Source of the DNA: Escherichia coli
GTDB lineage: Bacteria; Pseudomonadota; Gammaproteobacteria; Enterobacterales; Enterobacteriaceae
NCBI GenBank assembly: GCA_902500205.1
Contig: GCA_902500205.1_4868.1
DNA: 64,000 nucleotides
Reading direction: 5' to 3' (one strand)
In this document: one piece after another, positions 1 through 64,000 of the stretch
Layout of the letters: every line of letters begins with the position of its first letter
How positions within the stretch are numbered: the first letter of the stretch is position 1
Program-made: the position numbers and the translations under genes
Notes under the pieces: generated by a model
Seen by the model: only the letters and a program-made list of their open reading frames with translations
What the model was told of the DNA's origin: nothing
Database searches by the model: none

Positions 1-2026
1 CCGTGTTGCTGCCGAGAGCGCGAAGCCGGAATACGCCAGCTACATGCCGATCGCTATTTCTGGTGCAGCATCTCTGGCTGCTGACTACGGTAAAACTCCG
101 CTGGTCGCAACTGAATACTACACCAACAAAGACCTGGACAAAAACCTGGGTCTGACCTGGACGCTGAACGTGCGTGCTCTGGAAACTCAATCCAAGTTTG
201 CAGAAACCCTGTTCCCGACCATCACTGTGGACACCAACGACGTCGGCATCACCGTTCGTACCAAAGTTACTACTGTAACTCGTGGTATCCTGAACGCCCT
301 GCTGACCAAAGACGTGGTTGAAGACAACCGTCAGCCGCTGCATAACGCGCTGTCTAACCACAAAGTCCTGCAGGACGATGCTATCCGTATCGTACCTTAC
401 GTGATGGAAACCGGTGAGAACGCGAAGTTCTTCGTATCCGAAGACATCATCGAAAACGAAAACGTTCAGCTGGGTCGTGTGCCGGCGTATCCGACCAACT
501 ACCTGAGCTTCTCTGAACGTCGTCTGAACCTGTTCCAGCTGTCTGCCCATCCGGGTATCGTGCAGGAAGGTTACGATGAAACCGACGAAATCGCACCGGG
601 TGCAGCGCTGGGTAGCCTGCTGCTGTCTGTGCGTAAGCCGACCGAAGAAGCGAAAGATGGCGCGCTGATCAAACTGAACGTACGCGACATGCAGTTCGCT
701 ACCTTCCAGCGTCCTCCTGAAGGTGATGGCCGTGAGCTGGTCCTGCAGTTCCGTCGCACTGTGTTCTCCCTGAACGCCAAGTCTCTGGACTGGAAAGGTG
801 CTGAAATCCCGGCACTGGCCGCTCTGGCACAGAACGATTACACCATTCGTTATTCCATGAACATCAGCATGTCTCTGTTCACCAACGGTCAGTTCTCTGG
901 TCGTGTTGACGTGACTGCACCGTCTCTGGAAATCGAAGGTCTGTACGACGCAACTGGTACTGCTGTTGATATCGAAAGCGGCACCGGTAAAGTGATCATC
1001 GACAACCTGAAACTGGAGCTGCTGGGCTGGCGCTTCGACGGTACTCGTACCAACGAGAACCGGAGAACCCAGGGCCTTCTGCTCGACCCGATTTGGGAAC
1101 AAGAGAACTACAAACTGCAGTACGGTTCTCCGATCATGACCAAATCTCCGGTTGGCGTTGAATACGACGACACCGAACGTCTGGACGACCTCGTTTCTGC
1201 GGTTAACATCCGTAACGAAATGCTGGCTATCACTCAGACTCTGTCTTACACCGAAGCGGTTAAGAACGCAGCTGCGTCCATGATCACTCCGTGGGACAAA
1301 CCTGCTATCCGCGGCCTGGGCCGTCACTGGGTTGCTCCGTGGTACAGCGAAAGCGACTACGAAGTGGACAAAGTGATCCAGTCTCTGGATACCAAAGATG
1401 CGCTCATCAACGCCCGTCAGGGTCTGGTACAGCGTATCGGTGACCAGGTAACTCGTGCTATCCAGGACTCTCGCTTCATGCCGGCTCTGCGCCTGCTGAC
1501 TGCGGACCCGAACGCACTGCCGAAAGTTGTTATCGCAACTGACGAACCGACTGCTGCAATGCTGCTGCTGGTTCAGGGTGACCAGCGTCTGCTGGGCGAT
1601 CGCTACGAGTACGAAGTTATCACCACCAACGATGACCGCTGGCGTGTGAAGAACGAAGCTGACGGCAGCTGGACTCGCCGCCTGCAGTGGGTTCTGAAAG
1701 TTCCAACCGCTGATGATGGTTCTTACTGTGTTCTGAACTGGGGTAACCACTTCTGGTCTCCGATCATGGTAACCAACATCAACATCCAGCGTAACGGCGC
1801 TACCAGCAAAGAGCTGGCAGTACAGCCTCGTAACGCGCACATCTGCCACTGCCCGATCACTGGTCTGATCTGGATTAAAGGTATCACCAAGTTCGTGGAA
1901 GAGAAACTGGCGTTCAACGTCACTACTACTTCCAACGGTACCGGCGGTACTAATGGCGGTAATGCGGGTGATGTTGGCGGCGGCGCTACCCAGCCAGGTA
2001 CTGGCGGTGAAGGCGCTGGCGGCTAA
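1..2026 (+). CDS. 5'-truncated, highly expressed virion structural protein (major capsid protein candidate; tail sheath not excluded)
   Basis: Frame is open from the window edge through ATG 44 to TAA 2024-2026; strongly host-optimised codons (CTG, CGT, GGT, AAC, GAA) unlike most neighbours; Gly-rich C-terminal tail; strong terminator directly downstream. Family not verifiable without a search. Confidence 0.6.
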   Translation, partial: RVAAESAKPEYASYMPIAISGAASLAADYGKTPLVATEYYTNKDLDKNLGLTWTLNVRALETQSKFAETLFPTITVDTNDVGITVRTKVTTVTRGILNALLTKDVVEDNRQPLHNALSNHKVLQDDAIRIVPYVMETGENAKFFVSEDIIENENVQLGRVPAYPTNYLSFSERRLNLFQLSAHPGIVQEGYDETDEIAPGAALGSLLLSVRKPTEEAKDGALIKLNVRDMQFATFQRPPEGDGRELVLQFRRTVFSLNAKSLDWKGAEIPALAALAQNDYTIRYSMNISMSLFTNGQFSGRVDVTAPSLEIEGLYDATGTAVDIESGTGKVIIDNLKLELLGWRFDGTRTNENRRTQGLLLDPIWEQENYKLQYGSPIMTKSPVGVEYDDTERLDDLVSAVNIRNEMLAITQTLSYTEAVKNAAASMITPWDKPAIRGLGRHWVAPWYSESDYEVDKVIQSLDTKDALINARQGLVQRIGDQVTRAIQDSRFMPALRLLTADPNALPKVVIATDEPTAAMLLLVQGDQRLLGDRYEYEVITTNDDRWRVKNEADGSWTRRLQWVLKVPTADDGSYCVLNWGNHFWSPIMVTNINIQRNGATSKELAVQPRNAHICHCPITGLIWIKGITKFVEEKLAFNVTTTSNGTGGTNGGNAGDVGGGATQPGTGGEGAGG

Positions 2027-2056
2027 TAATCCGTAAGGATTACGTTGCCTAAGATT

Positions 2057-2096
2057 AGCTTACTCCCTTCGGGGAGTAAGCTTTTTCTTTTTTTCT
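2057..2096 (+). terminator. Intrinsic terminator (11-bp stem, TTCG loop, T-tract)
   Basis: 'agcttactccc-ttcg-gggagtaagct' followed by 'ttttctttttttc'. Confidence 0.85.
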
Positions 2097-2106
2097 AAAA
2101 ATTTAT

Positions 2107-2128
2107 AGATAGATATTATCTTAGGGAG
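2107..2128 (+). promoter_or_regulatory. Conserved 22-bp promoter-like motif, copy 1
   Basis: 'agatagatattatcttagggag'; just after a terminator, 34 nt upstream of ATG 2162. Confidence 0.55.
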
Positions 2129-2161
2129 AAAGTCATCCGGTTTTAACTTAAGGAGACAGTA

Positions 2162-2245
2162 ATGGAAGTCAATTTAGAGAGATCAAGACTAGTTGCACCG
2201 ATGTTTGATGGGCGCGGTTTTATGGCGAACGGTCACCACGTTTGA
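2162..2245 (+). CDS. Micro-ORF (27 aa) with strong Shine-Dalgarno
   Basis: 'taaggagacagtaATG'; MEVNLERSRLVAPMFDGRGFMANGHHV; lies between two promoter-motif copies; too short for the ORF track. Confidence 0.3.
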   Translation: MEVNLERSRLVAPMFDGRGFMANGHHV

Positions 2246-2304
2246 TACCCTAAAGTTTTTTACGTTAAGGGCACTGGGTATGAACCCGTGCCCAAAGTAA
2301 TCTG

Positions 2305-2326
2305 AGATAGATATTATCTACGTGAA
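2305..2326 (+). promoter_or_regulatory. Conserved 22-bp promoter-like motif, copy 2
   Basis: 'agatagatattatctacgtgaa', 33 nt upstream of ATG 2359. Confidence 0.5.
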
Positions 2327-2358
2327 TAATTCTTTTGGTATTATTACTGGGATGTTCA

Positions 2359-3363
2359 ATGAACCGTTATGATTTAGACGTTCAGCCAACGCTAACCCAG
2401 CGGCCCATGCACCGTGGTGCCGTGTCGAAGACTATCACGTACGAAAATAATACCGGGTTTCCCATATACGTCACTGAACTCAGTGGCGGGCATTTTGTTT
2501 TAGCCCCGTCGTCCACCACAGCGGCGGAATTTGGGATTGTGATTTACGTGACCTATACGGTGTTTGCGAACGGTGCTAACCTATCTGGTTTGCGCGACGC
2601 ACATTCGCCAAAGCAGTATGCGCAGATATGTAAGGAATTAACTACGAACGGCGAAACAACGCTGATGTATGTAGTTGATGATATCGGTGCGTTAATGCGA
2701 GGCGACTTGGTGGTGTTGAAGAAGCTAGGAATGGCTTTCTCTACTCAACCAGTAAAACTCGATTCTGAGGTTATTGGTAAGCCAGGAGGGGATCGTAAAG
2801 AATTTGCCTTGGGCGTGGTAGTTGTACAGAAGTACGAAGACCCAGCACCTTTAAAGTGGCTGAGGTTCTATACAACGATGTTGGAAGTCGAACCGATTCG
2901 ATCGAAGTATTACGACGAGGGTATATACATGGTAATCGGTGGTGCGGAGTGCGTCGAAGGGGGTAAGATGATAATGTACTCTTTCGATGACCCGATGTCC
3001 CCGTTCCGGGCGTTTGCATCTGAAGATGAAGCGAGGCGTTATCGGTGGCTCGATAATATTCCAGAGTTGCGAGATGTTCGTGCGAAGCTGGAAGCCACGT
3101 ATCAGGCCAAGTTGCAAGATCTCGATGAGAAAAAGAATCGGCAAGACCTCGATTATCGTACACAACTTAATAATCTGGCGCTAGAGAAGGAGAGGATTAA
3201 CACCCTTAACACAATCCAGACGAATGAGCTTAAGTTGCGTTCCGATGTTCGTAAAGACCAATACGAGTCCCGAGCTTATCAGCGAAAAGATAGCTCGGAG
3301 TTCTTGAAATCCATTCCCGCGTATTTGGCTGCAGGGGTAGCACTCGTTGGGATGATTCTCTGA
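2359..3363 (+). CDS. Hypothetical protein with coiled-coil-like C-terminal half and hydrophobic C-terminal tail
   Basis: ORF-track frame 2335-3363; first ATG at 2359 (track start is TTG); C-terminus 'IPAYLAAGVALVGMIL' looks like a membrane anchor. Confidence 0.7.
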   Translation: MNRYDLDVQPTLTQRPMHRGAVSKTITYENNTGFPIYVTELSGGHFVLAPSSTTAAEFGIVIYVTYTVFANGANLSGLRDAHSPKQYAQICKELTTNGETTLMYVVDDIGALMRGDLVVLKKLGMAFSTQPVKLDSEVIGKPGGDRKEFALGVVVVQKYEDPAPLKWLRFYTTMLEVEPIRSKYYDEGIYMVIGGAECVEGGKMIMYSFDDPMSPFRAFASEDEARRYRWLDNIPELRDVRAKLEATYQAKLQDLDEKKNRQDLDYRTQLNNLALEKERINTLNTIQTNELKLRSDVRKDQYESRAYQRKDSSEFLKSIPAYLAAGVALVGMIL

Positions 3364-3374
3364 GGGAGGCCGGT

Positions 3375-5153
3375 GTGTTTAAAGATGCGATTAGGAAGAT
3401 TAAAGAGGCAGGCGAAATAGTGCCTTTTAATCGTGCAATTGCAGAAGGAGTTGGGTACACACAAGCTAAAGACGGGATACATGATCGTGTGGCAACCATT
3501 CTACGTCGTGAGTTGACGTATGATGAAATCGATAACCCGAAATTACCAGAAGGGTTAACGGTGTTAGGCTGCCGTCAGATGTCCCCGTTTGAAGCTTTTA
3601 TCTTTAAGTTATCGAAGTCGGATAACAATTCACGAAACAATCGTGGCCGGTCAATTATTAACATCTCATCCACTGACACGTATATGGTAATGGCCTCGTT
3701 CCGTGTTCCAGGCGACCCCCGTCCGGTGCAACGACCGATGAGCTTACCATTTATTCGTCGTGGCGGCTTAATGAACTACTACGGTACAACGTACCACGTA
3801 GCACCTGTAATCCACCAACCTGGTATTTGTCGTGAGCACGGTGGTATCTTTATTAACTTTGACTTCACCCGCAAGGTGTCTATCAAGTTCTGTAAGAAAC
3901 CAACGAAGATTCTGGTGAACGGTCGTCCGGAACAACTGTTCTTACCAGGCACGTCGAATCTGTTTGTCTCAACCGGACAGATTGGACACGACACCGATGA
4001 GAAGCCGTTGATGTATTGGCTCTTCGGGCGCTACGGCTTTAAACAAGCTGTGAAGCGTTATGCGGGCGTTGATGTGACGATTTGGCCAGCGATTAAAGTA
4101 CGTGATGTGGACTTAACGAAGTATGTGGTGATTCAGTCCGGTGAGCCACAACTCGCGAAGACCATCCAGTACGTACTGTTGGTTAAACGTGAAGATATGC
4201 CTAACACCGATGCAGGGCGTTGGGATCAGAATGAACATCTGTTGCTGGTAGCGACTGCTGCGTTCTTCAAAGCAGCGCACTACTACGCAGGTAAACAGAA
4301 CAGTAAGAACGGTCGTGCACCAACACTGCCGGGGCTGTTTACACAGATTAACGAAATGGCAATGGACGAAGATATTGCGAACCTCAACTCTGCAGCCTCC
4401 TGGCGCGAAGTGTTGGGTCGTAGTATTCGCGGACTGAAGCCCTCGGATATCGAACTGAGTCGCAGTATGGACAGCCACTTCCAGGAATGTGAACGCTATG
4501 TCAACAGCACCTTCCGTGGTGAGCTGATGGCAAACGATCCGTCCATCCCTGATGATTTGGATATGTTTGATTTCCTCTGGTATACCACGCAGCTGATGGT
4601 GCGTACTCGTCTTACCAAACAAGATGATATTCCGTCTATGTACGGAAAACGTCTCACGGTAACCGATTACTTACTGTTGGGCCAACGTGGCTTTACCACA
4701 ACGATCTCGAAAATACGTTGGAAGCTGGGGCAGTTGGAACATCGGACTCCAGAGACAGCGGCGAAGTCTATTCGAGACGCACTGAACAAACAGATCGTGC
4801 TCAATCTGGTGATGCGCACCATTACGAGCAACGGCGGTATCAGTTTCTTCAATGCCTCTACAGAATCAATGGTATTGGCAGTGTCTACGCACGCCATCGG
4901 TCAAACCGAAACCGATGCTAAGCGTTCGAAGAAAGGAGGCAAGACCGTTAACTTGAACGACCGTACTAAGCACGCATCCGCGTCGCATCTGGAATGTGGT
5001 AACGTCTACTATATTCCTAAGTCGGCACCGTTTAAGGCGAACATCCTCAACCCGTACATGAAGACCAACCCAAGTTTGGTAATGATGCGGAACCCTAAAC
5101 TGGACCCGTACATCAGACCGACCGAAGAAGACATTGCTAAAATCGGCCGCTAA
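3375..5153 (+). CDS. Hypothetical protein (592 aa), possibly virion-associated
   Basis: Long ORF, GTG start after 'gagggagg' SD; no recognisable catalytic motif. Confidence 0.8.
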   Translation: MFKDAIRKIKEAGEIVPFNRAIAEGVGYTQAKDGIHDRVATILRRELTYDEIDNPKLPEGLTVLGCRQMSPFEAFIFKLSKSDNNSRNNRGRSIINISSTDTYMVMASFRVPGDPRPVQRPMSLPFIRRGGLMNYYGTTYHVAPVIHQPGICREHGGIFINFDFTRKVSIKFCKKPTKILVNGRPEQLFLPGTSNLFVSTGQIGHDTDEKPLMYWLFGRYGFKQAVKRYAGVDVTIWPAIKVRDVDLTKYVVIQSGEPQLAKTIQYVLLVKREDMPNTDAGRWDQNEHLLLVATAAFFKAAHYYAGKQNSKNGRAPTLPGLFTQINEMAMDEDIANLNSAASWREVLGRSIRGLKPSDIELSRSMDSHFQECERYVNSTFRGELMANDPSIPDDLDMFDFLWYTTQLMVRTRLTKQDDIPSMYGKRLTVTDYLLLGQRGFTTTISKIRWKLGQLEHRTPETAAKSIRDALNKQIVLNLVMRTITSNGGISFFNASTESMVLAVSTHAIGQTETDAKRSKKGGKTVNLNDRTKHASASHLECGNVYYIPKSAPFKANILNPYMKTNPSLVMMRNPKLDPYIRPTEEDIAKIGR

Positions 5154-5184
5154 TTATTACATCTCTTAAGGAGTATTATTTACA

Positions 5185-6855
5185 ATGAGCATTACTGTTG
5201 AACAAATCAAAAACGTCATCGTTAAACACCTCGATCAGGATGCGGTGCTGTCGCAGCTGAATAACGTGATGCGTAGTCGTAGCATTCCGCCAGATCAGGC
5301 GTTAAAGATTGCGACGTATGTTGCGGCATGGGCAGCATCCAAAGGGGGTAGTGAAGCACAGGTTATCGCATATGCGGTCGACGCGTATAAAGCAGCTGCC
5401 TATCAGCAGGTGCATAACGCGGGCGACGCGTATAACGACGATCGTCACACCAAACTGGTTAATGCTTGGGAACAAGTCGGTAAGATTCTTGCCGAAATTC
5501 GTTCTCAGCAGTCTGGCGGTTTGGGTGGCAGTGGTGGTTTAGGTGGTGGTAGCAACGCAGGTGGGTTACTGGGCGGTAACAGTTCTGGCGGTGTTCGTGT
5601 TACTGATGGCCTGACCATGTCTTCTGCGCCATCTGGTGGTGTTAAGATTGGTAACACAGATGCGGCACTAACCGTGATTGCTGGCGGTGAAGGTCTTAAC
5701 CTGGTCAATGATCCTATTCTGAACCCACAACCGGCGCAAGTAGCCCCAGCACAACAGCCCCGGCCTGAACCAGCACCGGTGCCTGTACAACCAATGCCGG
5801 TGTCTAATGCTACAGTTAATAACCCAGTGCTTTCCCCACTCGGCGCAACAGAAGAAACCGAGAAGGACACTATCAATGGCCCAATTAACAACATTCTGCA
5901 GGAGATTGATTTGATGGAAGACTACGCACTTCACGAGCTGAAAACCCCCGAGCTTAAAATGTCGATTCCAGCGAAGGAAGCTAACAGTCGCATTAAGCAA
6001 TCTGTTTACGCGGAAACGCGTGATTGGGCTACACCGTTGCAAGATATCTTTAACGGTAATGAAGAGGTTGTTTTCTACGACGGGGCTGACCTGATTGTGC
6101 GTGCACGGGATAGTTATCGCGCGTATCTGGTCGGTGTTAACACTGATATGTGCGAACGCATGAAGCAATTTGTTGCTAAGCACGACGCGTTGAAATCCGA
6201 TCTCGACAGCCTGGCGCTGGTAGAAGATGTTGAAACTATCATGGCTAAGGTGAAACGTACGATCGATGAACTGCGTAAGAACACGAAAGAACTGCACGAT
6301 TATGCGATTGCGAACAGCAGCGAAGCAGAAGTGGTTATCAGTGAGATTTCTCGCTTTGCTAATGCGTACCTGGCGAACATCACGTTCTTGGTACACAATG
6401 CGCTGTCGCTGGGCACTAAGCGCGGTAAAGATGTGCCGAAGTTCAAAGCCATCGATTTCGAACGCAAAATCAGCGATATTGATTTCTTCGTAAAAGATCT
6501 GTTCACTGCAACCGCTGGCGACAACGGCGTCAGTGAATATGAAGACTGGTTCCGTGACCTGTTCTTGATGGTGGCGAACTCTCTGCGCAAACTGACTATT
6601 AAGCTGAGCGATTCCGGCAAAGTAGTTAATCTGATTCAGAGCCAGTTCACTATTGTAATTCCAGGCATGTACCATTCCGTTGATAAGCATGATGTGGTTA
6701 CGGTAGCGTCTTTGGGCAATACCGCAGACCCTGTTGTATCTATCTACGAAGCTGTGCAGGAAAACGTGCCACATGCAATTGTATTGATGCAGCTGCCGCA
6801 GCACACCTATCTGCTTCTGAGCAATGGTGAGAAAACTGCACCAGTGTTGTACTAA
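5185..6855 (+). CDS. Hypothetical protein with Gly-rich and Pro-rich low-complexity linkers
   Basis: 'taaggag' SD before ATG 5185; internal 'SGGLGGSGGLGGGSNAGG' and 'PQPAQVAPAQQPRPEPAPVPVQPMP' segments. Confidence 0.8.
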   Translation: MSITVEQIKNVIVKHLDQDAVLSQLNNVMRSRSIPPDQALKIATYVAAWAASKGGSEAQVIAYAVDAYKAAAYQQVHNAGDAYNDDRHTKLVNAWEQVGKILAEIRSQQSGGLGGSGGLGGGSNAGGLLGGNSSGGVRVTDGLTMSSAPSGGVKIGNTDAALTVIAGGEGLNLVNDPILNPQPAQVAPAQQPRPEPAPVPVQPMPVSNATVNNPVLSPLGATEETEKDTINGPINNILQEIDLMEDYALHELKTPELKMSIPAKEANSRIKQSVYAETRDWATPLQDIFNGNEEVVFYDGADLIVRARDSYRAYLVGVNTDMCERMKQFVAKHDALKSDLDSLALVEDVETIMAKVKRTIDELRKNTKELHDYAIANSSEAEVVISEISRFANAYLANITFLVHNALSLGTKRGKDVPKFKAIDFERKISDIDFFVKDLFTATAGDNGVSEYEDWFRDLFLMVANSLRKLTIKLSDSGKVVNLIQSQFTIVIPGMYHSVDKHDVVTVASLGNTADPVVSIYEAVQENVPHAIVLMQLPQHTYLLLSNGEKTAPVLY

Positions 6856-6862
6856 GTAATAC

Positions 6863-6897
6863 GGAGACCTTCGGGTCTCCTATTATTATTTTTTATT
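6863..6897 (+). terminator. Intrinsic terminator (TTCG loop)
   Basis: 'ggagacc-ttcg-ggtctcc' followed by 'tattattattttttatt'. Confidence 0.8.
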
Positions 6898-6920
6898 CTA
6901 CCGTGAAATGGAGTATTAAA

Positions 6921-7187
6921 ATGTCTAGTGTTGAAGCAGTAATCTATTTTGAAAACGATGGGGTCGCAGGGTGTGGCTTCCCGAAGACAACAGGGGTTAA
7001 ATCTCTGTTGGCAAAGTATAAAGAAGAGCTTAAGAAAACGGCAGGGCAGAACCCTGGCGTGCCACTGCGTAGCGTTTTTCCTGAGATGGAGAAGGCCGCA
7101 AAAACTGATCCGGTGCTAGATATGTTCTGCGGGATGATCAAAGAGCGATTCCCTGACATTGATAAGTACCACATTACGCTGGCGTAA
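6921..7187 (+). CDS. Small hypothetical protein
   Basis: ATG 6921 after 'ggag'; ORF-track frame 6903-7187. Confidence 0.6.
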   Translation: MSSVEAVIYFENDGVAGCGFPKTTGVKSLLAKYKEELKKTAGQNPGVPLRSVFPEMEKAAKTDPVLDMFCGMIKERFPDIDKYHITLA

Positions 7188-7221
7188 TTATTATAGAGTA
7201 GCTCTATAATGAGGTTCGAGC

Positions 7222-7524
7222 ATGGTAAAGTTCATTGTTGTCAACATGGATTTTGAGCGTAGTGTGCGTTTTCGCTTTGAGTTACCTGAAAACAAAGCGA
7301 CTGAAGCTTTCTTAGCCGACTTCCACAAAGCCAAAACAGCGATCAGTCATGGACGTCGCTGGCAAATCTTCTATAACGCCCGTAAAGGCCTCCTGAAGGC
7401 GTTAAAAGCAGCAAAGGATACAAAGGTATTGGAAAAGCTAGAACCTTTCCAGAACGACCCTCTGGCGATTGGTATCATGCTCGACGAACTGGTTAATAAA
7501 CCCAAAGCTGCTACAGAAGATTAA
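7222..7524 (+). CDS. Small hypothetical protein (100 aa)
   Basis: ORF with ATG 7222; ends at a bidirectional terminator. Confidence 0.65.
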   Translation: MVKFIVVNMDFERSVRFRFELPENKATEAFLADFHKAKTAISHGRRWQIFYNARKGLLKALKAAKDTKVLEKLEPFQNDPLAIGIMLDELVNKPKAATED

Positions 7525-7582
7525 AAAAGAAAAGGTACCTCTCCCCGAAGGGAGAGGTAAACCTTATTTCTTTTTCTTTTTT
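7523..7582. terminator. Bidirectional intrinsic terminator between convergent genes
   Basis: Stem 'acctctccc/gggagaggt' with 'cgaa' loop, A-tract on the 5' side and 'ttatttctttttcttttttg' on the 3' side. Confidence 0.8.
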
Positions 7583-7584
7583 GT

Positions 7585-10329
7585 TTAGAGGACGTTGTCT
7601 GGGTTGTCGTCGGTAGTTCCTTCACCGCCTTCTGTGCCTTCCGTTCCCTCGGTAGTTGTTTCCGTGGTTTCGGTCGACTCAGTAGTTTCCTCTGTACTAT
7701 CACCACCGGTGCCGTTATCCGTATCGAGATCGAGGTCTAAATCATCGTCACCCCCACCGCCGAGATCCCCATCACCACCGCCGGTGTCACCGCTCGCATC
7801 AAAACCACCACCGAATCCGCCGGAAGCATCGTTAGGATCAAGGTCGGCATTCTTCGCTAACGTTTCCAGTCGCCCGGTGAAACGTTTCGCCAATTGAATC
7901 AGCGTTTTCGAAGCAGCCATCGCTTCATCAGTCATCATGGTGATGTTGTCCTGACGAGAATCATCGTCGTAAACCAGATCGAAGAAGTCGGTTTCAATAC
8001 CTTGTTTACGCAGCCAGTTGCGCGTATAGAAGGATTTGATCATCGTCTTCAGATCGTTCGGGTCCATCGAGATGCCTTCTTGCTGGAGTTGCGCAGCAAT
8101 GTCATCCGTTACAACCAGATCAGCCAGCTTCTCAAAGAACTCCGTACGTTTATCGAACAGCTCCATCTGCGAAGCTGCTGCAGAGGTGTCTGGCGGTGGT
8201 AAGGTTACTTTCATACCGTTGATAAACGCAGCCAGATACTCAGAGACCTTTTTCGTAATCTGGTCAGTAGTCATCCCATTGCCGTTAGCATTGATGTACT
8301 CTGCAATGATTTTAATCATCGCTGATTGCAACGACGGAGAGGCCAACATCCCATTAACTACGTAACGTGTCAGTGGCTTAGAGAGAATCTCTTGCTTCTT
8401 AACAACCTGCTGGGTGACCAGTAACGATTTAGAGAAGATCTGTGAAGCAAACTCGATGTTCTCGGGGGTCATTACCAGGTCAGGGTCAACACCTGCGATG
8501 TGACAAGTACGTCGTAACAGACCTTCGTCGAAATCCTTATCCGGGTATTTATAATCCGGCGTAGTGTCCGACACAGACACTTTGGTACTACCGTAGTAGT
8601 CGTTACCAATAACGTTAAACGCAATACCTGCGTTTGTCGTCATTGCCCAGGTGTCGTTCATGTCCCCCCACATCGGTTGACGACGGTTATAGGAGTTCAT
8701 GATGTCTGTTTTCAGCTGGTCAATTGTTTTCTGACCGTTCATGTCATCTGGTGCCAACTCAATGTCGTACTGCATGTGACGTGCAGAGTTCAACACCGCA
8801 GAGTTCATGGTAGCGAACAACAGCGCCATACGGACAGTAGAGATAACGAACGAGCGTTCGGTAATAGATACACCGATACCATCTTCATCAAAGTCCGTGG
8901 CAAAATAGCAAAGGTTTTCCGCAGGAATATAGATAACCTGCGTATGACGTTTTGCCAGATGGCGCGCCAGCATGATACGGCTGAACGTTTCGGTTACTGT
9001 CATGCTAATCTCAGCACCACCCAACGCCTCACCCAGAGCTTTGGTTAGCTGGTCTTCAGCAATTTCACCATAACGCGCTGTTAAGCGGTTAGCAATGTCT
9101 GGTGTGATTCGGGTTGTGTTGCCCATCCCCAGATTCGCACGGTTGATTGTTGAATCCACCATACCGTCGTTGTTCAGGTAGTTCATGAAGTTCGCATCAC
9201 CGTAAAGTGTGGAGCGCGAGTTAATGAAGTTACCCATTTCGTCAACGATGGCCAGATAACCTATGGGGTTACGAACATCGTCGCCGATAACGAGCGGGAG
9301 TGTGGACTCTGCTGGCAGTAATCGTTCCGTGTATTCGATTTTGTTGGCATCGGAGAAACTCATCTTCGGTACTTCGCCGTAAAGCTTTTGCTCAGGCGTT
9401 TTCTGGTACGCTTCGTTGAGGTCGCCGATGTTGATTAAACCGAGTTTTGCCTTCTCTTGTTCACTGTCTGTGAACTGGTCAGCGTTATACTCTGACGCAC
9501 CTGTCGGCGTAGAAGGTTGTTCATATGCGTACTGCTCTAACTGACCGAACAGGCCGGTGCGAGCATTCTCCTGTGCTACACGGCGATAAGCCTCTGGTAG
9601 CAGGGTAATACGCGGGTTGTCGGTGATAACGATATCCAGGGAAGCTAACATACCGTCTGCTTTAAACGGACTGTTAGGGGCTGCTGCAAAGTTAAGTTTA
9701 ATGGTTTGTGGCTTGGTGGGCTTGTCAGCGCCACGTGCACGACCCAGAATACTTTCTACACCAACCTTCGGTTTGTTTTCACCGCCAATCTTGCCCAGGA
9801 TACCCAACTGACGTTCAAAGAAGTCAGATTGGCTACGGCGCAACGATTCGGTTGCAACAGACGGCTTTAAGCCGAAGAGTTCATCGAATCCGGTATCTGA
9901 AATCAGCAACACCGGGCTCGCGCCTTTGGATTTCAGTGCATCGTAAATCCACTGATACAGTTTGTTGGGTAACTGGCGCGTGTGGTCATGGAATTCACGC
10001 ACAGGTTCCAACAACTGTTGACGCAGGTCGATCGGGATATCAGCCACGTTGTCGTAAATCAGCGTGGTGTTAATCAAATCTTTTGTGGACAGGAGTGAGG
10101 AGGTCGCGATGGTAACAATGACCTCTAACTCAGGGAGCGCATCAAAGATACGTTCGGCATTTTTAACGGTGCGAATGCGGCTACTCGCAATGCCTGTGAG
10201 TTCTGTACGGGTTGGTGTAACGCCGCCATCTTCACGCTTACCGCGTTGCTGCTGAGCCGACGGGCTCGTGGACTTACGCAGTATGGCAGCTACCGCGGGG
10301 TCGCCCGTTAATTTACTAATATCTTCCAT
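7585..10329 (-). CDS. Large protein (914 aa) with acidic low-complexity C-terminal tail; only long minus-strand gene in the window (portal-like candidate, speculative)
   Basis: Uninterrupted 2.7-kb ORF; C-terminus rich in D/G/T/E repeats ('DLDLDLDTDNGTGGDSTEETTESTETTETTTEGTEG'). Confidence 0.8.
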   Translation of the reverse strand: MEDISKLTGDPAVAAILRKSTSPSAQQQRGKREDGGVTPTRTELTGIASSRIRTVKNAERIFDALPELEVIVTIATSSLLSTKDLINTTLIYDNVADIPIDLRQQLLEPVREFHDHTRQLPNKLYQWIYDALKSKGASPVLLISDTGFDELFGLKPSVATESLRRSQSDFFERQLGILGKIGGENKPKVGVESILGRARGADKPTKPQTIKLNFAAAPNSPFKADGMLASLDIVITDNPRITLLPEAYRRVAQENARTGLFGQLEQYAYEQPSTPTGASEYNADQFTDSEQEKAKLGLINIGDLNEAYQKTPEQKLYGEVPKMSFSDANKIEYTERLLPAESTLPLVIGDDVRNPIGYLAIVDEMGNFINSRSTLYGDANFMNYLNNDGMVDSTINRANLGMGNTTRITPDIANRLTARYGEIAEDQLTKALGEALGGAEISMTVTETFSRIMLARHLAKRHTQVIYIPAENLCYFATDFDEDGIGVSITERSFVISTVRMALLFATMNSAVLNSARHMQYDIELAPDDMNGQKTIDQLKTDIMNSYNRRQPMWGDMNDTWAMTTNAGIAFNVIGNDYYGSTKVSVSDTTPDYKYPDKDFDEGLLRRTCHIAGVDPDLVMTPENIEFASQIFSKSLLVTQQVVKKQEILSKPLTRYVVNGMLASPSLQSAMIKIIAEYINANGNGMTTDQITKKVSEYLAAFINGMKVTLPPPDTSAAASQMELFDKRTEFFEKLADLVVTDDIAAQLQQEGISMDPNDLKTMIKSFYTRNWLRKQGIETDFFDLVYDDDSRQDNITMMTDEAMAASKTLIQLAKRFTGRLETLAKNADLDPNDASGGFGGGFDASGDTGGGDGDLGGGGDDDLDLDLDTDNGTGGDSTEETTESTETTETTTEGTEGTEGGEGTTDDNPDNVL

Positions 10330-10340
10330 TGGGGTCTCCG

Positions 10341-12524
10341 ATGCAGAGATTTAACATTTTTCGTGACCAGGCTATCCAGTTAGCGAAATCCCTGATTGTC
10401 AAATCAGAGAGCATCGCACAACAGATGAACCTGGCAATAACCAAAAACGGCGGTTTCGTTTCCGAGAACCGTGAGACGTGGCGGTATTACCTACACTTAG
10501 CAGGTAAACGACATGCAATCGACAAGCCGATATACATTACGTCACTCGACACGCAAGAGCAGATAGAGTTAACGACGCAGAACCTCTCCCGTCATAAAAA
10601 GACCTCAAACGTATATCGTTCTAACCCGGAGTATATCGACGACTTAATCGCCGAGTATCCGGACTACGCAGTATATATTCGAGGCACTTTCAATCCGATT
10701 GATATTGCATATGCGATACGTGTCGATGACTGCTCAATTTTGTATTACGATCCTGCTTTAGTTGAACCGCAGGAGACGTCGTTAATTACACATATTGAGA
10801 ACTTTATTCGTGCAGCACATGTGCGTTTCATGGCCGATGGCTGGAAAGTTCACAACGACTGTTTCGTACTGGCCTTTTACATGCAACAGTACCCGGTGTG
10901 GCCGGGGCTTATCATGTACATCCGCAAACGGTTACAGTTTACGACCGAAACGCACTCCTACTACGTGACCGAGTTCTTGGCTTCGCACCAAGAACTGCAC
11001 GAGTTCATGCCGTACCTGACCCTCAAGCAGAAATTCACACTGTATCGCAACATCCGTTACTGGGAACGTAACTCTGGTAAGGAAGAAATCTTTACCTGGA
11101 TGATTGACACCCTGCTGACGGGTTGGGGTATGCCTGCTGTTGGATATAAGGTCGCCCAGCAGATTCACGACCCGACGACGGGCAGTGATGATGACCTGAC
11201 ACCTCTCCCGATCGGCTACCAGTCATCGCTTAACTATACTGAACGTGACTCGGGTCGTGACCTGGACATTGTTAGCACAACTGACATCATCCAGAAAGAA
11301 ATCAATCTGGCGTACAATAACCCAGTGCACGAACCTGACTATCAGGAAGACCTCGATCGGCGTTTGAGCTTGACGCAGTATCCGAACCTGCCAACGAAGT
11401 TAGTTGAGGTAACGGCGATTGACCCAGAGGCCATCGAACGTTGGGAATTTATGCATGGCTTGTTCAACGAGTGGATGCATATCGTGGCACGCGGACAGTA
11501 CAACATTTACCACGAAATTCTTAACCCAACGAACGGGGATACGCTAAAGCTCACTTCAAAAGAGCTGCTGGCACTGTTCTTGTATGCGAGCTTCAAAGGT
11601 TATTCGGGTGTAGCACTGGATAAAATCCCGGTGTGGAACGTGTTTGGTGTGCTAATCAAACGCTGGGTTGGTTTTGATGAGATGGAGCAGTATCTGCCAA
11701 GCTCATGGCCCGGCCGTTTTAATGCGTTGATTAACTATTACACGGACACGCATCATGAAGTTATCGGCAATTTGATGTCTGCAGATGAGCTGTACGATGA
11801 AATCAGCGAAATCATGGTGCAGAAGCGTCGTCGTTACCGTTACTCGTATAATCGACACAAGCTAGCCGACCGTGCTGCCGGCACAATGCTGTTTACCTAT
11901 CATTACCGTGACTATAAGTGCGATCTTGACCTACCTTACCGCGATTACGACGAGTTCTTCAAAACGTTTGGTTTTGATTACAAGTTAGTCTCCGCGGAAA
12001 CCTGGCAGGATATCGCCACCGACGCTTTAAACGTGGCCACTAATCTGGAAACACGTGCGTCTGTCTCACAAGCTGAAATACAACGCGCGATGGTGCGGTT
12101 AATGACGAAACTCTCGTCGTATACTGTCCATTTTGCCGCACGTATGGGTTCTGACACCTACGATGTCACCGACCCAGTCATCCCGATTCTGGATGATATT
12201 CTCGCAGAGGCTGCCGATACAACAAATATCATTTACCCTCTGACAGACGTGCAGCGTGTGAGCCGTAGTTCATTCATGACGACGGATAAGCCCATCCCTG
12301 TCGCTCCCGTGATAAAGGAAATGGCAATCCCGCAACGTATTAAGTTGCGGATGAATGTCTACCCTGGTATCCGCGTGAAGGTCGAGCAGGATGTTGTGAT
12401 CGATATGGTACAGCCGCCTATTGATGTTATCCGTGTGCGGACGTCATTTGAGGAGTGGACGCTTGCCGAGCGCGTGGCCGACCGTGACATGGATGGCTTC
12501 CGGCTAGACCAATTACCAAAGTGA
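10341..12524 (+). CDS. Hypothetical protein (about 727 aa), divergent from the 914-aa gene
   Basis: ORF-track frame 10329-12524 (TTG); first ATG at 10341. Confidence 0.8.
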   Translation: MQRFNIFRDQAIQLAKSLIVKSESIAQQMNLAITKNGGFVSENRETWRYYLHLAGKRHAIDKPIYITSLDTQEQIELTTQNLSRHKKTSNVYRSNPEYIDDLIAEYPDYAVYIRGTFNPIDIAYAIRVDDCSILYYDPALVEPQETSLITHIENFIRAAHVRFMADGWKVHNDCFVLAFYMQQYPVWPGLIMYIRKRLQFTTETHSYYVTEFLASHQELHEFMPYLTLKQKFTLYRNIRYWERNSGKEEIFTWMIDTLLTGWGMPAVGYKVAQQIHDPTTGSDDDLTPLPIGYQSSLNYTERDSGRDLDIVSTTDIIQKEINLAYNNPVHEPDYQEDLDRRLSLTQYPNLPTKLVEVTAIDPEAIERWEFMHGLFNEWMHIVARGQYNIYHEILNPTNGDTLKLTSKELLALFLYASFKGYSGVALDKIPVWNVFGVLIKRWVGFDEMEQYLPSSWPGRFNALINYYTDTHHEVIGNLMSADELYDEISEIMVQKRRRYRYSYNRHKLADRAAGTMLFTYHYRDYKCDLDLPYRDYDEFFKTFGFDYKLVSAETWQDIATDALNVATNLETRASVSQAEIQRAMVRLMTKLSSYTVHFAARMGSDTYDVTDPVIPILDDILAEAADTTNIIYPLTDVQRVSRSSFMTTDKPIPVAPVIKEMAIPQRIKLRMNVYPGIRVKVEQDVVIDMVQPPIDVIRVRTSFEEWTLAERVADRDMDGFRLDQLPK

Positions 12525-12531
12525 GAGACTT

Positions 12532-13059
12532 ATGGGATACCGTATAGATTTATCAAAAACCCCGAAACAGATTCTGGTTGAGAGAATCAATTACGTTTTT
12601 AAGTTATCGTATAGTGAAAATAACTACGAGTTTAACCCACGTGGGGTGTGGCCGTTAACCCAAGCAGAGCGACGCGCTAAAGGTGTGGAGTCTAAAGTTG
12701 CGGCGCGCTTTGTAAATGGGGTACACGGCACTCAAGAGTTTTACCTGACTCGTGCGGACTTAAACAAGTTACTTAAAGACGTAACGGTTGAAGTTCCGAA
12801 GGGTGCGGCAGAATGGAGCCATGAATTAGTTCCGTATACTGTCGATGAGCTGGGTCTCCAGCTTGACACCTACGATATCATGGTTGAACCGATTACCCCG
12901 GAAATGGAATCGTATGAGGCGCGCTTAATCCCGCACCATCTATCTTTCAAAGGCACGATTGCGATTACTTTTGTTGACCCAACTCCCCGTAAGCTGGCGC
13001 AGCTGGTAACTAAACGGGCACTCGACGGGTTTCGCCCAGGAGAATTTTTAAATGGCTAA
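12532..13059 (+). CDS. Hypothetical protein (175 aa)
   Basis: ORF with ATG start; overlaps next gene by 8 nt. Confidence 0.7.
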   Translation: MGYRIDLSKTPKQILVERINYVFKLSYSENNYEFNPRGVWPLTQAERRAKGVESKVAARFVNGVHGTQEFYLTRADLNKLLKDVTVEVPKGAAEWSHELVPYTVDELGLQLDTYDIMVEPITPEMESYEARLIPHHLSFKGTIAITFVDPTPRKLAQLVTKRALDGFRPGEFLNG

Positions 13060-13939
13060 CACCAAAGTTTACGATGGTAAACTGTCAACAGTGACTCTTA
13101 ACGCGATGCGACTTACGACCGCGTTATTGACAGGTGCTGACGTGCAGTACCCACAGAAATCCACGATGAACGAGTTTTATAAACTCATGACCTCGAAAGT
13201 TCCCGATGGCGCTACACGTCCGCATTTAGGATACATGTGCGTGGGTAACCGTGGTCACATCGTTGATCAGTCTGATGTTGTGGCAGACGTTGTTCCTGTC
13301 GCGAAATCCCCGATTACGTCAGGGATGTTCTCGCGCGTTCCATTGGTACTGCGTACGTTGGATAATGACTTGTCTGATGAGCAACGTAAACAGTACGCTT
13401 TCCGTACTCGTGAAACTATCGGCGCGCGGGATTACTGGGCGTATTATCTGAAACGTATCGACATGCGCGCAGTGAAGACCACTGACCTGGATATCACTCG
13501 CGAAAACGGTGTTGAAACCGTCAAAGATTTCGTCTATACCGATGCGGAACTGAACCCGGTACCGAAAGAACTCCCAGACTACGATTACGACGATGACGGC
13601 ACTGTAGAGATCCCCGACGGTCGTTATGTTGAATCGGGCGCAGACCTGGTGATTCCATGGACTGAGTTTGATGTTCAGGAATACATGAACGTGACGGCGA
13701 TTCTACGTGGTACGCCACGCAGTTCGATTATCTCTGAAATTGCGCTGTGCTCTGGCGTTGATACCCCTGAAACGGGTGAGTCGGCTACCGGTTCACAGTT
13801 CAGCTACGACGAAGCTATCGGTGTGCAGGCGTTGTACTACATCTCCCTGTTCACTAACCTGGCACAGACCAACGATCGTCTGTCACTGACCATCCGTATC
13901 GGCCAGCCGGCACCGTGGTTCTTAGGGACAGCTAACTGA
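13052..13939 (+). CDS. Hypothetical protein (295 aa)
   Basis: ORF; stop overlaps next start (TGATG). Confidence 0.75.
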   Translation: MANTKVYDGKLSTVTLNAMRLTTALLTGADVQYPQKSTMNEFYKLMTSKVPDGATRPHLGYMCVGNRGHIVDQSDVVADVVPVAKSPITSGMFSRVPLVLRTLDNDLSDEQRKQYAFRTRETIGARDYWAYYLKRIDMRAVKTTDLDITRENGVETVKDFVYTDAELNPVPKELPDYDYDDDGTVEIPDGRYVESGADLVIPWTEFDVQEYMNVTAILRGTPRSSIISEIALCSGVDTPETGESATGSQFSYDEAIGVQALYYISLFTNLAQTNDRLSLTIRIGQPAPWFLGTAN

Positions 13940-14589
13940 TGCTGATTCCTGAGCCGAGGTTACCCGACAGTATGGTGAGGATTGCGGCTGTTGACCCCGG
14001 TACTGCCCATCTTGGGATGGCGGTTATCGACTGGGAATTTGGCCAACCTCAAGGTGAAGTTGTCTGGGCGGGAACGGCTCATGTTGCGGACCCTACGCAC
14101 AATGGCTCTTTTGGTGAGTGCGTAGGGAAACGCGATGCGCGTTTGGTAGAATTAGAAGAACGCTTTCGTGAGTTTTTAAAACTGGCAAGGCCGACTTTTG
14201 TCGCTACCGAAACTCCATTCATGCGAAGAGCTAAGCTCTCAGCGTACGAATCTGGGGTGGAATTGCAACTGATGTTGCGGCGAACGCTTTGGGACGTGTT
14301 TCCCGAAAAATATCTCCATGGGTTTAATCCTATTATTGTGAAGTCGTACGTTGGTGTGGAAGCAAAGGGTACAGATAAATCGCATATGCAGCAAGCGGTT
14401 ACCAAGCTCTACGCTAACCATACCCGGTGCGACTTATCGGTATTGGATGAACACAGTATCGATGCCGTGGCGGTGGGTAATATCTTCGTCAGGGTCAACT
14501 TATTAAACCTAAATAGTCTCCTTCCGCCCAAGGTTAAAGTTCCTAAAGCTAAGGCCGGTAAGCGGAAAGGAAGACGCCGGAGGAAATAG
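13939..14589 (+). CDS. RuvC-like Holliday-junction resolvase (putative)
   Basis: N-terminal 'IAAVDPGTAHLGMAVID', central 'ATETPF', C-terminal 'DEHSIDAVAVGN' resemble the RuvC catalytic signature; basic C-terminal tail. Confidence 0.6.
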   Translation: MLIPEPRLPDSMVRIAAVDPGTAHLGMAVIDWEFGQPQGEVVWAGTAHVADPTHNGSFGECVGKRDARLVELEERFREFLKLARPTFVATETPFMRRAKLSAYESGVELQLMLRRTLWDVFPEKYLHGFNPIIVKSYVGVEAKGTDKSHMQQAVTKLYANHTRCDLSVLDEHSIDAVAVGNIFVRVNLLNLNSLLPPKVKVPKAKAGKRKGRRRRK

Positions 14590-14591
14590 CG

Positions 14592-15164
14592 ATGTCGCAG
14601 TCTTTGCAAGAAGCCTCGACGGATGTGTTGGATGTTCTTATCCAGGCGGGCACCAATAAATTAAGCCTGGAGGAGAGTAAACGACTAAAAACAGCCGCCC
14701 AGACCGCTTTGGGAAGTGATGTTGAAATTGATGTCACTAAACCTGCTAACGTGATTCTTACTTCTTTACGCCCCCTCATCCTTGAGCAGGTGGGGAACAT
14801 GGCGAAAACGTTTGAATCGCAAGCAAAAGCCGCAGTAGAAAGCATGGATGAAAAGCTCGCCAAAGAAACGTTATTGACCCTGTGGCCAAATTTGAAAGGT
14901 CCGCAGAAAGTCCTTATCGTTTTGTTGGTGCTGACCACTGTGGTGATTACTGGCGCGATGGCCTGGGACACACACCTGCATTATCCACAAGAGTTAACGG
15001 ATGTGCTGATTGTGGCGCTCTTACCTTTGTTTGCTCAGGCCGTGTTCTTTACATGGCCGATCAAGACGCTTGCTTACAATTCGATGGCCATTGGCGCCAA
15101 AGTCGTTGAATACAAGCTGAATAAGAGCAACGCGAAGCAACAGACTACCGCACCTAAAGAGTAA
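14592..15164 (+). CDS. Hypothetical membrane protein
   Basis: Hydrophobic segments 'VLIVLLVLTTVVITGAMAW' and 'VLIVALLPLFAQAVFF'. Confidence 0.7.
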   Translation: MSQSLQEASTDVLDVLIQAGTNKLSLEESKRLKTAAQTALGSDVEIDVTKPANVILTSLRPLILEQVGNMAKTFESQAKAAVESMDEKLAKETLLTLWPNLKGPQKVLIVLLVLTTVVITGAMAWDTHLHYPQELTDVLIVALLPLFAQAVFFTWPIKTLAYNSMAIGAKVVEYKLNKSNAKQQTTAPKE

Positions 15165-15170
15165 TTAAGC

Positions 15171-15210
15171 CCTCTTCTCCTCCTGGAGAAGAGGCTTCTT
15201 ATTTTTTTTA
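15171..15210 (+). terminator. Intrinsic terminator
   Basis: 'cctcttctcc-tcct-ggagaagagg' followed by 'cttcttatttttttta'. Confidence 0.8.
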
Positions 15211-15261
15211 TTACGTCTACGTAAATTACTGTGTAAGCACGACCCAAAAGGAATATAAAAA

Positions 15262-15900
15262 ATGCAATTACAATTTCGTCAACGGTCTGTACTACTACCG
15301 TTTAGCGCTATATTAGGTTCGTTTACCAAAATGCTGTCTGTGGATTTTACTGCAGCTGAGAAAGAAGCGCTGTTATTGGCGGCAGTCGAAGAAGTATTGT
15401 GGGAGGCATTTTACGTAGTGCCGTTTCGTAGCTGCTTAAACGCCCCGTATGTTGAAGGGCAGTTTGTCAGCGCGCTTTCCGCCGCGATTACCAAACGTAA
15501 ACTAAATGCCATGGCGCATGTCAAAGAGATCACCGCGCAACGAGGACGGATATTCGCTGCCGTCAGAAATGTGTTAATTAAAGAAGGGTTTCTTGCAGAC
15601 TCGCTAGGTCCCGAGGTTCCTTGGGAGCCGGGTCATCCACCGCGTCAGTTCGACCACGGGTACAAGTTAAGTATAATTATGCCACGCGGTAAGCGTGACG
15701 TCTCATTGGGGAAATGGTTACAGATAAGCTGGGTTCGCCCTACTATCGATTGGCAAGAAATGTCGGTCAATCGCTATCTGGAACACCTGGCAAAAACACC
15801 GGCACAGTTTCACCGTTCAACAATCCTGCCGCTACACATGCTGTTAAAACCGTCCCTGTCATTGGCAGAAGCCATATACCTGCTTAGTGGAGAGAAGTGA
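15262..15900 (+). CDS. Hypothetical protein, translationally coupled to the downstream GNAT
   Basis: 'aaaaggaat' SD; stop overlaps the GNAT start. Confidence 0.7.
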   Translation: MQLQFRQRSVLLPFSAILGSFTKMLSVDFTAAEKEALLLAAVEEVLWEAFYVVPFRSCLNAPYVEGQFVSALSAAITKRKLNAMAHVKEITAQRGRIFAAVRNVLIKEGFLADSLGPEVPWEPGHPPRQFDHGYKLSIIMPRGKRDVSLGKWLQISWVRPTIDWQEMSVNRYLEHLAKTPAQFHRSTILPLHMLLKPSLSLAEAIYLLSGEK

Positions 15901-16382
15901 TGCTTGTTATTAATGTGGTCGAGGATAAGATTCCCGCGAATGTTTATCCTGAACTGGTTGAATGGGTACGCGACTTAAACAGTATTCGCGAGGAGCCTAT
16001 TAAACTCACGATGTTTGTTGAGGATGATATCGTACGGGGAATCATGGCATGGGAACCTGGCCATTTGGTCTATATGGTTGTGCCCGAGGAATCGCGACGA
16101 GGCGGTGTCGGTAGATTTATGCTTAAGTATCTTCAGCAGAACTCCGATCGTAAACATGTCAGCTGTCGTGTTCACCCGACCAACATTCCCGCGCTGGGAT
16201 TCTTTCACCAACAAGGCTTCCAGATTGACCGATGGTATATTGCTGCTGACGGCCAACGGTATTTTCGTATGACGAACTACAATGTTATTTCGTCACACAC
16301 GCCACCGGAGGAAAAGCTTTTAACTCATTACGCTGAAAGCGTTCCCATTTTTCTCTCGATGGCAGAAGGTCATTTCGTCTAA
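15900..16382 (+). CDS. GNAT-family N-acetyltransferase (1 of 3)
   Basis: Acetyl-CoA motif 'RRGGVGRFMLKYL'; typical size; GTG 15897 is an alternative start. Confidence 0.75.
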   Translation: MLVINVVEDKIPANVYPELVEWVRDLNSIREEPIKLTMFVEDDIVRGIMAWEPGHLVYMVVPEESRRGGVGRFMLKYLQQNSDRKHVSCRVHPTNIPALGFFHQQGFQIDRWYIAADGQRYFRMTNYNVISSHTPPEEKLLTHYAESVPIFLSMAEGHFV

Positions 16383-16399
16383 ACGAGCGAGAGTGTATA

Positions 16400-16876
16400 A
16401 TGATACGTGTTGCTTACGAAACACGAGATACGGATGGAACCCGTATAAACGTCATCCGCCGTGTGGAGCTTGTTCCTCAGCATGAATTGAATATTGCAGA
16501 CAGTTCGCTTAGGGGCACTCCTGTTAAGATTCTGAATCTTACGAGACGTTCTTTTCATCACAGTAAGACTTCACCAGCAATACGGTCCAGTAAAAGAAAA
16601 AGTTATGCCGATTTAAAACATCGGTTGTCCCGGCATTTTCGTCGGAGTGCCTGGAAGGCTTTAGTTGAGATTTTGGTTGACGAGCACCTTATCCAGAGGT
16701 TGGAGTGGGAAGAAGTTCTCAAGGAAGCGGGCTATCCAACAAAACCTTTCTCTTATCACTGGCATCACTTCAAAAAACAGTTCCATGATGCCTTACAGGT
16801 ATCGCCAAACACTCGCAACATGATTCACCGTTTGGAGAAAATGGACTGGCTTCTACCCTATCTGGAAGAGGACTAG
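16400..16876 (+). CDS. Hypothetical protein (158 aa)
   Basis: ORF with ATG start. Confidence 0.7.
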   Translation: MIRVAYETRDTDGTRINVIRRVELVPQHELNIADSSLRGTPVKILNLTRRSFHHSKTSPAIRSSKRKSYADLKHRLSRHFRRSAWKALVEILVDEHLIQRLEWEEVLKEAGYPTKPFSYHWHHFKKQFHDALQVSPNTRNMIHRLEKMDWLLPYLEED

Positions 16877-16878
16877 AT

Positions 16879-17268
16879 ATGATGCGTGCTGTATTAGCTG
16901 TGTTTATAATTTGCGTTACTACGTCAGTATACGCGTTTACTGTTCAGGACTTCCCGCAATACAAACCAATGTGGGAAACTGACGCACCTGTGAAATTCAG
17001 CGACAAAGATGAACCAGTCGTGACAGTGGAGAAGGGTGAGTTTGCCGTGGTCAACTACGGGCGTTCTGAACTGTGTCCGGGCGGTGGCTTTTATCTCGTT
17101 AACACAAAGCGCAAGACGTACCAGCCAATAGATGCCGGTACGTGTTCGTCGAAAGTTAAAGCGACAATTGCCCCGACAGTACGAAGACATCGCAGCGTTA
17201 ATACCCACCAGTTAACTTTTTGGGTAGGTAAAGAAATTTCCGCGCGGTATCCTTTGTACGATTATTAA
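16879..17268 (+). CDS. Small secreted/periplasmic protein (predicted signal peptide)
   Basis: N-terminus 'MMRAVLAVFIICVTTSVYA' resembles a Sec signal peptide. Confidence 0.7.
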   Translation: MMRAVLAVFIICVTTSVYAFTVQDFPQYKPMWETDAPVKFSDKDEPVVTVEKGEFAVVNYGRSELCPGGGFYLVNTKRKTYQPIDAGTCSSKVKATIAPTVRRHRSVNTHQLTFWVGKEISARYPLYDY

Positions 17269-17276
17269 ACACAGCG

Positions 17277-17312
17277 TATAGGGGCTTCGGCCCCTATACT
17301 GTTTATTATTTT
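17277..17312 (+). terminator. Intrinsic terminator (TTCG loop)
   Basis: 'tataggggc-ttcg-gcccctata' followed by 'ctgtttattatttt'. Confidence 0.8.
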
Positions 17313-17359
17313 CCTGTGAAGTATTATGACCCCCCTTAATCAAATACCAGGAGCGAGGC

Positions 17360-17977
17360 ATGTCTTTTGTTATTGACTTTAACCACCATCATAGTCAAAC
17401 CTTGCTCGATTTAGTCAATGCTTTTAATGCTGAAACCGTTTATACGCCCCTGACCACAGAACGTATCCGAGTGGAGAGTTATGGTCCACCGGAACCGGAC
17501 GGTCGTGTAAGTGCTTTGCTGACTAATAAGAGTAAGCCTGATGACTATGTGGTTGTACGCTACCGCAAATTGAGCCTCAATGATATAATCACGTTGAAGC
17601 CTGAACATCTCACGTGGTTTGATTTGTCGAAAGGTAAACCGGCCGATTTGCGTGTATGGTCCGAAGCCGCGATGGCCAGTTTTGAATCAGCCTGTGCAGA
17701 ACGTGGTATCATCGTAAGTAAGGCGTGGGAAAACCCTGCGCAATGCCACGTAGAGTACGACATCCTGACCGATCGATACATCCTCGTCTATGAATGTGAA
17801 TCGTTTGTTTACGAATCACGCACACGTATTACGCTACCGTACCATATCGGCCAAGACTTAACCAAGACAACGCTGCCTGGTCTGGAATACGACTTGGCTG
17901 GTTTCTGGGGGCGTAAGCTGTTAGAAGAAGTGACTATCACGAAGCTTAACGGTTTTCGTTATCGTGTGTTTGTTTAA
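17360..17977 (+). CDS. Hypothetical protein (205 aa)
   Basis: 'ccaggagcgagg' SD before ATG. Confidence 0.75.
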   Translation: MSFVIDFNHHHSQTLLDLVNAFNAETVYTPLTTERIRVESYGPPEPDGRVSALLTNKSKPDDYVVVRYRKLSLNDIITLKPEHLTWFDLSKGKPADLRVWSEAAMASFESACAERGIIVSKAWENPAQCHVEYDILTDRYILVYECESFVYESRTRITLPYHIGQDLTKTTLPGLEYDLAGFWGRKLLEEVTITKLNGFRYRVFV

Positions 17978-17981
17978 GACA

Positions 17982-18023
17982 CTACCCTCGCCCGTTTAGC
18001 GAGGGTAGGTATTTATTTTTTTC
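17982..18023 (+). terminator. Intrinsic terminator
   Basis: 'ctaccctcgc...gcgagggtag' followed by 'gtatttatttttttc'. Confidence 0.8.
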
Positions 18024-18058
18024 TTACGAATCGTCCACTCCGTATAGGAGGTAAGTCC

Positions 18059-18658
18059 ATGAAAAAGATTTATAAAATTGCGGTAATCGGTTCTCGGAAG
18101 ACTGATGAAGATACCATGTCTGAAATGTACATGCGATTGTTACGTGGGTTTAATGCGCTGCACGCCAAAGATTACACGATTCATTTTTCCTCTGGCGGCT
18201 GCTGGTGTGGTCCAGACCAATTGCAATTCCGATTTGCCCGACAGTGGGCGAATACAATCGACCAAGATACCGGCAAGAAAGTGGTGTGGGATGATGAGTT
18301 CATTTGTTACCTACCCGATGAGAAAAAGCTCTGGCTCAGGAAACAGAATCCCAACGTAGAGTTCCGTGTAATCCCTCAGGATGACCGCTATCGTGAGATA
18401 GTAGGTAAGCTTCATCCCGCGCCAGAAAAGCTCCAGGAGTTCGCCTGGGCGCTTCACGGGCGTAATCTGAATATAATTATGGGCGATGATTTAGCAACGC
18501 CTGTAGACGCAGTCTATTACTCTGCGCCTTTAGATAAACAAGGTAATCCGACCGGCGGTACTGCAATGGGCGTGAAATACGCTAAGCAGTGTGGTATTCC
18601 TTGTTACCACCATGCGCTTGAAGGACATCTGTGGCTTGAGAGCTTGTGCTTATTATGA
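18059..18658 (+). CDS. Rossmann-like protein with DprA/SLOG-like 'IAVIGSRK' motif (tentative)
   Basis: 'KIAVIGSRK' near the N-terminus and 'GNPTGGTAMGVKYAKQCGIPCY' near the C-terminus; 'aggagg' SD. Confidence 0.7.
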   Translation: MKKIYKIAVIGSRKTDEDTMSEMYMRLLRGFNALHAKDYTIHFSSGGCWCGPDQLQFRFARQWANTIDQDTGKKVVWDDEFICYLPDEKKLWLRKQNPNVEFRVIPQDDRYREIVGKLHPAPEKLQEFAWALHGRNLNIIMGDDLATPVDAVYYSAPLDKQGNPTGGTAMGVKYAKQCGIPCYHHALEGHLWLESLCLL

Positions 18659-18688
18659 CCACGTTGCCTTTAATCAGAGGTCGCTATT

Positions 18689-18961
18689 ATGCAAACTACC
18701 AGTTTAGCTCGTCGTTTGTGGGAAGCGTTCTTCCCTACGCCGTCAAAACCCATTAAGAAGGTGACTAGCCTTCGCTTGTTCCCAGGCACTGAAGATGAGT
18801 TCTTCGATTACCTGGAACGTCACGGTTTTGATTCGAAAGTCGCACCACAAGAAAATGACCCAATTCAGACAGTTTACACCACGCCGGATACGGGAGAGAT
18901 ATTTGCCTTGTGTGTTCGATGGCCACATCGCAACTACTACTATACTTTGACGCAGATGTAA
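18689..18961 (+). CDS. Small hypothetical protein (90 aa)
   Basis: ORF with ATG start. Confidence 0.6.
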   Translation: MQTTSLARRLWEAFFPTPSKPIKKVTSLRLFPGTEDEFFDYLERHGFDSKVAPQENDPIQTVYTTPDTGEIFALCVRWPHRNYYYTLTQM

Positions 18962-18971
18962 GGAGCAGGGG

Positions 18972-20105
18972 ATGTCGACGCTCGATTTAGATTTAGAAGT
19001 CCTGACTGACGACTACGATCGCCTGGTCGCACTCGAAGGTCTGGGAGTTAAGCCCGACTTCCCTGCGGTTTGCGCGATTCGTCAGCGTTGGTGCTTAACC
19101 GACGACGGTGAAGATATGTTGGTTGCTCGTGAATCGCGCGAAGCGATGGAGCGTGCTCAGTTTATGACTGATACTGACCCGCGGGCTGGCATCCATCGCG
19201 CAGCAGGGCGCATTACTGCGAAAGCTGTTAAAGGTACTGGAAAGTTAGTGGGAGCTGGACTAGGCGCAACCGCAAAGGGCGCGGGTAAACTTTCGAAAAA
19301 GCTCGCATTACGCTTTTACGATTTCGCGGAAGCGCTAGCGAAAGAACAAGCCGACCGTTTGAAAGAAATAACTTCGAAAGCCGCATTCATGGAACGTAAG
19401 CTCAATAAGCTCAAAGCACGAATGTCGTTATTGGATGACCACAAAACACTCGCTGCGGTCGACGTTCACACGAGTAGCTGGACGTCTAAAGTTTGCTTTG
19501 AAGATCGACCCGATTTTGAAGCGTGTGTTAAGTTTTCTAAACGAACAAATGCGTACGAAGGCGTCGTGCAAAAGTACACGGTTTACACACGCACCGCTCT
19601 GAAGAAAAGCAAAGCATTCGAAGGGCCAGGCTTAAAACAAATCAGCAAGTCCACGAACTGGGCAGTTAAGCGCGCTGCTGGGTTGCTTGGCATCATCGAT
19701 CCCTTTAAAAAGGTGGAAGCTTTTCCTGTCCCTGGAAATATCGTTGTGGTTGAGCACCATAGTGGTAAGGTCAGTTGGGCAATTGCGCGTGACGGTGAGT
19801 ATGGTGAAACCATTAAATCGCTGGATATGCATCAGTGTGGGAAAGCAATAGAGGCTGTGGAAGCACTTATCAAATCTATTGCAGCACGCGGAACAAAGAA
19901 CCGCGTTGTGGGTTACACCGGCATTTACGAAGAAGTGGAAGCGATGAAGTCCGAGCTTAAGAACCTGGAAGGGGATGAGCTGAAAGAAGCCACTTTGCGC
20001 TACCGCAATGCAATGGCAATGGAAGACGCATTCACCACGGCGTTGGTACGCGTGGCGGAGGGTCTAATGGAGTGGACGAAGCAATCGTTGGCTGAGGTGA
20101 AATGA
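18972..20105 (+). CDS. Hypothetical protein (377 aa), translationally coupled to the downstream GNAT
   Basis: 'taaggagcagggg' SD; stop TGA overlaps the GNAT start. Confidence 0.8.
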   Translation: MSTLDLDLEVLTDDYDRLVALEGLGVKPDFPAVCAIRQRWCLTDDGEDMLVARESREAMERAQFMTDTDPRAGIHRAAGRITAKAVKGTGKLVGAGLGATAKGAGKLSKKLALRFYDFAEALAKEQADRLKEITSKAAFMERKLNKLKARMSLLDDHKTLAAVDVHTSSWTSKVCFEDRPDFEACVKFSKRTNAYEGVVQKYTVYTRTALKKSKAFEGPGLKQISKSTNWAVKRAAGLLGIIDPFKKVEAFPVPGNIVVVEHHSGKVSWAIARDGEYGETIKSLDMHQCGKAIEAVEALIKSIAARGTKNRVVGYTGIYEEVEAMKSELKNLEGDELKEATLRYRNAMAMEDAFTTALVRVAEGLMEWTKQSLAEVK

Positions 20106-20569
20106 TGAAAATTGTTTTTGTCACCAAGCCCAACTCTCCGTATGGAAAGAAATACTACGCGGACTTGTTAGGACTACACAACAAGTTATACGACGATCAG
20201 AAAATAAAACTTGCCGACTTAAACGGTCGTGAAGGGTTTAATCAAATCTTAAAACTGGAGGAGGTTTGGGGTGAAGGTACGCTGTGCGCTTGCGCCGTTG
20301 ATGACCGTGGTGTGGCTGTTGGTTTCATCACCTTCGGCTACACCAAAAAGGGACAACGTTTCCTCTGGGTATATAACTTTTTTGTAGATGAATCGGTTCG
20401 TTCACAAGGCGTTGGCCATGAACTAATCGAAGCCGTAGAAAACTACGGCAAATCAAAAGGCTGCGCATGGATGCAGCTTAACGTGCTCGGTAATAATGAC
20501 CGTGCTATTGCGTTTTATGAACGTTTCGGTTTTCGAACTGAATACCAGGATATGGTAAAGGAGCTTTAA
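20102..20569 (+). CDS. GNAT-family N-acetyltransferase (2 of 3)
   Basis: Motif 'VRSQGVGHELIEAV' and 'AFYERFGF'. Confidence 0.8.
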   Translation: MMKIVFVTKPNSPYGKKYYADLLGLHNKLYDDQKIKLADLNGREGFNQILKLEEVWGEGTLCACAVDDRGVAVGFITFGYTKKGQRFLWVYNFFVDESVRSQGVGHELIEAVENYGKSKGCAWMQLNVLGNNDRAIAFYERFGFRTEYQDMVKEL

Positions 20570-20570
20570 C

Positions 20571-21179
20571 ATGGTGGCTGTCCGCAGCGTGCCACATCAG
20601 ACTGGCTCGCGATATACTTTTTGTGTAAAGCGTTTTGGGGCAAGAAATCGCCCTGGTTGGAAGGTGGTACGTGCGATGGGACAGTTCTGGCAAATACCAC
20701 CCGGCACGTTAAAATATTTTTCAGTAGACAGAATAATCCGGTTCTTAAACGCGGCTGACCCAAGTCAACGCTCCAGTTTTATGGCAGGGATTGTTTGTCG
20801 TCCCGATGGGAAAACACGCGATGCAACCACTCGTGGAATCTACTGGACAGGACAGAATGCGTTTCAGGTTGGCTTACCTTGCCTGAAGTGTGAAGTGACA
20901 CCGTTTAATGGTCCCTACGCCGATGCGCACTTCACCGGTATCTTTGTGTCGTTCCCAGACGACCCGTCTTTAAACTACTTTTTATCAGTGGACAAAGACG
21001 TCAGTATTGATACCTTTTACAAATACTTGTTGTTTTACAGCCGGTATATCCGCGTGACTCCTGTGCATGAAGATTGGTATTATAAAAATCCCTTGAACTA
21101 TGGGAGGGACAGGAGACTAGAAGGATGTTCTATCGAGAGCTTCAACTCTGTACCGCAGCGCTCCATGGCGCTAATGTGA
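20571..21179 (+). CDS. Hypothetical protein (202 aa)
   Basis: 'aaaggagc' SD before ATG. Confidence 0.7.
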   Translation: MVAVRSVPHQTGSRYTFCVKRFGARNRPGWKVVRAMGQFWQIPPGTLKYFSVDRIIRFLNAADPSQRSSFMAGIVCRPDGKTRDATTRGIYWTGQNAFQVGLPCLKCEVTPFNGPYADAHFTGIFVSFPDDPSLNYFLSVDKDVSIDTFYKYLLFYSRYIRVTPVHEDWYYKNPLNYGRDRRLEGCSIESFNSVPQRSMALM

Positions 21180-21496
21180 GCAAGAACGGGGACCTGGAAG
21201 ACGTCGCGCAAGCCTTACGGGTTGTGCCGGAGGTTGACCAGGTCGACATCGACGCTAAGTATTTAGGCGACGGCGTAAAGCGTATTCAGTTGACCGTGCG
21301 AGCCAAACATGGCAGCTGCTCGTTACATTTCCGAGTCAGTGCGGATTATTTCCTGGTACTGCGCTCCACATTCAGTCACGATGGTCGGACTCACCGGGTT
21401 CGGTGGATGCACGACATTACTAAATTTGGCTACCCGCTTGCAGAACAACGTAAAGTCGTCCATGACTTTATGGCTGCAGTCGTTGCGGGGTTTTAA
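21125..21496 (+). CDS. Hypothetical protein (123 aa); start uncertain
   Basis: Overlaps upstream gene by 55 nt if ATG 21125 is used; in-frame GTG 21176 is an alternative. Confidence 0.55.
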   Translation: MFYRELQLCTAALHGANVSKNGDLEDVAQALRVVPEVDQVDIDAKYLGDGVKRIQLTVRAKHGSCSLHFRVSADYFLVLRSTFSHDGRTHRVRWMHDITKFGYPLAEQRKVVHDFMAAVVAGF

Positions 21497-21508
21497 GGGG
21501 AAACTGTG

Positions 21509-22105
21509 ATGTCTGAGATGATTCTCGATTCGCTGTTTTTGATTACGGTTGCAAACATCAATAAAAACGGCAATCTTCCAGAATACGTAGACATAAGTCG
21601 TCATGGCTTTAAGCGTCGCTATCAAATCGGTAAGGTGTTAGAAATTGCCTGTTTAGTAACGAACATGCGTAGACCGGTGGAAGGCTGTAGCGTTAAACAT
21701 GCACAGATGATACTCGGACGTGCTATTTCAGAAGTACGTCGTAAGCGTCGTCGTGCACCGTATCGCTTTTATCCTAACTCTACCAAACAGGTGGTGGGCG
21801 AGGGTGAAGGTGTGGTTGATTTGCGCGAGGCCAGTTGTAATGTAGGCGGTATTGCACGTGACTGGTTAATGAGCATTATCAGTAAGCATCCACGTACACC
21901 TACGCCGCAAGAAGGACAGGCGGTACTCGCACTTATGCGTAAGACCCATTTGGTGATTACTGATACACCAAACCAGGCAGCACGAATGCAGCACTATTTG
22001 GCATGTCGTGGCTTCACCACACTTGCAGTACCTTCTGAATACACAGCTGATATTAAACTTCCGCCAGTCCCAGAGTGGTCTGAACCGACAGTTGATCATC
22101 AGTGA
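21509..22105 (+). CDS. Hypothetical protein with basic stretch 'RRKRRRAPYRF'
   Basis: ATG 21509 (track GTG 21506) after 'aagggga'. Confidence 0.7.
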   Translation: MSEMILDSLFLITVANINKNGNLPEYVDISRHGFKRRYQIGKVLEIACLVTNMRRPVEGCSVKHAQMILGRAISEVRRKRRRAPYRFYPNSTKQVVGEGEGVVDLREASCNVGGIARDWLMSIISKHPRTPTPQEGQAVLALMRKTHLVITDTPNQAARMQHYLACRGFTTLAVPSEYTADIKLPPVPEWSEPTVDHQ

Positions 22106-22110
22106 GTTAT

Positions 22111-22149
22111 ACCCACTCCTTCGGGAGTGGGTCGACTCTATTCTTTTTT
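22111..22149 (+). terminator. Intrinsic terminator (TTCG loop)
   Basis: 'acccactcc-ttcg-ggagtgggt' followed by 'cgactctattctttttt'. Confidence 0.85.
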
Positions 22150-22171
22150 GGATAGATGTTATCTTAGGGAG
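22150..22171 (+). promoter_or_regulatory. Conserved 22-bp promoter-like motif, copy 3
   Basis: 'ggatagatgttatcttagggag' abutting the terminator; 95 nt upstream of ATG 22267; leader holds two hairpins. Confidence 0.55.
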
Positions 22172-22266
22172 ACGTGCAAAAATTACGTTTCATCCTTAGC
22201 ATATGCTAGAAGCCGTTGTGAGTCGGTTAAAACTCACCAACTTAAACTTAAAAGCGAGTAAACAAA

Positions 22267-23031
22267 ATGTCAAAACTCAATAAAGCAGCAACCAAAGAAT
22301 GGCTTTCCGTACCTACCGCAGATGGTCAGTATCGCTACGTATTCACGTATGACGAAAATGACCTGACGGCAAAAGGTATTCCGCACATGTTAAGTCACAA
22401 ACTGATTAACAGCGTGACCGGTGCCACCTTAGTAGGTTCCGGCGGAAGGACAATCTTTTGTGCCCCCAGTTGGGATCAAACTGAACTGACCAAGAAAATG
22501 CTCGGTGAACTCCGGGCGGTTTCCGCACGTCTGTTCTTTAAGCTGATTGCCAGAAAACCGGCGCTATGGGATGCATGGTCTCAACACAATCTCGAGGCAT
22601 TGCGTGGGGAGTGTCTGAATTACGTATTGGTCGAAGAAGTGATTGATAACTTCTTCGCTAACGTGATGAAAACCGAACGACTGCGTAAGCCGAACACCGA
22701 CGGTTATTCGTTTGTCTCCGTTAAGAGCAGCGAACTGATTCGGGGTGAGTTTGCAGGGCATGTCCTTTCGGTAACTCGGAACCTGAGTTTCTTTGGCCAG
22801 CCTTTCAGTGAGCCAGTTGTTCAGGTAACTTATGATTTCCGTTTACCGTTTACTGTTCGGAATGAGTTTGACCCAGGTCAAGTTTCGTTGAAGTTTTTAT
22901 ATCCTCTCCAGTCATGGCCGTTATTGAAGAGGTTCTTAGCTGAGCCCCGTGTAGCTGCGGTGCTGCAAGCGTGGATTGATTCATGGCCAGAAGGCATTGA
23001 GGAAAAATCGAAAACGCGAGTTGACTTCTAA
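22267..23031 (+). CDS. Hypothetical protein (254 aa)
   Basis: ORF downstream of promoter motif copy 3. Confidence 0.75.
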   Translation: MSKLNKAATKEWLSVPTADGQYRYVFTYDENDLTAKGIPHMLSHKLINSVTGATLVGSGGRTIFCAPSWDQTELTKKMLGELRAVSARLFFKLIARKPALWDAWSQHNLEALRGECLNYVLVEEVIDNFFANVMKTERLRKPNTDGYSFVSVKSSELIRGEFAGHVLSVTRNLSFFGQPFSEPVVQVTYDFRLPFTVRNEFDPGQVSLKFLYPLQSWPLLKRFLAEPRVAAVLQAWIDSWPEGIEEKSKTRVDF

Positions 23032-23037
23032 GTAAGC

Positions 23038-23073
23038 TAGGCACTCTTCGGAGTGCCTATTATTTTTTTTTTC
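23038..23073 (+). terminator. Intrinsic terminator (TTCG loop)
   Basis: 'taggcactc-ttcg-gagtgccta' followed by 'ttatttttttttttc'. Confidence 0.85.
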
Positions 23074-23136
23074 TTTACGTATGCTCGCTATATTGTGACA
23101 CCACTACAATTAATTAAACTTTTGGGGAAGAATAAA

Positions 23137-23760
23137 ATGTTAAACTCAGTGGCGCTGGATGGTCCAGATTTTTCTGGCAAATCAACACTCGCGAAAATGA
23201 TTCAAGCGATGTTGCGCTCCGCTGGCGTTAATGTCATCATCGTCAATCACCCGACGAATACCACTGAAGCCGGTATTAGTGCACGCTCTCTGGTTATCCA
23301 GCACGCTTCTAACGAACGCATTGCTAAAGCGATGTGTCTGGATTTCCAATACACGATGGATTTCGTTGTACCAGAGCACGATGTCGTTATTTTTGACCGT
23401 TTTTGTCAATCGACTATTGTCTACCAGGGCGTCGATGGTAAAGGGGAAGTTTTCCGTTCGCGGGTATTAGACCACATTAACGCACCAAAGCTTTACGTGG
23501 CAACCGATGTATCTTACGAAACCGCCACAGAACGCTTTAAGAAGCGCGTAGAGGCCCAGGGCAAGAACTGGGATGATGAGGTACTGACAGCGAAGTATCT
23601 GCGCTCACAGACTGATTGGGACGCGTTACGCGACCACTACCGTTTTGCTTTCCACATCACCACAGATGGCGGCGATAAGTTCCCGCTGATGCGTGTTACG
23701 GCTGACGACGATATAGCGTTACAAGCCGCGCGTATCGTTGAACGTATTCTGGCAGGTTAG
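23137..23760 (+). CDS. tmk: Thymidylate (dTMP/dNMP) kinase-like protein
   Basis: P-loop 'LDGPDFSGKSTLA' and 'DRFCQSTIVYQG' match Tmk signatures; 'ggggaag' SD before ATG 23137; track start 23053 lies inside the terminator. Confidence 0.7.
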   Translation: MLNSVALDGPDFSGKSTLAKMIQAMLRSAGVNVIIVNHPTNTTEAGISARSLVIQHASNERIAKAMCLDFQYTMDFVVPEHDVVIFDRFCQSTIVYQGVDGKGEVFRSRVLDHINAPKLYVATDVSYETATERFKKRVEAQGKNWDDEVLTAKYLRSQTDWDALRDHYRFAFHITTDGGDKFPLMRVTADDDIALQAARIVERILAG

Positions 23761-23765
23761 TTGTA

Positions 23766-23805
23766 CCCCTCTTACCTTCGGGTAAGAGGGTATTGTCTTT
23801 TTTAC
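23766..23805 (+). terminator. Intrinsic terminator (TTCG loop)
   Basis: 'ccctcttacc-ttcg-ggtaagaggg' followed by 'tattgtctttttt'. Confidence 0.85.
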
Positions 23806-23851
23806 AGATCGTAACAGTCTTATGCTTTTTGCTTCCAGTCCACTAAATTTC

Positions 23852-23873
23852 AGATATATATTACTTAGGTGAG
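23852..23873 (+). promoter_or_regulatory. Conserved 22-bp promoter-like motif, copy 4
   Basis: 'agatatatattacttaggtgag'; 49 nt upstream of ATG 23923; identical to copy 7. Confidence 0.55.
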
Positions 23874-23922
23874 AGTTACTACTAAACTCTCTAATCGACT
23901 ATTAATCTAAAGGAGTATTCTA

Positions 23923-24288
23923 ATGCGTTTTAAACATCAAACCGTTGTGTTGGCAAAGAAAGCATTTCTGGTTCGTCTCTCTTACATTATTACTCGTGTC
24001 ACTGCGAAGGATGTTACGCAGAAAGACATTGCATTGTTGGTAGGCTGCTCACCGTCACAAATCTCTGCGATTAAAAATGAACGCGAGAAAGCCGTGACTA
24101 TCGAAACTCTGATGCGTGTTGCCGATACACTGCGCCTGAATTACGAAATCGTTTACCGTTCCATTAACGGCAAATGCCGCCATAGCTTCAAAATTGAATC
24201 CTGCACCGACTACATGAATAACTGTCCTATCCGGGTACGAGAAACAGGACTTAAAGTCATGGCACGTAAACCTTCTGCAGTGATGTAG
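23923..24288 (+). CDS. Helix-turn-helix (XRE/Cro-like) transcriptional regulator (putative)
   Basis: 'QKDIALLVGCSPSQISAIKNEREKAVTIETLMRVADTL' resembles an XRE-type HTH; strong 'aaaggag' SD. Confidence 0.65.
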   Translation: MRFKHQTVVLAKKAFLVRLSYIITRVTAKDVTQKDIALLVGCSPSQISAIKNEREKAVTIETLMRVADTLRLNYEIVYRSINGKCRHSFKIESCTDYMNNCPIRVRETGLKVMARKPSAVM

Positions 24289-24299
24289 GGAGCAAACGT

Positions 24300-24686
24300 A
24301 TGAATTGGTTTGTAAATGGTATCACCCGTCGCGTGATGACGGAAGAGGATGATCGATGTAAACATCTTAAAGTGGGCTCTATAGCCCCGCGCTATACGGC
24401 AGAGTGCGACCCATGGGGCCGCGAAACGTACTACATGTGCGAGAACTGCTGGGAAAAGCTGCAGGCTGAAATTGCAGCTGAAGAAGTGGTCTGCGACGAT
24501 TGCAAAGGTACCTTCCCGAAACGAGATACCGTTGAATGGAAATGGTACGACTTTGACCCCAGTCAAGGGGATAAAGAACTTTGTATCTGTAATAACTGCG
24601 TGTCTTTACCGACACATTTAAACCGTGTAGAGAATGACCGTCGGGCATTTGAACACGACTTTCCAGAAGCAGCTTTCTGGGATTAA
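24300..24686 (+). CDS. Cys-rich zinc-ribbon protein
   Basis: Cys pairs 'CENCWEKL', 'CDDCKG', 'CICNNC'. Confidence 0.7.
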   Translation: MNWFVNGITRRVMTEEDDRCKHLKVGSIAPRYTAECDPWGRETYYMCENCWEKLQAEIAAEEVVCDDCKGTFPKRDTVEWKWYDFDPSQGDKELCICNNCVSLPTHLNRVENDRRAFEHDFPEAAFWD

Positions 24687-24712
24687 CTAGTGTAAACCTT
24701 AAGGAGTATACC

Positions 24713-25369
24713 ATGGCGAAGGCCCCTAAAACTGTAGCAAAAGATTCAATGGCAAGCAGCGCGGTTAAATCCACAAAAACGCGCACCACTGAATCCACGC
24801 GTACATCTAGCATTCCTAAACCGGATGTAATTGTACCGATCAGCGAGCGTCTGAAAACAATTCACATCGAGCGCGAATATCCGATTGACCTTGGTCAGGA
24901 AATCGTTGCGGTTAACCTTGGTAGCGACGTACGCTTTACCATCTATAAAGGCGCGCATCTGAACAACATGGTGCTAACCCGTGGCGATGAAGTTATCGGT
25001 CTGTCTCGTTACGACACGCAAATCGAAAACATCTATCCGGTGTTTGCAGTAGCGATGTTGCGTTTGTTTATGCAGGATAAAGCCGACCTTTGTGGTCAGC
25101 TTGCGGGTATGGCGGATCGTGTTGGTCATATTCTGCCGACGCTGGTGAAACTGTACCCAGTTACGATTGACGTGGCGTTTACTACGGTAGACAACAACCA
25201 CGGTTATATCGTACTGACCAAAGACGGTAAAGTTATCGCTGGTAATCTGACTGATAACGAAGTGCAGAAGCATATGGACAAATTTGCGTTCATGGTGAAT
25301 CGCTTGGCGCACGTCAGTGTCAAACATTCCGAAACTTGGACGACGCTTGTCTCCAAACCGGAACTGTAA
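24713..25369 (+). CDS. Hypothetical protein (218 aa)
   Basis: 'ttaaggag' SD before ATG. Confidence 0.75.
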   Translation: MAKAPKTVAKDSMASSAVKSTKTRTTESTRTSSIPKPDVIVPISERLKTIHIEREYPIDLGQEIVAVNLGSDVRFTIYKGAHLNNMVLTRGDEVIGLSRYDTQIENIYPVFAVAMLRLFMQDKADLCGQLAGMADRVGHILPTLVKLYPVTIDVAFTTVDNNHGYIVLTKDGKVIAGNLTDNEVQKHMDKFAFMVNRLAHVSVKHSETWTTLVSKPEL

Positions 25370-25372
25370 TCA

Positions 25373-25410
25373 TTAAGGGGTCTTCGGACCCCTTAATTTT
25401 TTGTCTTTTT
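25373..25410 (+). terminator. Intrinsic terminator (TTCG loop)
   Basis: 'ttaaggggtc-ttcg-gaccccttaa' followed by 'ttttttgtcttttt'. Confidence 0.85.
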
Positions 25411-25458
25411 ACGCATTATCCTCATGTTGTGACAGCAATACCTTTTGAGGGCATTACA

Positions 25459-26457
25459 ATGAAAACTGTGGCTAAATTGTTCCGCAGCAGCATTCGCTCT
25501 GCCGAGTTCCAAAATAACGTCGGTAGCGATACTGTACGAGCACGCCGCCTAAAAGAGTTTCTAAAGGACGAGACTTATTCTGTTTACGTGGTGAAGAATA
25601 AAGAAACCTGGGAGGGTTATTTAGTGGCCACCTATCGACACGGTGACCCTACACTAACCTGTCACTATTTTGAGGAGTTTGTACCTGGGGCGTTCGATAA
25701 AGTTGGTTTGGCCCTTGTGCTCGACCATACCGGATTCGAATATATGTCGTGTCCAGCACCTACTGACGATGTTGAACAAAAACTGGTCGAAAAAGGGTTT
25801 GTTCTTTCAGATATCGTTTGGGCATGTCATTCTAAACTGTTTGACAAAGTAATCACCGCATCGGAAATCAAGATTATTTCTGGTGATGCATACGCAGAAC
25901 TTACCAAGGAAGATAAAGACGTTATCCTGAATTTGATTAGCGGTGCAATTTGCGAAGAGCTAGAATACGATATGCGTGGCTACTATACGCACATTGGCCC
26001 GTTAGCAGAAACAGTAATAGCAAGAATTCAGCACGCTAATGTGGAGACTGCAATTTGGCGAGACGGCCATGATATCGTCGGTATTGCCCAGATGCGCTTG
26101 GTTACACCAGGCGTCGTTGAACTTTCTGGTTTAACCGTTGCACCAACACACCGTAAACGTGGCATTGGCCGCCGGCTAATGGGCGCGCTATTCGATTTCG
26201 CACAACGTCATTCCGACCAAGTCTATATTGAAACAGCTGCTGATAATAATCCAGCAAATCACCTGTACGGCAACATCTTACGTTGCAAGCAGGTACTGCG
26301 TACACTAACGTTGAAACGCGATCCTGAACTTATTAGCTGGAAACGGGTGAATGGGAACCGCGCCGATCGAGTGCTGAAAGAAGAACCTAGCATTCCGGTG
26401 GAGACTACAACCAGGCTGACTATCAGTGATATGTTTCAATCTGGCATGAGAGGATGA
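25459..26457 (+). CDS. Two-domain protein: unknown N-terminal domain fused to a C-terminal GNAT acetyltransferase (3 of 3)
   Basis: C-terminal 'LSGLTVAPTHRKRGIGRRLMGALFDFA'; true start ATG 25459 (track 5' extension overlaps the terminator). Confidence 0.75.
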   Translation: MKTVAKLFRSSIRSAEFQNNVGSDTVRARRLKEFLKDETYSVYVVKNKETWEGYLVATYRHGDPTLTCHYFEEFVPGAFDKVGLALVLDHTGFEYMSCPAPTDDVEQKLVEKGFVLSDIVWACHSKLFDKVITASEIKIISGDAYAELTKEDKDVILNLISGAICEELEYDMRGYYTHIGPLAETVIARIQHANVETAIWRDGHDIVGIAQMRLVTPGVVELSGLTVAPTHRKRGIGRRLMGALFDFAQRHSDQVYIETAADNNPANHLYGNILRCKQVLRTLTLKRDPELISWKRVNGNRADRVLKEEPSIPVETTTRLTISDMFQSGMRG

Positions 26458-26463
26458 TATCGG

Positions 26464-27282
26464 GTGATAAGACCAATTTTAAAATGGATGGGTGGTAAGA
26501 GTCGCGTACTGCCCGAGTTGCTACAGGTGCTTCCAGATGCTGAGTATTTCGTTGAACCGTTTGTGGGTGCAGGGTCAGTGTTTTTAAACACTAAATACCC
26601 GAACTATATTCTCGGCGACACGAACCCAGACTTAATCGAGTTACTGACCATGGCGCGCGATCGTCCGGAAGCGCTGATTCTGGAAGCAAAGGCGCTCTTT
26701 GCAAATGGGCTGGACCGCGGTCTGTACATGAAACGGCGTGAGGAATTTAACAGCGAGACAACCACGGGGAAACCTAATCTCCAGCGCGCTGCGATGTTCC
26801 TGTATCTTACACGTCATGGTTACAACGGCTTGTGCAGATACAATCAGTCAGGTGGATTTAATGTCCCGTATGGTCAACATCCGAACGGTGCCTATTTCCC
26901 TGAAGAGGAAATTCTGGCGTGGGCAAAACGTTGTTCGGAAACCAACGTCGAGCTGCTCTGCGCCGACTTCCGCGACATCCTAAATAAGTGCCCATCTAAC
27001 GCAGTGATATACGCTGACCCGCCATACATCCCACTTTCGGATACGGCTAAACATGCGCAGTATCACAGCAAAGAATTTTCACAAGCTGACCACCGCGAGT
27101 TAGCGAAACTTTTAAAACAACAAGCTGCCGATGGCAATAAGGTCGTTCTGTCAAACGCAGATACGTTACTCACACGCGATATTTATTACGGCTTTACTTG
27201 GCGCGAAGTTCAGGTAGGTCGATATATGTCTGCGGATGCGAATAAGCGTAAAGCGGTGACGGAGCTAATCGGCACCTTATAA
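26464..27282 (+). CDS. dam: DNA adenine methyltransferase (Dam-type, N6-adenine)
   Basis: Near-collinear Dam signatures: 'KWMGGK', 'EPFVGAGSVFLNT', 'FLYLTRHGYNGLCRYN', 'IYADPPY'. Confidence 0.9.
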   Translation: MIRPILKWMGGKSRVLPELLQVLPDAEYFVEPFVGAGSVFLNTKYPNYILGDTNPDLIELLTMARDRPEALILEAKALFANGLDRGLYMKRREEFNSETTTGKPNLQRAAMFLYLTRHGYNGLCRYNQSGGFNVPYGQHPNGAYFPEEEILAWAKRCSETNVELLCADFRDILNKCPSNAVIYADPPYIPLSDTAKHAQYHSKEFSQADHRELAKLLKQQAADGNKVVLSNADTLLTRDIYYGFTWREVQVGRYMSADANKRKAVTELIGTL

Positions 27283-27291
27283 GGTACCAAC

Positions 27292-28095
27292 ATGCAACTA
27301 TTTAATCTATACGGTATGGACAAAAACGACCTGACCGTAGAGTTTAGTGGTCGGTTGACCACCTTGGGGCAACTCCGCGAACGGATTCAAGATTTGCGAC
27401 CCGTCGCAGACCAAGAAGACGATCATTGGTTAGTGTTGAGCAATAGCGGTCGTGCGCAAATGTATTTTCGTGGATGTCGTTCAGGTATTGTTTACTACAT
27501 CTACGAGCTGCACGTGCTCTCCGAGCCCCTGTTCCACGAGTGGAAGCGTTTAACGCGACTCCTGGAAGTGCAGATGCTCGATATTACCTGCTTTCCGCAT
27601 GACACTGAGCACGCAGCACTATACCAGCGCCTGGGGTTCGAAGCTGTAACGAAGCGTGTGGAGATTACTGTCAGTCCGAAATACGGTTTTACGTCAGACC
27701 CATCGGTTGTCCCGTTGGAGACATTGTCATTAGAACAAACCCAGGATGTTTGCTATCTAATGCGACCTACGCTAAAAGACGCAGGTACGCGTGAGATGTT
27801 GGGTGAATTAGCAAATGGTTTTGTCTCTGCGTTCGTGGGGTTGCACGGCCAGAAACCGTTTTCATTAATGCTTTATAAGGAATTCCCGAAGAGCATCATT
27901 ACTGAGCAATTCTGCTGCCAAACTTTTGACCCGGTTGCTTACTCGGTAGAGTTTCTAAAACACTACCACGCTATTTTGCATTTGGCGGGACAGAAAGGTA
28001 AGAAGGTCAACATGGGTGTTGCGATAGAGCACGAGTTTCCTTCTATCGAAGGGTTAGAGTATCGTGTAATCACGCATCACTACACCCTTGCGTAA
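27292..28095 (+). CDS. Hypothetical protein (267 aa)
   Basis: ORF with ATG start. Confidence 0.75.
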   Translation: MQLFNLYGMDKNDLTVEFSGRLTTLGQLRERIQDLRPVADQEDDHWLVLSNSGRAQMYFRGCRSGIVYYIYELHVLSEPLFHEWKRLTRLLEVQMLDITCFPHDTEHAALYQRLGFEAVTKRVEITVSPKYGFTSDPSVVPLETLSLEQTQDVCYLMRPTLKDAGTREMLGELANGFVSAFVGLHGQKPFSLMLYKEFPKSIITEQFCCQTFDPVAYSVEFLKHYHAILHLAGQKGKKVNMGVAIEHEFPSIEGLEYRVITHHYTLA

Positions 28096-28104
28096 GGAGA
28101 GAAT

Positions 28105-28917
28105 ATGCTGAGAGTTATCGAACGCACGGAGAGGATTCTGGACCGAACGTGGTTGGAAGACCGTAAAGCGTTATCGTTGTTAAACGATATCGATCCTTCC
28201 ACGTTACAAGATGAACGTCGTCTTTACTACCGAATCTTTGAAGTTTTCAGTCGGGACACAGTTGCGCCCGACGCGATCGTGCTCTGTCTGGACCACGGAT
28301 ACATGTTAGAAGTTATCAATATGGTTCGTGCTTTAGACGCCCAGTTAACCTCGCTTGCGGATGCTTTACTCCGCTCAGCGGGGTGTAACTACGCGATGCA
28401 TTTTACTCGTTCTGAAGGGGACGAATATGCTCGCATGGGCTTTTGTTGCGAAACGATAAACTACCGCAAAATTAATACATTGGTGCCTAGCCACGATGAG
28501 GATTTCTGTGGGGATGTCAGTTCGTTGTTCGATAGTAAGAAAGCGTTCTTGGATTGGGTTAGAATGCTTTACGGTAAAAGCTCTATCTACTCAACGCTCG
28601 TTACGGGCGGGAGGATGATGTCGTGGCGGAACAGCGATAGTTACAAACTGACAGTGCTCACACATCGTGGACAACGCTGGGTTATTGGTGGATGGTTTAC
28701 CGCAGAAGGGGTGGTTACTCTAAGCCGAGAGGAGTTCGGGCTGTTGATGCACTGTATCCAGTCTGAATTACCGGTGGGGGATGAACTGATTTACACCTAC
28801 CACCAATATACTGGGGGGCCTGCCGCAATGTGGTTATTAGAAAACGGTTGGCTGCCTGAAAGTTATGTGTACGGACGTACTCTGAAAACTAGTAATGGAG
28901 AAGATAATGCAAATTAA
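28105..28917 (+). CDS. Hypothetical protein (270 aa)
   Basis: 'gtaaggagag' SD before ATG. Confidence 0.75.
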   Translation: MLRVIERTERILDRTWLEDRKALSLLNDIDPSTLQDERRLYYRIFEVFSRDTVAPDAIVLCLDHGYMLEVINMVRALDAQLTSLADALLRSAGCNYAMHFTRSEGDEYARMGFCCETINYRKINTLVPSHDEDFCGDVSSLFDSKKAFLDWVRMLYGKSSIYSTLVTGGRMMSWRNSDSYKLTVLTHRGQRWVIGGWFTAEGVVTLSREEFGLLMHCIQSELPVGDELIYTYHQYTGGPAAMWLLENGWLPESYVYGRTLKTSNGEDNAN

Positions 28918-29185
28918 TCGTACAGTGTCGAAGTCTAAAGAAGTCGTTTACAACGTTGAAGACGGTGATGTAATGCAGTTTCGTGCCGTCATTGACGAAC
29001 AGCACGTACTCCAAGTCGTTTATTCGAAAGAAGAAATGACTCGCGCACATAGCCGCGTGTTAGAAAAACTCGTTGCGAAAGCCAAACAGCGCGACGGTAT
29101 TAAATCCTACAACGTCATGTACGGTTATCAGTTACGTGAGGTGGAAGGGGAGCTGTTAATCACCCCTGTTCCGGTAACGGCGTAA
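28907..29185 (+). CDS. Small hypothetical protein
   Basis: ATG 28907 after 'ggaga' (track start 28895). Confidence 0.6.
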   Translation: MQINRTVSKSKEVVYNVEDGDVMQFRAVIDEQHVLQVVYSKEEMTRAHSRVLEKLVAKAKQRDGIKSYNVMYGYQLREVEGELLITPVPVTA

Positions 29186-29225
29186 TTCGCCATTGTATGA
29201 CCCTTAAATACCGTTGAGGTTAACT

Positions 29226-29708
29226 ATGGATATGATCGAATTAGGTCAGCTCCCTCAGCACGATTTTGATTTAGGCGTGCGTCATGAGGAAGGGGCCGAC
29301 GCGAACACACTTATGGCCCGCTACTACGAGCTACTGACCGGTCAACCGTTGGACGATGAGCATATCAACCGTTTTGAAAAACTGTTGGCACAACTCATCA
29401 CCTCTAACGCAGAACGCATTGGCATGTTGAACGAAATGAACTTTGCCGATGTAGAGCCATCAGACGCTCAGAAGATTCTTATCGATGGTCCTGTGCCAAG
29501 CGATGAAGTACAAGACCTTCTGGCAGGTATCCGTGCAGGCTTCGATGAAGCTGCTGAGAAATACGCGGAAGAGCTGGCAGATGTCGATTTGGCTGCGCCG
29601 GTTGACCCGAATCCGTCTGCAGAGGAGACTGCAGCTGCGAAATTGAAACTCGCACGCTTTATCTGTGCTGCTGTCTTGACAGACGACCGTGAAGAAAACC
29701 AACTGTAA
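29226..29708 (+). CDS. Acidic hypothetical protein
   Basis: ATG 29226 (track TTG 29214); D/E-rich. Confidence 0.7.
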   Translation: MDMIELGQLPQHDFDLGVRHEEGADANTLMARYYELLTGQPLDDEHINRFEKLLAQLITSNAERIGMLNEMNFADVEPSDAQKILIDGPVPSDEVQDLLAGIRAGFDEAAEKYAEELADVDLAAPVDPNPSAEETAAAKLKLARFICAAVLTDDREENQL

Positions 29709-29714
29709 GGCCCG

Positions 29715-29750
29715 CCTCCTTGCCCACGGGTGAGGAGGTCCCTTTTTATT
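29715..29750 (+). terminator. Intrinsic terminator
   Basis: 'cctccttgcc-cacg-ggtgaggagg' (two G-U pairs) followed by 'tccctttttattt'. Confidence 0.7.
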
Positions 29751-29804
29751 TACATCAGTCCACTAACTTATGTGAAACAACCCACGTAATGAGGAATTAA
29801 GAGA

Positions 29805-30122
29805 ATGTGGTTAAGTGCTATTCATCGTGACCTGCCAAAACGTGAAGTGACCCTTTCTGTCGATGCGGAACCGATTACCGTTGGTGTCGCTAACTTCGAC
29901 CGTATGGAGGAAGGGCAGTATGTCGTGGTGGACAACGATGAAAACGAATTCATGTTATTCCATCCCGAAGTTGATGCGTCTGAAATCCGCGAGGGTTCTA
30001 TCTTGTTTTCTTGGCAAGACAAAGAAACTAAACAGTGGATGTGGTGCGTTGCTAACACAACCGATGAAAAAGGTACCGCGTATGCCCCAGGACAGCTTCA
30101 TGTCGAACCTAAACCCCATTGA
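29805..30122 (+). CDS. Small hypothetical protein (105 aa)
   Basis: ORF with ATG start. Confidence 0.65.
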   Translation: MWLSAIHRDLPKREVTLSVDAEPITVGVANFDRMEEGQYVVVDNDENEFMLFHPEVDASEIREGSILFSWQDKETKQWMWCVANTTDEKGTAYAPGQLHVEPKPH

Positions 30123-30414
30123 GCCCACGCTGACGCACCAGGAACTGCACGTCCGTTTTATTCGGGCGTTCACACCCCCGTTAGGTGGTGAGGTACACGA
30201 TCGTTCCGTGGTTGCAGAAGTTAAAGGTATCGGCGAAGAACTAATGACACTGTCTAATATTGTGACGGGTGTTGAGTTCACGTTACCGTTAAACGTATTT
30301 CGGTTTATTCCGCGCGTAAACGAAACACTGCTCATCGACCGTGTGCATCATCGGATTATGGCGCAGGTACATCCTAGACGTAAAGAGTATGTGCGCTTAG
30401 AGATGATGGTTTAA
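30082..30414 (+). CDS. Small hypothetical protein; start uncertain
   Basis: Track frame 29863-30414 overlaps the previous gene; ATG 30082 after 'aaagg' (or ATG 30100) is more likely. Confidence 0.5.
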   Translation: MPQDSFMSNLNPIEPTLTHQELHVRFIRAFTPPLGGEVHDRSVVAEVKGIGEELMTLSNIVTGVEFTLPLNVFRFIPRVNETLLIDRVHHRIMAQVHPRRKEYVRLEMMV

Positions 30415-30427
30415 CGCACGACTTTTC

Positions 30428-30449
30428 AGATAGATGTTATTTTACTGAA
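30428..30449 (+). promoter_or_regulatory. Conserved 22-bp promoter-like motif, copy 5
   Basis: 'agatagatgttattttactgaa'; 27 nt upstream of ATG 30477. Confidence 0.5.
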
Positions 30450-30476
30450 CCTAACTGTAAAGAAAGGAAAAAGTAG

Positions 30477-30782
30477 ATGGCTAAACAATACACAATTGTT
30501 AAACGCGCAGGTACAACTCTGCTGTACGTGGAGAAAGGTTGTGAGAACACTACAACCGCCAAGAAACTGAACCTGCAAGGGTTTCTGTATCAAGGTCTCC
30601 GTGCGGGTTTGACCATCACTTTTAAAGGCTTACCACAGGCGAAGAATCTGCGCGTCGTACGTGCAGACGGTGTAGAGCGTGCCTTGGTAGCCGACACCCC
30701 GGTTGATACTATCCCTGCCAGTAAGAAGGCAGCGAAAGCAACCAAGAAAGTCGTCGATAAACGCAAACGCGCTGTCGCTTAA
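30477..30782 (+). CDS. Small basic protein (possible nucleic-acid binding)
   Basis: Lys-rich C-terminus 'KKAAKATKKVVDKRKRAVA'. Confidence 0.7.
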   Translation: MAKQYTIVKRAGTTLLYVEKGCENTTTAKKLNLQGFLYQGLRAGLTITFKGLPQAKNLRVVRADGVERALVADTPVDTIPASKKAAKATKKVVDKRKRAVA

Positions 30783-30788
30783 GTAGTC

Positions 30789-30828
30789 CCCTACCTAACT
30801 TCGGTTAGGTAGGGCTCTTTTTATTTTT
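30789..30828 (+). terminator. Intrinsic terminator (TTCG loop)
   Basis: 'ccctacctaac-ttcg-gttaggtaggg' followed by 'ctctttttattttt'. Confidence 0.85.
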
Positions 30829-30848
30829 AACCCTCTGGGGGATATACC

Positions 30849-31301
30849 ATGTTTCAATGTTCAGTCGTCAATGATGCGGAATTGGCCGTGTACAAGCAGC
30901 GCACAATCCGGGCGCTGGATGCTGAAAAACCAGTCGATGTTAAAACGCGTGCAATCATTAGGGCGTTTAGCGAATGGCCGAATATCGCAACCGTTTGGGC
31001 ATTCACGGGAGAAGTTCGCAAAGACGGAGACAAGCTTCGTACACGTAGACACCACAGCTTAACATTTGTGGCAACCGAGGCGGGTCTTAAAGACATTAAT
31101 CATTTATTAGAAGGATGGCAGCCGCACGAATACGGGAAACGTTTTCAGTTAAACTTTACTTGGCTGCGTCAAGAAGGCAACGCGAATCTCTGTTATCCAA
31201 GCTGGACGTTTAGACTCAACTATCGACCTGACCCAGATGTGATGGAAAGAGTGATGGAGCACTGGCTCGCACTCGCAATTTTTACAGAACATAACCATTA
31301 A
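30849..31301 (+). CDS. Hypothetical protein (150 aa)
   Basis: ORF with ATG start. Confidence 0.7.
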   Translation: MFQCSVVNDAELAVYKQRTIRALDAEKPVDVKTRAIIRAFSEWPNIATVWAFTGEVRKDGDKLRTRRHHSLTFVATEAGLKDINHLLEGWQPHEYGKRFQLNFTWLRQEGNANLCYPSWTFRLNYRPDPDVMERVMEHWLALAIFTEHNH

Positions 31302-31329
31302 ATGAAGACACCCTTAAGGAGAATTAAAG

Positions 31330-31800
31330 ATGCCAGTTTTATACGGTGGCGTGGATCTGAAAGTTTTGGATCGGTTTAAACTACGGGCATCCGAAGCGCT
31401 CGTAAACGGTTGGGTTGAGCGTGGGGTACGGGATGCGTGTGAAGTTATTTGCCGTTACCCCGGCGCGACGACAATGTGGTCATGTCATGGACACGGACCA
31501 TATTCTAAAAAGAACACGCCAGGGGAGTTCCATGTAGTGTTTGTTCTTGGTGTCGGCTTTGAGCACAAAGCGCATGAGCTAGTTGCTGAGTTAATGAAAG
31601 CGGATATTCCACCATTGTGGGATTTATCCATGACGAGACTCATGTACCCTGATGATGATTTCGTTTATGACCTCAGCGAAATCACCCTGAAAAACACGTA
31701 TAACGCGTGGAAGATAACGTATCGTTATCTGCACACCGAACAATCCCTTCGTGAAATTCGTAAAGTATTCCACACAGTTTGCAAAAAGGTTTTTAACTAA
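31330..31800 (+). CDS. Hypothetical protein (156 aa)
   Basis: 'ttaaggag' SD before ATG. Confidence 0.75.
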   Translation: MPVLYGGVDLKVLDRFKLRASEALVNGWVERGVRDACEVICRYPGATTMWSCHGHGPYSKKNTPGEFHVVFVLGVGFEHKAHELVAELMKADIPPLWDLSMTRLMYPDDDFVYDLSEITLKNTYNAWKITYRYLHTEQSLREIRKVFHTVCKKVFN

Positions 31801-32498
31801 TGGCTAAGCAAAAGAAACCCCGTAACAAAAAGTATAACCCGAAAGTTGCCACAGAACGTACGGCACACACCGTCGCTGAAAACGCTCTGAATCGTATCAC
31901 GTTTATCGGCAGTTCGATTCGTCGCCTCGGGCCGTACGCGGGCCGTGGTTTTCACTTTACGGCAAGTCCTCGTATTCGTGCTATCGCCACAGATATGTTA
32001 GTCGGTGGGCTGTTCGACCAACCGCGACCATGGCATCTTTGGGTGATGCACCTCACTGAACTCGACACCGGTGAAATTGTAACAGAAACCGCAGTTGCCA
32101 CACTTGACGATTATACTTTGGCGGACTTCTGCGAACACGCTGAGGAGTTAGTTAAATCGTTACGCCCTGAACAGGAAGAGGGGAAGTATTTCGGTTATGC
32201 ATTTGTGGCTGCACCGAACGAGCGGTACGACTTCAAAGCGGAAGAAGACCAGCTCATTGAAAACTTCATGCATTCTGGACTACTTGATACGTCGTTACAT
32301 CTGTCGGAAGAGCAACAGTTCGTTAGTCGTGCAGAAATGGCAAAGTTACTTGTTGGTTATACTCGGAAGTTTGACGTGACCGTTGAACATGTCAAAGAAG
32401 TACCAGAGATTGTGAGCAAGAAAGACGAGGTGGTACTTCCGGTTGACGAGGTCGTCGGTAAAGTAGCGACTGCGATAGGGGCAACAGGGGATTACTGA
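31800..32498 (+). CDS. Hypothetical protein (232 aa)
   Basis: TAATG stop/start overlap with upstream gene. Confidence 0.75.
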   Translation: MAKQKKPRNKKYNPKVATERTAHTVAENALNRITFIGSSIRRLGPYAGRGFHFTASPRIRAIATDMLVGGLFDQPRPWHLWVMHLTELDTGEIVTETAVATLDDYTLADFCEHAEELVKSLRPEQEEGKYFGYAFVAAPNERYDFKAEEDQLIENFMHSGLLDTSLHLSEEQQFVSRAEMAKLLVGYTRKFDVTVEHVKEVPEIVSKKDEVVLPVDEVVGKVATAIGATGDY

Positions 32499-32707
32499 TG
32501 AATCTACGTTGGCCGATCGTGGCTGCTGTGTTGTTTTGTATCTATATCGCCATCAGCACCAGTACCCGCACTGCAGAACGTCGCGAGACCGCAACCAGTA
32601 CGTTCAGAATGTGTATTGATCGAGTAGACCCGAACAATAGCACTTATCCTGACGCTGTGAACGCGTGTCGCAAAGCGGTTGCTGAGATATTGAAAGAGGA
32701 AAAATAA
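32498..32707 (+). CDS. Small membrane protein (69 aa)
   Basis: TM-like 'IVAAVLFCIYIAISTS'; TGATG overlap. Confidence 0.6.
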   Translation: MNLRWPIVAAVLFCIYIAISTSTRTAERRETATSTFRMCIDRVDPNNSTYPDAVNACRKAVAEILKEEK

Positions 32708-32793
32708 TGGAAAACCTCACGCCGATTGAGATAGTGGTGCTATTAACCCTAGGTTACATGGATTTGATTTTAACCCCATTAATTATCGAGTGA
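32707..32793 (+). CDS. Micro-ORF (28 aa), hydrophobic
   Basis: 'agaggaaaaataATG'; MENLTPIEIVVLLTLGYMDLILTPLIIE; TAATG overlap; too short for the ORF track. Confidence 0.25.
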   Translation: MENLTPIEIVVLLTLGYMDLILTPLIIE

Positions 32794-32797
32794 ATAA

Positions 32798-33283
32798 ATG
32801 AAACTACAAACCGAGGTTAAGGAAATACCCGCACAAACCGTGGCATCCGCGAGTGGACTGATACTGTCTATACCGTGCGACGAATTTAAAGACTCGGCCC
32901 GTCCCGACGAAACGATATCGTTAGCATTACGTCGCGGACACGTTTTCTGTGAATTCGACGCGCCTGTGATTAAACCGTGTCAATCGTTCGGGGAAGTAAA
33001 GGCCGCCATTGATCGGATACGTTGTATTGAACTCGTACGCGTTTGCGGTTATGTATCGAACGTCTGCTATGGCGTTGTCGATGGTTACTTTCAACTCCGC
33101 GGTGAATTCACACCACACGGCCCACTCAAAGCGTTAGCGATTGAAGTGATGCGTGCAGGCACCATCACGATTTCTCCACGTATAGAACTCGATGGATATG
33201 GGAAGATTGTTTGCATCCCATCTTTCGATGTTGTGGCAGAAGAAACCCCACGTTATCAATTTCTACATACGGTGAAACAATGA
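32798..33283 (+). CDS. Hypothetical protein (161 aa)
   Basis: ORF; stop overlaps next start (ATGA). Confidence 0.7.
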   Translation: MKLQTEVKEIPAQTVASASGLILSIPCDEFKDSARPDETISLALRRGHVFCEFDAPVIKPCQSFGEVKAAIDRIRCIELVRVCGYVSNVCYGVVDGYFQLRGEFTPHGPLKALAIEVMRAGTITISPRIELDGYGKIVCIPSFDVVAEETPRYQFLHTVKQ

Positions 33284-34287
33284 CAAAGCTTGTTTCGTTT
33301 TCAGCAGGGTTGGATTCCACCTGGATAATGTATCAGCTGTTGTGCAAAGCACCGGCCAATGAAGCGCGACATGTCCGTCCTGCATATTTCTCCATGTGGA
33401 ATGGAGGTAACGCGAACTTCATGGAAATTCTTTGTAGTGTGGCCATTGTTGAACGGCTAATGGACAGATACCACGCACAAACCGATCGTGTTACATGGGC
33501 GGTGCTCGGGGAAGAGAACTTTCCGCCTGTCGTTAGCGCCGGATACGCTAACGGCTGGTCGCCTCTGGTTCAGCAAGGCAATGTTGTTAACGGCCTCGCT
33601 AAACTGATGTGCGACATTACACGCAAACAGCACCACGCCTATGCAGTTATTGGCTGGAATAAGCTAGATGCGTTGGAGAATAGTCTAGAGCTGGGAGATT
33701 GGACATTAGACGAGTACGCACGCTTAAAGAACCTTTATAGCGAACTGATGTATTTCCAAGATCATGCCGGCCGCGTTCCACCGCTTCTAACACCTGCGTG
33801 GGATAAAGAGAAACTGGAAATGTGGCAGGAGTTGCCGGAAGACATTCGTAGATTGGTGCAGGTCAGTAACTACAACAACTACGAATTCGCGATAGACCGT
33901 GAGAATAACATGCTCATCGTTTATGCCCATCCGTCGGCAAAGTCGCAGAATTATCGTAGTCTTGGTATTACACCGTCTGTGGGATGGGAGATTAAAATTA
34001 ACGATGCTTACAGACGGGTATGGTGCTCTGCTCTCGGTAGTGCTATTTCTGCTATGGGTTTGGACGTACCGACTTTTGCTAACTTTAAGGACCCGAAAAG
34101 AAATCACACAACCTTTACGGTAACTGAAGATACTGAAAGACTATTTATCACGTCATTTACAGCAGAAGAGTGGTGCGAATATGCACCGCATTTTAAAGCG
34201 CTTCAGGAGAAAGAAAAAGAGAGAGCGAATAATGCCAAAGCAAGTAAAGCTGTGGACGCTCCAACTGGCGAAGTGGCGGATAGCTGA
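33280..34287 (+). CDS. PP-loop ATP-pyrophosphatase-like protein (QueC/PAPS-reductase superfamily; tentative)
   Basis: N-terminal 'MTKLVSFSAGLDSTW' resembles the PP-loop (SGGxDS) motif; start ATG 33280 (track frame from 33211). Confidence 0.5.
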   Translation: MTKLVSFSAGLDSTWIMYQLLCKAPANEARHVRPAYFSMWNGGNANFMEILCSVAIVERLMDRYHAQTDRVTWAVLGEENFPPVVSAGYANGWSPLVQQGNVVNGLAKLMCDITRKQHHAYAVIGWNKLDALENSLELGDWTLDEYARLKNLYSELMYFQDHAGRVPPLLTPAWDKEKLEMWQELPEDIRRLVQVSNYNNYEFAIDRENNMLIVYAHPSAKSQNYRSLGITPSVGWEIKINDAYRRVWCSALGSAISAMGLDVPTFANFKDPKRNHTTFTVTEDTERLFITSFTAEEWCEYAPHFKALQEKEKERANNAKASKAVDAPTGEVADS

Positions 34288-34615
34288 AAAACGGAATTTG
34301 CCAAAGCTGGATATAACGGTTAAGTCGGGGCTGAAATATTTGGCACCCGACTGGGACTTTCTGATGGACTACAAGAAGTCTGACAAAGGCCCCGACGCAG
34401 AAGCTGCGTATACCAAACGCTACCTGCAGAAACTTAGTCGGTTGTTTGATGAAGACACTGATAAGTTGATAGAGATTCTCCGCCAGGGCGAGGTCGTACT
34501 AATGTGCTATTGCCCACCGGGGAAATTCTGTCATCGCCACTTGCTAGTTTCTTACCTTATTGAAATCGGTGAGTGGTTCGGTTATGAAGTAATTTACATG
34601 GGCGAGTTATCGTAA
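34232..34615 (+). CDS. Small protein with 'CYCPPGKFCHRHLL' motif (DUF488/DUF4326-like; tentative)
   Basis: C-x-C-P-P-x3-C-H-R motif near the C-terminus; alternative start ATG 34181 gives a basic N-terminal extension. Confidence 0.55.
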   Translation: MPKQVKLWTLQLAKWRIAEKRNLPKLDITVKSGLKYLAPDWDFLMDYKKSDKGPDAEAAYTKRYLQKLSRLFDEDTDKLIEILRQGEVVLMCYCPPGKFCHRHLLVSYLIEIGEWFGYEVIYMGELS

Positions 34616-34626
34616 GGAGAGTCATC

Positions 34627-35022
34627 GTGAAATTGATTATGCCTAAAACCGTTCCCAATCAGGATATGGTTACGACTACACTGTTTTCTGAATCATTACG
34701 CAACTCTGTACGTCAGACCGCTTCACGTCTAGACGTGGCAGTTGAAGAACTCGACCCTGAAGTCTTCATGAAGTATGCGTTTATTGCAGAAGGTTACGCG
34801 ATCGCCCTGAGTTATGCGCGGTATGTCGATGACGTGACAGAAGCTAAACGTTATTTAGAAGGCTGTTGTCAAGTTTTCCGTGAAGAAATCACCGAGATGG
34901 AGATGGTTGACCGTGGCTTACCTGAATTTGTAAAGGTGGGTTACGATAAGCTGTTGCAATCCATCGCGGATGAGATCAAACGTCGCGGGTTAACTGTGGT
35001 GCACAGCGCTACACTACACTAA
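34627..35022 (+). CDS. Hypothetical protein (131 aa)
   Basis: 'aaggagag' SD, GTG start. Confidence 0.7.
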   Translation: MKLIMPKTVPNQDMVTTTLFSESLRNSVRQTASRLDVAVEELDPEVFMKYAFIAEGYAIALSYARYVDDVTEAKRYLEGCCQVFREEITEMEMVDRGLPEFVKVGYDKLLQSIADEIKRRGLTVVHSATLH

Positions 35023-35034
35023 CGGCGTACGAGT

Positions 35035-35080
35035 AGGCTACCACACGATCATATGTGTGGTAGCTTATTTTTTTTTGTTT
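35035..35080 (+). terminator. Intrinsic terminator
   Basis: 'gctaccacac...gtgtggtagc' followed by 'ttattttttttt'. Confidence 0.8.
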
Positions 35081-35092
35081 CTGGAGGCGTTA

Positions 35093-35626
35093 ATGGCAGA
35101 CCGCTATCAGCCCGACCTAACACTCTCGTCGAAAGCGCTTGTCGTGGCGTTGATTAATCACGATAACGGCTTGTCATTATCGCCTGACGAGATTGTGATA
35201 AGCGGAGTAGGGCCAATCGACTTAGGTGTTGAAAGTGCCCGTACCTCGCAAGCGTACATTGCGAAAGCACGTAAACCTAACGGCAAGAAGGTTACCGTCT
35301 ATTACGACCGTCTAGTCGCTAATAAGATTATCGACCCGCAAGGACCGATACTGGTTACTGTAGCTCCCGGCGACACCTATGCTGATTTAGCGACAGTTGT
35401 AAACCAGTTATGCGGTTTAAACTTGTCACGTGAAGACATCTCGACAGGGGTTATTACACCAACAAACGAGCCGTTGATTGCAGCGATGAGTGACGATTCA
35501 CCGGCTTGGACGGCTACCTTTACATTCACGGCGTTTAATGAAAAAGAAGCTGTGGCAAGTCTGGATGAAGAAACTGTTTTATGCATCGGTGATGATGCAG
35601 TGTTAACCTACGGAGACGATGCATAA
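35093..35626 (+). CDS. Hypothetical protein (about 177 aa)
   Basis: ATG 35093 after 'ggagg'; track start 35057 lies inside the terminator. Confidence 0.7.
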   Translation: MADRYQPDLTLSSKALVVALINHDNGLSLSPDEIVISGVGPIDLGVESARTSQAYIAKARKPNGKKVTVYYDRLVANKIIDPQGPILVTVAPGDTYADLATVVNQLCGLNLSREDISTGVITPTNEPLIAAMSDDSPAWTATFTFTAFNEKEAVASLDEETVLCIGDDAVLTYGDDA

Positions 35627-36096
35627 TGGCAACTGTAGTCAAAAAGAAACGTTTGCATGAACTCGATTCTTACGACGGTGATAAGTCGAGCGCAGTAGCG
35701 CTTATTAGCGTTGATGAAAAGGAGTACAAACTTCCTCTCAGTGAAATCGGCGGCGGGGCAGATGCAAACCCTATCCAAAACTTATCCGGTGCTGACGGTA
35801 TCGTTGAAATAGATCCCAATATTGCGGACGACTTCATTATCCGTTTAGGTGACCCCACCACTGCGCTTTCTATCACACCTATTACCGACCCGGTTCCGGG
35901 TACGCGATATGAATTATTACTGACGCTACGTCAGGGTACCGGTGCAAACAAAATCACCTGGCCGGCTTCGGTTAAATGGCCTAACGGTGCAGAACCTCCG
36001 TTATCGTACACGCTAGACGCCGAGGATGTGTTGTCTTTGTCATCTACGGATGGCGGTACAACCTGGAAAGGGGCCATTTGCGGAACAGGATACTAA
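35626..36096 (+). CDS. Hypothetical protein (156 aa)
   Basis: TAATG overlap with upstream gene. Confidence 0.7.
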   Translation: MATVVKKKRLHELDSYDGDKSSAVALISVDEKEYKLPLSEIGGGADANPIQNLSGADGIVEIDPNIADDFIIRLGDPTTALSITPITDPVPGTRYELLLTLRQGTGANKITWPASVKWPNGAEPPLSYTLDAEDVLSLSSTDGGTTWKGAICGTGY

Positions 36097-36099
36097 GCC

Positions 36100-39000
36100 A
36101 TGCGCAAATTTAAAATCTCTGCTAAACGACATGCGTTGAACTATGCGATGTCGCTGGCTTACGGACATCAGGACTTTGTTCGCCGCAATACCGGTCTCAC
36201 AAATGACGCCCACAAAGACCATTATCTGATTAACCCAGAAGGGGTGCTATCTAATAACCGGCATTTCATTGCTGACTCCATGGCAGTGTATCAACCTAAT
36301 GGTGACGCCACCACAGAAGGTCAATCGTTGCTGATTATTGGTTACTGTCACATGTACATTGCTACCAAAAACCGGATGTGGTTAGATGCGGCGATTCGTG
36401 CATGGGAAGCGTACGCTACCTACTATTACGCAGGTCAGGCCATTCCTGAGTCACCGCAACGTTGGATTTGTAACTGGCTAGTTAACGGTAAAGAACCGGT
36501 GCTGGCAGACTATCCGGTGCATCCGACCGAGCCAACCCACGGTGGTTACAAGTGTGTACCGGTAACGTTTACGAACGGGCGTTGTCAGATACCCCAAGGC
36601 GCACCGTTCTTTGGTGAGTATCTGAACAATTTCTTTTCTGCGCATCGTGGCCATCCTACCTGGGGCGCGGTTAATGCTGACGTACAGAAAATTAAGGAAT
36701 CGGAAGACGGGTTAATTGACTGGTCTAAAGTCCCTGATTACTTAATCACCAATCCAGAGAAACCTTACGATGTAAAAGCGTGGGTAGACTGGAACAGGAT
36801 GTTAAACGACCCAACCGGATATACCCCAATATGGGGTGGTTCTACCTCGAAAGGTCCGCGGTACGAACCCGACTGGTTTGTTGTGTGGACGGGTGAGAAG
36901 GTTCAAGACGGCGAAGTCATCGAATCTGGTTTACCTGATGCCCAGAAAGGAACCGTACAATTAAAGGACACCAGTATTAACGGTGTGTATTTGATTAACT
37001 ACGCATCCCAGGTACCTGTAGAACACGGCGGGTATTTGTTTGGCCGCAATGAGCCGTGGCACAACCGTCCAGTTCATACCCCGTTAAAAGGGTCTGTTAA
37101 CCAGATGGGTAACGCGGCAGATGCGGAAGTGTGGTTTATTGATGCCTGTTATCTGCTCTGGCGTATCACAGGTGAACCGCGCTATAAAGCCGCACTAGAC
37201 TCTGTGTTCTATACAGCGCATGAATACACGTATATCGATGCGAAGGACAAGTTTTTCCGACGTTCTAAGCTAGCCGAAACGCCATTTACAGATGGTATCT
37301 CGTACGACTATAAATACCCCAGCACCGTTGAGGTCGCTTACAGTCGTGATGAAAATGGTGATATTGTGTTCCGTTCTGAGAAAGCTGTGCAGAACTTTAT
37401 GGAACAGCAAGCCGTGCGTTTCAGGATAAACAGTCAATCGAAGTTACGTGTGACGTATGGCGGTGTTTGCGACAACGGTGATGCGCTTGCGTGTAAAGTG
37501 ATGGTGGATATCAACCCCGTTAAAGCGGATACTGAAGAAGTAAACTGGTACGGCTGTACGCTTCCAGGATCAACGTCGATGGAAGTAAAACAGCATGACA
37601 TCGGTTTAGGGCATCTGGCCAGAATGACTAATCCGGTCAACGGTGAAGATTACATCATTGCCGATGCGCGAGCATGTTCAGATTACGGTGGGTGTACGTG
37701 GCAGGAGAAGTTTGAGAGTAACATCTACGATGGTCGTTCAGGCACAATCGTAGAAGCGTTATTCCCGAACGACGATGCGGGCTTCATTATCGGTTTCTGG
37801 TTAACCGATGCTGGAGTTGCGCCCCCACAGTCAATTGTCTATCGTGCTGATGCCGATTTCAACTTCCGTTTCGAAGATACCAACAAGTGGCGTTGGTGGT
37901 GGATGTTGCCCGCGACTAACGGGGAATGGAAACAGGTTATTATTCGCCCTGAAGACGCAACACTCTCGGGCTATCAACCTGACCACGATACCGATGTCGA
38001 AACAAAACCGTCTGCGCCAAACTACACAACTATCGATCAGGTAACCATACTGCCCGATTCGGCTGTGGAGAATGCGCACTTTAGCTGGTATTGCGTAAAC
38101 GATGTTCCGCCACTGTTTAATGCAGATGATGGCTGGACATTAACGTTTCGCATCGCAATTCGGGGAGGTTCTGCATTTACGGGTAAAGTGGGCGATTGTA
38201 CGATAAAAGATTACCGTCTTGACTCGCTCGCGTATTGTCCAGGAACGATACCGTTCTCGAACATTTATTCGGAAGGAACGTATCAGCTAGGTGCATGGCA
38301 CGGGATGCCGTATCCTGGCTATCAGTATCCGTTTATGTACACCATACACACCGATGATCGCTACAAAGTCTGGCTCTTAAATCAGATTCGGTTTATGCAC
38401 GATTCACAAACCAACTACCAGGCGCAGTTAGGTGAGTTGGGTCCAGGTTGTGCGGCGTATATTTGGAACCGTTGGGATAACTACACTTACGGACCGGTAG
38501 ATACGTGGACAACGTTCCATTGGGGAGATGGACATCCGTGGGCAGGTTATCAGCCACGCGCGTATAACGCCGCTGCGCGTTGTTGGTACGAATTAGTTGT
38601 GCGTGGTAAAGAGGTTCCACCAGAGCTAGTAGAGTACGTTGAAAATTGGGCTAAGTGGCTCGTAGGGTTCTTAGACCGCTTTGACAACCACACTCCGAAT
38701 GAATTCCCTACGGCACCAAATAAACCGGTATGGGTAGAGAATGATTTCACAGCACATATGTGTGCGCTCTGGATAGCAGGCAGCGCTTATGCGGCAATGG
38801 CTGGCTGTACAGTGGAAGGGTTGAGCCGTATTATGGATATGGGGATGAAGGAGATGGGTGACAACTTCACCGTCACCGACATTCCAGGAAAAGCCATTAA
38901 CGGTGCCTGGTCTCCGTGGGCAAACCCTACTACGGATAACGGTCAGGCTTTTGGGTTTTATACTGGAGAAGCGATGCGTGCAATCGGGTTGTATCTCCTC

Positions 39001-39117
39001 TATAAAGAACACGGCCCAGGACATGATATTTATCGTGACTTGGCAATACCCGACCACACAACAGCTTCACTCGATATAACGTTTACTATCCCAGACGATC
39101 CGCTCGAAACTAATTAA
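36100..39117 (+). CDS. Large hypothetical protein (1005 aa), Trp/Tyr-rich; enzyme-like, function unknown
   Basis: 3-kb uninterrupted ORF inside a block of small genes; no unambiguous catalytic motif. Confidence 0.85.
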   Translation: MRKFKISAKRHALNYAMSLAYGHQDFVRRNTGLTNDAHKDHYLINPEGVLSNNRHFIADSMAVYQPNGDATTEGQSLLIIGYCHMYIATKNRMWLDAAIRAWEAYATYYYAGQAIPESPQRWICNWLVNGKEPVLADYPVHPTEPTHGGYKCVPVTFTNGRCQIPQGAPFFGEYLNNFFSAHRGHPTWGAVNADVQKIKESEDGLIDWSKVPDYLITNPEKPYDVKAWVDWNRMLNDPTGYTPIWGGSTSKGPRYEPDWFVVWTGEKVQDGEVIESGLPDAQKGTVQLKDTSINGVYLINYASQVPVEHGGYLFGRNEPWHNRPVHTPLKGSVNQMGNAADAEVWFIDACYLLWRITGEPRYKAALDSVFYTAHEYTYIDAKDKFFRRSKLAETPFTDGISYDYKYPSTVEVAYSRDENGDIVFRSEKAVQNFMEQQAVRFRINSQSKLRVTYGGVCDNGDALACKVMVDINPVKADTEEVNWYGCTLPGSTSMEVKQHDIGLGHLARMTNPVNGEDYIIADARACSDYGGCTWQEKFESNIYDGRSGTIVEALFPNDDAGFIIGFWLTDAGVAPPQSIVYRADADFNFRFEDTNKWRWWWMLPATNGEWKQVIIRPEDATLSGYQPDHDTDVETKPSAPNYTTIDQVTILPDSAVENAHFSWYCVNDVPPLFNADDGWTLTFRIAIRGGSAFTGKVGDCTIKDYRLDSLAYCPGTIPFSNIYSEGTYQLGAWHGMPYPGYQYPFMYTIHTDDRYKVWLLNQIRFMHDSQTNYQAQLGELGPGCAAYIWNRWDNYTYGPVDTWTTFHWGDGHPWAGYQPRAYNAAARCWYELVVRGKEVPPELVEYVENWAKWLVGFLDRFDNHTPNEFPTAPNKPVWVENDFTAHMCALWIAGSAYAAMAGCTVEGLSRIMDMGMKEMGDNFTVTDIPGKAINGAWSPWANPTTDNGQAFGFYTGEAMRAIGLYLLYKEHGPGHDIYRDLAIPDHTTASLDITFTIPDDPLETN

Positions 39118-39122
39118 GTGTA

Positions 39123-39165
39123 TACCAGCCACCCCGAAGGATGGCTGGTACGCTTTATTTTATTT
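39123..39165 (+). terminator. Intrinsic terminator
   Basis: 'taccagcca...tggctggta' followed by 'cgctttattttatttc'. Confidence 0.75.
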
Positions 39166-39166
39166 C

Positions 39167-39188
39167 AGATAGATGTTATCTCAGTGAA
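39167..39188 (+). promoter_or_regulatory. Conserved 22-bp promoter-like motif, copy 6
   Basis: 'agatagatgttatctcagtgaa'; 56 nt upstream of ATG 39245; leader hairpin 'ctctga...tcagag'. Confidence 0.55.
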
Positions 39189-39244
39189 CCTCTGAAATTT
39201 ACGTTTCAATCAGAGCTTATGTCATGTATTAAGGAGCAATTAAA

Positions 39245-39577
39245 ATGTCCAAAGTCTATCACATTGCGGTATTGCGTCAGGCAACTGACCTTGAAGGCGA
39301 CGGTGAACTTCGAATGCAGGAAGCCATTCTGAGCACCGTTAAAGAACTTAACCAAGCAAACAATTTCGATGCACGCTTCGAGGCGCTGCCTGTAAGCCGT
39401 AACGCTTTCTACGGCAGTCAAATCCTGGCAACCCAGTTTGCGATGGCTTTAAGTGACTTGCGCAATAACCCTAGTCCTGAAACCGCGACGAAGATGAACA
39501 AACTGTCGTTATGGATGAATAACCTGGACGTCCCCGCAGCATCCACTGTAAGTGGTTTGGGGGTGGTTAATGGGTAG
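39245..39577 (+). CDS. Hypothetical protein (110 aa)
   Basis: 'ttaaggagc' SD before ATG. Confidence 0.75.
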   Translation: MSKVYHIAVLRQATDLEGDGELRMQEAILSTVKELNQANNFDARFEALPVSRNAFYGSQILATQFAMALSDLRNNPSPETATKMNKLSLWMNNLDVPAASTVSGLGVVNG

Positions 39578-39905
39578 AGTAATCCGTGTTGCCAGACCAA
39601 TGCGTCTCAATAGGACGCTGATGATAAATCGTGATATCAGTGAAGCTGTAAAACAGTTGTCGAATATCGACGGTTACACCTTTAAAGTGATAACACTGTA
39701 CGACTACCCAGAAGGCAAAGTTCCGCAAGAGGCGCTGGATAAATTCGTTAATGTATTAGACGATTGCCTTAAGAGCCCAACGGACGTAAATCTTATCAAA
39801 CTAAACACCATGTCCCTTGCGCTGTACCGGCTGCGTAAAATGGGCATTCATGCTCGCATCGGTAAAGGCGACCAAACGTTAGCCGAATACTGGGCTAAAC
39901 AGTAA
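39570..39905 (+). CDS. Hypothetical protein (about 111 aa)
   Basis: ATG 39570 in track frame 39552-39905; overlaps upstream stop. Confidence 0.65.
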   Translation: MGRVIRVARPMRLNRTLMINRDISEAVKQLSNIDGYTFKVITLYDYPEGKVPQEALDKFVNVLDDCLKSPTDVNLIKLNTMSLALYRLRKMGIHARIGKGDQTLAEYWAKQ

Positions 39906-39932
39906 GCTATTTTAAATCCTAAGGAGCATTAA

Positions 39933-40451
39933 GTGAATATTATCATGAACCTGTATACCAAACGGGAACGTAACGTTTTAGAATCTGGCGTTGCCCCGGA
40001 AGTATTGGCTGCGGGGGATATTAGTATCGACCCATTGAAAGTGAAAGTCGCAGAACTGTTCCCTCGCGACGAATGGGACATCTGGTATTTCCGTTGTTCG
40101 TCGGTATTAAATGCAATCAAGCAACTGTCTGATTATCAGCCTGGTCCGTATATCGGTACCTGGCACTGGTACGTTCCACGCACACCAAACTTCCTCTACT
40201 TACACGATGACGATAAACGTACCCATATTCGCACTGTAGCGACGCCTGCGCGTTTGGAGCGTTATCTGGAGCTAATCCACGACCGGCCTCGTAACGAGCT
40301 GCAGAGCATCGTAGAGGTGCTCAGACAGGTACCTTTAGACGGTATACTGGAACTGGACATGAAAATCGCCGATCGTCCGAGACATTACTGGGAATTTTCC
40401 TGGGTAGACGCGAAGTACGAAAACCATAACGTTATCTATCTGAAGCGTTAA
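39933..40451 (+). CDS. Hypothetical protein (172 aa)
   Basis: 'aaggag' SD 6 nt before GTG 39933. Confidence 0.75.
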   Translation: MNIIMNLYTKRERNVLESGVAPEVLAAGDISIDPLKVKVAELFPRDEWDIWYFRCSSVLNAIKQLSDYQPGPYIGTWHWYVPRTPNFLYLHDDDKRTHIRTVATPARLERYLELIHDRPRNELQSIVEVLRQVPLDGILELDMKIADRPRHYWEFSWVDAKYENHNVIYLKR

Positions 40452-40461
40452 GGGGGACAGG

Positions 40462-40782
40462 ATGTTGAACTGGTTACTGGCGCTGATTAACAAGCGACAA
40501 AAACAACTGTACGAAGAAAACCGAGAATTAGCTGCCGCTAACCGTCGTGTACAGGCCGATAACTTGCAGTTAAGACACGACCTCGCGGAACTGGGCGTTA
40601 ATGCGAGTAGGCTCTGCACGCACATAAGTCGCTGTCACGACATTATCGAACGTATTGGACACTACCATCTTACGTCTCCTGCGCGTCGCGTCTATGACGC
40701 GGCCGTCCAGGGATTGAAAGATACCAGGAATGTGTACGACGAGATGTTAGAAGAGTTTAGCAAACGTGAGGATAAATACTAA
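40462..40782 (+). CDS. Small coiled-coil protein
   Basis: ORF with ATG start. Confidence 0.65.
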   Translation: MLNWLLALINKRQKQLYEENRELAAANRRVQADNLQLRHDLAELGVNASRLCTHISRCHDIIERIGHYHLTSPARRVYDAAVQGLKDTRNVYDEMLEEFSKREDKY

Positions 40783-41165
40783 TGGAAATGCCAACGAACA
40801 CCGACTTAGCACTGGCAATCGAACACATGAAAAACCATCAGCTGACGTTACTGAATGCAAGCACAGAAGGGCAACGTCAAGGGTATGCGCTCGTTGCAAA
40901 AGCAGCGTTAGAACTTAACAAGATTCTACTCGCTAAACTTTACGGGCTGGAAAACAGCGTGCTCCATGCGTCGCACCTGGGCGAAGCCAGCGAGTTAGTT
41001 ACGAATGTGCGGCTGTATGCAAGTCGTGAAATGGAACGTTTAACCAACGAATGGAATGTCCAGTGTAACGGCGAGCGTGCTGATAAAGATCCGCGTAAAG
41101 TCGCACTGACGCCGGGCGTGTACATCAAAGACGGCACCATTGACGAATACAGCGGATTTAACTGA
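40782..41165 (+). CDS. Hypothetical protein (127 aa)
   Basis: TAATG overlap with upstream gene. Confidence 0.7.
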   Translation: MEMPTNTDLALAIEHMKNHQLTLLNASTEGQRQGYALVAKAALELNKILLAKLYGLENSVLHASHLGEASELVTNVRLYASREMERLTNEWNVQCNGERADKDPRKVALTPGVYIKDGTIDEYSGFN

Positions 41166-41188
41166 TCGGCGGATAAGGGTGATTGTGA

Positions 41189-41614
41189 ATGGTAACCATA
41201 GACGTAGCTATCTCTATCGAGCTTCAACGCATCGGTGTAGGTACACTAAAACTTCGTTATCGTGATTTACCGCATTACAACAAGATGTTTGATGTTGGGG
41301 TGATAAAGTTTTATAACCGGTACGGGCCAAGAGAACTATGTCTATGGTTTGTCGAGTTAGCGATAACTTATGGCGAGTTTTATCATCCTAATGTACCGCA
41401 TGTCGAACATGTGTCAAGAGGGCACCTGGAAACTTCCAGAGAGTTCTATCAGCGATTGTATGGCGCGATGGAGGAGTCCGCACCCATCGACTACGACGTA
41501 CCACCTGAACTGTTATTAATCGACCATGAAGGAGAAGCCGGTGTCTATTTCATTACAGGGACTGACTATTCACGAGATTCAGAAATATTTACTCGAGGGC
41601 GGGAAACTGACTGA
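41189..41614 (+). CDS. Hypothetical protein (141 aa)
   Basis: ORF with ATG start. Confidence 0.65.
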   Translation: MVTIDVAISIELQRIGVGTLKLRYRDLPHYNKMFDVGVIKFYNRYGPRELCLWFVELAITYGEFYHPNVPHVEHVSRGHLETSREFYQRLYGAMEESAPIDYDVPPELLLIDHEGEAGVYFITGTDYSRDSEIFTRGRETD

Positions 41615-41846
41615 CGACTATCAAACCGCAGATATGTTGCTACAGTCATTTGTACCGTTACGTGCTGAGTATTACGAAATCGCGTTCCTGGGCGATGAAT
41701 ATTGTGTCCGCACGCAAGGGCGTGAATACGAAGCAGTTCGCGTACCACGAACACTCGGCGGGGTGATGATACTTATCGCTAATATCGAAGCACTCAATGC
41801 GAAATGTGCGTTATACATCGCACAAGGAGGTCGCAATGGATTTTAA
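41526..41846 (+). CDS. Hypothetical protein; start uncertain
   Basis: Overlaps the upstream ORF by 89 nt; no clear SD. Confidence 0.4.
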   Translation: MKEKPVSISLQGLTIHEIQKYLLEGGKLTDDYQTADMLLQSFVPLRAEYYEIAFLGDEYCVRTQGREYEAVRVPRTLGGVMILIANIEALNAKCALYIAQGGRNGF

Positions 41847-41911
41847 GTGGGAACCGTTAACGTTAGCAGAAATTCGTAACAGAATCGATAGAGCTATTGC
41901 AAGGAGAAAAC

Positions 41912-42313
41912 ATGTTCGGCCTGTTTCAGGAGAAAAAACAGTTGCGTCGCCAATTAGAAATACTGGAATTGGAACTCAGCCTATCAAAGACTGAGTTGGA
42001 AATTTCGAAAGAAGCGTGGAAAAGAAATCTTGATGAATCTTTCGAAGAACGCCGTAAGCTTACGCGATTACTTTCTGAGGAACAGTCTAAGAACCGGAAA
42101 CTCGAAGATGAGCTACGGGATGCCCGACGAGATGCGGATCTGCGTGACAAGATGTTAGGATGGAACCTGGGTGCCCTAATCTATTTCATAGAGCAACGTT
42201 GGGAACCAAAAACACTCCTTGAGTTGCTCTATGAAAAACTCTCCTGTGTAGGTAAACGTTCTGCGGCCATCGAGTATTTCCGTAGTCACGGTTTCGAGGT
42301 AAAAGATGAGTAA
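41912..42313 (+). CDS. Coiled-coil protein (about 133 aa)
   Basis: 'aaggag' SD before ATG 41912 (track TTG 41897). Confidence 0.7.
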   Translation: MFGLFQEKKQLRRQLEILELELSLSKTELEISKEAWKRNLDESFEERRKLTRLLSEEQSKNRKLEDELRDARRDADLRDKMLGWNLGALIYFIEQRWEPKTLLELLYEKLSCVGKRSAAIEYFRSHGFEVKDE

Positions 42314-42391
42314 ATTAGAGGTTGGCAGGCTGTTCGTTAATCCTTAAAAAACAACAGTTTCAAATTAGTTACGACCATAAGGAGTATTAAA

Positions 42392-43195
42392 ATGTTAAAG
42401 CCACGCAAACAGAAAAGATTACAGTTTGTCAAAATAGTACATCCACAGTCCCATCGTGTTACAGGTGGACGTCTCTACGTGGGTAAACACCGTAGTCGTC
42501 TTATCACCTGGTCGGCAATGGCCAACGTAGCCACCCAACTCCAGGCAATGGTTGAAGACCGTTGCCAGTTAAAAGGGGATTTCTTTCAAGAGAAGAAACC
42601 CTATCGTGATATCTTCCGTACACTAAAGGCGTGCTGGGTACTCAGCTGGGTGCCTGGCCGCGAACAACTTTATTTTCTGCGTAAGTTCCCACGCCCTATG
42701 CCGAAGGAAAACATTAACGTTTTCTTAGACAAACTAAAACGCTTTAATGACATCGGCATAAACGCTAATAAAGAGCAAGTTTCTGCTACAGTAGCAGCCC
42801 GAAAACACTTACGCGATTATGTGGCCGATCGAGATGTTGAGTTCGCTTATATGACGCCGACTGTACCGCTGCTAAACGGTGATGCATTGAAAGCGAAGAT
42901 GGAAGAGATCGCGTTGAAGTTTCCTAACATCAGACACATCGCACCAGACGCGGTACTACAGCTGAACACTGAAGGCTGCACGCGTTTACCGACAGTCTCT
43001 GACACGGTGTTAGTATCAACACCTGATGTTCCTGATGGAAAGTCGTTCCTTGAAATGATAAAGAAACGTACAGAGGGTGGATATCAACCGATCTTTCTGG
43101 ATTCCCTTTCACAACATCCTGAAGTAGAACAAGAATTTAACATGAACACTAACAGCCCTTACGACTCCCTATACAAGGACGATAATGATGCTTAA
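42392..43195 (+). CDS. Hypothetical protein (267 aa)
   Basis: 'taaggagtattaaaATG'. Confidence 0.8.
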   Translation: MLKPRKQKRLQFVKIVHPQSHRVTGGRLYVGKHRSRLITWSAMANVATQLQAMVEDRCQLKGDFFQEKKPYRDIFRTLKACWVLSWVPGREQLYFLRKFPRPMPKENINVFLDKLKRFNDIGINANKEQVSATVAARKHLRDYVADRDVEFAYMTPTVPLLNGDALKAKMEEIALKFPNIRHIAPDAVLQLNTEGCTRLPTVSDTVLVSTPDVPDGKSFLEMIKKRTEGGYQPIFLDSLSQHPEVEQEFNMNTNSPYDSLYKDDNDA

Positions 43196-43613
43196 GCCTA
43201 AGAAACGTAAAGATGGTGCGGTCATTTTCTCTCCGAGAATCGCTGTAGCAGTTGGTAAGAAATTACTGGTCCAGGACGGTAAGTGGGTCAGTGACGGATT
43301 CAGTCAGTACACCTCGCTATGCATGTCTTCCGAGATGAATCAGATGCACGGGAAGAAAGTACGTGACCGACGATCTCAGATGCCAAAAGTTATCCGTGTT
43401 GTGGCCGGCTGGTATAAGCGATACATGAAAAAGAACTTCCCACACGCAGCGCCGCCGTTTGAAGAAGGGTCTTTTGTTCGTACAGAACCCACCGAAGCGG
43501 GTGGCGAATTACCGGTGCGTACCGGCACGGCGTATTCGACGCTGACTTCCTTGTGTCGTCAGTCGTACGAAAAGCAGAAGGCGTTGAAGGACACTCTACT
43601 CCACATCAACTAG
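43185..43613 (+). CDS. Hypothetical protein (142 aa)
   Basis: ORF overlapping upstream stop. Confidence 0.7.
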   Translation: MMLKPKKRKDGAVIFSPRIAVAVGKKLLVQDGKWVSDGFSQYTSLCMSSEMNQMHGKKVRDRRSQMPKVIRVVAGWYKRYMKKNFPHAAPPFEEGSFVRTEPTEAGGELPVRTGTAYSTLTSLCRQSYEKQKALKDTLLHIN

Positions 43614-43649
43614 GATGACGCTTATCCCAAGGGTAGCGAATAAAGCAGT

Positions 43650-43688
43650 ACCCTACTCCTTCGGGAGTAGGGTTTCTTCTTTTTTTGC
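43650..43688 (+). terminator. Intrinsic terminator (TTCG loop)
   Basis: 'accctactcc-ttcg-ggagtagggt' followed by 'ttcttctttttttg'. Confidence 0.85.
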
Positions 43689-43711
43689 CTAGTCCGATTA
43701 CAATTATTTTC

Positions 43712-43733
43712 AGATATATATTACTTAGGTGAG
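43712..43733 (+). promoter_or_regulatory. Conserved 22-bp promoter-like motif, copy 7
   Basis: 'agatatatattacttaggtgag', identical to copy 4; 51 nt upstream of ATG 43785. Confidence 0.55.
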
Positions 43734-43784
43734 AGTTAACAATTAACTCTTATCTAATCGACCATTATCTTAAGGAGTTTTAAC

Positions 43785-44231
43785 ATGTACATTCTGAATA
43801 ACGAACTTACTAAATACGCTAGCAAAAACCCGATTATGATTTCTTTCCTAATCGTGATGGCGGCCAACAAACAAGACCCTAGCGAATTCACTACTGAGGA
43901 CTTCGAAGAGATTATCGCCAACGCCAAAGAAGCCACGTTCCAGACCACAGAACCTACTCGCGACGAGTTCCCTCTAGGTGAAGCCGGCGATGTAATGTTT
44001 AACGACATGATTGCTTCGTACTACATCAATAGACGTGGTATGGAAATCGAATACGACGAACTTCCTACTAGCAGCTTTGCTGAAATGATTCGTGATTATC
44101 GTCGTCAAGTTGTCTCTGACGACATCGTAAAGAAATACATGGCACAAATCAGCCCATTCAGTCTTGAATTCGAAAACCGTGCAATCGCCTTAGCGACGCA
44201 TCGCCTGCGTTTAGAAAAAGAAGTACACTAA
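43785..44231 (+). CDS. Hypothetical protein (148 aa)
   Basis: 'cttaaggag' SD; downstream of promoter motif copy 7. Confidence 0.8.
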   Translation: MYILNNELTKYASKNPIMISFLIVMAANKQDPSEFTTEDFEEIIANAKEATFQTTEPTRDEFPLGEAGDVMFNDMIASYYINRRGMEIEYDELPTSSFAEMIRDYRRQVVSDDIVKKYMAQISPFSLEFENRAIALATHRLRLEKEVH

Positions 44232-44292
44232 CAATAACCCGGCGGGCAAAGTCCCGCCAATCAACCTGCAATCTACAAAAAAGGAATATCCC

Positions 44293-44511
44293 ATGCGCAA
44301 CCTCTTCTCCAAATCTGAAATCAAACCTGTTGTTGAAACCACCGCCAAACGTAAGCCTGACATGATTGACCTGCTGCTGAAAATGTCTGCAGCAGAAGCC
44401 AAAGCTTTCATGAAAACAATGAAAGACGGCGATAAAATGATTGACAACGTTGAAGTAACCTACGGTGTTAAAGACCGCCCAAAGAATAACGGCCTTGTGT
44501 GGGTCTGTTAA
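44293..44511 (+). CDS. Small hypothetical protein (72 aa)
   Basis: 'aaaaggaat' SD; host-like codon usage. Confidence 0.7.
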   Translation: MRNLFSKSEIKPVVETTAKRKPDMIDLLLKMSAAEAKAFMKTMKDGDKMIDNVEVTYGVKDRPKNNGLVWVC

Positions 44512-44532
44512 TCGACGATTGAGGATAAAGTC

Positions 44533-44964
44533 GTGAACGTAATCAAAAAGCTGAACGGCGATACTTTCCATGCTCTGATGCCGAAGGGTGCACGTATTCG
44601 GATAAACAACAAAAACAAACCCTATAAGACGGACTACACGTTCGACACCACTGACCACGCATTCGGTATCTGCGACGAAGGGACGAACGATGTCAAATGG
44701 ATTATCGTGGTATACGAAACGTCTAGTGGGTATAAGTTCTGGGATGCCTATGAACTGCAGAAGGGCTATTGGTGGTATGTCAGTTGGGAAGCTTTCAATG
44801 ACAAGGTATCTTATTCGTGGAACGACTTCCCGCACTTTTGCTGGGATAGTTGGTTTCATGATTGCGGGGATAAGATTTCTGATCTTGTCCAGGAACTCTA
44901 CAAACACTACAAAGAACACAATGGAAACTTCGTCTATCCTGAATGGGAGCAGTCGAAGTCGTGA
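44533..44964 (+). CDS. Hypothetical protein (143 aa), Trp-rich
   Basis: 'gaggataaagtcGTG'. Confidence 0.75.
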   Translation: MNVIKKLNGDTFHALMPKGARIRINNKNKPYKTDYTFDTTDHAFGICDEGTNDVKWIIVVYETSSGYKFWDAYELQKGYWWYVSWEAFNDKVSYSWNDFPHFCWDSWFHDCGDKISDLVQELYKHYKEHNGNFVYPEWEQSKS

Positions 44965-44968
44965 AGAA

Positions 44969-45000
44969 AAGGGAGCTTCGGCTCCCCTTCTTTTTTTGTT
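44969..45000 (+). terminator. Intrinsic terminator (TTCG loop)
   Basis: 'gggagc-ttcg-gctccc' followed by 'cttctttttttg' and more T-rich sequence. Confidence 0.8.
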
Positions 45001-45117
45001 TCCTTTTCTTTTTTGTTTGCTCTTGTTCGGATTCTGGTACGCTCTACGCTTTTAATATGCTGGCAGGAGGTCTAAAAATCTTACGACCTCAATAATCCCT
45101 TAACTCGAGTTAACGCG

Positions 45118-45915
45118 ATGTCTTTTACTTCAAAACAGAATCTGCTAAAACTCATCAACGAAGAGAATAAGATAAGCCCACCGCTTACCTTTGACGATGT
45201 TGATATCGGACTGCCGGAGGTTGTGTCAGTAGACGGTCGTGATTCGGAGGTAGTCCTTACCTCGAAGATGCGCGGTGATGAAGGTACGCAAGTGATTGTG
45301 GACTACCATCGTCGTCCATTAGAGGACTACCTTAAAGGCGATGTTGCCTTTGGAGACGAGGACGTGCAAACCACGCACGACTTACTCGCGGCGATTAACG
45401 AGCGTTTTAATCTGTCTATCTTACCTGAGGATATCGAAGATAACCCCATTGATGGACAGACGCACACAGTCGTTGCTGTTGAAACTTCCCACGAGTGGCG
45501 AAGTCAAGCGGTCATCGAGCTGAAACCTGCTACACCTCTGGCAGAAGTAATAACCAATACAGAGTTGAGCGGTCTTCTGTACCCGGATCACCAGGACATC
45601 CAGTTGGGTCAGGCGTATATCTATTCGCGCGACATCGATTGTAGCCACATCTCTCGTTTCCTGAGCCTCTTAGCGGTCGGTATCGAAGTAGATGACACGG
45701 CGTTAGCAATCGAACTCAACAAATGTGTTCCTGAGATTTGGGTGGCTGAAGATACCCCATCCCCGTATAACTTGCGTGGTGCTACTGTCGTATTCGACGG
45801 CGTACCTGCAGACTTACCGGGAGCAAATACGGCGTTCGCGAAAGTCGTGTCAGTGCAACTGACCGATAAATGTACGAACTTCCAGGGCACCCTCAACTTA
45901 CACTTTAACAACTAG
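45118..45915 (+). CDS. Fibre-like paralog 1 (virion appendage family; function inferred)
   Basis: Shares the family N-terminal signature (about 80 aa, '...RNT...YYDR.NL...') and C-terminal '...L.LHFNN'. Confidence 0.8.
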   Translation: MSFTSKQNLLKLINEENKISPPLTFDDVDIGLPEVVSVDGRDSEVVLTSKMRGDEGTQVIVDYHRRPLEDYLKGDVAFGDEDVQTTHDLLAAINERFNLSILPEDIEDNPIDGQTHTVVAVETSHEWRSQAVIELKPATPLAEVITNTELSGLLYPDHQDIQLGQAYIYSRDIDCSHISRFLSLLAVGIEVDDTALAIELNKCVPEIWVAEDTPSPYNLRGATVVFDGVPADLPGANTAFAKVVSVQLTDKCTNFQGTLNLHFNN

Positions 45916-45925
45916 GAGGGTATAG

Positions 45926-46768
45926 GTGTCTATTTACGATAAGCCCTCGAAAGAGATGTTGTTAGATGCTATTAACCGACAGAACGGATTAACGGCCAAT
46001 CCACTCACATGGGAGCAGGTTGCAACTGGCTTCCCTGAGTCTGTCCAAACGCCTGGCGCTGACCGGAATACGCGTGTGCTCTTATACGGGTTGAACGGCA
46101 AGGGCTACAAAGGCAACGTTACGCTCGAATACGACCGTATCGAAATGGAAATTCTGTTCAGGAACGTAATACCGGTAGTCGTTGCCGACCCGGTAAATAA
46201 ACTCTCTGAGTTGTTGCCGTTTCTGAATGCGAAATACGGCTTGTCTTTAGTTGCCGACGATATCGTTGACCAGTCAGTAAAAGATTTGGGAGAAAGCTGG
46301 TTAATCGATGTGACTATTAAGCCCGGTTGCTTGGCCTGGCAAGGTGGTTTCCGTTTACGCTTTGCGAAGTTCTTCCCGAACTTGGCGGATGTGGTGACGG
46401 ATGTTGACCTCAGCGCAATTATCGCGCCGTTCGTGGTTGCTAGTAAACCACAGGCCGAGTATGTGGCGTATGGTTACGATTGGACTGAACTGCAAAAACA
46501 GTTCACCACCGATTGGGTTTACAACCGTGCAATCACTGCAGCGGATGTTGAGTTGTTGAATGAAGTGGTGCCATTAAAGTTTGCATATGTGACGGGGGCG
46601 AATGCGCAACCTGAACAAATTGCACTCCAAGGTGCACGATTTATGGGGATAACTTCAGTCACACCGAACGATAGTTACAACCCCGATTATCAGCGTGTGG
46701 CGATTATCAAGCTAGCTGCGGACAGCAACTACGCCGGTAATCTCATCCTTCATTATCTCCCGATATAA
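45926..46768 (+). CDS. Fibre-like paralog 2
   Basis: 'aggagg' SD before GTG; 'DRNTRVLLYGLNGKGYKGNVTLEYDRIEM'. Confidence 0.8.
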   Translation: MSIYDKPSKEMLLDAINRQNGLTANPLTWEQVATGFPESVQTPGADRNTRVLLYGLNGKGYKGNVTLEYDRIEMEILFRNVIPVVVADPVNKLSELLPFLNAKYGLSLVADDIVDQSVKDLGESWLIDVTIKPGCLAWQGGFRLRFAKFFPNLADVVTDVDLSAIIAPFVVASKPQAEYVAYGYDWTELQKQFTTDWVYNRAITAADVELLNEVVPLKFAYVTGANAQPEQIALQGARFMGITSVTPNDSYNPDYQRVAIIKLAADSNYAGNLILHYLPI

Positions 46769-46778
46769 GGATTTTGAC

Positions 46779-47624
46779 ATGCCACTTTTAGCCACAGCTG
46801 TAAAGATTATTATCGCGGAGGTTAACGTCGAAAACAATCTCGATTTAAAAGTCGAGGATGTTGTTTTTGGTGTCCCTGCGATTCCAACGTCTGACGAAGA
46901 CTTGGCAAAAGCTAACGGTCACAACGCGATGGTGCGCATTCAGGCATTGGCCACGGCTAATGCTATCGGTGCCACTACCGTCTATTACGATCGTGTTGAC
47001 TTCGCAGACATGTTTACCGATCCGGACGGGATTCAACCTTTACGTGTTCCTGCGCGTCTCGATGCTGTTTACCAGATGCATGACGTGGTCGGGTTAATTA
47101 ACCAGTATTACGGTCTCAGCCTTAAACCTGCAGATGTGGTGAATACCGAAATCGACAGGAAGACATGGCGTGTGGATCTGATTGCCACGCCCACTTCCTT
47201 AGGTTGGATAGGGCAACAACAGGTACAGCTGTTACCAGGCGATGCGTTGCTTCCTGCAAACTTCGAACCGTTAACAGTGATGCCTTACGAGTATCCGTAT
47301 TTCAACATCAAGGTCGGTCAAGGTGCAGTTTATTCGTATCCCTGGCGCTTTGATAATTTCGCGGAGGAATTTCAACGACTAGGTGCTGCGATAACCACAG
47401 AACGTCTGGCACAGATTCTCAAAACGGTCACCGGTGATAACTGGACAACATACCGTAACCCTATCGACTTTAACCTTCGTGAAGCCGTCGTCGTCTATAA
47501 CGGGCGTAACAAAGCGGAATTACCAACCAACCCAGCAGTCGACAACGTGCTGATTGTGGAGCTGTCGTTGTACTGTCTGAATTTTGGCGGGCGTTTGTAT
47601 TTGCATTACAACGACCCTGATTAA
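46779..47624 (+). CDS. Fibre-like paralog 3
   Basis: 'TTVYYDRVDFADMF' and C-terminal 'LYLHYNDPD'. Confidence 0.8.
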   Translation: MPLLATAVKIIIAEVNVENNLDLKVEDVVFGVPAIPTSDEDLAKANGHNAMVRIQALATANAIGATTVYYDRVDFADMFTDPDGIQPLRVPARLDAVYQMHDVVGLINQYYGLSLKPADVVNTEIDRKTWRVDLIATPTSLGWIGQQQVQLLPGDALLPANFEPLTVMPYEYPYFNIKVGQGAVYSYPWRFDNFAEEFQRLGAAITTERLAQILKTVTGDNWTTYRNPIDFNLREAVVVYNGRNKAELPTNPAVDNVLIVELSLYCLNFGGRLYLHYNDPD

Positions 47625-47645
47625 TCCTGAGTAAAGGAAGTAAGA

Positions 47646-48557
47646 ATGAAACCTTTAAACAAAACGTCCGATAAGCTGGTTCTGGATTTTATTAATGAGA
47701 AAAACCCAGACGCAGAACTGGAACTTTCTAAAATAACGCTCGGCACACCGACCCCTATTAGCGATGAAGGTGCTGATCGCAATACCAGCATGACCCTGAC
47801 TGCGAAAAAGAACTCCGGGTACATCGGTACTCAGGACGTGACTTATAATCGCCTGGAAGGCGGTGCGCTGTTCCGTAATGTAACAGCATACCTCGACGTT
47901 AAACTGCCGAAAACCACCACAGACCTGCTGACGACCCTGAACACCCAATACGGATTGAAGCTGACCGAAGACGATATCGTTCCGGCGGCTATTCCGGAAA
48001 ATACCAACCCGCCGCTGACTAACCCGAACGATCCGGACCCAGCACCGGTTGACCATGTCATTACCTTCAAAGAAGACTGCTACGCTTATCTGGGCAGCAT
48101 CCCGGTTAAAATCGGTGCTAAGCCTCAGGTTGGTGAACGTCTGAGTCTGGTGGTAACACAAACCAAGCTCGACGGCCTGGTTTACCCAGATGGTCCAAGC
48201 GAAGCGAAGGGTCAGGGCTACATCTACTCTTACGGTGTAGACTGCACAGCAATCGCAGCATTCCTGAAAGTACAGGCGAAAGGTGTTATCGCTGGCGACT
48301 CTGCATTCCCGGTTGAGCTGAATAAAGTTGTGCCGGAACTGTGGGTTGCATCTGATGAGCCTGCGGATTATAACCTGAAAGGCGCTAACGTGTTGTATGT
48401 TGGTTCTACTGCTGACGATGGCACTGCTTCAGGCGACGAACCTAAGAAACCGGTTGAAGGTGCAAACACTGCTTACAACCAGGTTCTGCTGCTGCAGCTG
48501 GATGACACTCTGTGCACCAACTTCCAGGGCATCATGTACCTGCACTTTAATGCCTAA
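47646..48557 (+). CDS. Fibre-like paralog 4 (codon-optimised, probably the most abundant member)
   Basis: Family motifs plus host-optimised codons (runs of CTG, CCG, GGT). Confidence 0.85.
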   Translation: MKPLNKTSDKLVLDFINEKNPDAELELSKITLGTPTPISDEGADRNTSMTLTAKKNSGYIGTQDVTYNRLEGGALFRNVTAYLDVKLPKTTTDLLTTLNTQYGLKLTEDDIVPAAIPENTNPPLTNPNDPDPAPVDHVITFKEDCYAYLGSIPVKIGAKPQVGERLSLVVTQTKLDGLVYPDGPSEAKGQGYIYSYGVDCTAIAAFLKVQAKGVIAGDSAFPVELNKVVPELWVASDEPADYNLKGANVLYVGSTADDGTASGDEPKKPVEGANTAYNQVLLLQLDDTLCTNFQGIMYLHFNA

Positions 48558-48570
48558 TTAGGCCTCGCTG

Positions 48571-48610
48571 GGAGGAGGAAATCCTCCTCCTGGCTACTCC
48601 TTTCTTTTTT
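48571..48610 (+). terminator. Hairpin with distal T-tract (weak internal terminator)
   Basis: 'ggaggagg-aaat-cctcctcc' then 'tggctactcctttcttttttgg'. Confidence 0.45.
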
Positions 48611-48626
48611 GGCCGAGGAGGCTATT

Positions 48627-49466
48627 ATGGCTTTATATAGTCTGTCTCAGCGACAATATCTGTACGATGCGATTAATGCCGAAAACCCGGATGCTGTTCT
48701 ACCGATGGGTTTAGACAATGCTATCATCGGTACGCCGAAAGCAATCACACCGACAGCAAGCGGTGCCAACACCGAGATTATCATTCGTGGTCGTCAAGGT
48801 CGTGGCTATATCGGTCCTCAGACGTTCCGTTATAAGCGCTTGTCGCTGAACGACTTATTTAAGAACATGACACCTCAGGTAACTGCACCGAATGCCTACG
48901 GTTGGTTGAACGTGGAGTCGAAACGTACTGCGTTTGCGCAGAACCTGAACGGTCGTTATGGATTAAACCTGGTTGCAGACGATATCCCAGAACAATACGT
49001 TTATCTGAACGTAAACAACACGATGCGTATTAACGCTAGCTGTATCCAATACACTGGCAGCATCACCTTTATGTCTATCCGGGGTAAGAATAGCCTCGAA
49101 GACCTCGTGGTAAACGACATCTTGTTGGCTTTGAACCACCCTGCAGCAGCAAGCACTGGTAAGAAATACATGGGCTTCTTGACGTACGGGGAAGACTTTA
49201 CCGATGAAGTGCAGGTTATGGCCTCGTTTAAGAACGGGCGAATGGATGTAGGAAGTAACTTTGATTTGGGTTACACGTCCAATCTGATGGCCACATTGGT
49301 CGCACGTGGGGTACCGTCGTTTGATCCGACGAACTGCACAATTACCCGCTACAAAACGAGTGAGTTGGCGACCGCCAATAAAGCGTACGATAACGTATTG
49401 CTGATTACCGGCATTCAGAACGACCCGAAAGTAATCGGCGAGTGTATGTTGCACTACAACAACTAG
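48627..49466 (+). CDS. Fibre-like paralog 5
   Basis: 'gaggagg' SD before ATG 48627; C-terminal 'CMLHYNN'. Confidence 0.8.
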   Translation: MALYSLSQRQYLYDAINAENPDAVLPMGLDNAIIGTPKAITPTASGANTEIIIRGRQGRGYIGPQTFRYKRLSLNDLFKNMTPQVTAPNAYGWLNVESKRTAFAQNLNGRYGLNLVADDIPEQYVYLNVNNTMRINASCIQYTGSITFMSIRGKNSLEDLVVNDILLALNHPAAASTGKKYMGFLTYGEDFTDEVQVMASFKNGRMDVGSNFDLGYTSNLMATLVARGVPSFDPTNCTITRYKTSELATANKAYDNVLLITGIQNDPKVIGECMLHYNN

Positions 49467-49476
49467 GAATTAGCGA

Positions 49477-50364
49477 ATGGCTATTTATCAACCTTCTAAA
49501 GACGTCCTGTTGGCAGCAGTGAACGCACAGAACTCGCTTGCTGTTAAGATGACTGACATCATCTGGTCCACGCCAAAGGACATCCGTGGTACGGAGAAGG
49601 AAACGCTGACTAACCGTAACACGCAAATTAAAATTACGGCAGATGGGGTAACGGGCTCTACCTGGTCGGGTAAGAAAAATGTCTTCTACAACCGCATGAA
49701 AGTCGAAGACTTGTTAGTGCTGATCGGTGACACGTTGGCGATCGGCCCATCCAACGAAACCTTGTATGCGGCCATTCCTGGACTGAACCAACGTTACGGT
49801 TTTGTTCTGGAAGAAGCTGACCTGCAGGACGCAGATATCGAGTGGAACGGTGATAAGACCGAAGGAACTGTGCGCGTTGTTGCACATCCAGAGTCTATCG
49901 GTTGGGTTGGACAGGCGACATTTAAAGTCGTGAAAGGTGATGAGTCGTTAGTCTCTGCAGTCACCACTAACGTCCTGACCGGTCTGAAATACCCGAACGG
50001 TCAGATGGGTTCCGAAACCGTTACTGCGGTCATTGCAGAGGTTTATTCCTACCCGTACAACTTCACTAAGTACCGAGATGCTCTGCTGGCATACAAGCCG
50101 GGTATTCTGTCTGGACAGCCGTTAACGGATATGGTTAACCTGCTGAAAGATATTACGGGTACTGCATGGGTAGCGACCACTTCCGCTTCCTACGGTTTGG
50201 CGGGCGCGGAGGTTATCAGCGTTGGTCTGAATGACCCTGTTGCAATGCCGACAAACGCGAAGTACAAGTATGCGCTGGTGTTGAAACTGCCTGTTACCTG
50301 TACCACCATCGTCGGAACGTTGTATCTCCAGTTCAACGATCTGGACGATCCAAGCGAGGTATAA
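49477..50364 (+). CDS. Fibre-like paralog 6
   Basis: Family N-terminal motif; C-terminal 'LYLQFNDLDDPSEV'. Confidence 0.8.
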   Translation: MAIYQPSKDVLLAAVNAQNSLAVKMTDIIWSTPKDIRGTEKETLTNRNTQIKITADGVTGSTWSGKKNVFYNRMKVEDLLVLIGDTLAIGPSNETLYAAIPGLNQRYGFVLEEADLQDADIEWNGDKTEGTVRVVAHPESIGWVGQATFKVVKGDESLVSAVTTNVLTGLKYPNGQMGSETVTAVIAEVYSYPYNFTKYRDALLAYKPGILSGQPLTDMVNLLKDITGTAWVATTSASYGLAGAEVISVGLNDPVAMPTNAKYKYALVLKLPVTCTTIVGTLYLQFNDLDDPSEV

Positions 50365-50367
50365 TTG

Positions 50368-51195
50368 ATGATCAACTATGCTAAGCCGTCAAACGAGTTG
50401 GTCTTTGACCTCATTAACCGGGATAACCCAAACCTACCTATTAAAGCGTCGCCGGCAAACTGCTACGTGGAGAAAGTGACACAGGTTCCCGTTAATGCAG
50501 CTTCCAACAACCGCAATACGTCGGCACGCTTGCGCGGTATTCAGGGTTCCGGATTTCGAGACGCAATCACCGTTTATTACGACCGTGTGAACTTAGCGCG
50601 GTTATTGCCGTGGGGTCCTTCTGTCCAGGCGCAGTTCGTCACGTTTGACGCTCCCAACCTCCACTCAGCCTTTTCGGTGCTCTTGGATACTTACGGAGTA
50701 AACTTCTCTGCAATCGATATCTATAACCTCCCACTGGCGGGCCCCAATACCCCAAATTACACCAATACACAGAACATCGTAGCGCTATCGACATCTCCGG
50801 CTTATATCGGTTCTGCGACGTTGCGTTATAACCGTGGTTTACCGGTACTAGACACTTCGGTGAAATCGGATGTCTTGAATGCGATTCAAGAGCCTATCTC
50901 GCCGTCTCTCGGTAAGAAGTGTATTGATTTGTTGACGTACGGTATTGACTTTACCGCGTATAAAAACCTACTGACAGTAGATGCTTCTGGCCTACCGCAG
51001 TGGGCTGGTTTGCGTAAGGTGTTGGATGACCTGGGTATTCCGAACTACGCGGGGCCACTGAACAGTAACACCGTTCAGGATGTGCCGACTTCCACCGCTC
51101 AGTTCGCTAACAAATCGTACGACCGCGTGGTTATCCAAACGGGCATCGATGAGGAAGGCGTGAAAGGCGTGGCGTACTACCACTATAACAGCTAA
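50368..51195 (+). CDS. Fibre-like paralog 7
   Basis: 'NRNTSARLRGIQGSGFRDAITVYYDRVNLARLL'; C-terminal 'AYYHYNS'. Confidence 0.8.
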   Translation: MINYAKPSNELVFDLINRDNPNLPIKASPANCYVEKVTQVPVNAASNNRNTSARLRGIQGSGFRDAITVYYDRVNLARLLPWGPSVQAQFVTFDAPNLHSAFSVLLDTYGVNFSAIDIYNLPLAGPNTPNYTNTQNIVALSTSPAYIGSATLRYNRGLPVLDTSVKSDVLNAIQEPISPSLGKKCIDLLTYGIDFTAYKNLLTVDASGLPQWAGLRKVLDDLGIPNYAGPLNSNTVQDVPTSTAQFANKSYDRVVIQTGIDEEGVKGVAYYHYNS

Positions 51196-51200
51196 GTGTA

Positions 51201-51227
51201 GGGGCTCTTCGGAGCCCCCTCTTTTGG
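51201..51227 (+). terminator. Hairpin with short T-tract (weak internal terminator)
   Basis: 'ggggctc-ttcg-gagcccc' followed by 'ctcttttgg'. Confidence 0.5.
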
Positions 51228-51242
51228 CGATGCGGAGTCCCT

Positions 51243-52655
51243 ATGCTATTTTACTCGAAGGAGTCGGCACTGCTTGTATACGACCAAGTCAATCGGGATA
51301 ACCCTGATTTAGTTGTTAAGCTGACGCCGGCTATCGCTGCTTTAACCGGCGGCCCAACTTCAGTTACGTTAAACCAACGTAACACCAAAGCTGTTTTCAC
51401 CGGGTATCCAGGGACAGGTGTACAAGGTAATGTTACCGTGTACTACGACCGGATTAACCTGGCCACTTTATTTAATTTTGTGCCGACTGTGGCTATCAAA
51501 GATACAGTCTTAACGGTACGAGACGCGCTACCTGCAATAAACGACGCATTGGGGCTTACATTAGTTGCTTCTGATTTGCAGTCACCTGACGCAAGTTTAC
51601 CTAAACCGAGCGCTTCGCCGCAGACGTTGAAATTAAATATCTCAGGTAATTGCCCTGCGTTTACAGGCAGCTTAACGATACGTTATACCGTCCCGAGCGG
51701 TGCAATTTACCCCGATTCTGGACCTGGCCCTAAAACGTTGCTGCAAGGTAACACTATCGCGGGTTATTTCGGAACAACCACAATTGCAGAGTTGTTTACA
51801 CACTCTCAACTTCTTAATGCCACTATATCGGCCGGTGCGTTACCACCGGTACATTCTGGTGCCGAAGGTTGGTACAAGTTCTTTTACCAGGGTAGGGTTA
51901 TTTACCTCCCGATCAGTCCTGTCGCTAGCTCCATCTCCTGGAATACGTTATATACAAACGGACTCGTTTACGGAACAGATGATAATGGTAAATACCCTGC
52001 GGCGACGCCCGTTAACCAGGGACGCATCATTAGCTTTACAGGCGCAGACAACAAAAGGTTTTACTTCCGCGTTCGTCTACCTAGTGCTGGGAAGGACCCA
52101 TACGTCAGCGGCACCCCAACTGCCGCTGAGTTAGCAGGTAGTGAGTTTGAGATGTTCAACTTTCTGTATAATGGAACGTGGGACAAACCGATTAACAGTT
52201 ACTGGACGCTGTTCTGTTTATTGAAAGATACACTGAAGACCAACGTCGCCTATCATCGCATGGCGACGTTGTCTGGAGCCAGTTGGACAAACTTAGGAAA
52301 ATCATCGAGCGCAGGCAACTACTACTGGTTCCCGGTGCTGGAGTTGGTGGATAAATCCACAGTTACCTTGGGTTTAGAAGATATCCATGGTGCGGTAGAT
52401 TACAGTCTCCAACCGTGCAGCGTGTCCGCAGAAAACACGTTTAGTCTCAAGCCGTTGGTGCTCGGTAATCCAGATACTACCGATTTCGAACCGGTAGTTG
52501 TTACTTCAGAAAACAGTTTCGCACTGCATCCGCCTGCTTTAATGCTGCCGAAGACAGTCGATTTCCAACCTATTGCGGCTACCGCTGAAATGTATACGCC
52601 CCCTGACAAGACAACGTTAACGTCTCTTAACGGTGAACTGGACGGCTTTAAGTAG
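51243..52655 (+). CDS. Cassette gene A1: long fibre-like protein
   Basis: Family N-domain, 'YPDSGPGPKTLLQGNTIAGYFG', C-terminal repeats ending 'LNGELDGFK'. Confidence 0.85.
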   Translation: MLFYSKESALLVYDQVNRDNPDLVVKLTPAIAALTGGPTSVTLNQRNTKAVFTGYPGTGVQGNVTVYYDRINLATLFNFVPTVAIKDTVLTVRDALPAINDALGLTLVASDLQSPDASLPKPSASPQTLKLNISGNCPAFTGSLTIRYTVPSGAIYPDSGPGPKTLLQGNTIAGYFGTTTIAELFTHSQLLNATISAGALPPVHSGAEGWYKFFYQGRVIYLPISPVASSISWNTLYTNGLVYGTDDNGKYPAATPVNQGRIISFTGADNKRFYFRVRLPSAGKDPYVSGTPTAAELAGSEFEMFNFLYNGTWDKPINSYWTLFCLLKDTLKTNVAYHRMATLSGASWTNLGKSSSAGNYYWFPVLELVDKSTVTLGLEDIHGAVDYSLQPCSVSAENTFSLKPLVLGNPDTTDFEPVVVTSENSFALHPPALMLPKTVDFQPIAATAEMYTPPDKTTLTSLNGELDGFK

Positions 52656-52666
52656 AGGTATCATCT

Positions 52667-53665
52667 ATGTCTTTTACTTTGCGTTGGAAAAATCCAAACG
52701 TAATCCCTACGGTAGTAAAAATCTACCGTGACGTTAAAGATATCACACCAAGCGCTTTGCCTGAACCGATTGCAACGCTCTCAAATGGCGAGACAGAATG
52801 GCGTGATGCCACCGCCAAACCAGGCGCAATCTATTATTACCTTCTAACGGTAACCGCCAACGGTAAAACAGTGGCATCGTCTAGCCAGAAATACACCATT
52901 GAGATAAAGCGTGGGATTGGCCCAATGACTATTCTAAACGGTAACGACCGTTTAGGGTTTATGGGTGCGGTTCCTTACGACGAACAATGGCTTCCGTCGC
53001 AAATGCCACCTGCATTTTTGGCGATGTTCCCTAATCTATTAACCGATCGTGTGGCGTTGTATAAATTTACCCGAAACGGGAAAATCTATTACATGCTATC
53101 TAATACGTCGCAGTTCCCGAATACGCCTGTGGACTGGGCTTCCCTCTATCAAGCCGGTTTAGTCTATGGTACAGGCGATGCTGGCCCAGAGAACGGCCAT
53201 GGAACGCTACCAGACACTCCACAAGACGCTAAGATAGTCCACAAAGGGGATACGTACATTATGCGGCTTCCTCGCGGCCTGACGATGTCTAGCGAGCCTC
53301 CTGCGTATCCTTTCGTAGCTGACTATAATGGGAAAACCCATGATGAAATCGCTTCTCTAACCAACCCGTGTGAGTATAACGATTTACTTTACACGATGGT
53401 TAACGAGGTGCCGTGGAAACAGCGTTGGGCTAACTGGGCAACGAACAGTTATACTTTTCTGGGGCAGGGTACTTTGGGAACCTTGGCAGCGTATTTCGGC
53501 GGTGGTGTTCTCTGTATGGAACACGACACCGCGGAAGACCGTGTGCTCCATCGTGGTATCTTTAACAATGCCGGTGGAACACCCGTATCAGCGATTCAGC
53601 GTATAAACTATTTATCACCCACCACGAAAGGGCGTTACTACCCTATCTTTGAACTGGTCGAGTAA
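52667..53665 (+). CDS. Cassette gene B1: fibronectin-III-like N-terminus plus shared C-domain
   Basis: Paralog of 56121-57107 ('...FTLRWKNPN...IYRD...NGETEW...YYY...'). Confidence 0.85.
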   Translation: MSFTLRWKNPNVIPTVVKIYRDVKDITPSALPEPIATLSNGETEWRDATAKPGAIYYYLLTVTANGKTVASSSQKYTIEIKRGIGPMTILNGNDRLGFMGAVPYDEQWLPSQMPPAFLAMFPNLLTDRVALYKFTRNGKIYYMLSNTSQFPNTPVDWASLYQAGLVYGTGDAGPENGHGTLPDTPQDAKIVHKGDTYIMRLPRGLTMSSEPPAYPFVADYNGKTHDEIASLTNPCEYNDLLYTMVNEVPWKQRWANWATNSYTFLGQGTLGTLAAYFGGGVLCMEHDTAEDRVLHRGIFNNAGGTPVSAIQRINYLSPTTKGRYYPIFELVE

Positions 53666-53674
53666 GGGGCAGTC

Positions 53675-54598
53675 ATGACTATACGGTTAAGCTGGCCGTC
53701 CCAAGCCAGCAAAGGTCTTACCGCGATTGAAATCTACCGCAAGGAAGGTTGGAACGCAACAATCGACGTTTACAATCCAGGCACACCCCACGCAACTTTA
53801 TCAGGCAACGCGGTAGAGTTCGTAGATAATATCGATACCCTGACGAAGAATACAACCTATCGTTATTGGGTAGCTGCTGTGAAGGACAGTGAACGACTTA
53901 TCGGCAATCCGATTACGCAAGGATTCTATCCGGACACCGGGCCGGGTCCGCAAACAATCCTGCGCGGTGACTGGGCTTCAGGTTATTTCGGTACAGTACC
54001 GAATACAGAGTTCTTTAATACTGCCGAGTTAAAACTCATGTTAACTGCGCAGCAGGGAAACATGTTTGTCTACGACCCTCAGGAATGGCACAAGTTTATT
54101 TTCCGTGGGAGAATTGTCTTCTTCCCAGCGACGATGCATTCGAAAACCAACTCGGTACAAATGGCGTATCAGTACGGTATGATGTACGGGACCGATGATG
54201 TCGGAAGTATTGTTCCGCAGGGAGCCACGGCGACTAAACAAGATTGTAAGGTCACGAAGGATGGTCGTACGTACCGTATCCGATTACCTTACGCAGTCCC
54301 GTACGACGCTGTTCTCTCAGGACAGGATTACAACAACGGTGAATGGCGAAACACAATGGGCCGTTTGTATCCTGTCGGTGCAGAGTTCGCAGCCCTCGGT
54401 CTTGGTGCGATTGACTCACTTGCAAGACAAGGCGCGACTGCGCAGCCGAATGAGTCAGGTGCCGCTGTATTAGCTCCTTTGTGGAGCAACAACATATTCG
54501 CTTATGCGTATGGCACCGTGCCTATGGGGATTAGTAACACCGCAGGTGTCGGGAACTCGGCCACGATATTCTTTGCTTTCGAATTAGTCTTACCGTAA
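53675..54598 (+). CDS. Cassette gene C1: FN3-like N-terminus plus GPGP domain
   Basis: Paralog of 57110-58009 ('YPDTGPGPQTILRGDWASGYFGTV'). Confidence 0.85.
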   Translation: MTIRLSWPSQASKGLTAIEIYRKEGWNATIDVYNPGTPHATLSGNAVEFVDNIDTLTKNTTYRYWVAAVKDSERLIGNPITQGFYPDTGPGPQTILRGDWASGYFGTVPNTEFFNTAELKLMLTAQQGNMFVYDPQEWHKFIFRGRIVFFPATMHSKTNSVQMAYQYGMMYGTDDVGSIVPQGATATKQDCKVTKDGRTYRIRLPYAVPYDAVLSGQDYNNGEWRNTMGRLYPVGAEFAALGLGAIDSLARQGATAQPNESGAAVLAPLWSNNIFAYAYGTVPMGISNTAGVGNSATIFFAFELVLP

Positions 54599-54611
54599 CG
54601 GAGTAAAAGCC

Positions 54612-56108
54612 ATGGGGTTGTATACAGAACCTTCAATGGAACTGCTCTGCCAACAAATTGTGCGTGACAATCCCGGTTTAGCAGGAAAAATCACCGCTGA
54701 CTCCGTTGGGGTCAGGGGTGTTCCTGTTGCGAGAAACGTTAACGGACGAAACACACAGATTACGTTGGTAGGAAAACCTGGTAAAGGATTTGCTGGGGAA
54801 ATAACGGTATATTACGACCGGTTGAATCTGGCCAGTCTGTTCAAGTCTGGCCCGAATATGGTGAGTATTCCACGTAGCGCACAAACCCATGCGGAAGCGT
54901 TACCGGCGTTCAATGAATTGAACGGGTTGAACTTAACCGCGAGTGACATCACCAGTCCAAACGTTGCATTAATGAAATACGCTACGCCGGAAACTATAAC
55001 TCTGACGGCGCACGCTAACTCCTTGTGCTATACCGGGTCATGCAAGATGACCTATGTTTACGAACCGATTGCGATGTATCCGAAGTCGGGCCCTGGGCCA
55101 AAAGGATTAATGGCCGGTAATGAGTTATACGGATTCTTTGGGCTGGTAAGCGCGGAAGAGTTATTCACATCTGATGAAATGGTGTATGCCCTCTATAACG
55201 GCACCAACTGGCCTAACCGCTACGCTATCAAGTGGCTCAAATTCTTTCTGAATGGGGCGGTAGTGTTTGTTCCGACCCGTGCGATTTGCAACGTTACCTG
55301 GGCAGACCTGTACAACAAGGGTGCAATATTTGATTCCGGAGACGCAGGACCTCGCCCGAAGTCGACTTACACACCTGTCGATGTTGAACAGTTGAAATAC
55401 ATGGTAAAACGGGATGATGAAGGAACGCATTATTTCAGAATGTCTATCCCGTATTACACCGAGAACGCCGCCGCGCCTGATTGGAGTAAACCGCCGTCAA
55501 TCACCTCTATCCTGTCACTGACCAGCAAATTGGGGTCGGTGAACGTATATGGGGAATGGGGAACTCTTAGCACGACTGATGCTAACTTCCTGGATTCCGT
55601 GTGGTTACGACACCAGTTCGGTGCCGACCAAGCGTATTACCAGTCTATCAGTGGGAGCTATCGTTCATACACCTACATCTACACCTCTTCTGGCTTTTGG
55701 CCAATCCTGGAGATGTTTGATGTTGCCAATGAACCTGTGCCGTTGATTGACGAAGGTGCAGAACTAACATGGGCACCGTCCGTGGTTACTCTGACGGACA
55801 TCGACCAAAATGAATCGCTTCGTGTGGTGCCTATTACGGAAACCTCCGCTGCAGCGAATCCACGTCCGTTAGTTTTCAACACCGACAACACCGAAACTGC
55901 CACCCCTGCCTGGGTGCGGGAAGCGTCATCAGACTCACCACGTCCTCTGCTTGCCACGACGGACAATGATGAACGTGCATATTCCGTCGCGGTAACAGGC
56001 ATGGCTAGCGTTAAGATTAGACCGATTATTCTCACGACTGACCAAATCGCCCAACCTTCAAAAATTACTCTGGGCGATACTAACGGTGAGTTGGATGGAT
56101 TCCAATAA
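54612..56108 (+). CDS. Cassette gene A2: long fibre-like protein
   Basis: Paralog of A1; 'YPKSGPGPKGLMAGNELYGFFG'; ends 'TNGELDGFQ'. Confidence 0.85.
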   Translation: MGLYTEPSMELLCQQIVRDNPGLAGKITADSVGVRGVPVARNVNGRNTQITLVGKPGKGFAGEITVYYDRLNLASLFKSGPNMVSIPRSAQTHAEALPAFNELNGLNLTASDITSPNVALMKYATPETITLTAHANSLCYTGSCKMTYVYEPIAMYPKSGPGPKGLMAGNELYGFFGLVSAEELFTSDEMVYALYNGTNWPNRYAIKWLKFFLNGAVVFVPTRAICNVTWADLYNKGAIFDSGDAGPRPKSTYTPVDVEQLKYMVKRDDEGTHYFRMSIPYYTENAAAPDWSKPPSITSILSLTSKLGSVNVYGEWGTLSTTDANFLDSVWLRHQFGADQAYYQSISGSYRSYTYIYTSSGFWPILEMFDVANEPVPLIDEGAELTWAPSVVTLTDIDQNESLRVVPITETSAAANPRPLVFNTDNTETATPAWVREASSDSPRPLLATTDNDERAYSVAVTGMASVKIRPIILTTDQIAQPSKITLGDTNGELDGFQ

Positions 56109-56120
56109 GAGGTAACGACA

Positions 56121-57107
56121 ATGGCTTTTACAATTCGTTGGACGAACAATAACCCTGGGGCTTCGACCGTGAAGCTGTACCGCGACACCAAACCTCTGGT
56201 GCGTACGGCATTACCTGAACCTCTGGCAACGTTCACTAACGGGGAAACTGAGTATACTGACCGAACAGCGATACTGGGGACAACGTATTACTACATGACC
56301 ACTGTGACAGTGGGAAGCCGAACACTGTTCAGTCCGCAGAAATCAATTCTGATTCAGAACCGTCGCGGTATCGGCATCGTGACTCCACAGTACGGTGATG
56401 ACCGCTTTGCGTATTACGGGTATGTGGCGTACGGTGAATTGCCTAGCGCGGCTGATTATCCGCCAGGGTTTGTGGCCATTTCTGGATATGACCCAACTGT
56501 TAAGCCGGGCTTGATTAAGTTCCAGCTAGACGGTAAAATTCTGTATCTGTTTAGTGGTCTTCGTGTGAACGGCAACACGCTGTATAGCCGTGATGCGATT
56601 TATAACGCGGGTTTGCTGTACGGTGTGGAGGGACCTGGTCCGGAAGGCGGTCATGGTGATTTACCTGACGTTGACCAGGCTGGGGAGTTTACGTGGTTGG
56701 GTGACCGCTATCGGATGCGCCTGCTGCGCGGGTTAACGCTCGACAGTGAAAGCCCGGTCATGACACTCGACGCACAGTGGAACGGTAAACTCCATGACGC
56801 GTCACCGTATACTGCCGATAGCGAATACAACCGACTCATCTATGGGATAAGTAGCTGGTTCCCAGAAAAGAAAAAAGTGATGTCCCTGATAAAGTGGTCG
56901 AACACCAGCATATTCGGAAGTGGATCGCTGGTGGCAGGCCGTGGGGCGCATTGTCAGGAGTTTGACCCAGACAGTAAGTTGGGGCTGACGCGCGGATGGG
57001 CGGCGGCGGATTCCACTGATACCGTGGATAACCTCCAGCGTATACAACATGTCCCTGCGACCGTGGGCGGTATTTGGATTCCAGTAATCGAGCTTATCGA
57101 GGATTAA
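56121..57107 (+). CDS. Cassette gene B2
   Basis: Paralog of B1. Confidence 0.85.
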   Translation: MAFTIRWTNNNPGASTVKLYRDTKPLVRTALPEPLATFTNGETEYTDRTAILGTTYYYMTTVTVGSRTLFSPQKSILIQNRRGIGIVTPQYGDDRFAYYGYVAYGELPSAADYPPGFVAISGYDPTVKPGLIKFQLDGKILYLFSGLRVNGNTLYSRDAIYNAGLLYGVEGPGPEGGHGDLPDVDQAGEFTWLGDRYRMRLLRGLTLDSESPVMTLDAQWNGKLHDASPYTADSEYNRLIYGISSWFPEKKKVMSLIKWSNTSIFGSGSLVAGRGAHCQEFDPDSKLGLTRGWAAADSTDTVDNLQRIQHVPATVGGIWIPVIELIED

Positions 57108-57109
57108 TC

Positions 57110-58009
57110 ATGCCTATTACATTAAACTTTGCACAACGGAAGCCACAGGCGCTCGATAACATTGAAATCTATCGCAAGACGCCGGGCAACGCCACCATTG
57201 ATGTTAATGCACCGGGAACGCCTCTGGCAACCCTTCCGGGTGACGCTACATCGTACGAAGACAACGCTGTGGAAAACAACACCACTTACCGTTATTGGAT
57301 AGCTGCGGTTAAAGACGGTGAGCGTGTCTTCAACACCCCTACCGCCCAAGGGTTCTTTTTAGACACCGGGCCTGGCCCCCAGAAACTGTTATACGGCGAC
57401 TGGCACGCCGGATACTTTGGAACAGTAACGCCAGCAGAGTTATTCACTAACGCGGAACTGAACAGCCTCGTGGTGAATATGTTCAGTTCCGCCGTTGGTG
57501 CCTGGCATAAGTTCATTTACAAAAACCGTATTCTGTTTATGTCCGATAACTCGATAATATACGCTAGCCCGCAGTTCATTTATAACCAGGGGCTGATGTA
57601 CGGCCAGGATGGCAACGGATATGTGCCGAGCTGGGCTAGTGCACGTAACCAACGCCGCACGGTGACGAAAAACGGTTACGAATACGTGGTGCGCTTGCCG
57701 TATTTGTTCGACTACAAATACTGGACGTCTTTCGTTGGAAGCGGTAACACCGAGTTGTATCTCGACGGTGAGTGGTTTAACACCTTCGCGCGCCTGTACA
57801 ACTACAGTGGGCAGTTTCCGCGCTTTGACGACATTCCGGTCGGTCCAATCGATTCGGTTACTGCCCAACAATCTGCATTCTTTGCGGCTATGAATAACTT
57901 GTCCGCTCAGTGGTACAACCGTCCACCCTACCCAGAGTCGCCGTCATGGGGTAACTACGGTACCGATACAATACGCTCTATTGCGGTACTTGAACTCGTT
58001 CTGCCTTAA
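57110..58009 (+). CDS. Cassette gene C2
   Basis: Paralog of C1; ATG 57110 after 'gagga' (track start 57074). Confidence 0.8.
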   Translation: MPITLNFAQRKPQALDNIEIYRKTPGNATIDVNAPGTPLATLPGDATSYEDNAVENNTTYRYWIAAVKDGERVFNTPTAQGFFLDTGPGPQKLLYGDWHAGYFGTVTPAELFTNAELNSLVVNMFSSAVGAWHKFIYKNRILFMSDNSIIYASPQFIYNQGLMYGQDGNGYVPSWASARNQRRTVTKNGYEYVVRLPYLFDYKYWTSFVGSGNTELYLDGEWFNTFARLYNYSGQFPRFDDIPVGPIDSVTAQQSAFFAAMNNLSAQWYNRPPYPESPSWGNYGTDTIRSIAVLELVLP

Positions 58010-58020
58010 CAGGAGACTTC

Positions 58021-58056
58021 ATGGGATTGTATAGCGCACTTTACCATAACAGCTAA
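58021..58056 (+). pseudogene. Vestigial 5' stub of an A-type cassette gene (11 codons)
   Basis: 'aggagacttcATGGGATTGTATAGC...' mirrors the A2 start 'ATGGGGTTGTATAC...' (both MGLY...); runs into TAA after 11 codons, directly before a terminator. Confidence 0.5.
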
Positions 58057-58088
58057 AAATAGGCCCTTCGGGGCCTATTTTCTTTTTT
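58057..58088 (+). terminator. Intrinsic terminator (TTCG loop)
   Basis: 'aaataggccc-ttcg-gggcctattt' followed by 'tcttttttag'. Confidence 0.85.
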
Positions 58089-58099
58089 AGGACGTTGCA

Positions 58100-59419
58100 A
58101 TGATCAACTATAACAAACCTGTCATGCAACTGGTTTGGGATCAGATTAATCGTGATAACCCGCAGCTCAAGAAACCGCTCAACGCAACCAACGTGGCGTT
58201 ATTACAAGGTCCTTTAACCAATGCCTTGCGCGATGGTCGCAACAGCCGTATCGTGGTAAACGGATTACAGGGTGGTGGTTACAGCGGTAAGATGGACATC
58301 TACTACGACCGCTTAAACCTTTCGCAGTATTTTAAAGGCGTCAGCGTACCGGTTAAAGTACCTTATCGGGCGACGGTCTACCGCGACATCATCGATCGGA
58401 TTTCCGCAGCTTGTGGGTTGGTGCTTACTGCTGACGATTTAACGTATCCTGACAGCCAGTTTGCAATGATCACTGTGGCAACGGGCGATCGGACGGTGGC
58501 GATTAAATCGGATAACCCCGCATTCACGGGTTATATTCCTATTAGCTTTATTCGTGAAGAGCCCAGCTTTGCCGACTTGTACCACACCACCGAAACCGGA
58601 GCTTGGGAACCCATGGATGTTTACAGCACGGTCTATCGACTCGACTGGAGCATGTACACTCAACAGATAATCAATATCCCAATGGGTACCCCGCTGCGAC
58701 TAAACAGTAACTCGTACATGACCCAGTTCATCGCGGCGCTGTCGGCATGGTCGGGCATCCCGTTCACTATCGGTAATGCTGCTACTGATAACCCGTATGA
58801 CCTCTATGGGTATGTCGCTACACGCAATAACAACCCAGGCTTAGACCCTGATATGCGTGGGGAGTACAAATACTGCGTGAAGTTGACGCCACCTGAGGAT
58901 ATGGGTAATCTCCGCCGTCCGTTCTTCTTGCACTTTGGTCCGAAAAATAACGTGGCCTATTTGGCGCAGGAAGAGGACGTCGAGCGTTATGCGCGTTACA
59001 TGAGTTTCCGGGAAACCAGCCCAAATTCGATGAGCGTCACGTTGTATCAAAACGAGTACGTGTTGACTCGGGCAGAATCGCCTGAAACAGCGGATGATTT
59101 AACGGGTTCCCCGTATGGCACTCGATACTGTACCGGGAGTATTCGACGGCTGATGCAACACGCGTTTCCGACCGAAGAGATGTTCCAAGAAAGTATTGCT
59201 AACCGACGTCGGGTACTGTACCACACTGCTTACACCACCACGACATCAGCTATTACTTACCAGGGATTATACCGTAACGGATACCAATCCAAACAAATGA
59301 CGAGCCTCTACTCGAATTACTGTAACTATTTCATCTATTACGACCCAAGCAAAGGCGGCTATATGGTCTACAGTCCATATAGCAAAACCGCCCCGGTCCC
59401 TTGGTATCCACCGCTATAG
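58100..59419 (+). CDS. Fibre-like protein (439 aa) with family N-domain and distinct C-terminus
   Basis: 'GRNSRIVVNGLQGGGYSGKMDIYYDRLNLSQYF'; C-terminal 'YSPYSKTAPVPWYPPL'. Confidence 0.85.
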   Translation: MINYNKPVMQLVWDQINRDNPQLKKPLNATNVALLQGPLTNALRDGRNSRIVVNGLQGGGYSGKMDIYYDRLNLSQYFKGVSVPVKVPYRATVYRDIIDRISAACGLVLTADDLTYPDSQFAMITVATGDRTVAIKSDNPAFTGYIPISFIREEPSFADLYHTTETGAWEPMDVYSTVYRLDWSMYTQQIINIPMGTPLRLNSNSYMTQFIAALSAWSGIPFTIGNAATDNPYDLYGYVATRNNNPGLDPDMRGEYKYCVKLTPPEDMGNLRRPFFLHFGPKNNVAYLAQEEDVERYARYMSFRETSPNSMSVTLYQNEYVLTRAESPETADDLTGSPYGTRYCTGSIRRLMQHAFPTEEMFQESIANRRRVLYHTAYTTTTSAITYQGLYRNGYQSKQMTSLYSNYCNYFIYYDPSKGGYMVYSPYSKTAPVPWYPPL

Positions 59420-59433
59420 ACTAAGGTGCCACC

Positions 59434-61611
59434 ATGTCCTACACTCCTGATTTAGTGGCGACCGTGATTCGGTCGCTCAACCGTAAAAACGCGGTCGCCA
59501 GAGCAGTAGACCCCGCTAACGTACGCCTGGTGTCCGTGGCGCATCGTGACGAAAAAACCCTAGACGTCACACTGACAGGGGGTCCGGGGTATTCTAGTTA
59601 CGGTCAAATTACGGCCCAGGTCACGAAGCAAAATATTGCTGATTATTTCGCTAAGGTTAAGTTGGATGCCATTCCCACTTGTGCGTCCATCCACGAACTG
59701 TTGCCACATTTAGACACTCTACTAGGGATTACCTTTTTAACCGACGACTTTGAAGACCTGCCCATCACTTGGACAAACAATGCTGCGCGCATCACGTTCC
59801 AGGCGAAACAGACAAGTCTTATCTGGTACGGCAGCCAAACGCTAGATGTGATAAACGGTGACGTGGATATCAACACTGTCTACACTGTTACCAATATCAT
59901 TTTCACGCTAAAGGCTGCGAATAAACAGCAGTGGATTAACTTCTACTCTAATGCAGCCAAACGGATCGTGGATCTTGATAAAGTCGATGTCAGCGCCCCG
60001 ATGTCCCCGGAGGATATAGGCCAAACCTCTGCGTATAACAGCGTCGTAGCTTTGACCGCTAGACCGGGGAGCGGGATGTTTGGAACGAAGTATGTGTTCT
60101 TCTCACGTAACAAACTCGAGACATATGCAGGCAAAACCACATACGTCCCGGACGATTTCACCGGTAGCCTGCATGATGCTCTGGCCATCGAGACACTCGG
60201 CATTCGGAGTGTTTTTGATGTAAACGAAATTGCTCCTGTAGAGAACCTGACAGGCGAGTGGCCGAGACAAGTGCAATTGGCACCCGTAGAGGGTTCGTAC
60301 AAAGTCATGGGCAGCGCCACGTTGAATGTGGCACGCTATCAAGATAACGAGCAAACCCTTAACCTGAACTACACAACTACGTCGCAACTTTCGGACAGCT
60401 ACTGGGCCACAACGTTGATCAACCATGCGGCCTGCGGGCGTTTGTTTGTTAACGTGACCGTAGATGCGGGGGCTTTCGTTTATCGCGACAGCAACCTGAA
60501 ACCGACGTTCGTTATCGACGAATTGCCGCAAATTGGCGAGGTGGTTTGGAACTTCGTTAACCGGGGAACCATTCTTGGTCGTGGTGGTTCGGGTGTGGTC
60601 TACTCTATGCCTGCGAACACATCAGCGGACGGAGCTGACGCAATCCACATTAGCGATACCTTCCGTGGCAAAGTCACCATCGAAAACTACGGCACCATCG
60701 CCGGTGGTGGGGGTGGGGGCGACTACTATGCGTTTAGCACCACCAAGATCGGTGGAGCTGGTGGTGCGCCTCTCGGGCCAGGCGCGGCGGTGCCCAGCGA
60801 CACCAATAACCGTAACGGCTTAGCTGGGTCCCGTGACAAAGGCGGTGCTACCCAGTTAGTCGTCGCGCAATTTACCGGCTACCAGAGTCGCTACTATGGC
60901 GGTCCGGGTGGGGATTGGGGCCAGCCGGGACGTTATACAGCGTTCGAGCAATGGAACACCCCGGCTACCGGCTCGCCGGTCTATGTCTACGGTCGTGAAG
61001 ACGGGATGTCATGGACTCGCCCTGGGATGGCAGGCGAAGCCGTCGGTGGGAATAAAAGTATCGTCAACTGGGTATCCGTCGGAACGGTGAAACCGAATGT
61101 CACCGACGAGTACCAAGAGTTCCTCGACTACCTCGCAGATTTAGATGCCAACCGACTGGCTAGTGCGGATGGGATAGATAAAGTCACCGACCCAACCAAA
61201 CCTGTAGTTGTGGAGTTCTTAGGTACGATTATTTCAGGTACGCTGTTCAAAAAGCAAAACATACCCGGCGGTTTGGTGGGAACACCATACGGCGATGCTG
61301 TAGCCAACTTACCAGCCACCACATTGTTTGGTATCATGGCACACTGTGTATCGGAGTTTGATATTGTGCACGACACTTGGCGTTACAACCGCGCGGTAAT
61401 GTTCACGCTAAAACCCGCACCTACCGGGGCGATTAGCCTCGCTGTGGAACGCAACCGGGTGAAATCGGCTACCAGTAGTGCACCGGTGGAGAAGTTCTAC
61501 GTCGATCGCTTCGTGTATTACGATGCGTATCTCGGTAAAATGATGGAATGTAATCCGTATACCAAATCTGCCCCTAAACCGTGGGTGCGGCCAACGATAC
61601 CGTTATCGTAA
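59434..61611 (+). CDS. Large fibre-like protein (725 aa) with Gly-rich segment
   Basis: Family-like N-terminus; 'GGGGGGDYYAFSTTKIGGAGGAPLGPGAAVPS'; C-terminal 'NPYTKSAPKPWVRPTIPLS' echoes the previous gene. Confidence 0.85.
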   Translation: MSYTPDLVATVIRSLNRKNAVARAVDPANVRLVSVAHRDEKTLDVTLTGGPGYSSYGQITAQVTKQNIADYFAKVKLDAIPTCASIHELLPHLDTLLGITFLTDDFEDLPITWTNNAARITFQAKQTSLIWYGSQTLDVINGDVDINTVYTVTNIIFTLKAANKQQWINFYSNAAKRIVDLDKVDVSAPMSPEDIGQTSAYNSVVALTARPGSGMFGTKYVFFSRNKLETYAGKTTYVPDDFTGSLHDALAIETLGIRSVFDVNEIAPVENLTGEWPRQVQLAPVEGSYKVMGSATLNVARYQDNEQTLNLNYTTTSQLSDSYWATTLINHAACGRLFVNVTVDAGAFVYRDSNLKPTFVIDELPQIGEVVWNFVNRGTILGRGGSGVVYSMPANTSADGADAIHISDTFRGKVTIENYGTIAGGGGGGDYYAFSTTKIGGAGGAPLGPGAAVPSDTNNRNGLAGSRDKGGATQLVVAQFTGYQSRYYGGPGGDWGQPGRYTAFEQWNTPATGSPVYVYGREDGMSWTRPGMAGEAVGGNKSIVNWVSVGTVKPNVTDEYQEFLDYLADLDANRLASADGIDKVTDPTKPVVVEFLGTIISGTLFKKQNIPGGLVGTPYGDAVANLPATTLFGIMAHCVSEFDIVHDTWRYNRAVMFTLKPAPTGAISLAVERNRVKSATSSAPVEKFYVDRFVYYDAYLGKMMECNPYTKSAPKPWVRPTIPLS

Positions 61612-61614
61612 TTT

Positions 61615-61644
61615 AACGAGGAACTTGACGGGTTTAAAGCCTGA
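61615..61644 (+). pseudogene. Vestigial 3' stub of an A-type cassette gene
   Basis: 'aac gag gaa ctt gac ggg ttt aaa gcc tga' (NEELDGFKA*) mirrors the A1/A2 ends 'NGELDGFK*' / 'NGELDGFQ*'. Confidence 0.5.
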
Positions 61645-61657
61645 AGATAAACCATGC

Positions 61658-61689
61658 CCTCTTCCCCACGGGGAAGAGGCTTTCTTTTT
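61658..61689 (+). terminator. Intrinsic terminator
   Basis: 'cctcttccc-cacg-gggaagagg' followed by 'ctttcttttt'. Confidence 0.8.
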
Positions 61690-61716
61690 ATGACCCTATC
61701 AACTCAGGAGGTTATC

Positions 61717-62307
61717 GTGGTCGATCGTTGGAGTAAAGAGGGCATTATTCGTGCCAAAGTAAACATCGAAGCCGGTTACGTTAATAACCCGAAAGATTTG
61801 GGTAAAGCAACGAACCGTGGTGTCACCGAACTCACGGCGCGTGAATATGGCTATAAAGGGGATATGCGTGACCTGAGCTTAGAAATCGCGTTAGACATTT
61901 ACAACAAGCTCTGGTGGCAGCGAATGCGTTTAGACCAGATTATGAAAATGAATGTCCTGCTAGCTGACCGGATGTTTGACTTCGGCATTAACGCAGGACG
62001 CGGTAACTGTATCAAGTCCCTGCAACGTATTCTGAACGTATTAAACCGTCAGGGTAAACTATACGATGATATCGATGCCGATGGTGGTATCGGGCCACGT
62101 ACGTTAACAGCGTTAGAAGGCTTCATCAAAGCCCGTGGGGAAGAGGGCCTGAATCGACTGATGTTCGCTTTAACCTGTCATCAGGTTGCGTATTACACGG
62201 AAATCAGTGAAGGGCGTGAGGATAACGAAGAGTTTACTTACGGCTGGTATGGCCGCGTCTATCAGGAAATGCCAGACTACGTGGCTAAGTTGGGGATGTG
62301 CAAATGA
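61717..62307 (+). CDS. Endolysin candidate: GH108-type muramidase with peptidoglycan-binding-like C-terminal region
   Basis: 'GYVNNPKDLGKATNRGVT...IYNKLWWQ...FDFGINAG...DADGGIGPRTLTAL' fits the GH108/PG-binding arrangement; 'aggagg' SD before GTG 61717 (ATG 61690 alternative). Confidence 0.6.
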   Translation: MVDRWSKEGIIRAKVNIEAGYVNNPKDLGKATNRGVTELTAREYGYKGDMRDLSLEIALDIYNKLWWQRMRLDQIMKMNVLLADRMFDFGINAGRGNCIKSLQRILNVLNRQGKLYDDIDADGGIGPRTLTALEGFIKARGEEGLNRLMFALTCHQVAYYTEISEGREDNEEFTYGWYGRVYQEMPDYVAKLGMCK

Positions 62308-62405
62308 AACAGAATTGGTTTGCTGCCTTAATGAAAGCTATCTGGCGCGCCCTTGTTTTTGCCGCAAGGAGAAAACGTAATGACCCACCGTCCAACTCCG
62401 CCTAA
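62304..62405 (+). CDS. Micro-ORF (33 aa), amphipathic/basic; lysis-accessory candidate
   Basis: ATGA overlap with endolysin stop; MKQNWFAALMKAIWRALVFAARRKRNDPPSNSA. Confidence 0.25.
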   Translation: MKQNWFAALMKAIWRALVFAARRKRNDPPSNSA

Positions 62406-62532
62406 GTTCCCCGAAGTACAAACCGTTCCGGAAACGTATTACGATTCTGGGTTCTTCAAACTATTACGCGCGATCTTCTGTCGGAGGGTAAAACCATGCA
62501 ATACGACAACGACGACTGGCCGAAAGGCTTAA
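62380..62532 (+). CDS. Small ORF (50 aa) with strong SD
   Basis: 'caaggagaaaacgtaATG'; overlaps the next small ORF in another frame. Confidence 0.3.
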   Translation: MTHRPTPPKFPEVQTVPETYYDSGFFKLLRAIFCRRVKPCNTTTTTGRKA

Positions 62533-62588
62533 TGCCCATTTTACTGGGATTAATGGTCCTCACGATGCTCGTGCGTTATATGACGTGA
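62496..62588 (+). CDS. Micro-ORF (30 aa) with single TM helix; holin/spanin-like candidate
   Basis: 'ggagggtaaaaccATG'; 'GLMPILLGLMVLTMLV'. Confidence 0.3.
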   Translation: MQYDNDDWPKGLMPILLGLMVLTMLVRYMT

Positions 62589-62595
62589 GGTCAGT

Positions 62596-63237
62596 ATGGA
62601 AGCACTTAAGTATAAGTTGTTAGAGAAGCCGTGGTTTATCCTCACGGATGATTTCCATTTCGAGTTTACGTTGCGCAGCCTCTATCGTGAACAGACCGGA
62701 ATGGATGCGATGGTAGCATTAGCAGGTGTGCATCCGGATACCCCGTTATGGGTAACGGTACCGAGAGGATTTGTGACGGACCTGGCAAGCATTCCAGAAG
62801 CGTTACGTCCTATCCTGCATCCGGATGGGCCTTGGGCTGCTGCCGCTTGTGTGCATGATTTGTTTTACCAGAAACGTTCATCGGTAGGCTTTTACCCTGA
62901 CACCGTTGAAGGTAATCTATCTCGTGCTTGCGACAAAACATTCGCTGACCTGATGTTCTTACGCATCATGGAGGCATTAGGCGTTGACACCTTTATTCGT
63001 AAGTCCTTCTACCGTGCCGTTCACGAGTTTGGTTGGCCGTCCTATGTAGACGATAACTCTAAGGTGGTTTATAGCCGGCCGGTAGAAAAGACGTTGTCCT
63101 ATAATCGCAACTACCTGTTCTTTAGAACGTCGCGTACGTTAGCGATTCCTGAACACGAACGTGTTGACATTACTAATGGGCAACCGGTAAACGTGCAGTA
63201 TTTGAATATCAAACGTGCGTTCCTGACTACCCCTTAA
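62596..63237 (+). CDS. DUF1353-like protein
   Basis: 'GFVTDLASIP...AAACVHDLFY...ADLMFLRIMEALGV...YRAVHEFGW' matches the DUF1353 pattern. Confidence 0.6.
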   Translation: MEALKYKLLEKPWFILTDDFHFEFTLRSLYREQTGMDAMVALAGVHPDTPLWVTVPRGFVTDLASIPEALRPILHPDGPWAAAACVHDLFYQKRSSVGFYPDTVEGNLSRACDKTFADLMFLRIMEALGVDTFIRKSFYRAVHEFGWPSYVDDNSKVVYSRPVEKTLSYNRNYLFFRTSRTLAIPEHERVDITNGQPVNVQYLNIKRAFLTTP

Positions 63238-63246
63238 GGAGAGAAA

Positions 63247-63762
63247 ATGTTTCATCCGAATCCTGCCAACTTCGCGTTAAAAGAGTTGATGCCGCAGGAG
63301 TACATCGCGAAATACGGTGAAGGTGCTATTCGTTTCCTTAATCCGTTACTGTTAATCTCGCTCCAACAGATTCGTAATCGTTTTGGGCGGATGGTGATTT
63401 TAACCAGTTCCCAGCAACAGCGTAGTCTGCGTACCCTGCAGTTCTTTATTAATCAAGAGAAACCAAAGGGTGGAGATTGGCAAACTCGTGCAAACAAACT
63501 GTACGCCGAATCAGGCAGTATGCATAAATTCGGTAATGCGTTTGATGCAACAATGCTTGATACTCCGTTGCAGAAAGTACACGACTATATTGCCGCGAAC
63601 CCTAACGAGTTTCCGTTTATTCACTTTATCGAGTGCGATATTACCTGGCTACATGTTGACGTACGCAACCAGCCTGATATCACCTTCTGGTCACCGACAC
63701 GTGGTACCGTTAAAGTGGTTAAGCAACAACCCATCGATTGGAGCAAGCTAGTTAAAATCTAA
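63247..63762 (+). CDS. M15-family (YcbK/DUF882-like) zinc peptidase; possible peptidoglycan endopeptidase
   Basis: 'SMHKFGNAFDA' (H-x6-D) and 'FIHFIECDITWLHVDVR' resemble the LAS/M15 metal-binding signature; 'ttaaggagag' SD. Confidence 0.5.
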   Translation: MFHPNPANFALKELMPQEYIAKYGEGAIRFLNPLLLISLQQIRNRFGRMVILTSSQQQRSLRTLQFFINQEKPKGGDWQTRANKLYAESGSMHKFGNAFDATMLDTPLQKVHDYIAANPNEFPFIHFIECDITWLHVDVRNQPDITFWSPTRGTVKVVKQQPIDWSKLVKI

Positions 63763-63844
63763 GCCACTTTAATCAAAAGTAATATCATTTATCATTTGAT
63801 ACGTTTAATGCGCTTAGAGAGCGTTTTAGAGGGTAAATAAAGCC

Positions 63845-63890
63845 CTTACCCACTCCCGTAAGGGGAGTGGGTAAGCATTATTTATTTTCT
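63845..63890. terminator. Bidirectional intrinsic terminator between convergent genes
   Basis: 'cttacccactccc-gtaa-gggagtgggtaag' flanked by A/T-rich runs on both sides. Confidence 0.7.
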
Positions 63891-64000
63891 TCTAACGGAA
63901 CAATCGTAATCGGAGTAGGAACTTCACCGATAAACCCGCTGCTGCAGCGAAAGAATGTCATCCCTTTACCTTCGCCGGTATACGGGTTCACATCCGAAAA
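63878..64000 (-). CDS. 3' end of a minus-strand gene continuing beyond the window
   Basis: Reverse-complement frame open for 40 codons from the window edge (...GEVPTPITIVPLEENK*), stop at 63878-63880 abutting the terminator. Confidence 0.4.
   Translation of the reverse strand, partial: FSDVNPYTGEGKGMTFFRCSSGFIGEVPTPITIVPLEENK

Follow-up and report, generated by a model that had tools for sequence, protein, structure and literature searches.

Candidate early promoters of an SPN3US-like jumbo phage share their architecture with phiKZ early promoter sites

The early promoter consensus of the jumbo phage phiKZ was reportedly defined by Ceyssens and colleagues in 2014, and a cross-phage promoter prediction by Lavysh and colleagues is said to have followed in 2016. 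We take the core of the phiKZ early promoter to be TATATTAC, relying on sites upstream of known early genes and on the verbal descriptions given in papers. Jumbo phages related to phiKZ encode two multisubunit RNA polymerases (RNAPs), a virion enzyme (vRNAP) and a non-virion enzyme (nvRNAP) (PMC7598289, PMC5105663). According to a review, every RNAP-encoding jumbo phage has a motif upstream of its presumed early operons that can be detected from sequence, and wherever transcripts have been profiled this motif is the early promoter consensus; these motifs are AT-rich, approximately 10 nt long and centred near −10 (PMC7598289). Wicke et al. described the phiKZ early promoter from 32 sequences, including that of PHIKZ054, as an extended −10 box with a T-rich motif upstream of −19 (PMC8244752). 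The 28–32 early promoter sites of phiKZ have been attributed to the virion RNAP (Wicke 2020, PMC8244752; Putzeys 2024, PMC10914365).

Here, we analysed a stretch of DNA of 64,000 nucleotides, hereafter called the window, in which a recurrent intergenic motif had been noted. The first 6 kb of the window share 99.2% identity with Escherichia phage vB_EcoM_EC001 and 98% with Salmonella phage SPN3US, and, judged by these matches, the source of the window is an SPN3US-like jumbo phage of the genus Seoulvirus, which is related to phiKZ. SPN3US is a 240-kb jumbo phage, and position 1 of the window corresponds approximately to SPN3US position 70,380; the window starts inside the major capsid gene (44..2026). 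The remainder consists of small genes without known function, nucleotide-metabolism genes and virion structural genes, nearly all of them on the plus strand. The genome to which the window belongs is that of a phiKZ-related phage with both a virion and a non-virion multisubunit RNAP.

The initial annotation listed seven copies of the motif, at 2107, 2305, 22150, 23852, 30428, 39167 and 43712, all on the plus strand, and our scans recovered exactly these copies at these coordinates and in this orientation. With its 21-mer consensus and up to 3 mismatches, five window sites were found against 0.01 expected, and none of 100 shuffles reached five. The remaining two sites (23852 and 43712) carry the variant AGATATATATTACTTAGGTGAG, which aligns to the other five without gaps. 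A weight matrix of 37 positions (38.6 bits), made from 22 copies in SPN3US, was then used to scan both strands of the window. The seven sites scored 33.6–47.2 bits, and no eighth site scored above 8 bits on either strand, the best score among 50 shuffles being 11.9; the list of seven sites is therefore complete for the window. The high scores of the sites are partly circular because their orthologues were among the copies used to build the matrix, but the absence of additional sites is not. All seven copies lie in non-coding DNA, as had been claimed, and since 5.8% of the orthologous 50 kb is non-coding, the probability of this placement by chance is approximately 2e-9. The next start codon lies 28–96 nt past the end of the motif, in agreement with the 27–95 nt given previously.

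A scan of the complete genome and a weight matrix had been proposed as a check on the motif, and both bear it out. In SPN3US, the core AGATAKATRTTAY with at most one mismatch occurs 22 times, in all cases on the plus strand, compared with approximately 1.2 copies expected from shuffles; this genome-wide scan used the 13-mer core and not the full matrix, so weaker copies outside the window may be missed. Twenty of the 22 copies are intergenic and lie 45–154 nt ahead of a plus-strand gene. The two others are the copy at 25226, inside gp30 and 280 nt before gp31, and the copy at 174954, which overlaps the final codons of a macro-domain gene.

Alignment of the 22 SPN3US copies indicated that the conserved block is longer than the 22 bp originally described. 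It spans 35 nt, from −32 to +3, and is asymmetric, where positions are counted from an invariant G taken as the putative +1. From its upstream end, the block comprises T at −32 (16/22 copies), an invariant A at −29 (22/22), an A-tract of variable composition at −28 to −24, TTT at −23 to −21 (15–17 of the 22 copies), C at −20 (16/22) and AGATA at −19 to −15 (20–22 of 22). These elements are followed by the octamer kATATTAy at −14 to −7, in which positions −13, −12, −10 and −8 are invariant and −9 is conserved in 21 copies, and by C at −6 (15/22), T at −5 (19/22), the invariant G at +1 (22/22) and A at +2 (19/22). Both A(−29) and G(+1) lie outside the search pattern, and their invariance is therefore independent evidence for a single functional element. 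The invariant G, six bases after the octamer, is likely to be the transcription start, as predicted from this alignment. In this register, the AT-rich block lies near −10 (octamer, −14 to −7) and the T-rich element upstream of −19 (TTT, −23 to −21), matching the published description of the phiKZ early promoter, if the putative +1 is correct.

An AT-rich octamer at this position could also belong to host sigma-70 promoters, in which case TATTAT (−12 to −7) would be the −10 hexamer and the upstream A-tract an UP element. TATTAT agrees with TATAAT at five of six positions and lies at the canonical distance from a purine start, with an A/T-rich block upstream. However, no −35 hexamer is present at 16–18 bp: the best −35 match averages 2.41 of 6 positions, equal to the 2.43 obtained at random positions, and the previous remark that a sigma-70 −35 box is missing is thus borne out. 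The extended −10 TG is also absent, positions −15/−14 being A and G/T, and a consensus scanner made no call that used the motif hexamers. Strong conservation at −29, −23 to −21, −19 to −15 and +1 is not a feature of sigma-70 promoters. The same architecture recurs in phages that infect Pseudomonas, Erwinia, Cronobacter and Salmonella/E. coli. Moreover, phiKZ and AR9 are reported to transcribe their early genes without the host RNAP, in a rifampicin-resistant manner, and without a need for newly made protein (PMC7598289). We consider the sigma-70 reading very unlikely, and a weak use of the TATTAT hexamer by the host RNAP may occur.

In the first 100 kb of the phiKZ genome, intergenic TATATTAC sites on the plus strand lie 28–100 nt upstream of gp5, gp6, gp10.1, gp31, gp36, gp41.3, gp54, gp58.1, gp68 and gp76. 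phiKZ gp68 is a subunit of the nvRNAP and a product of an early gene (PMC4666361), and gp54 (PHIKZ054) carries the published phiKZ early motif (PMC8244752). The phiKZ sites and the SPN3US copies share the register T..AAA...TTT.A....kATATTAy......G, that is, T(−32), the A-tract, TTT(−23 to −21), A(−19) and the octamer, which is followed six bases on by a G. The best pair is the phiKZ site before gp58.1 and the window copy at 23852, in which 22 of 25 bases are identical. The TATATTAC octamer alone is not over-represented in the AT-rich phiKZ genome (7 copies compared with 5.2 expected per 50 kb), and therefore only the extended architecture is informative. Two intragenic phiKZ octamers do not have the extended context and look like chance matches. 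The phiKZ gp53–gp54 spacer also contains a separate A-rich block ending in TACT, as would be expected of the published 'middle' motif at a secondary start (PMC8244752).

The initial annotation proposed a promoter class read by a phage-encoded RNAP and not by host sigma-70. The identity of the phage, the published architecture and the register shared with phiKZ support this proposal. More specifically, we interpret the motif, with a probability of about 0.85, as a set of early promoters in a jumbo phage of the SPN3US type, related to phiKZ, whose most likely reader is the virion RNAP injected with the DNA.

The same annotation stated that no polymerase gene was recognisable in the window, and this is incorrect, because the ORF at 3375..5153 on the plus strand matches PHIKZ123 (phiKZ gp123) and its SPN3US homologue gp77 has been named as part of the nvRNAP β subunit. 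The match to chain E of PDB entry 7OGP, PHIKZ123 in the solved structure of the phiKZ non-virion RNAP, has an E-value of 3.1e-20, and SPN3US gp77 is the N-terminal fragment of nvRNAP β (Thomas et al. 2016, PMC5105663). This nvRNAP subunit gene is the second gene downstream of copy 2 of the motif. Its neighbour gp78 (5185..6855) was considered as a homologue of the sigma-like phiKZ gp68, and no PDB or Pfam match was obtained. The SPN3US annotation lists β/β′ fragments, and motif copies lie 0–2 kb upstream of all four nvRNAP β/β′ genes of SPN3US, with plus-strand copies at 15614 before gp22–gp23, at 28969, 45 nt before gp34–gp35, and at 72684 before gp76–gp77. The vRNAP genes of SPN3US (gp42, gp218, gp240, gp241 and gp244) are encoded outside the window, and no motif copy is present within 5–20 kb upstream of them.

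This arrangement bears on the possibility that the motif is a promoter of the non-virion RNAP, of the middle or late class. Such a reading has one point of contact in sequence, as the phiKZ middle motif (AAAATTACC, or TACT after an A-rich repeat) shares TTAC with the core of one of the two subclasses described below, subclass B (PMC4666361, PMC8244752). It is nevertheless unlikely because the copies precede the nvRNAP genes themselves, whose products would be needed before that enzyme exists; the gene at 3375..5153 would thus encode a product of these promoters and not their reader. The argument from gene order is suggestive only, because some nvRNAP genes of phage 201phi2-1 do not have a nearby early promoter (PMC11512511). 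The registers also disagree: phiKZ has its middle motif centred at −22/−24, and its late motif, TATG, coincides with the start. In phiKZ late promoters, the G of TATG is the start and there is no upstream conservation, whereas positions −3 to +1 of the motif described here are variable except for the G (a-g-t-G) and conservation further upstream is strong. Finally, the genes downstream of the copies encode small proteins without known function, an HTH protein and nucleotide-metabolism enzymes, and the structural blocks of the window (approximately 7–22 kb and 45–64 kb) contain no copy. We regard transcription by the nvRNAP as a highly improbable explanation, and reading by the virion enzyme remains our preferred one.

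The copies had been described as lying directly after an intrinsic terminator. This holds for five of the sites, each of which is preceded by a hairpin followed by a T-rich run (2057–2082, 22112–22131, 23767–23790, 39125–39148 and 43650–43673), and not for the sites at 2305 and 30428. A GC hairpin (2269–2293) without a T-run lies ahead of site 2305; at 30428, the upstream stop codon almost adjoins the site and only a weak hairpin is present. The terminator that follows the major capsid gene (2057..2095, plus strand) has an 11-bp stem, a TTCG loop and a T-run, with a folding z-score of −4.6, and would insulate promoter copy 1 from the capsid gene upstream.

Copy 1 (2093..2129, plus strand; core 2107–2128, putative +1 G at 2126; 47.2 bits) would drive a micro-ORF of 27 codons on the plus strand (2162..2245). 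Copy 2 (2291..2327, plus strand; core 2305–2326, putative +1 G at 2324; 43.5 bits) lies upstream of the gp76 homologue (ATG at 2359) and the nvRNAP subunit gene, and the orthologous site is retained in phages SEGD1, Asesino and CR5. The micro-ORF is the 5′ remnant of a 232-aa gene that has undergone an internal deletion of approximately 620 bp. Window positions 2027–2226 and 2243–2365 align to positions 828–1027 and 1651–1773 of SEGD1 (L007), respectively, and the N-terminus of the micro-ORF product, MEVNLERSRLVAPMFDGRGFMA, resembles that of SEGD1_076, MVINLEKSRLVAPMFDGRGFMA. The deletion is shared by EC001, SPN3US and the window. SEGD1 and Asesino carry a gene of 700–800 bp in the space that separates the copies, and in these phages each copy is located 53–55 nt before its own gene; the orthologue of copy 1 lies 55 nt ahead of the intact SEGD1_076 in SEGD1 and ahead of gp92 in Asesino. 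Because SEGD1 and Asesino retain the intervening gene, copies 2107 and 2305 are best explained as promoters that serve two consecutive genes, with only a remnant left of the first. The pair is not a tandem duplication.

The five other copies are also on the plus strand. Copy 3 (22136..22172, putative +1 G at 22169, 36.1 bits), with the hairpin at 22112–22131 ahead of it, lies upstream of the ORF at 22267..23031 and the thymidylate kinase gene. Copy 4 (23838..23874, putative +1 G at 23871, 44.0 bits) belongs to subclass B, with the TATATTAC core, and precedes a Cro/C1-type HTH gene at 23923..24288 (HTH_3 match, 2e-7). Copy 5 (30414..30450, putative +1 G at 30447) has the lowest score, 33.6 bits, and is situated in an intergenic gap of 62 nt upstream of the ORF at 30477..30782. 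Copy 6 (39153..39189, putative +1 G at 39186, 40.0 bits) follows the terminator hairpin at 39125–39148 and is located upstream of the ORF at 39245..39577 and a series of small genes without known function. Copy 7 (43698..43734, putative +1 G at 43731, 45.4 bits), the second member of subclass B in the window, follows the terminator at 43650–43673 and lies upstream of the ORF at 43785..44231.

The copies fall into two subclasses. Subclass A (AGATAGATATTATCT) is half-palindromic, with 5-bp inverted arms in the arrangement AGATA-N5-TATCT. Subclass B comprises 6–7 of the SPN3US copies, two of which are in the window (23852 and 43712), and additional members are present in Asesino and CR5. The inverted arms raise the possibility of an operator, that is, of an AGATA-N5-TATCT half-palindrome bound by a dimeric regulator, such as the HTH protein encoded at 23923..24288, either in place of promoter function or in addition to it. 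The HTH gene is indeed the first gene behind one of the copies. However, the second arm is missing from subclass B and from the phiKZ sites (TACCT and TACTA), in which all other elements are kept, and all 22 SPN3US copies point the same way and stand in a constant relation to the genes downstream. A symmetric operator would not need an asymmetric conserved block of 35 nt. We regard the operator reading as extremely improbable, and the description of the motif as a promoter is retained below.

A 5′ hairpin in the predicted transcripts had been reported as a general part of the layout; it is present at approximately four of the seven window sites. Among the SPN3US leaders, 11 of 22 open with a stem of 5 bp or more that begins at +1 to +3, compared with 18% of the controls, which were random genomic 32-mers starting with G (P = 6e-4). 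The leaders do not fold more stably than random genomic 32-mers (P = 0.14), and their sole distinguishing feature is the 5′-terminal position of the stem. Stems that begin at the invariant G fit this base as the 5′ end of the transcript. Stem-loops at the 5′ terminus shield bacterial mRNAs from 5′-end-dependent decay.

In subclass B, the leader has a recurrent organisation, consisting of a 5′-terminal stem-loop, the sequence TAATCGACyATTA and a Shine–Dalgarno sequence, as judged from folding and alignment of 11 leaders from three phages. The stem starts at +1 to +3 in all 11 leaders, and the stem sequences differ. In the window, the leader of copy 4 (23871..23922, plus strand) contains the stem-loop GAGAGTT...AACTCTC followed by TAATCGACTATTA and the Shine–Dalgarno sequence, and that of copy 7 (43731..43784, plus strand) contains the stem-loop GAGAGTTAA...TTAACTCT followed by TAATCGACCATTA and the Shine–Dalgarno sequence. 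The leaders were folded one by one because the MAFFT alignment was out of structural register. Gene duplication was rejected as the source of the subclass-B cassette, since the two downstream proteins in the window have no mutual similarity. When the whole window was searched against Rfam at gathering thresholds, nothing matched, and the motif and its leaders therefore belong to no curated RNA family.

A further speculation, which we consider unlikely, is that subclasses A and B are functionally distinct types of early promoter. Subclass A would be shut off by a phage DNA-binding protein, for example the HTH protein encoded behind copy 4. Subclass B would be a mobile promoter–leader cassette with its own post-transcriptional control, placed before unrelated genes and almost unchanged from phiKZ to the enterobacterial jumbo phages.

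The element is kept across at least three genera of enterobacterial jumbo phages. Erwinia phage Asesino (Erskinevirus) has an identical core at the orthologous intergenic sites, upstream of gp72, gp83, gp92 and gp93, while the flanking genes have only approximately 74% nucleotide identity. Cronobacter phage CR5 (Derbicusvirus) carries the motif ahead of CR5_056, 064, 072 and 090, where it differs at no more than two positions. When IMG/VR was scanned with the exact pattern, several copies per contig were found only in contigs of approximately 220–250 kb, and the other hits were scattered single matches.

We propose a pathway for early transcription in SPN3US-like phages based on these observations. 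The vRNAP (SPN3US gp42, gp218, gp240, gp241 and gp244) travels in the capsid and reaches the cell together with the DNA. It would recognise a composite element made up of A(−29) and the A-tract, TTT(−23 to −21), cAGATA(−20 to −15) and the −10-like octamer kATATTAy(−14 to −7), and transcription would start at the invariant G, six bases past the octamer. The resulting early mRNAs would have leaders of 30–100 nt, approximately half of which would begin with a stem-loop, and the intrinsic terminators upstream of most copies would insulate each early unit in a genome in which early and late genes are interleaved. The early mRNAs would encode the second polymerase and proteins for host takeover, and the subunits of the non-virion RNAP would subsequently transcribe the later genes.

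The element falls into an established class, that of the early promoters read by the virion RNAP in phiKZ-like jumbo phages, and motifs of this kind have already been described as detectable in all phages of the group (PMC7598289). Searches of the literature for the motif strings (TATATATTAC, ATAGATATTAT and others) returned unrelated papers only, and no paper on the SPN3US transcriptome or promoters was found; for SPN3US-like phages, we also found no data on 5′ ends, timing, rifampicin or in vitro transcription. In the papers accessible to us, we did not find the 22 SPN3US sites, the −32 to +3 extent of the element, its two subclasses or the register shared with phiKZ. These SPN3US-specific details extend the known picture and do not change the understanding of how these phages work.

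For annotation, the seven sites in the window (22 genome-wide) would show where the early transcription units of an SPN3US-like phage lie. They offer an explanation for the 'islands' of small genes without known function and nvRNAP genes amid the structural genes, each bounded by a terminator and then a promoter. According to a 2017 paper, purification of a vRNAP had not been achieved (PMC5312081), and reviews from 2020 and 2026 named no recognition factor of the vRNAP (PMC7598289, PMC13282480). The invariant or nearly invariant elements described here, A(−29), TTT, AGATA, the octamer and G(+1), provide a list of targets for mutagenesis in the study of promoter recognition by the vRNAP, and SPN3US is a practical test system because amber mutants in vRNAP subunits exist.

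Among the known systems, the phiKZ early promoters are the closest. Like them, the sites described here are intergenic, co-oriented with the genes and located before nvRNAP subunit genes and small genes without known function, and their number is similar (22 here and 28–32 in phiKZ). The two differ in that the majority form here is GATATTAT after a strongly conserved AGATA (−19 to −15), whereas phiKZ keeps AGATA loosely (aAGAT or aACAG); furthermore, the hosts here are enterobacteria and the start sites are predicted from sequence.

The single-subunit RNAP promoters of T7 and N4 are likewise long, highly conserved and strand-specific with a G start, and the N4 polymerase is also carried in the virion. 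However, T7 has 23-bp promoters read by a single-subunit enzyme, whereas the presumed enzyme here is a multisubunit one with split β/β′, and the N4 vRNAP reads a DNA hairpin, whereas the promoter here has a −10-like AT-rich core and no hairpin. Arbiol et al. reportedly described in 2010 the PeSLs of T4-type phages, modules of an early promoter and a stem-loop that recur before unrelated genes. The subclass-B promoter-plus-leader cassette also recurs before unrelated genes, but the T4 cassettes use host sigma-70 promoters. The early promoters of 201phi2-1 and AR9 resemble the sites described here in having an AT-rich motif approximately 10 bp upstream of the start that is predictable from sequence, in their location before early genes without known function and in belonging to a two-polymerase cascade (PMC11512511, PMC5312081). 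In contrast, AR9 has a different motif sequence and uracil in its DNA (PMC5312081), and only six sites were recovered experimentally in 201phi2-1 (PMC11512511).

The TAATCGAC element is part of a recurrent promoter-plus-leader cassette, which is found at 23871-23922 and 43731-43784 in the window and at 56294, 65413, 94239, 113986, 165687, and 223277 in the related phage SPN3US. A TATATTAC-type promoter is followed by a 5'-terminal stem-loop, the single-stranded segment TAATCGACyATTA, and a Shine-Dalgarno sequence; the stem-loop is variable in sequence, and TAATCGACyATTA is conserved. The repeated copies precede unrelated genes, and copies are also carried by Erwinia phage Asesino and Cronobacter phage CR5. 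The leaders of the promoter copies at 22150 and 39167 share another element, A(A/T)TTACGTTTCA (22181-22194 and 39197-39210, respectively), located approximately 13 nt downstream of the putative start in both cases and absent from the remainder of the window.

The first gene downstream of the fourth promoter copy (23852) encodes a Cro/C1-type helix-turn-helix protein (23923-24288; Pfam HTH_3, 2e-7), which is a candidate early regulator. Immediately downstream of the gene for a non-virion RNA polymerase subunit lies a homolog of SPN3US gp78 (5185-6855). SPN3US gp78 was reported to be essential, with a possible regulatory role suggested by the absence of many proteins from its amber mutant (PMC5105663). 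A PDB search with the homolog returned no match, and Pfam gave only a sub-threshold match.

Neither the window nor SPN3US carries a minus-strand copy of the motif. The only long minus-strand gene of the window (7585-10329) is a virion structural gene, and the minus-strand blocks of SPN3US likewise consist of structural genes. Outside the window, a good copy at SPN3US 25226 (genome piece L002) lies within the gp30 coding sequence, 280 nt upstream of gp31, and may act as an internal early promoter.

Between the first two motif copies, a micro-ORF of 27 codons (2162-2245) is the surviving 5' end of a 232-aa gene, whose full-length counterpart is retained in SEGD1 (SEGD1_076) and Asesino (gp92). 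In the lineage of the window phage, SPN3US, and EC001, the remainder of the gene was eliminated by an internal deletion of approximately 620 bp.

In the gp53-gp54 spacer of phiKZ (45456-45475 of genome piece L010), the TATATTAC site is preceded at a distance of approximately 100 nt by an A-rich block ending in TACT, which agrees with the middle-promoter motif in the literature and with a secondary start site reported for PHIKZ054. In the window, the terminator hairpins that precede the promoters (2057-2082, 22112-22131, and 43650-43673, and also 23767-23790) constitute a separate sequence family, whose members share the core ACTCC(C)TTCGGG(G)AGT and a TTCG tetraloop. They are reminiscent of a conserved terminator motif described for phiKZ (PMC10914365).

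Follow-up and report, generated by a model that had tools for sequence, protein, structure and literature searches.

The divergent portal and gp82 genes of an SPN3US-type jumbo phage: an inherited head-to-head pair, 11 nt apart, with promoters probably embedded in the partner genes

Divergent gene pairs and the phiKZ precedent

In classical divergent gene pairs the two promoters share an intergenic stretch that measures at least some 100 nt. Late promoters of the phiKZ type reportedly consist of the tetranucleotide TATG with its G as +1 (Ceyssens 2014; Yakunina 2015). In phiKZ the TATG was found necessary for late promoter function, while the sequence upstream of it was dispensable. It is read by gp123, a beta-like subunit of the non-virion RNA polymerase (nvRNAP) of phiKZ (PMC12809450), and the literature on late promoters of this type of polymerase includes a 2026 structure with p119L. 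Because such a promoter is a TATG at the start site, with neither a -35 nor a -10 element, its placement inside coding sequence would be almost cost-free.

The counterpart of the locus described here is the phiKZ pair 128/129, for which transcript ends were mapped by ONT-cappable-seq (Putzeys et al. 2024). The phiKZ portal gene's transcription start site (TSS), P070, was placed at 130258 (+) at a "late promoter" (...TTTTATGA), 70 nt inside PHIKZ128, whose coding sequence ends at 130328, with the portal ATG at 130364. When we picked a TATG from the phiKZ sequence alone, the one 107 nt upstream of the portal gene proved to be the mapped P070 site. PHIKZ129 is the only gene of the transcription unit TU100, which extends from this TSS to the termination site T060 (133099); T059 and T060 are mapped 3' ends on both strands (Putzeys et al. 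2024). At the divergent phiKZ pair gp130/gp131 the two TSSs cross by 9 nt (Putzeys et al. 2024). No TSS is listed for gp128-126 in the phiKZ ONT-cappable-seq data, so that the side corresponding to gp82 has no experimental precedent, and the literature searched yielded no start-site or RNA-Seq data for SPN3US or other Seoulvirus. We are aware of the fact that the layout is already annotated and that the mechanism has already been described for a relative, phiKZ.

The head-to-head pair and its 11-nt spacer

The whole stretch of 64,000 nucleotides analyzed here is referred to as the window. It showed 97.0-98.8% DNA identity to deposited SPN3US-type genomes; judged by its sequence, it is an SPN3US-type, phiKZ-like (Chimalliviridae) jumbo phage, another isolate of the SPN3US species. 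Salmonella phage SPN3US (JN641803, SPN3US_0081/0082) and other Seoulvirus carry the pair at the same relative coordinates, with the same 11-nt spacer and terminator, and essentially no difference from them was seen in the window. Deposited Seoulvirus records name the products "virion structural protein 8/9" and leave the layout undiscussed; two deposited records label gp81 "portal protein".

The portal gene, SPN3US gp81 and homologue of phiKZ gp129, occupies 7585-10329 on the minus strand (914 aa), its ATG being the complement of 10327-10329, exactly as placed by the first-pass annotation. Besides the DNA identity, its assignment was based on phrog_3004 and on a match to PHIKZ129 (PDB 9xpe_M, E 3e-47, an entry with 12 chains), and over aa 1-832 the protein was 99-100% identical to SPN3US-type gp81. 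In SPN3US virions gp81 was detected by mass spectrometry, its N-terminal propeptide is cleaved, and peptides from the cleaved region were also detected (PMC5694885). For SPN3US gp81 and phiKZ gp129 the literature describes a dodecameric ring at the unique capsid vertex and removal of the propeptide by the prohead protease. By homology, 7585-10329 (-) is thus identified as the essential portal gene of an SPN3US-type phage. Its description as the only long minus-strand gene agrees with the SPN3US annotation, in which gp81 is the sole minus-strand gene from gp74 to gp158, a span covering the whole window. The other long minus-strand open reading frames in the window (5668-6804, 44158-44919 and 55679-56236) matched no PHROG family and were treated as shadow ORFs for this reason. 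The gene had also been presented as a solitary antisense oddity, to be dismissed should no antisense transcription be seen across 7585-10329. Since it encodes an essential, virion-detected portal whose orientation is conserved (80 of 80 loci, see below), neither the oddity nor such transcriptional silence could be upheld, the latter being excluded in practice.

On the plus strand, gp82 occupies 10341-12524 (727 aa, virion structural protein), with SPN3US_0082 at the same position. It was assigned to phrog_3222 and matched PHIKZ128 (PDB 9xqs_C) with an E-value of 3.4e-84 over query residues 4-640; in the alignment with its relatives, identity to PHIKZ128 was 27% and 69 columns were invariant. 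The cryo-EM atlas of phiKZ assigns gp128 to the wedge heterotrimer of the baseplate as a subunit, a placement shown for phiKZ only; on the alignment, gp82 is identified as a homologue of this baseplate-wedge protein. The ATG at 10341, the in-frame TTG at 10329 and the gap of 11 nt (10330-10340) were all found as first reported. The suggestion that the TTG might serve as an alternative gp82 start was ruled out by the N-terminus MQRFNIF, which is kept in the relatives and aligns from residue 1 across six genera, together with the variable spacer lengths in these relatives. By these alignments the true start is the ATG at 10341.

The spacer TGGGGTCTCCG between both start codons (10330-10340) is fully occupied by two likely Shine-Dalgarno (SD) sequences and is too short for a promoter plus leader. 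The gp82 SD, GGGGU at 10331-10335 (+), lies 5 nt before its ATG and was recognized by anti-SD complementarity with one G-U wobble, while the portal SD, GGAG at 10336-10339 (-), lies 6 nt before the ATG at 10329. As the latter lies beyond the gp82 SD, seen from its own ATG, the two are crossed. If both crossed SDs are in use, each mRNA must start within the partner gene, and an overlap of at least 9 nt (10331-10339) between the 5' ends of the two mRNAs is unavoidable. Of the 17 loci in the SPN3US/Erwinia-phage clade, 14 share an identical GGGGTCTCCG; the three of Derbicus type carry another spacer, 15 nt long, in which GGAG again stands on both strands. RNA structure at the junction was no different from shuffled sequences on either strand.

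The pairing itself was found throughout the family. All 80 IMG/VR loci fetched, with gp82-like proteins of 99-23% identity, had a portal homologue directly upstream in the opposite orientation; the spacers measured about 11-60 nt, with a median of 32. Spacers of 11-15 nt were measured in five genera, 24 nt in PCH45 and 35 nt in phiKZ. By sequence comparison, the head-to-head pairing of portal and gp128-like genes is an ordinary, family-wide inherited arrangement. Tight gaps are the style of the SPN3US genome, where divergent spacers of 11, 14, 25, 29 and 57-76 nt are common, and gp81/gp82 is the tightest of its 17 divergent junctions. This, together with a spacing of 11-15 nt in 17/17 clade loci, indicates that the tightness is not due to chance.

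Downstream of the portal gene, between the convergent gp80 and portal genes, a bidirectional intrinsic terminator hairpin with a 10-bp stem and T-rich tails on both strands was found at 7536-7559. The terminator had been drawn more broadly, at 7523-7582; its bidirectional nature was borne out, while the hairpin proper is the shorter segment. Folded as RNA, 7520-7590 gave -29.1 kcal/mol (z = -5.5), strong in both directions. In type, this hairpin corresponds to T059/T060 of phiKZ, which close PHIKZ129 at its 3' end, and to the terminator motif CCYCCCC...GGGRRGG...TTAT of that phage. The window thus resembles phiKZ 128/129 in its homologous genes, their head-to-head orientation, a portal gene alone on its strand and a bidirectional hairpin shared with the convergent neighbour. 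It differs in the spacer (11 nt versus 35 nt) and in that a TATG-type portal promoter inside the partner coding sequence has been mapped in phiKZ, while its counterpart in the window is a candidate only.

Candidate promoters and competing explanations

Both coding regions were searched for promoter motifs, as the first-pass annotation had proposed. The search gave one clade-invariant antisense TATG in each gene and no early, middle or sigma-70 motif at the junction. Of the antisense TATGs in gp82, a single one proved invariant throughout the clade (11/11 representatives, 17/17 loci). It lies on the minus strand at 10596-10593, with G(+1) at 10593, where it forms CAT-A in gp82 codons 85-86; it precedes the portal ATG by 264 nt, and its context TTTTATGAC matches phiKZ P070. 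As His85 of gp82 is itself invariant (His-Lys), only the third codon base was free to vary at this site. On the plus strand, the TATG at 9524-9527 (G(+1) at 9527, 814 nt upstream of the ATG at 10341, within CATATG 9522-9527 in portal codons 268-270) was the only clade-invariant antisense TATG in the portal gene (17/17 loci). It survives a change from GCA-TAT-GAA to TCA-TAT-AAT, with the third base of the Ala/Ser codon invariant. An alternative gp82 TATG at 10282-10285 (+), 56 nt upstream of the ATG and inside the first portal codons, is confined to the window and SPN3US, the other genera lacking it, and is therefore a weaker candidate. Starts at the two invariant TATGs would give long leaders (264 and 814 nt).

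We regard a portal TSS at 10593 (-) as a tentative proposal, less likely than not; a gp82 TSS at either 9527 (+) or 10285 (+), the two taken together, is doubtful. With 974 sites in SPN3US, or roughly one in every 500 nt of each strand, the TATG motif is too short for specificity. The two gene alignments contained just 22 and 32 invariant 4-mer windows, and the joint chance of two invariant TATGs was about 1%, although this estimate is naive and post hoc and the statistics are weak. The site mapped in phiKZ (gp128 codon 24) has no counterpart at that position in the window. As its position is conserved neither there nor among the near relatives of phiKZ, with no TATG at this place in the window or PCH45, homology cannot transfer the site, and the predictive value of conservation could not be confirmed. 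A TATG of PCH45 at 266 nt, close to the clade site at 264-270 nt, was rejected as coincidence, because it lies in a different codon (FTYDN). The relatives had no conserved TATG within 700 nt upstream of gp82.

SPN3US intergenic regions contain phiKZ-like motifs, including wTTTAC-N15-TATG and TATGA, which, like TATG itself, are enriched upstream of SPN3US genes. A position weight matrix around intergenic TATGs, built for ranking those in coding sequence, held almost no information beyond the TTTAC block and an A at +2. Early-type CAGATAkATATTAyC and middle-type wTTTAC-N15-TATG elements were clear elsewhere in the window and absent at the junction. A sigma-70 scan of 6800-12600 gave 3 sites versus 6.6 expected, none near the junction; it is probably irrelevant, as phiKZ, and presumably this relative too, is independent of the host polymerase, and the host sigma-70 polymerase is presumably not involved at gp81/gp82. 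Synonymous-site conservation, followed along both genes in 11 clade representatives, did not reveal any constrained block close to the junction, the highest z being 1.7 for portal codons 1-12, nor was there an invariant run of at least 6 nt.

The first-pass annotation had reasoned that each promoter must lie inside the other gene unless the pair depends on long read-through transcripts. This reasoning is sound, and for the portal side the embedded promoter is mapped in phiKZ, while for gp82 phiKZ offers no TSS. It is rather unlikely that gp82 and the later genes lack a promoter of their own and are served by plus-strand read-through crossing the portal gene antisense. Promoter-like motifs at 2106-2318 could provide the upstream start, no recognisable early or middle motif lies near gp82, its relatives lack a conserved TATG within 700 nt upstream, terminators are commonly passed in these phages, and phiKZ gp128-126 has neither a listed TSS nor a unit, yet a termination site (T058) follows gp126. 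However, such a transcript would have to pass the hairpins at 6863-6880 and 7536-7559, of which the second is strong, and phiKZ T059/T060 are mapped terminations in both directions. The upstream unit encodes an nvRNAP subunit, an early product in phiKZ, so that a shared transcript would mistime the baseplate protein gp82, and the antisense passage of 2.8 kb would lead to head-on collision with portal transcription. Transcription of gp82 from a middle-type promoter is distinctly improbable. Here AATTTAC at 10310-10316 (+), the upstream half of the SPN3US "middle-type" pattern, would direct a start at about 10335 and a leader of 5-6 nt without SD. The element resembles the phiKZ middle-promoter element AAAATTACC, many SPN3US genes are preceded by wwTTTAC with a TATG 15 nt further on, and gp73/gp74, the other very tight junction of SPN3US, has a similar TTTAC at the corresponding position. 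Yet it lacks its TATG partner, as the N15 spacing gives GGGT (10332-10335) and the pattern search found no match at the junction. Moreover, AATTTAC is absent from Kwan- and Derbicus-type relatives of the same tight layout, and SDs on both strands were retained even in the re-invented Derbicus spacer.

A regulatory role of the overlap itself, in which pairing of the 5' leaders or polymerase interference restrains or couples low-copy virion proteins, appears improbable. It would fit the overlap of at least 9 nt forced by use of both SDs (it would reach 1067 nt with start sites at the two clade-invariant TATGs), the universal pairing among the loci fetched, the low copy number of both proteins (12 copies of the portal and about 6 of the wedge protein per virion) and a putative 294-nt portal leader that folds better than shuffles (z = -2.9). 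Against it, the tests made gave no sign of regulation, the spacer varies in length within the family, between 11 and about 60 nt, the mapped phiKZ start position is unconserved, the presumed overlap shows no synonymous constraint, the junction has no special structure, and conserved synteny alone accounts for the pairing. The fuller version, with real promoters at 10593 (-) and 9527 (+) and a perfectly complementary 5' overlap of about 1.07 kb as a conserved device limiting or coupling the two virion proteins, is very improbable; if true, a sense-antisense overlap would act via RNA pairing, RNase III cleavage or polymerase collision in nucleus-forming jumbo phages. Finally, the tight spacing could be an annotation artefact with one true start codon further downstream, as starts can be mis-set: the annotated gap in Derbicus is 69 nt, versus 15 nt by homology. 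This is hardly credible, since MEDISKLT of the portal, like MQRFNIF, aligns from residue 1 in six genera, upstream of the aligned region the portal ORF offers just one start codon, an SD lies 5-6 nt from each ATG, and the cleaved N-terminal portal peptides were detected in SPN3US (PMC5694885).

The most probable explanation, which we hold with good confidence, is that gp81/gp82 is an inherited head-to-head pair with promoters embedded in the partner genes and read by the phage nvRNAP. By analogy, the phiKZ-like arrangement of start sites would also hold for the window. The window encodes a homologue of gp123 (3375-5153 (+); PDB 7ogp_E PHIKZ123, E 3e-20; phrog_2943 "polymerase"), further RNA polymerase subunit genes are annotated in SPN3US, and candidate TATGs lie on the right strands in both partner genes. 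Usage of such promoters has been shown in phiKZ; those of SPN3US are candidates read from the sequence. Middle and late genes would be transcribed by the phage's own nvRNAP, which would make the 11-nt layout workable. The portal gene would form a single-gene unit from a promoter within gp82 to the hairpin at 7536-7559, gp82 would head the plus-strand genes downstream, and each mRNA would start inside the other gene with overlapping 5' ends. Like classical divergent pairs, the two genes point outward from a short region and their transcripts may overlap at the 5' ends; unlike them, gp81/gp82 has no intergenic room, and the promoters must be in coding sequence.

Meaning for SPN3US-type phages

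The arrangement is of little importance beyond housekeeping. For annotation, it draws attention to starts that are mis-set at the junction in some relatives (Derbicus), and the two invariant TATGs offer start-site mapping a concrete target at low cost. In both gp82 and the portal gene, the initial few hundred bases probably hold the promoter and leader of the partner, so that edits there may affect the neighbour; for annotators and engineers of SPN3US-type phages this means that recoding, deletion or insertion near the junction may hit the neighbouring gene. For the biology of these phages, gp81/gp82 illustrates an extreme of packing: with a promoter of four bases at the start site no intergenic DNA would be needed, and essential genes can stand 11 bases apart.

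The gp81/gp82 gene pair and its start region

The open reading frames and their head-to-head starts, as described in the first-pass annotation, were confirmed from the sequence. On the minus strand gp81 extends from the ATG at 10329 to the stop codon at 7585-7587 (914 aa), and on the plus strand the gp82 reading frame opens at the ATG at 10341; a TTG at 10329 lies in the same frame. The minus-strand gene had been called solitary, and indeed gp81 is the sole minus-strand gene from gp74 to gp158 in the annotation of phage SPN3US; the remaining long minus-strand ORFs of the window matched no phage protein family. The segment 7000-13000 showed 97.0-98.8% identity to about 30 Salmonella, Escherichia and Proteus jumbo phages of the species Seoulvirus SPN3US, where SPN3US_0081 and SPN3US_0082 are this gene pair, annotated with an identical 11-nt gap. 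Judged by its matches, gp81 is the portal protein: it carries this name in two database records and matched the portal structure of PHIKZ129 (9xpe, 12 chains) with an E-value of 3e-47. In SPN3US virions gp81 was found by mass spectrometry as portal, with a long N-terminal propeptide cleaved (PMC5694885). For gp82 the match was to the structure of PHIKZ128 (9xqs, E 3.4e-84), a protein assigned to the baseplate wedge heterotrimer in the 2026 phiKZ cryo-EM atlas (PMC13250141). The phiKZ homologues of both genes are without transposon insertions, which suggests that portal and wedge genes are essential in phiKZ. The layout is ordinary: the pair is annotated in a known phage species, and its orientation is common to the whole family.

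The 11 bases separating the ATG at 10329 (-) from the ATG at 10341 (+) read TGGGGTCTCCG. The TTG at 10329, formerly considered an alternative gp82 start, was rejected: in six genera the protein begins with MQR(F/Y)NIF at ATG 10341 while the spacer length varies. The portal N-terminus (MEDISKLT or MDDISKL) aligned from residue 1 among relatives. Shine-Dalgarno (SD) candidates are GGGGT at 10331-10335 (+), 5 nt before the gp82 ATG, and GGAG on the complement of 10336-10339 (-), 6 nt before the portal ATG. The two putative ribosome-binding sites are therefore crossed, each adjoining the start codon of the other gene. With both in use, transcription would have to begin no later than 10331 on the plus strand and at 10339 or a higher coordinate on the minus strand, so the transcripts would overlap by at least 9 nt, each beginning inside the partner gene. 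This mutual overlap would be forced, with functional SD sequences as the sole assumption. With an 11-nt spacer and crossed SD sequences, the earlier reasoning that promoters lie within the partner gene or that read-through is required was right. RNA structure at the junction showed nothing unusual.

Other genes of the window were recorded as well. Among the baseplate-type genes downstream of gp82, 13939-14589 (+) matched PHROG 159 "RuvC-like Holliday junction resolvase" (E 2e-38). A tandem paralogue array of seven ORFs (265-303 aa, mutual identity 22-34%) occupies 45118-51195 (+), and a second family of four members (starting at 52667, 53675, 56121 and 57074; 24-43% identical) occupies 52667-58009 (+); some of these paralogues are SPN3US "virion structural proteins".

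Conservation of the head-to-head layout

In SPN3US 17 credible divergent junctions were counted, with spacers of 11, 14, 25, 29, 57, 63, 66, 67, 70, 72, 76, 98, 124, 163, 180, 206 and 280 nt. Tight junctions belong to the style of this genome, and gp81/gp82 is the tightest. Just upstream of the left end of the window (JN641803, 69553-69568), the gp73 helicase gene (-) and gp74 (+) are 14 nt apart, and the major capsid gene follows 12 nt after gp74; the promoter of the most abundant late protein must consequently sit in coding sequence.

The corresponding spacer measures 11 nt in Asesino, 12 nt in Kwan, 15 nt in Huxley and ChrisDB, 24 nt in PCH45 and 35 nt in phiKZ. In Erwinia phage Derbicus (NC_048173, 3886-4002) the portal gene gp78 and its neighbour gp79 are annotated with starts that leave a 69-nt gap, and homology to the conserved N-termini places the true starts 15 nt apart (CAT-TGGAGACAACTCCGG-ATG). 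When gp82 homologues were aligned and the alignment was used to scan IMG/VR, 80 loci of 99-23% identity were returned. A portal homologue was located directly upstream on the opposite strand in all 80, with spacers heuristically estimated at about 11-60 nt (median 32). Within the SPN3US/Erwinia-phage clade GGGGTCTCCG was unchanged in 14 of 17 loci, and the 3 Derbicus-type loci carry another 15-nt spacer, CCGGAGTTGTCTCCA, again with GGAG on both strands. By contrast, just 28-29% of the aligned coding positions were invariant, invariant runs within the first 130 codons were all shorter than 6 nt in both genes, and no stretch of synonymous constraint adjoined the junction. The layout is therefore old, has been maintained in the family and is not peculiar to the window.

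Promoters, terminators and the phiKZ precedent

Phages of the phiKZ type are independent of host RNA polymerase; early genes are transcribed by a virion polymerase from AT-rich promoters, middle and late genes by a non-virion polymerase. The phiKZ late promoter of the latter consists only of 5'-TATG-3' with G as +1; all four bases are needed, the upstream sequence is not, and downstream sequence contributes in an undefined way (PMC7598289, PMC4666361). The beta-like subunit gp123 recognises TATG in the non-template strand (PMC12809450), and a gp123 homologue is encoded at 3375-5153 (+; PDB 7ogp_E, E 3e-20), annotated merely as hypothetical protein (gp77) in SPN3US. Such a promoter can be embedded in coding sequence at nearly no cost, so that no intergenic space is needed.

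Using k-mer enrichment 12-90 nt upstream of 264 SPN3US genes, three patterns were obtained: an AT-rich early-type motif, CAGATA(G/T)ATATTA(T/C)C; a middle-type motif with fixed spacing, (A/T)(A/T)TTTAC-N15-TATG; and TATGA, TATGAC or GTATGA. The early-type motif had 11 matches in the window versus 3.5 expected, among them intergenic ones at 2106-2120, 2304-2318, 23851-23865, 30427-30441, 39166-39180 and 43711-43725 (all +), and is also found ahead of RNA polymerase subunit genes in other parts of SPN3US. By appearance these motifs would be the early promoters that the phage's virion polymerase uses. Exact middle-type matches precede genes at 2258-2282, 23800-23824, 29748-29772 and 39197-39221 (+), and resemble the phiKZ middle-promoter element AAAATTACC followed by a TATG start; SPN3US also has variants with TGTG replacing TATG. 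Neither an early-type nor an exact middle-type motif was found at the gp81/gp82 junction in the window search. AATTTAC at 10310-10316 is an unlikely middle-type element, since GGGT occupies the TATG position and the element is lost in Kwan- and Derbicus-type relatives. A further TATG, located 56 nt ahead of the gp82 start codon at 10282-10285, is confined to Seoulvirus.

For phiKZ, ONT-cappable-seq mapped promoter P070 (class "late promoter", start site 130258 (+), ...CAAATTTTATGA), from which the 2841-nt unit TU100 runs with PHIKZ129 as its single gene and stops at T060 (133099), which forms a pair with T059 (133067, minus) in a bidirectional hairpin between convergent genes (bioRxiv 10.1101/2023.10.13.562163). 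With PHIKZ128 at 128154-130328 (-) and the portal ATG at 130364, the phiKZ portal transcript therefore starts 70 nt inside gp128, with a 106-nt leader. We had picked this TATG, 107 nt upstream, independently from the phiKZ sequence alone. A TATG inside the neighbour's coding sequence combined with a bidirectional terminator is thus a mechanism already documented for the phiKZ homologues. In the adjoining divergent pair gp130/gp131 (AF399011), P072 (134420, +) and P073 (134428, -) cross by 9 nt. The same start-site tables contain no start site or unit for gp128-gp126 (bioRxiv 10.1101/2023.10.13.562163); a promoter on the gp82 side is therefore without precedent.

The bidirectional terminator proposed at the 3' end of the minus-strand gene was recovered as a 10-pair hairpin at 7536-7559 with T-rich tails on each strand, inside the 60 nt that separate the stop codon of the portal gene from that of a convergent plus-strand gene (7524); the RNA fold of 7520-7590 reached -29.1 kcal/mol (z = -5.5 versus shuffles). 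This hairpin bears on whether gp82 is expressed by read-through from upstream. Such read-through would agree with the lack of a recognisable promoter near gp82 and of a mapped promoter for phiKZ gp128. We nevertheless consider it unlikely, as two hairpins lie in its path (6863-6880 and 7536-7559), the phiKZ equivalent of the latter being a mapped stop in both directions. Moreover, the upstream unit carries the non-virion polymerase subunit behind an early-type motif, and such subunits are early in phiKZ, whereas gp82 is a baseplate protein. The hairpin at 6863-6880, 3' of gp78, reads GGAGACC-TTCG-GGTCTCC; its stem 7-mer GGTCTCC recurs in the gp81/gp82 spacer (10333-10339), probably by coincidence, and occurs only 7 times in the window including the complement.

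Candidate start sites within the partner genes

For internal promoters, 11 representatives of the SPN3US/Erwinia clade (17 loci) were aligned by codon, and exactly one antisense TATG per gene was invariant. The candidate for the portal lies at 10596-10593 (-), 264 nt upstream of its ATG, in the context TTTTATGAC, as in phiKZ P070. It is formed by CAT-A of gp82 His85-Lys86; only the third base of the His85 codon is free because His85 is invariant in the protein family, and about 11-13% of the two-fold codons with a conserved amino acid stay unchanged by chance. Compared with shuffled sequences, folding of the putative 294-nt portal leader is somewhat stronger (z = -2.9), which should not be over-read.

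The candidate for gp82 lies at 9524-9527 (+), 814 nt upstream of its ATG, in the palindrome CATATG of portal codons 268-270. It is kept despite the replacement of Ala-Tyr-Glu (GCA TAT GAA) by Ser-Tyr-Asn (TCA TAT AAT) and depends on an invariant third base of the Ala/Ser codon, as in just 2 of the 78 invariant four-fold portal codons. The palindrome (9522-9527) is retained in the clade via invariant synonymous positions, its CATAT core surviving the replacement in Derbicus-type phages; TATG is present on the plus strand in 17 of 17 loci and on the portal-sense strand in 9 of 11 representatives. It overlaps an A-x-E motif (AYE) of the type cut by the prohead protease.

Invariant 4-mer windows number only 22 and 32 in the two alignments, and the chance that each set includes CATA is about 0.1, jointly about 0.01; we are aware that these values are naive, post hoc and not decisive. 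Flanks of intergenic TATGs gave nearly no information usable for ranking coding ones. The mapped phiKZ TATG is not kept in position in the nearest IMG/VR relatives of phiKZ (at most 56% identical); evidently promoter positions move between relatives, and conservation is thus not validated as a promoter predictor.

Little is new here: the 11-nt spacer can be read as two crossed SD sequences, it is conserved, and two candidate start sites are open to testing. Should both candidate TATGs be active, complementarity between the two mRNAs would extend over 1067 nt.

What the first reader, a model, noticed from the sequence alone, without database searches (positions are those of the whole stretch)
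15262..20569. Two GNAT acetyltransferases, each translationally coupled to an upstream partner gene
GNAT 15900-16382 and GNAT 20102-20569 each begin at an ATG overlapping the stop of a larger upstream gene (212 aa and 377 aa). Small GNATs paired with a partner are known as toxin-antitoxin modules, but here the partners are large and unlike classical small antitoxins, so a two-component host-modifying or anti-defence function is equally possible.
Basis: partly seen in the sequence, partly recalled or inferred. Interest (0 to 1): 0.55.

Follow-up and report, generated by a model that had tools for sequence, protein, structure and literature searches.

The report
Two ordinary jumbo-phage acetyltransferases, one capsid-packaged
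These are two already annotated acetyltransferase genes of a Salmonella SPN3US-type giant phage, not toxin-antitoxin pairs; one of them, with the internal head protein encoded just upstream, is built into the phage head, so it may be delivered into the host with the DNA.

Summary
The window is 97% identical to SPN3US-like jumbo phages. The coordinates, the sizes and the stop/start overlaps are real. Such 1- or 4-nt overlaps occur at 8 of 66 same-strand gene junctions in this genome, so they are ordinary.

The toxin-antitoxin reading is not supported. The partners show no antitoxin or defence family match. The phage belongs to a lytic clade. Both GNATs have been expressed alone in published or deposited work.

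Pair 2 (gp94/gp95):
- The 377-aa partner is a diverged phiKZ_IP-type internal head protein with a conserved protease-type propeptide.
- The GNAT itself is a head protein by published mass spectrometry. It is present in DNA-free proheads, roughly equimolar with gp94, and has an intact N-terminus that fixes its start at 20105.
- Its orthologues in two Erwinia phages acetylate spermidine in E. coli. The SPN3US orthologue did not.
- The internal-head-protein-then-GNAT arrangement holds in all relatives examined, with one to three GNAT copies.

Pair 2 is therefore best read as a co-packaged head module, probably ejected into the host.

Pair 1 (gp87/gp88) was not detected in particles. The GNAT has a solved structure (7DQG). 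The partner is a clade-restricted orphan with no recognisable fold, and its function is unknown.

Low novelty, modest interest.

The parts
15171..15194 (+). Intrinsic-terminator-like hairpin plus T-run that closes the preceding gene and marks the 5' boundary of the gp87-gp90 transcription unit
   Evidence: 10-bp stem with 6 GC pairs followed by a T-run. A T-run+TTACG motif follows it.
15262..15900 (+). gp87-like 212-aa orphan protein, the partner of GNAT1. Basic (pI 9.5). Not detected in SPN3US particles.
   Evidence: 99.5% identical to SPN3US_0087. PHROG 8034, function unknown. No Pfam, NCBIfam or PADLOC match. AF2 model pLDDT 84 / pTM 0.80 with no PDB fold match and only own-family matches in BFVD. 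Only 25 representatives among 1.84 billion proteins. 0 PSM in all SPN3US particle preparations.
15900..16382 (+). GNAT1 (SPN3US gp88), a 160-aa GNAT acetyltransferase with a conserved C-terminal extension. Not detected in particles.
   Evidence: PF00583 25.9 bits against cutoff 20.7. 159/160 identical to PDB 7DQG. Motif R66-R-G-G69-V-G, VEDD40-43 and the C-terminal TPPEE..PIFLS are conserved across five genera. PHROG 7861. Absent from the published virion lists.
16400..17268 (+). gp89-like (16400-16876) and gp90-like (16879-17268) genes, in the same transcription unit as gp87 and GNAT1
   Evidence: Gaps of 17 and 2 nt, with no terminator until 17276-17299. PHROGs 9187 and 5248, function unknown.
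17276..17299 (+). Terminator-like hairpin that ends the gp87-gp90 unit
17982..18008 (+). Terminator-like hairpin after gp91. The unit that contains gp92-gp98 starts after it.
18972..20105 (+). gp94-like internal head protein, 377 aa: a diverged, low-copy member of the phiKZ_IP (PF12699) kind and the partner of GNAT2
18972..19151 (+). N-terminal propeptide-like region of gp94 (residues 1-60) with prohead-protease AXE motifs ALE-22, ARE-54 and AME-60
   Evidence: L21 and E22 are nearly invariant, and ES..MMERAQ is conserved, in 23 homologues. Motif positions. SPN3US Table S6 lists 'gp245? (ALE-22, ARE-51 and/or AME-60)' with no peptide coverage N-terminal of these sites.
20105..20569 (+). GNAT2 (SPN3US gp95), a 154-aa GNAT acetyltransferase that is a packaged head protein
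   Evidence: PF00583 65 bits. 99.4% identical to YP_009153389. Head protein with 48-78% peptide coverage in wild-type virions and tailless heads, N-terminus intact. Present in DNA-free protease-null proheads. Positional orthologues YP_007237670 (71% id) and YP_009292176 (53% id) are experimentally active spermidine N-acetyltransferases, whereas the SPN3US protein was negative. R-S-Q-G-V-G and Y138 are conserved.
20571..21496 (+). Downstream genes of the same unit: gp96-like (20571-21179) and gp97-like (21125-21496). gp97 is also a head protein.
25459..26457 (+). Third GNAT gene (gp104-like, 332 aa, GNAT domain at about residues 180-272). Classed as non-virion and has no overlapping partner.
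   Evidence: RefSeq 'GNAT family N-acetyltransferase'. PHROG 8663 plus weak GNAT profile hits. 3 PSM, classed non-virion.

Best explanation
The region belongs to an SPN3US-like (Seoulvirus) jumbo phage. It holds two unrelated GNAT acetyltransferase genes. Each is the second gene of a tightly packed gene pair, and neither pair is a toxin-antitoxin module.

Pair 2 (18972-20569) is a head module.
- gp94 is a diverged phiKZ_IP-type internal head protein. Its conserved N-terminal segment carries prohead-protease AXE sites.
- gp95 is a small GNAT that is incorporated, uncleaved, into the prohead before DNA packaging. It is present at a few copies per head, about equimolar with gp94. These points are shown by published proteomics on 98-99%-identical proteins.
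- Inferred: both are made from one late transcript, enter the prohead interior together, and are ejected with the DNA. The GNAT then uses host acetyl-CoA to acetylate a small amine such as spermidine, or a protein, before any phage gene is expressed. The spermidine activity is shown for two orthologues but not for this one.
- It is only a hypothesis that gp94 physically carries gp95 into the head.

Pair 1 (15262-16382) is an intracellular pair that has not been detected in particles. A clade-specific orphan protein is followed by a GNAT whose structure is solved. They sit in a four-gene operon bounded by terminator-like hairpins. The substrate and the role of the partner are unknown.
For: Identity of the genome and genes.

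Overlaps are ordinary.

gp94 is an internal head protein of the phiKZ_IP kind. Its propeptide motifs are conserved.

gp94, gp95 and gp97 are head proteins in wild-type virions and tailless heads; the gp95 N-terminus is intact.

Both gp94 (11, 18, 12 PSM) and gp95 (0, 17, 12 PSM) occur in DNA-free proheads of protease-null mutants. PSM per kDa in wild type is 0.84 and 0.85, against 1.29 for the 12-copy portal.

GNAT2 orthologues are active spermidine N-acetyltransferases.

The internal-head-protein-then-GNAT order is conserved in Erskinevirus, Machinavirus, Wellingtonvirus, Derbicusvirus and three uncultivated relatives. The GNAT is present in one copy (SPN3US), two (Lh1B) or three (Shewanella-associated contig), always at this position.

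Pair 1: PDB 7DQG; no PSM for gp87 and no listing for gp88; orphan fold and narrow family for gp87; adjacency conserved even for remote family members; operon boundaries.
Against: - Ejection of gp95 into the host has never been shown.
- SPN3US gp95 gave no N-acetylspermidine in the assay in which its two orthologues were active, so its substrate is open.
- The whole RuvC-to-thymidylate-kinase block is syntenic across the clade. Conserved adjacency alone therefore does not prove a functional partnership.
- 42 SPN3US head proteins are reported as uncleaved, so gp95 needs no special carrier to explain its packaging.
- In L012 a hairpin plus T-run, seen by eye in the printed sequence, lies between the two genes. 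In CR5 the gap is 51 nt. Coupling is therefore not universal.
- Cleavage of gp94 is only suspected, not demonstrated.
- The window gp94 itself does not reach PF12699 at E 0.01.
- Estimating copy number from spectral counts is crude.
Confidence: 0.7

Rival explanations
1. Each pair is a GNAT-type toxin-antitoxin module. The GNAT acetylates charged tRNA and blocks translation, and the upstream protein neutralises it.
For: The only support is the layout: a small GNAT whose start overlaps the stop of an upstream gene.
Against: - The partners are 212 and 377 aa and match no Pfam family, including DUF1778, and no NCBIfam or PADLOC family.
- One partner is a virion internal head protein.
- No GNAT toxin appears among the 42 PDB sequence matches of GNAT2 or the 11 of GNAT1.
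- The GNAT2 orthologue was expressed alone in E. coli for metabolite analysis. A structure of GNAT1 is deposited on its own.
- Both GNATs are near-neutral or acidic (pI 6.0 and 6.7).
- The context is a jumbo-phage clade whose Erwinia members are described as strongly lytic.
- The overlap type is common in this genome.
Confidence: 0.03
2. The pairs are adjacent only because the genome backbone is syntenic and densely packed. gp94 is a structural inner-capsid protein. gp95 is packaged independently of it. gp87 has nothing to do with gp88.
For: - The whole block from RuvC to thymidylate kinase keeps its gene order in all relatives.
- 44% of junctions in this genome are at most 12 nt apart.
- 42 SPN3US head proteins are reported as not cleaved.
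- A more distant GNAT2 homologue in Serratia phage Moabite is not next to a head protein.
Against: - GNAT copy number varies from one to three, precisely and only behind this head-protein gene.
- The GNAT stays even where the next downstream gene is lost (L013).
- gp94 and gp95 have near-equal PSM per kDa in wild-type virions, and both occur in proheads.
Confidence: 0.3
3. The packaged GNAT2 acts inside the particle rather than on the host. It would acetylate internal head proteins, or the polyamines that accompany packaged DNA, during head maturation.
For: gp95 is already present in proheads before DNA packaging. Its orthologues accept spermidine. From general knowledge, phage heads carry polyamine counter-ions.
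Against: No acetylated head protein has been reported, but acetylation was not included as a variable modification in the published searches. The supply of acetyl-CoA inside a prohead is uncertain. Only a few enzyme copies are present per head.
Confidence: 0.12
4. One or both GNATs are anti-defence or host-takeover enzymes that acetylate a host protein. Known examples are the phiKMV-type Rac acetyltransferase acting on the RNA polymerase alpha subunit, and GNAT-type anti-CRISPR proteins.
For: Comparative genomics has proposed that jumbo-phage GNATs act in this way. Delivery with the DNA would suit an immediate-early countermeasure.
Against: No sequence relationship to any characterised anti-defence protein was found. 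The only measured activity in the GNAT2 orthologous group is on spermidine.
Confidence: 0.15

Closest known systems
SPN3US gp94 / gp95 and gp87 / gp88 (Salmonella phage SPN3US, Seoulvirus)
   Same: These are the same genes. Protein identities are 98-99.5%, with the same order and the same junctions. RefSeq already calls them 'internal head protein' and 'acetyltransferase'. Published proteomics place gp94 and gp95 in the head.
   Different: The window differs by a few substitutions (one residue in GNAT2). It lacks the extra GNAT that Lh1B, EC001, JN03 and phage 1252 carry between gp94 and gp95.
phiKZ_IP (PF12699) internal head proteins: phiKZ gp93/94/95/162/163 and SPN3US gp53/gp54
   Same: The gp94 family matches the profile in 14 of 23 members. 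It aligns with the N-terminal part of gp53, including the IRxRW and ARES motifs. It has an N-terminal segment with AXE protease motifs and sits in the head.
   Different: gp94 is low copy: about 0.84 PSM/kDa against 21 for gp53 and gp54. It is too diverged to reach the Pfam threshold itself. It was not counted in 'paralog family A'. Its cleavage is unproven. It is always followed by a GNAT gene.
Phage spermidine N-acetyltransferases of Erwinia phages phiEaH2 (YP_007237670) and Caitlin (YP_009292176)
   Same: They are positional orthologues of GNAT2 (71% and 53% identity) and likewise lie directly behind the internal head protein gene. The acetyl-CoA-binding motif and the conserved Tyr are retained.
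   Different: The SPN3US orthologue, 99.4% identical to the window protein, produced no N-acetylspermidine in the same assay. No curated SpeG or PaiA model is reached: 23.6 bits against a cutoff of 250.
T4 internal proteins and Alt (head-packaged effectors and ADP-ribosyltransferase)
   Same: A protein or enzyme is assembled into the prohead interior and expected to enter the host with the DNA. gp94 has a short N-terminal, protease-site-terminated segment like a T4 capsid-targeting sequence.
   Different: The chemistry differs: GNAT acetyl transfer rather than ADP-ribosylation. gp95 has no cleaved targeting peptide. Ejection and target are not demonstrated. There is no sequence relationship.
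GNAT-RHH toxin-antitoxin systems (TacAT, AtaRT, KacAT, ItaRT)
   Same: A small GNAT is encoded immediately downstream of a partner gene whose stop it overlaps.
   Different: The partner is not a small DUF1778/RHH protein. The context is phage, and one partner is structural. No toxicity was reported when the GNAT was expressed alone. There is no closer similarity to toxin GNATs than to generic GNATs.

Membership tests
GNAT superfamily (PF00583 and clan) | Profile match above the curated threshold | tested here: met
   GNAT2 scores 65 bits and GNAT1 25.9 bits against a cutoff of 20.7.
GNAT superfamily (PF00583 and clan) | Acetyl-CoA-binding motif A (Q/R-x-x-G-x-G/A), conserved in orthologues | tested here: met
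   GNAT1 has R66-R-G-G-V-G and GNAT2 has R-S-Q-G-V-G. R and the first G are invariant in both alignments; the last position varies (G or A) in some orthologues.
GNAT superfamily (PF00583 and clan) | GNAT fold seen in an experimental structure | tested here: inconclusive
   GNAT1 is 159/160 identical to PDB 7DQG, named 'putative acetyltransferase'. The coordinates could not be inspected and no paper was found. GNAT2 was not modelled.
GNAT-RHH type II toxin-antitoxin (TacAT/AtaRT/KacAT) | Small upstream antitoxin of about 90 aa with an RHH/DUF1778 domain | tested here: not met
   The partners are 212 and 377 aa and have no Pfam match at E up to 0.1. One has an orphan fold and the other is an internal head protein.
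GNAT-RHH type II toxin-antitoxin (TacAT/AtaRT/KacAT) | The GNAT is growth-inhibitory when expressed without its partner | not testable with these tools
   There is only indirect evidence against. SPN3US gp95 was expressed alone in E. coli BL21 delta-speG and extracts were analysed. A structure of GNAT1 alone is deposited.
GNAT-RHH type II toxin-antitoxin (TacAT/AtaRT/KacAT) | Closer sequence relationship to tRNA-acetylating toxins than to other GNATs | tested here: not met
   No toxin chain appears among the PDB sequence matches. The best matches are BH1408, Ard1, SSAT2 and YpeA for GNAT2, and N-terminal acetyltransferases for GNAT1.
phiKZ_IP internal head proteins (PF12699) | Profile match | tested here: inconclusive
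   The window protein has no hit at E 0.01. However, 14 of 23 homologues match (best E 1.4e-11). PHROG 2497 'internal head protein' matches at 2.5e-88. hhalign to SPN3US gp53 gives 83% probability.
phiKZ_IP internal head proteins (PF12699) | Located inside the phage head | tested here: met
   Published MS of the 98%-identical SPN3US gp94 finds it in wild-type virions, tailless heads and proheads.
phiKZ_IP internal head proteins (PF12699) | N-terminal propeptide removed by the prohead protease at an AXE motif | tested here: inconclusive
   ALE-22, ARE-54 and AME-60 are present, and ALE-22 is nearly invariant. The authors list cleavage only as possible.
Spermidine N-acetyltransferase (phage SAT / SpeG-like function) | Orthology to experimentally active enzymes | tested here: met
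   71% identity to YP_007237670 and 53% to YP_009292176, at the same genomic position.
Spermidine N-acetyltransferase (phage SAT / SpeG-like function) | Produces N-acetylspermidine | tested here: not met
   This rests on a published experiment, not a computation. The SPN3US orthologue (99.4% identical) gave no product above background. Curated SAT models were not reached.
Head-packaged ejected effector (T4 Alt / internal protein paradigm) | Incorporated into the prohead before DNA packaging | tested here: met
   gp95 gave 17 and 12 PSM, and gp94 11-18 PSM, in DNA-free protease-null proheads.
Head-packaged ejected effector (T4 Alt / internal protein paradigm) | Cleavable N-terminal capsid-targeting sequence on the effector itself | tested here: not met
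   The gp95 N-terminus is intact and the authors report no protease motif. The only AXE triplet, AVE-110, is internal.
Head-packaged ejected effector (T4 Alt / internal protein paradigm) | Delivered into the host cell and active there | not testable with these tools
   No data were found.

The most novel reading that the evidence does not exclude
gp94 and gp95 could form a cargo-adaptor pair. On this reading the phiKZ_IP-type protein uses its protease-trimmed N-terminal targeting segment to dock in the prohead core. It carries an otherwise signal-less polyamine or protein acetyltransferase into the capsid. A few pre-made enzyme molecules would then enter the cell with the DNA and act before any phage transcription. 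They might acetylate polyamines bound to the incoming genome, or polyamines or proteins in the early infection compartment. The one to three GNAT copies found behind this head-protein gene in relatives would then be interchangeable cargoes of one delivery adaptor.
Probability: 0.2. Interest if true: 0.6.

Novelty: new member of a known kind. Interest (0 to 1): 0.3.

Why it matters
As posed, the finding does not hold: these are not toxin-antitoxin pairs, and the gene overlaps are ordinary for this genome.

What is worth keeping is a link that none of the papers I read makes. The giant-phage acetyltransferase family that was shown to acetylate spermidine is, in SPN3US, a component of the phage head. 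It is encoded directly behind an internal head protein in every relative examined.

If the enzyme is injected, it would be an acetyltransferase counterpart of T4's packaged ADP-ribosyltransferase. It would also put polyamine or protein acetylation at the very first moment of jumbo-phage infection. SPN3US has an amber-mutant genetic system, so this can be tested directly.

Tried and rejected
- Toxin-antitoxin and defence families: Pfam, NCBIfam and PADLOC scans of the partners and GNATs gave nothing relevant.
- Specific enzyme assignment: no GNAT reaches any curated NCBIfam cutoff.
- Frameshift fusion of gp94 and gp95: by eye, the GNAT frame is closed by TGA at 20093-20095 and there is no slippery heptamer. 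MS shows a separate 17.6-kDa protein with its own N-terminus. Rejected.
- More distant GNAT2 homologue in Serratia phage Moabite: not next to a head protein, so uninformative for the pairing.
- Literature: no paper on PDB 7DQG. None linking acetyltransferases with ejection proteins. The Goslar virion preprint does not mention a GNAT. The SPN3US infection time-course proteomics paper (PMC6384053) is not held, so expression timing could not be checked.

Full report
**What the window is.** Megablast of 15000-21000 finds 23 phage genomes that cover at least 80% of it. Identity is 96.5-97.4% among the 20 listed, all SPN3US-like jumbo phages of Salmonella, E. coli and Proteus (genus Seoulvirus). The gene map transfers directly from SPN3US:
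- 15262-15900 = gp87
- 15900-16382 = gp88 (GNAT1)
- 16400-17268 = gp89 and gp90
- 17360-17977 = gp91
- 18059-18658 = gp92 (DprA-like)
- 18689-18961 = gp93
- 18972-20105 = gp94, annotated 'internal head protein' in RefSeq
- 20105-20569 = gp95 (GNAT2)
- then gp96 and gp97
- a third GNAT, gp104, at 25459-26457

**Check of the observation.** Both junctions are as described. The first is TGATG, with stop at 15898-15900 and ATG at 15900. The second is ATGATG around the stop at 20103-20105. For GNAT2 the published N-terminal peptide evidence for SPN3US gp95 ('N-terminus intact, P1' is K') selects the second ATG, at 20105. Both small proteins are GNATs.

The overlap itself is not special. In the RefSeq annotation of the corresponding 50 kb, 14 of 66 same-strand junctions overlap, 8 of them by 1 or 4 nt, and 29 are at most 12 nt apart. 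The overlap is also not conserved in relatives. Gaps are 8 and 12 nt in Caitlin and 8 and 51 nt in CR5. Wellington has 4-nt overlaps, and one metagenomic relative has an 80-nt gap.

Terminator-like hairpins on the + strand lie at 15171-15194, 17276-17299 and 17982-18008. They place gp87-gp90 in one unit, and gp92 onward in another.

**Pair 2: the partner.**
- gp94 hits PHROG 2497 'internal head protein' at E 2.5e-88.
- 14 of 23 diverse homologues match Pfam PF12699 (phiKZ_IP), although the window protein itself does not.
- The family profile aligns with the N-terminal part of SPN3US gp53 at 83% probability, E 8.9e-6. gp53 is one of the two abundant PF12699 ejection proteins.
- The alignment shows a nearly invariant L-V-A-L-E(22) and a conserved ES..MMERAQ. 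These match the AXE motif of the prohead protease gp245.
- The SPN3US authors list cleavage at these sites as possible, because peptide coverage lies only C-terminal to them.
- The AF2 model (pLDDT 70, pTM 0.69) has N-terminal helices, a disordered Gly/Ala/Lys-rich linker at 45-104, and an alpha/beta domain at 105-377.
[quoted passage not shown] I treat this as weak resemblance.

**Pair 2: the GNAT.** Published mass spectrometry of SPN3US classifies gp95 as a head protein.
- Peptide coverage is 48-78% in wild-type virions and in tailless heads.
- It gave 54 PSM in a 37-slice analysis of heads, against 78 for gp94.
- In DNA-free prohead-like particles of protease-null mutants, both gp94 (11, 18, 12 PSM) and gp95 (0, 17, 12 PSM) are present. 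They therefore enter before DNA packaging and independently of cleavage.
- In wild-type virions PSM per kDa is 0.84 for gp94 and 0.85 for gp95, against 1.29 for the 12-copy portal. This suggests a handful of copies of each, about equimolar. The estimate is crude.

A separate study tested SPN3US gp95 as a candidate spermidine N-acetyltransferase in E. coli delta-speG and found no product. The proteins of Erwinia phages phiEaH2 (YP_007237670) and Caitlin (YP_009292176) were active. I verified that those two proteins are the positional orthologues of GNAT2. They are 71% and 53% identical and lie directly behind the internal head protein gene. The acetyl-CoA motif and the conserved Tyr are intact in the window protein, so the negative result is unexplained.

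**Pair 2: conservation.** The order internal-head-protein then GNAT is found in Seoulvirus, Erskinevirus, Machinavirus, Wellingtonvirus and Derbicusvirus. It is also found in three uncultivated relatives whose head proteins are 35-59% identical to gp94.
- The head protein is duplicated in phiEaH2 and Wellington.
- The GNAT is duplicated in Lh1B-type phages, where the junctions are again TGATG.
- The GNAT is present in three tandem copies on a Shewanella-associated contig.
- One relative (L013) has an uncalled gap where the next gene, gp96, would lie, yet keeps the GNAT.

This copy-number variation at one fixed position argues for more than backbone synteny. However, the whole block from RuvC to thymidylate kinase is syntenic, so adjacency alone is not proof.

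**Pair 1.**
- GNAT1 is 159/160 identical to PDB entry 7DQG. No associated paper is in the library.
- gp87 had 0 PSM in every particle preparation, and gp88 is not listed in any of them.
- gp87 has no family match outside PHROG 8034.
- Its confident AF2 model (pLDDT 84, pTM 0.80) has no PDB fold match. In BFVD it matches only its own family.
- A profile search of 1.84 billion representatives finds only 25 proteins. All but the weakest hit (583 aa) are 194-233 aa.
- Wherever I looked, including two remote members, a GNAT1-type gene follows within 10 nt.
- GNAT1 orthologues conserve an acidic VEDD motif and a C-terminal TPPEE..PIFLS extension.

Nothing more can be said about function from these data.

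**Toxin-antitoxin reading.** It fails on every feature that could be tested.
- The partners are not small RHH/DUF1778 proteins.
- No toxin GNAT is among the PDB matches.
- There is no PADLOC match of note.
- The proteins are near-neutral.
- The genome belongs to a jumbo-phage clade whose Erwinia members are described as strongly lytic.
- Both GNATs have been produced on their own.

**Most likely mechanism.**
- Shown: gp94 and gp95 are co-encoded and co-packaged internal head proteins. gp95 is an intact GNAT. Two of its orthologues acetylate spermidine.
- Inferred: gp95 is ejected with the DNA and acetylates a small amine or a protein at the onset of infection. The analogy is with T4's packaged Alt enzyme and internal proteins.
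- Hypothetical (about 0.2): gp94 is the adaptor that brings gp95 into the prohead. Against this, 42 SPN3US head proteins are reported as uncleaved, so no dedicated carrier is required.
- For pair 1 I commit only to an intracellular acetyltransferase, not detected in particles, with a clade-specific accessory protein.

**Verdict.** The toxin-antitoxin interpretation is rejected, and the 'two-component host-modifying' alternative is partly supported for the second pair. Novelty is low, because the genes are annotated, one is crystallised, one has been assayed, and both head proteins are in published proteome tables. The useful new point is that the spermidine-acetyltransferase orthologous group and the packaged head protein gp95 are the same family.

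Noticed in passing
window 25459-26457: A third GNAT gene (gp104-like, 332 aa) with a roughly 180-aa N-terminal region of unknown function (PHROG 8663). It is preceded by a terminator-like hairpin and an 89-nt gap, so it has no overlapping partner. It is classed as non-virion in SPN3US (3 PSM).
   Followed up: partly
L002 6072-6566 (Escherichia phage Lh1B; also EC001, JN03, phage 1252) and L011 4006-5464: The slot behind the internal head protein gene gains GNAT genes. Some Seoulvirus genomes carry a second GNAT there (34% identical to GNAT2), joined by TGATG on both sides. A Shewanella-associated 223-kb contig carries three tandem GNATs there.
   Followed up: partly
window 15195-15215, 18010-18030, 23060-23085, 25400-25415: Downstream of several terminator-like hairpins the T-run is followed by a shared TTACG motif (TTTTTATTACG, TTTTTCTTACG, TTTTCTTTACG, TTTTTACG). 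It lies upstream of gp87, gp92, the thymidylate kinase gene and gp104. It may be a phage promoter class.
   Followed up: no
window about 2100-2125, 2305-2330, 22150-22175, 23865-23890: A second recurring intergenic motif, (G/A)ATAGAT(A/G)TTATCTTAGG(G/T)AGA. From memory it resembles the AT-rich early promoters of phiKZ-like phages.
   Followed up: no
window 45118-51195: A tandem array of similar-sized genes (265-303 aa) annotated as virion structural proteins. It corresponds to the large SPN3US head 'paralog family B' (gp138 onward).
   Followed up: no
window 32798-33283: A 161-aa gene annotated 'head maturation protease' in RefSeq. By position it should be gp109, a 17.7-kDa head protein. It is probably the truncated, cryptic paralogue of the prohead protease described for SPN3US.
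   Followed up: no
window 16879-17268: The gp90-like protein starts with a hydrophobic, signal-peptide-like segment (MMRAVLAVFIICVTTSVYAF), so it may be exported. The preceding gp89-like protein is very basic (pI 9.9).
   Followed up: no
window 20571-21496: The gp96-like and gp97-like ORFs overlap by 55 nt (21125-21179). gp97 is a head protein by MS, and gp96 is not listed in the published MS tables I read. One relative (L013) has an uncalled gap where gp96 would lie, and phiEaH2 has an unannotated gap at the same place.
   Followed up: no
GenBank records LR535901, LR535903-LR535908, LR535911-LR535913, LR535917 (SPFM phages): In these assemblies the same genes match only as 2-7 broken pieces with shifted frames. 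This looks like sequencing or assembly errors rather than real pseudogenes.
   Followed up: no
L012 4054-4133: In one uncultivated relative the internal head protein and the GNAT are separated by about 80 nt that contain a hairpin plus T-run (seen by eye). Co-transcription of the pair may therefore not be universal.
   Followed up: no
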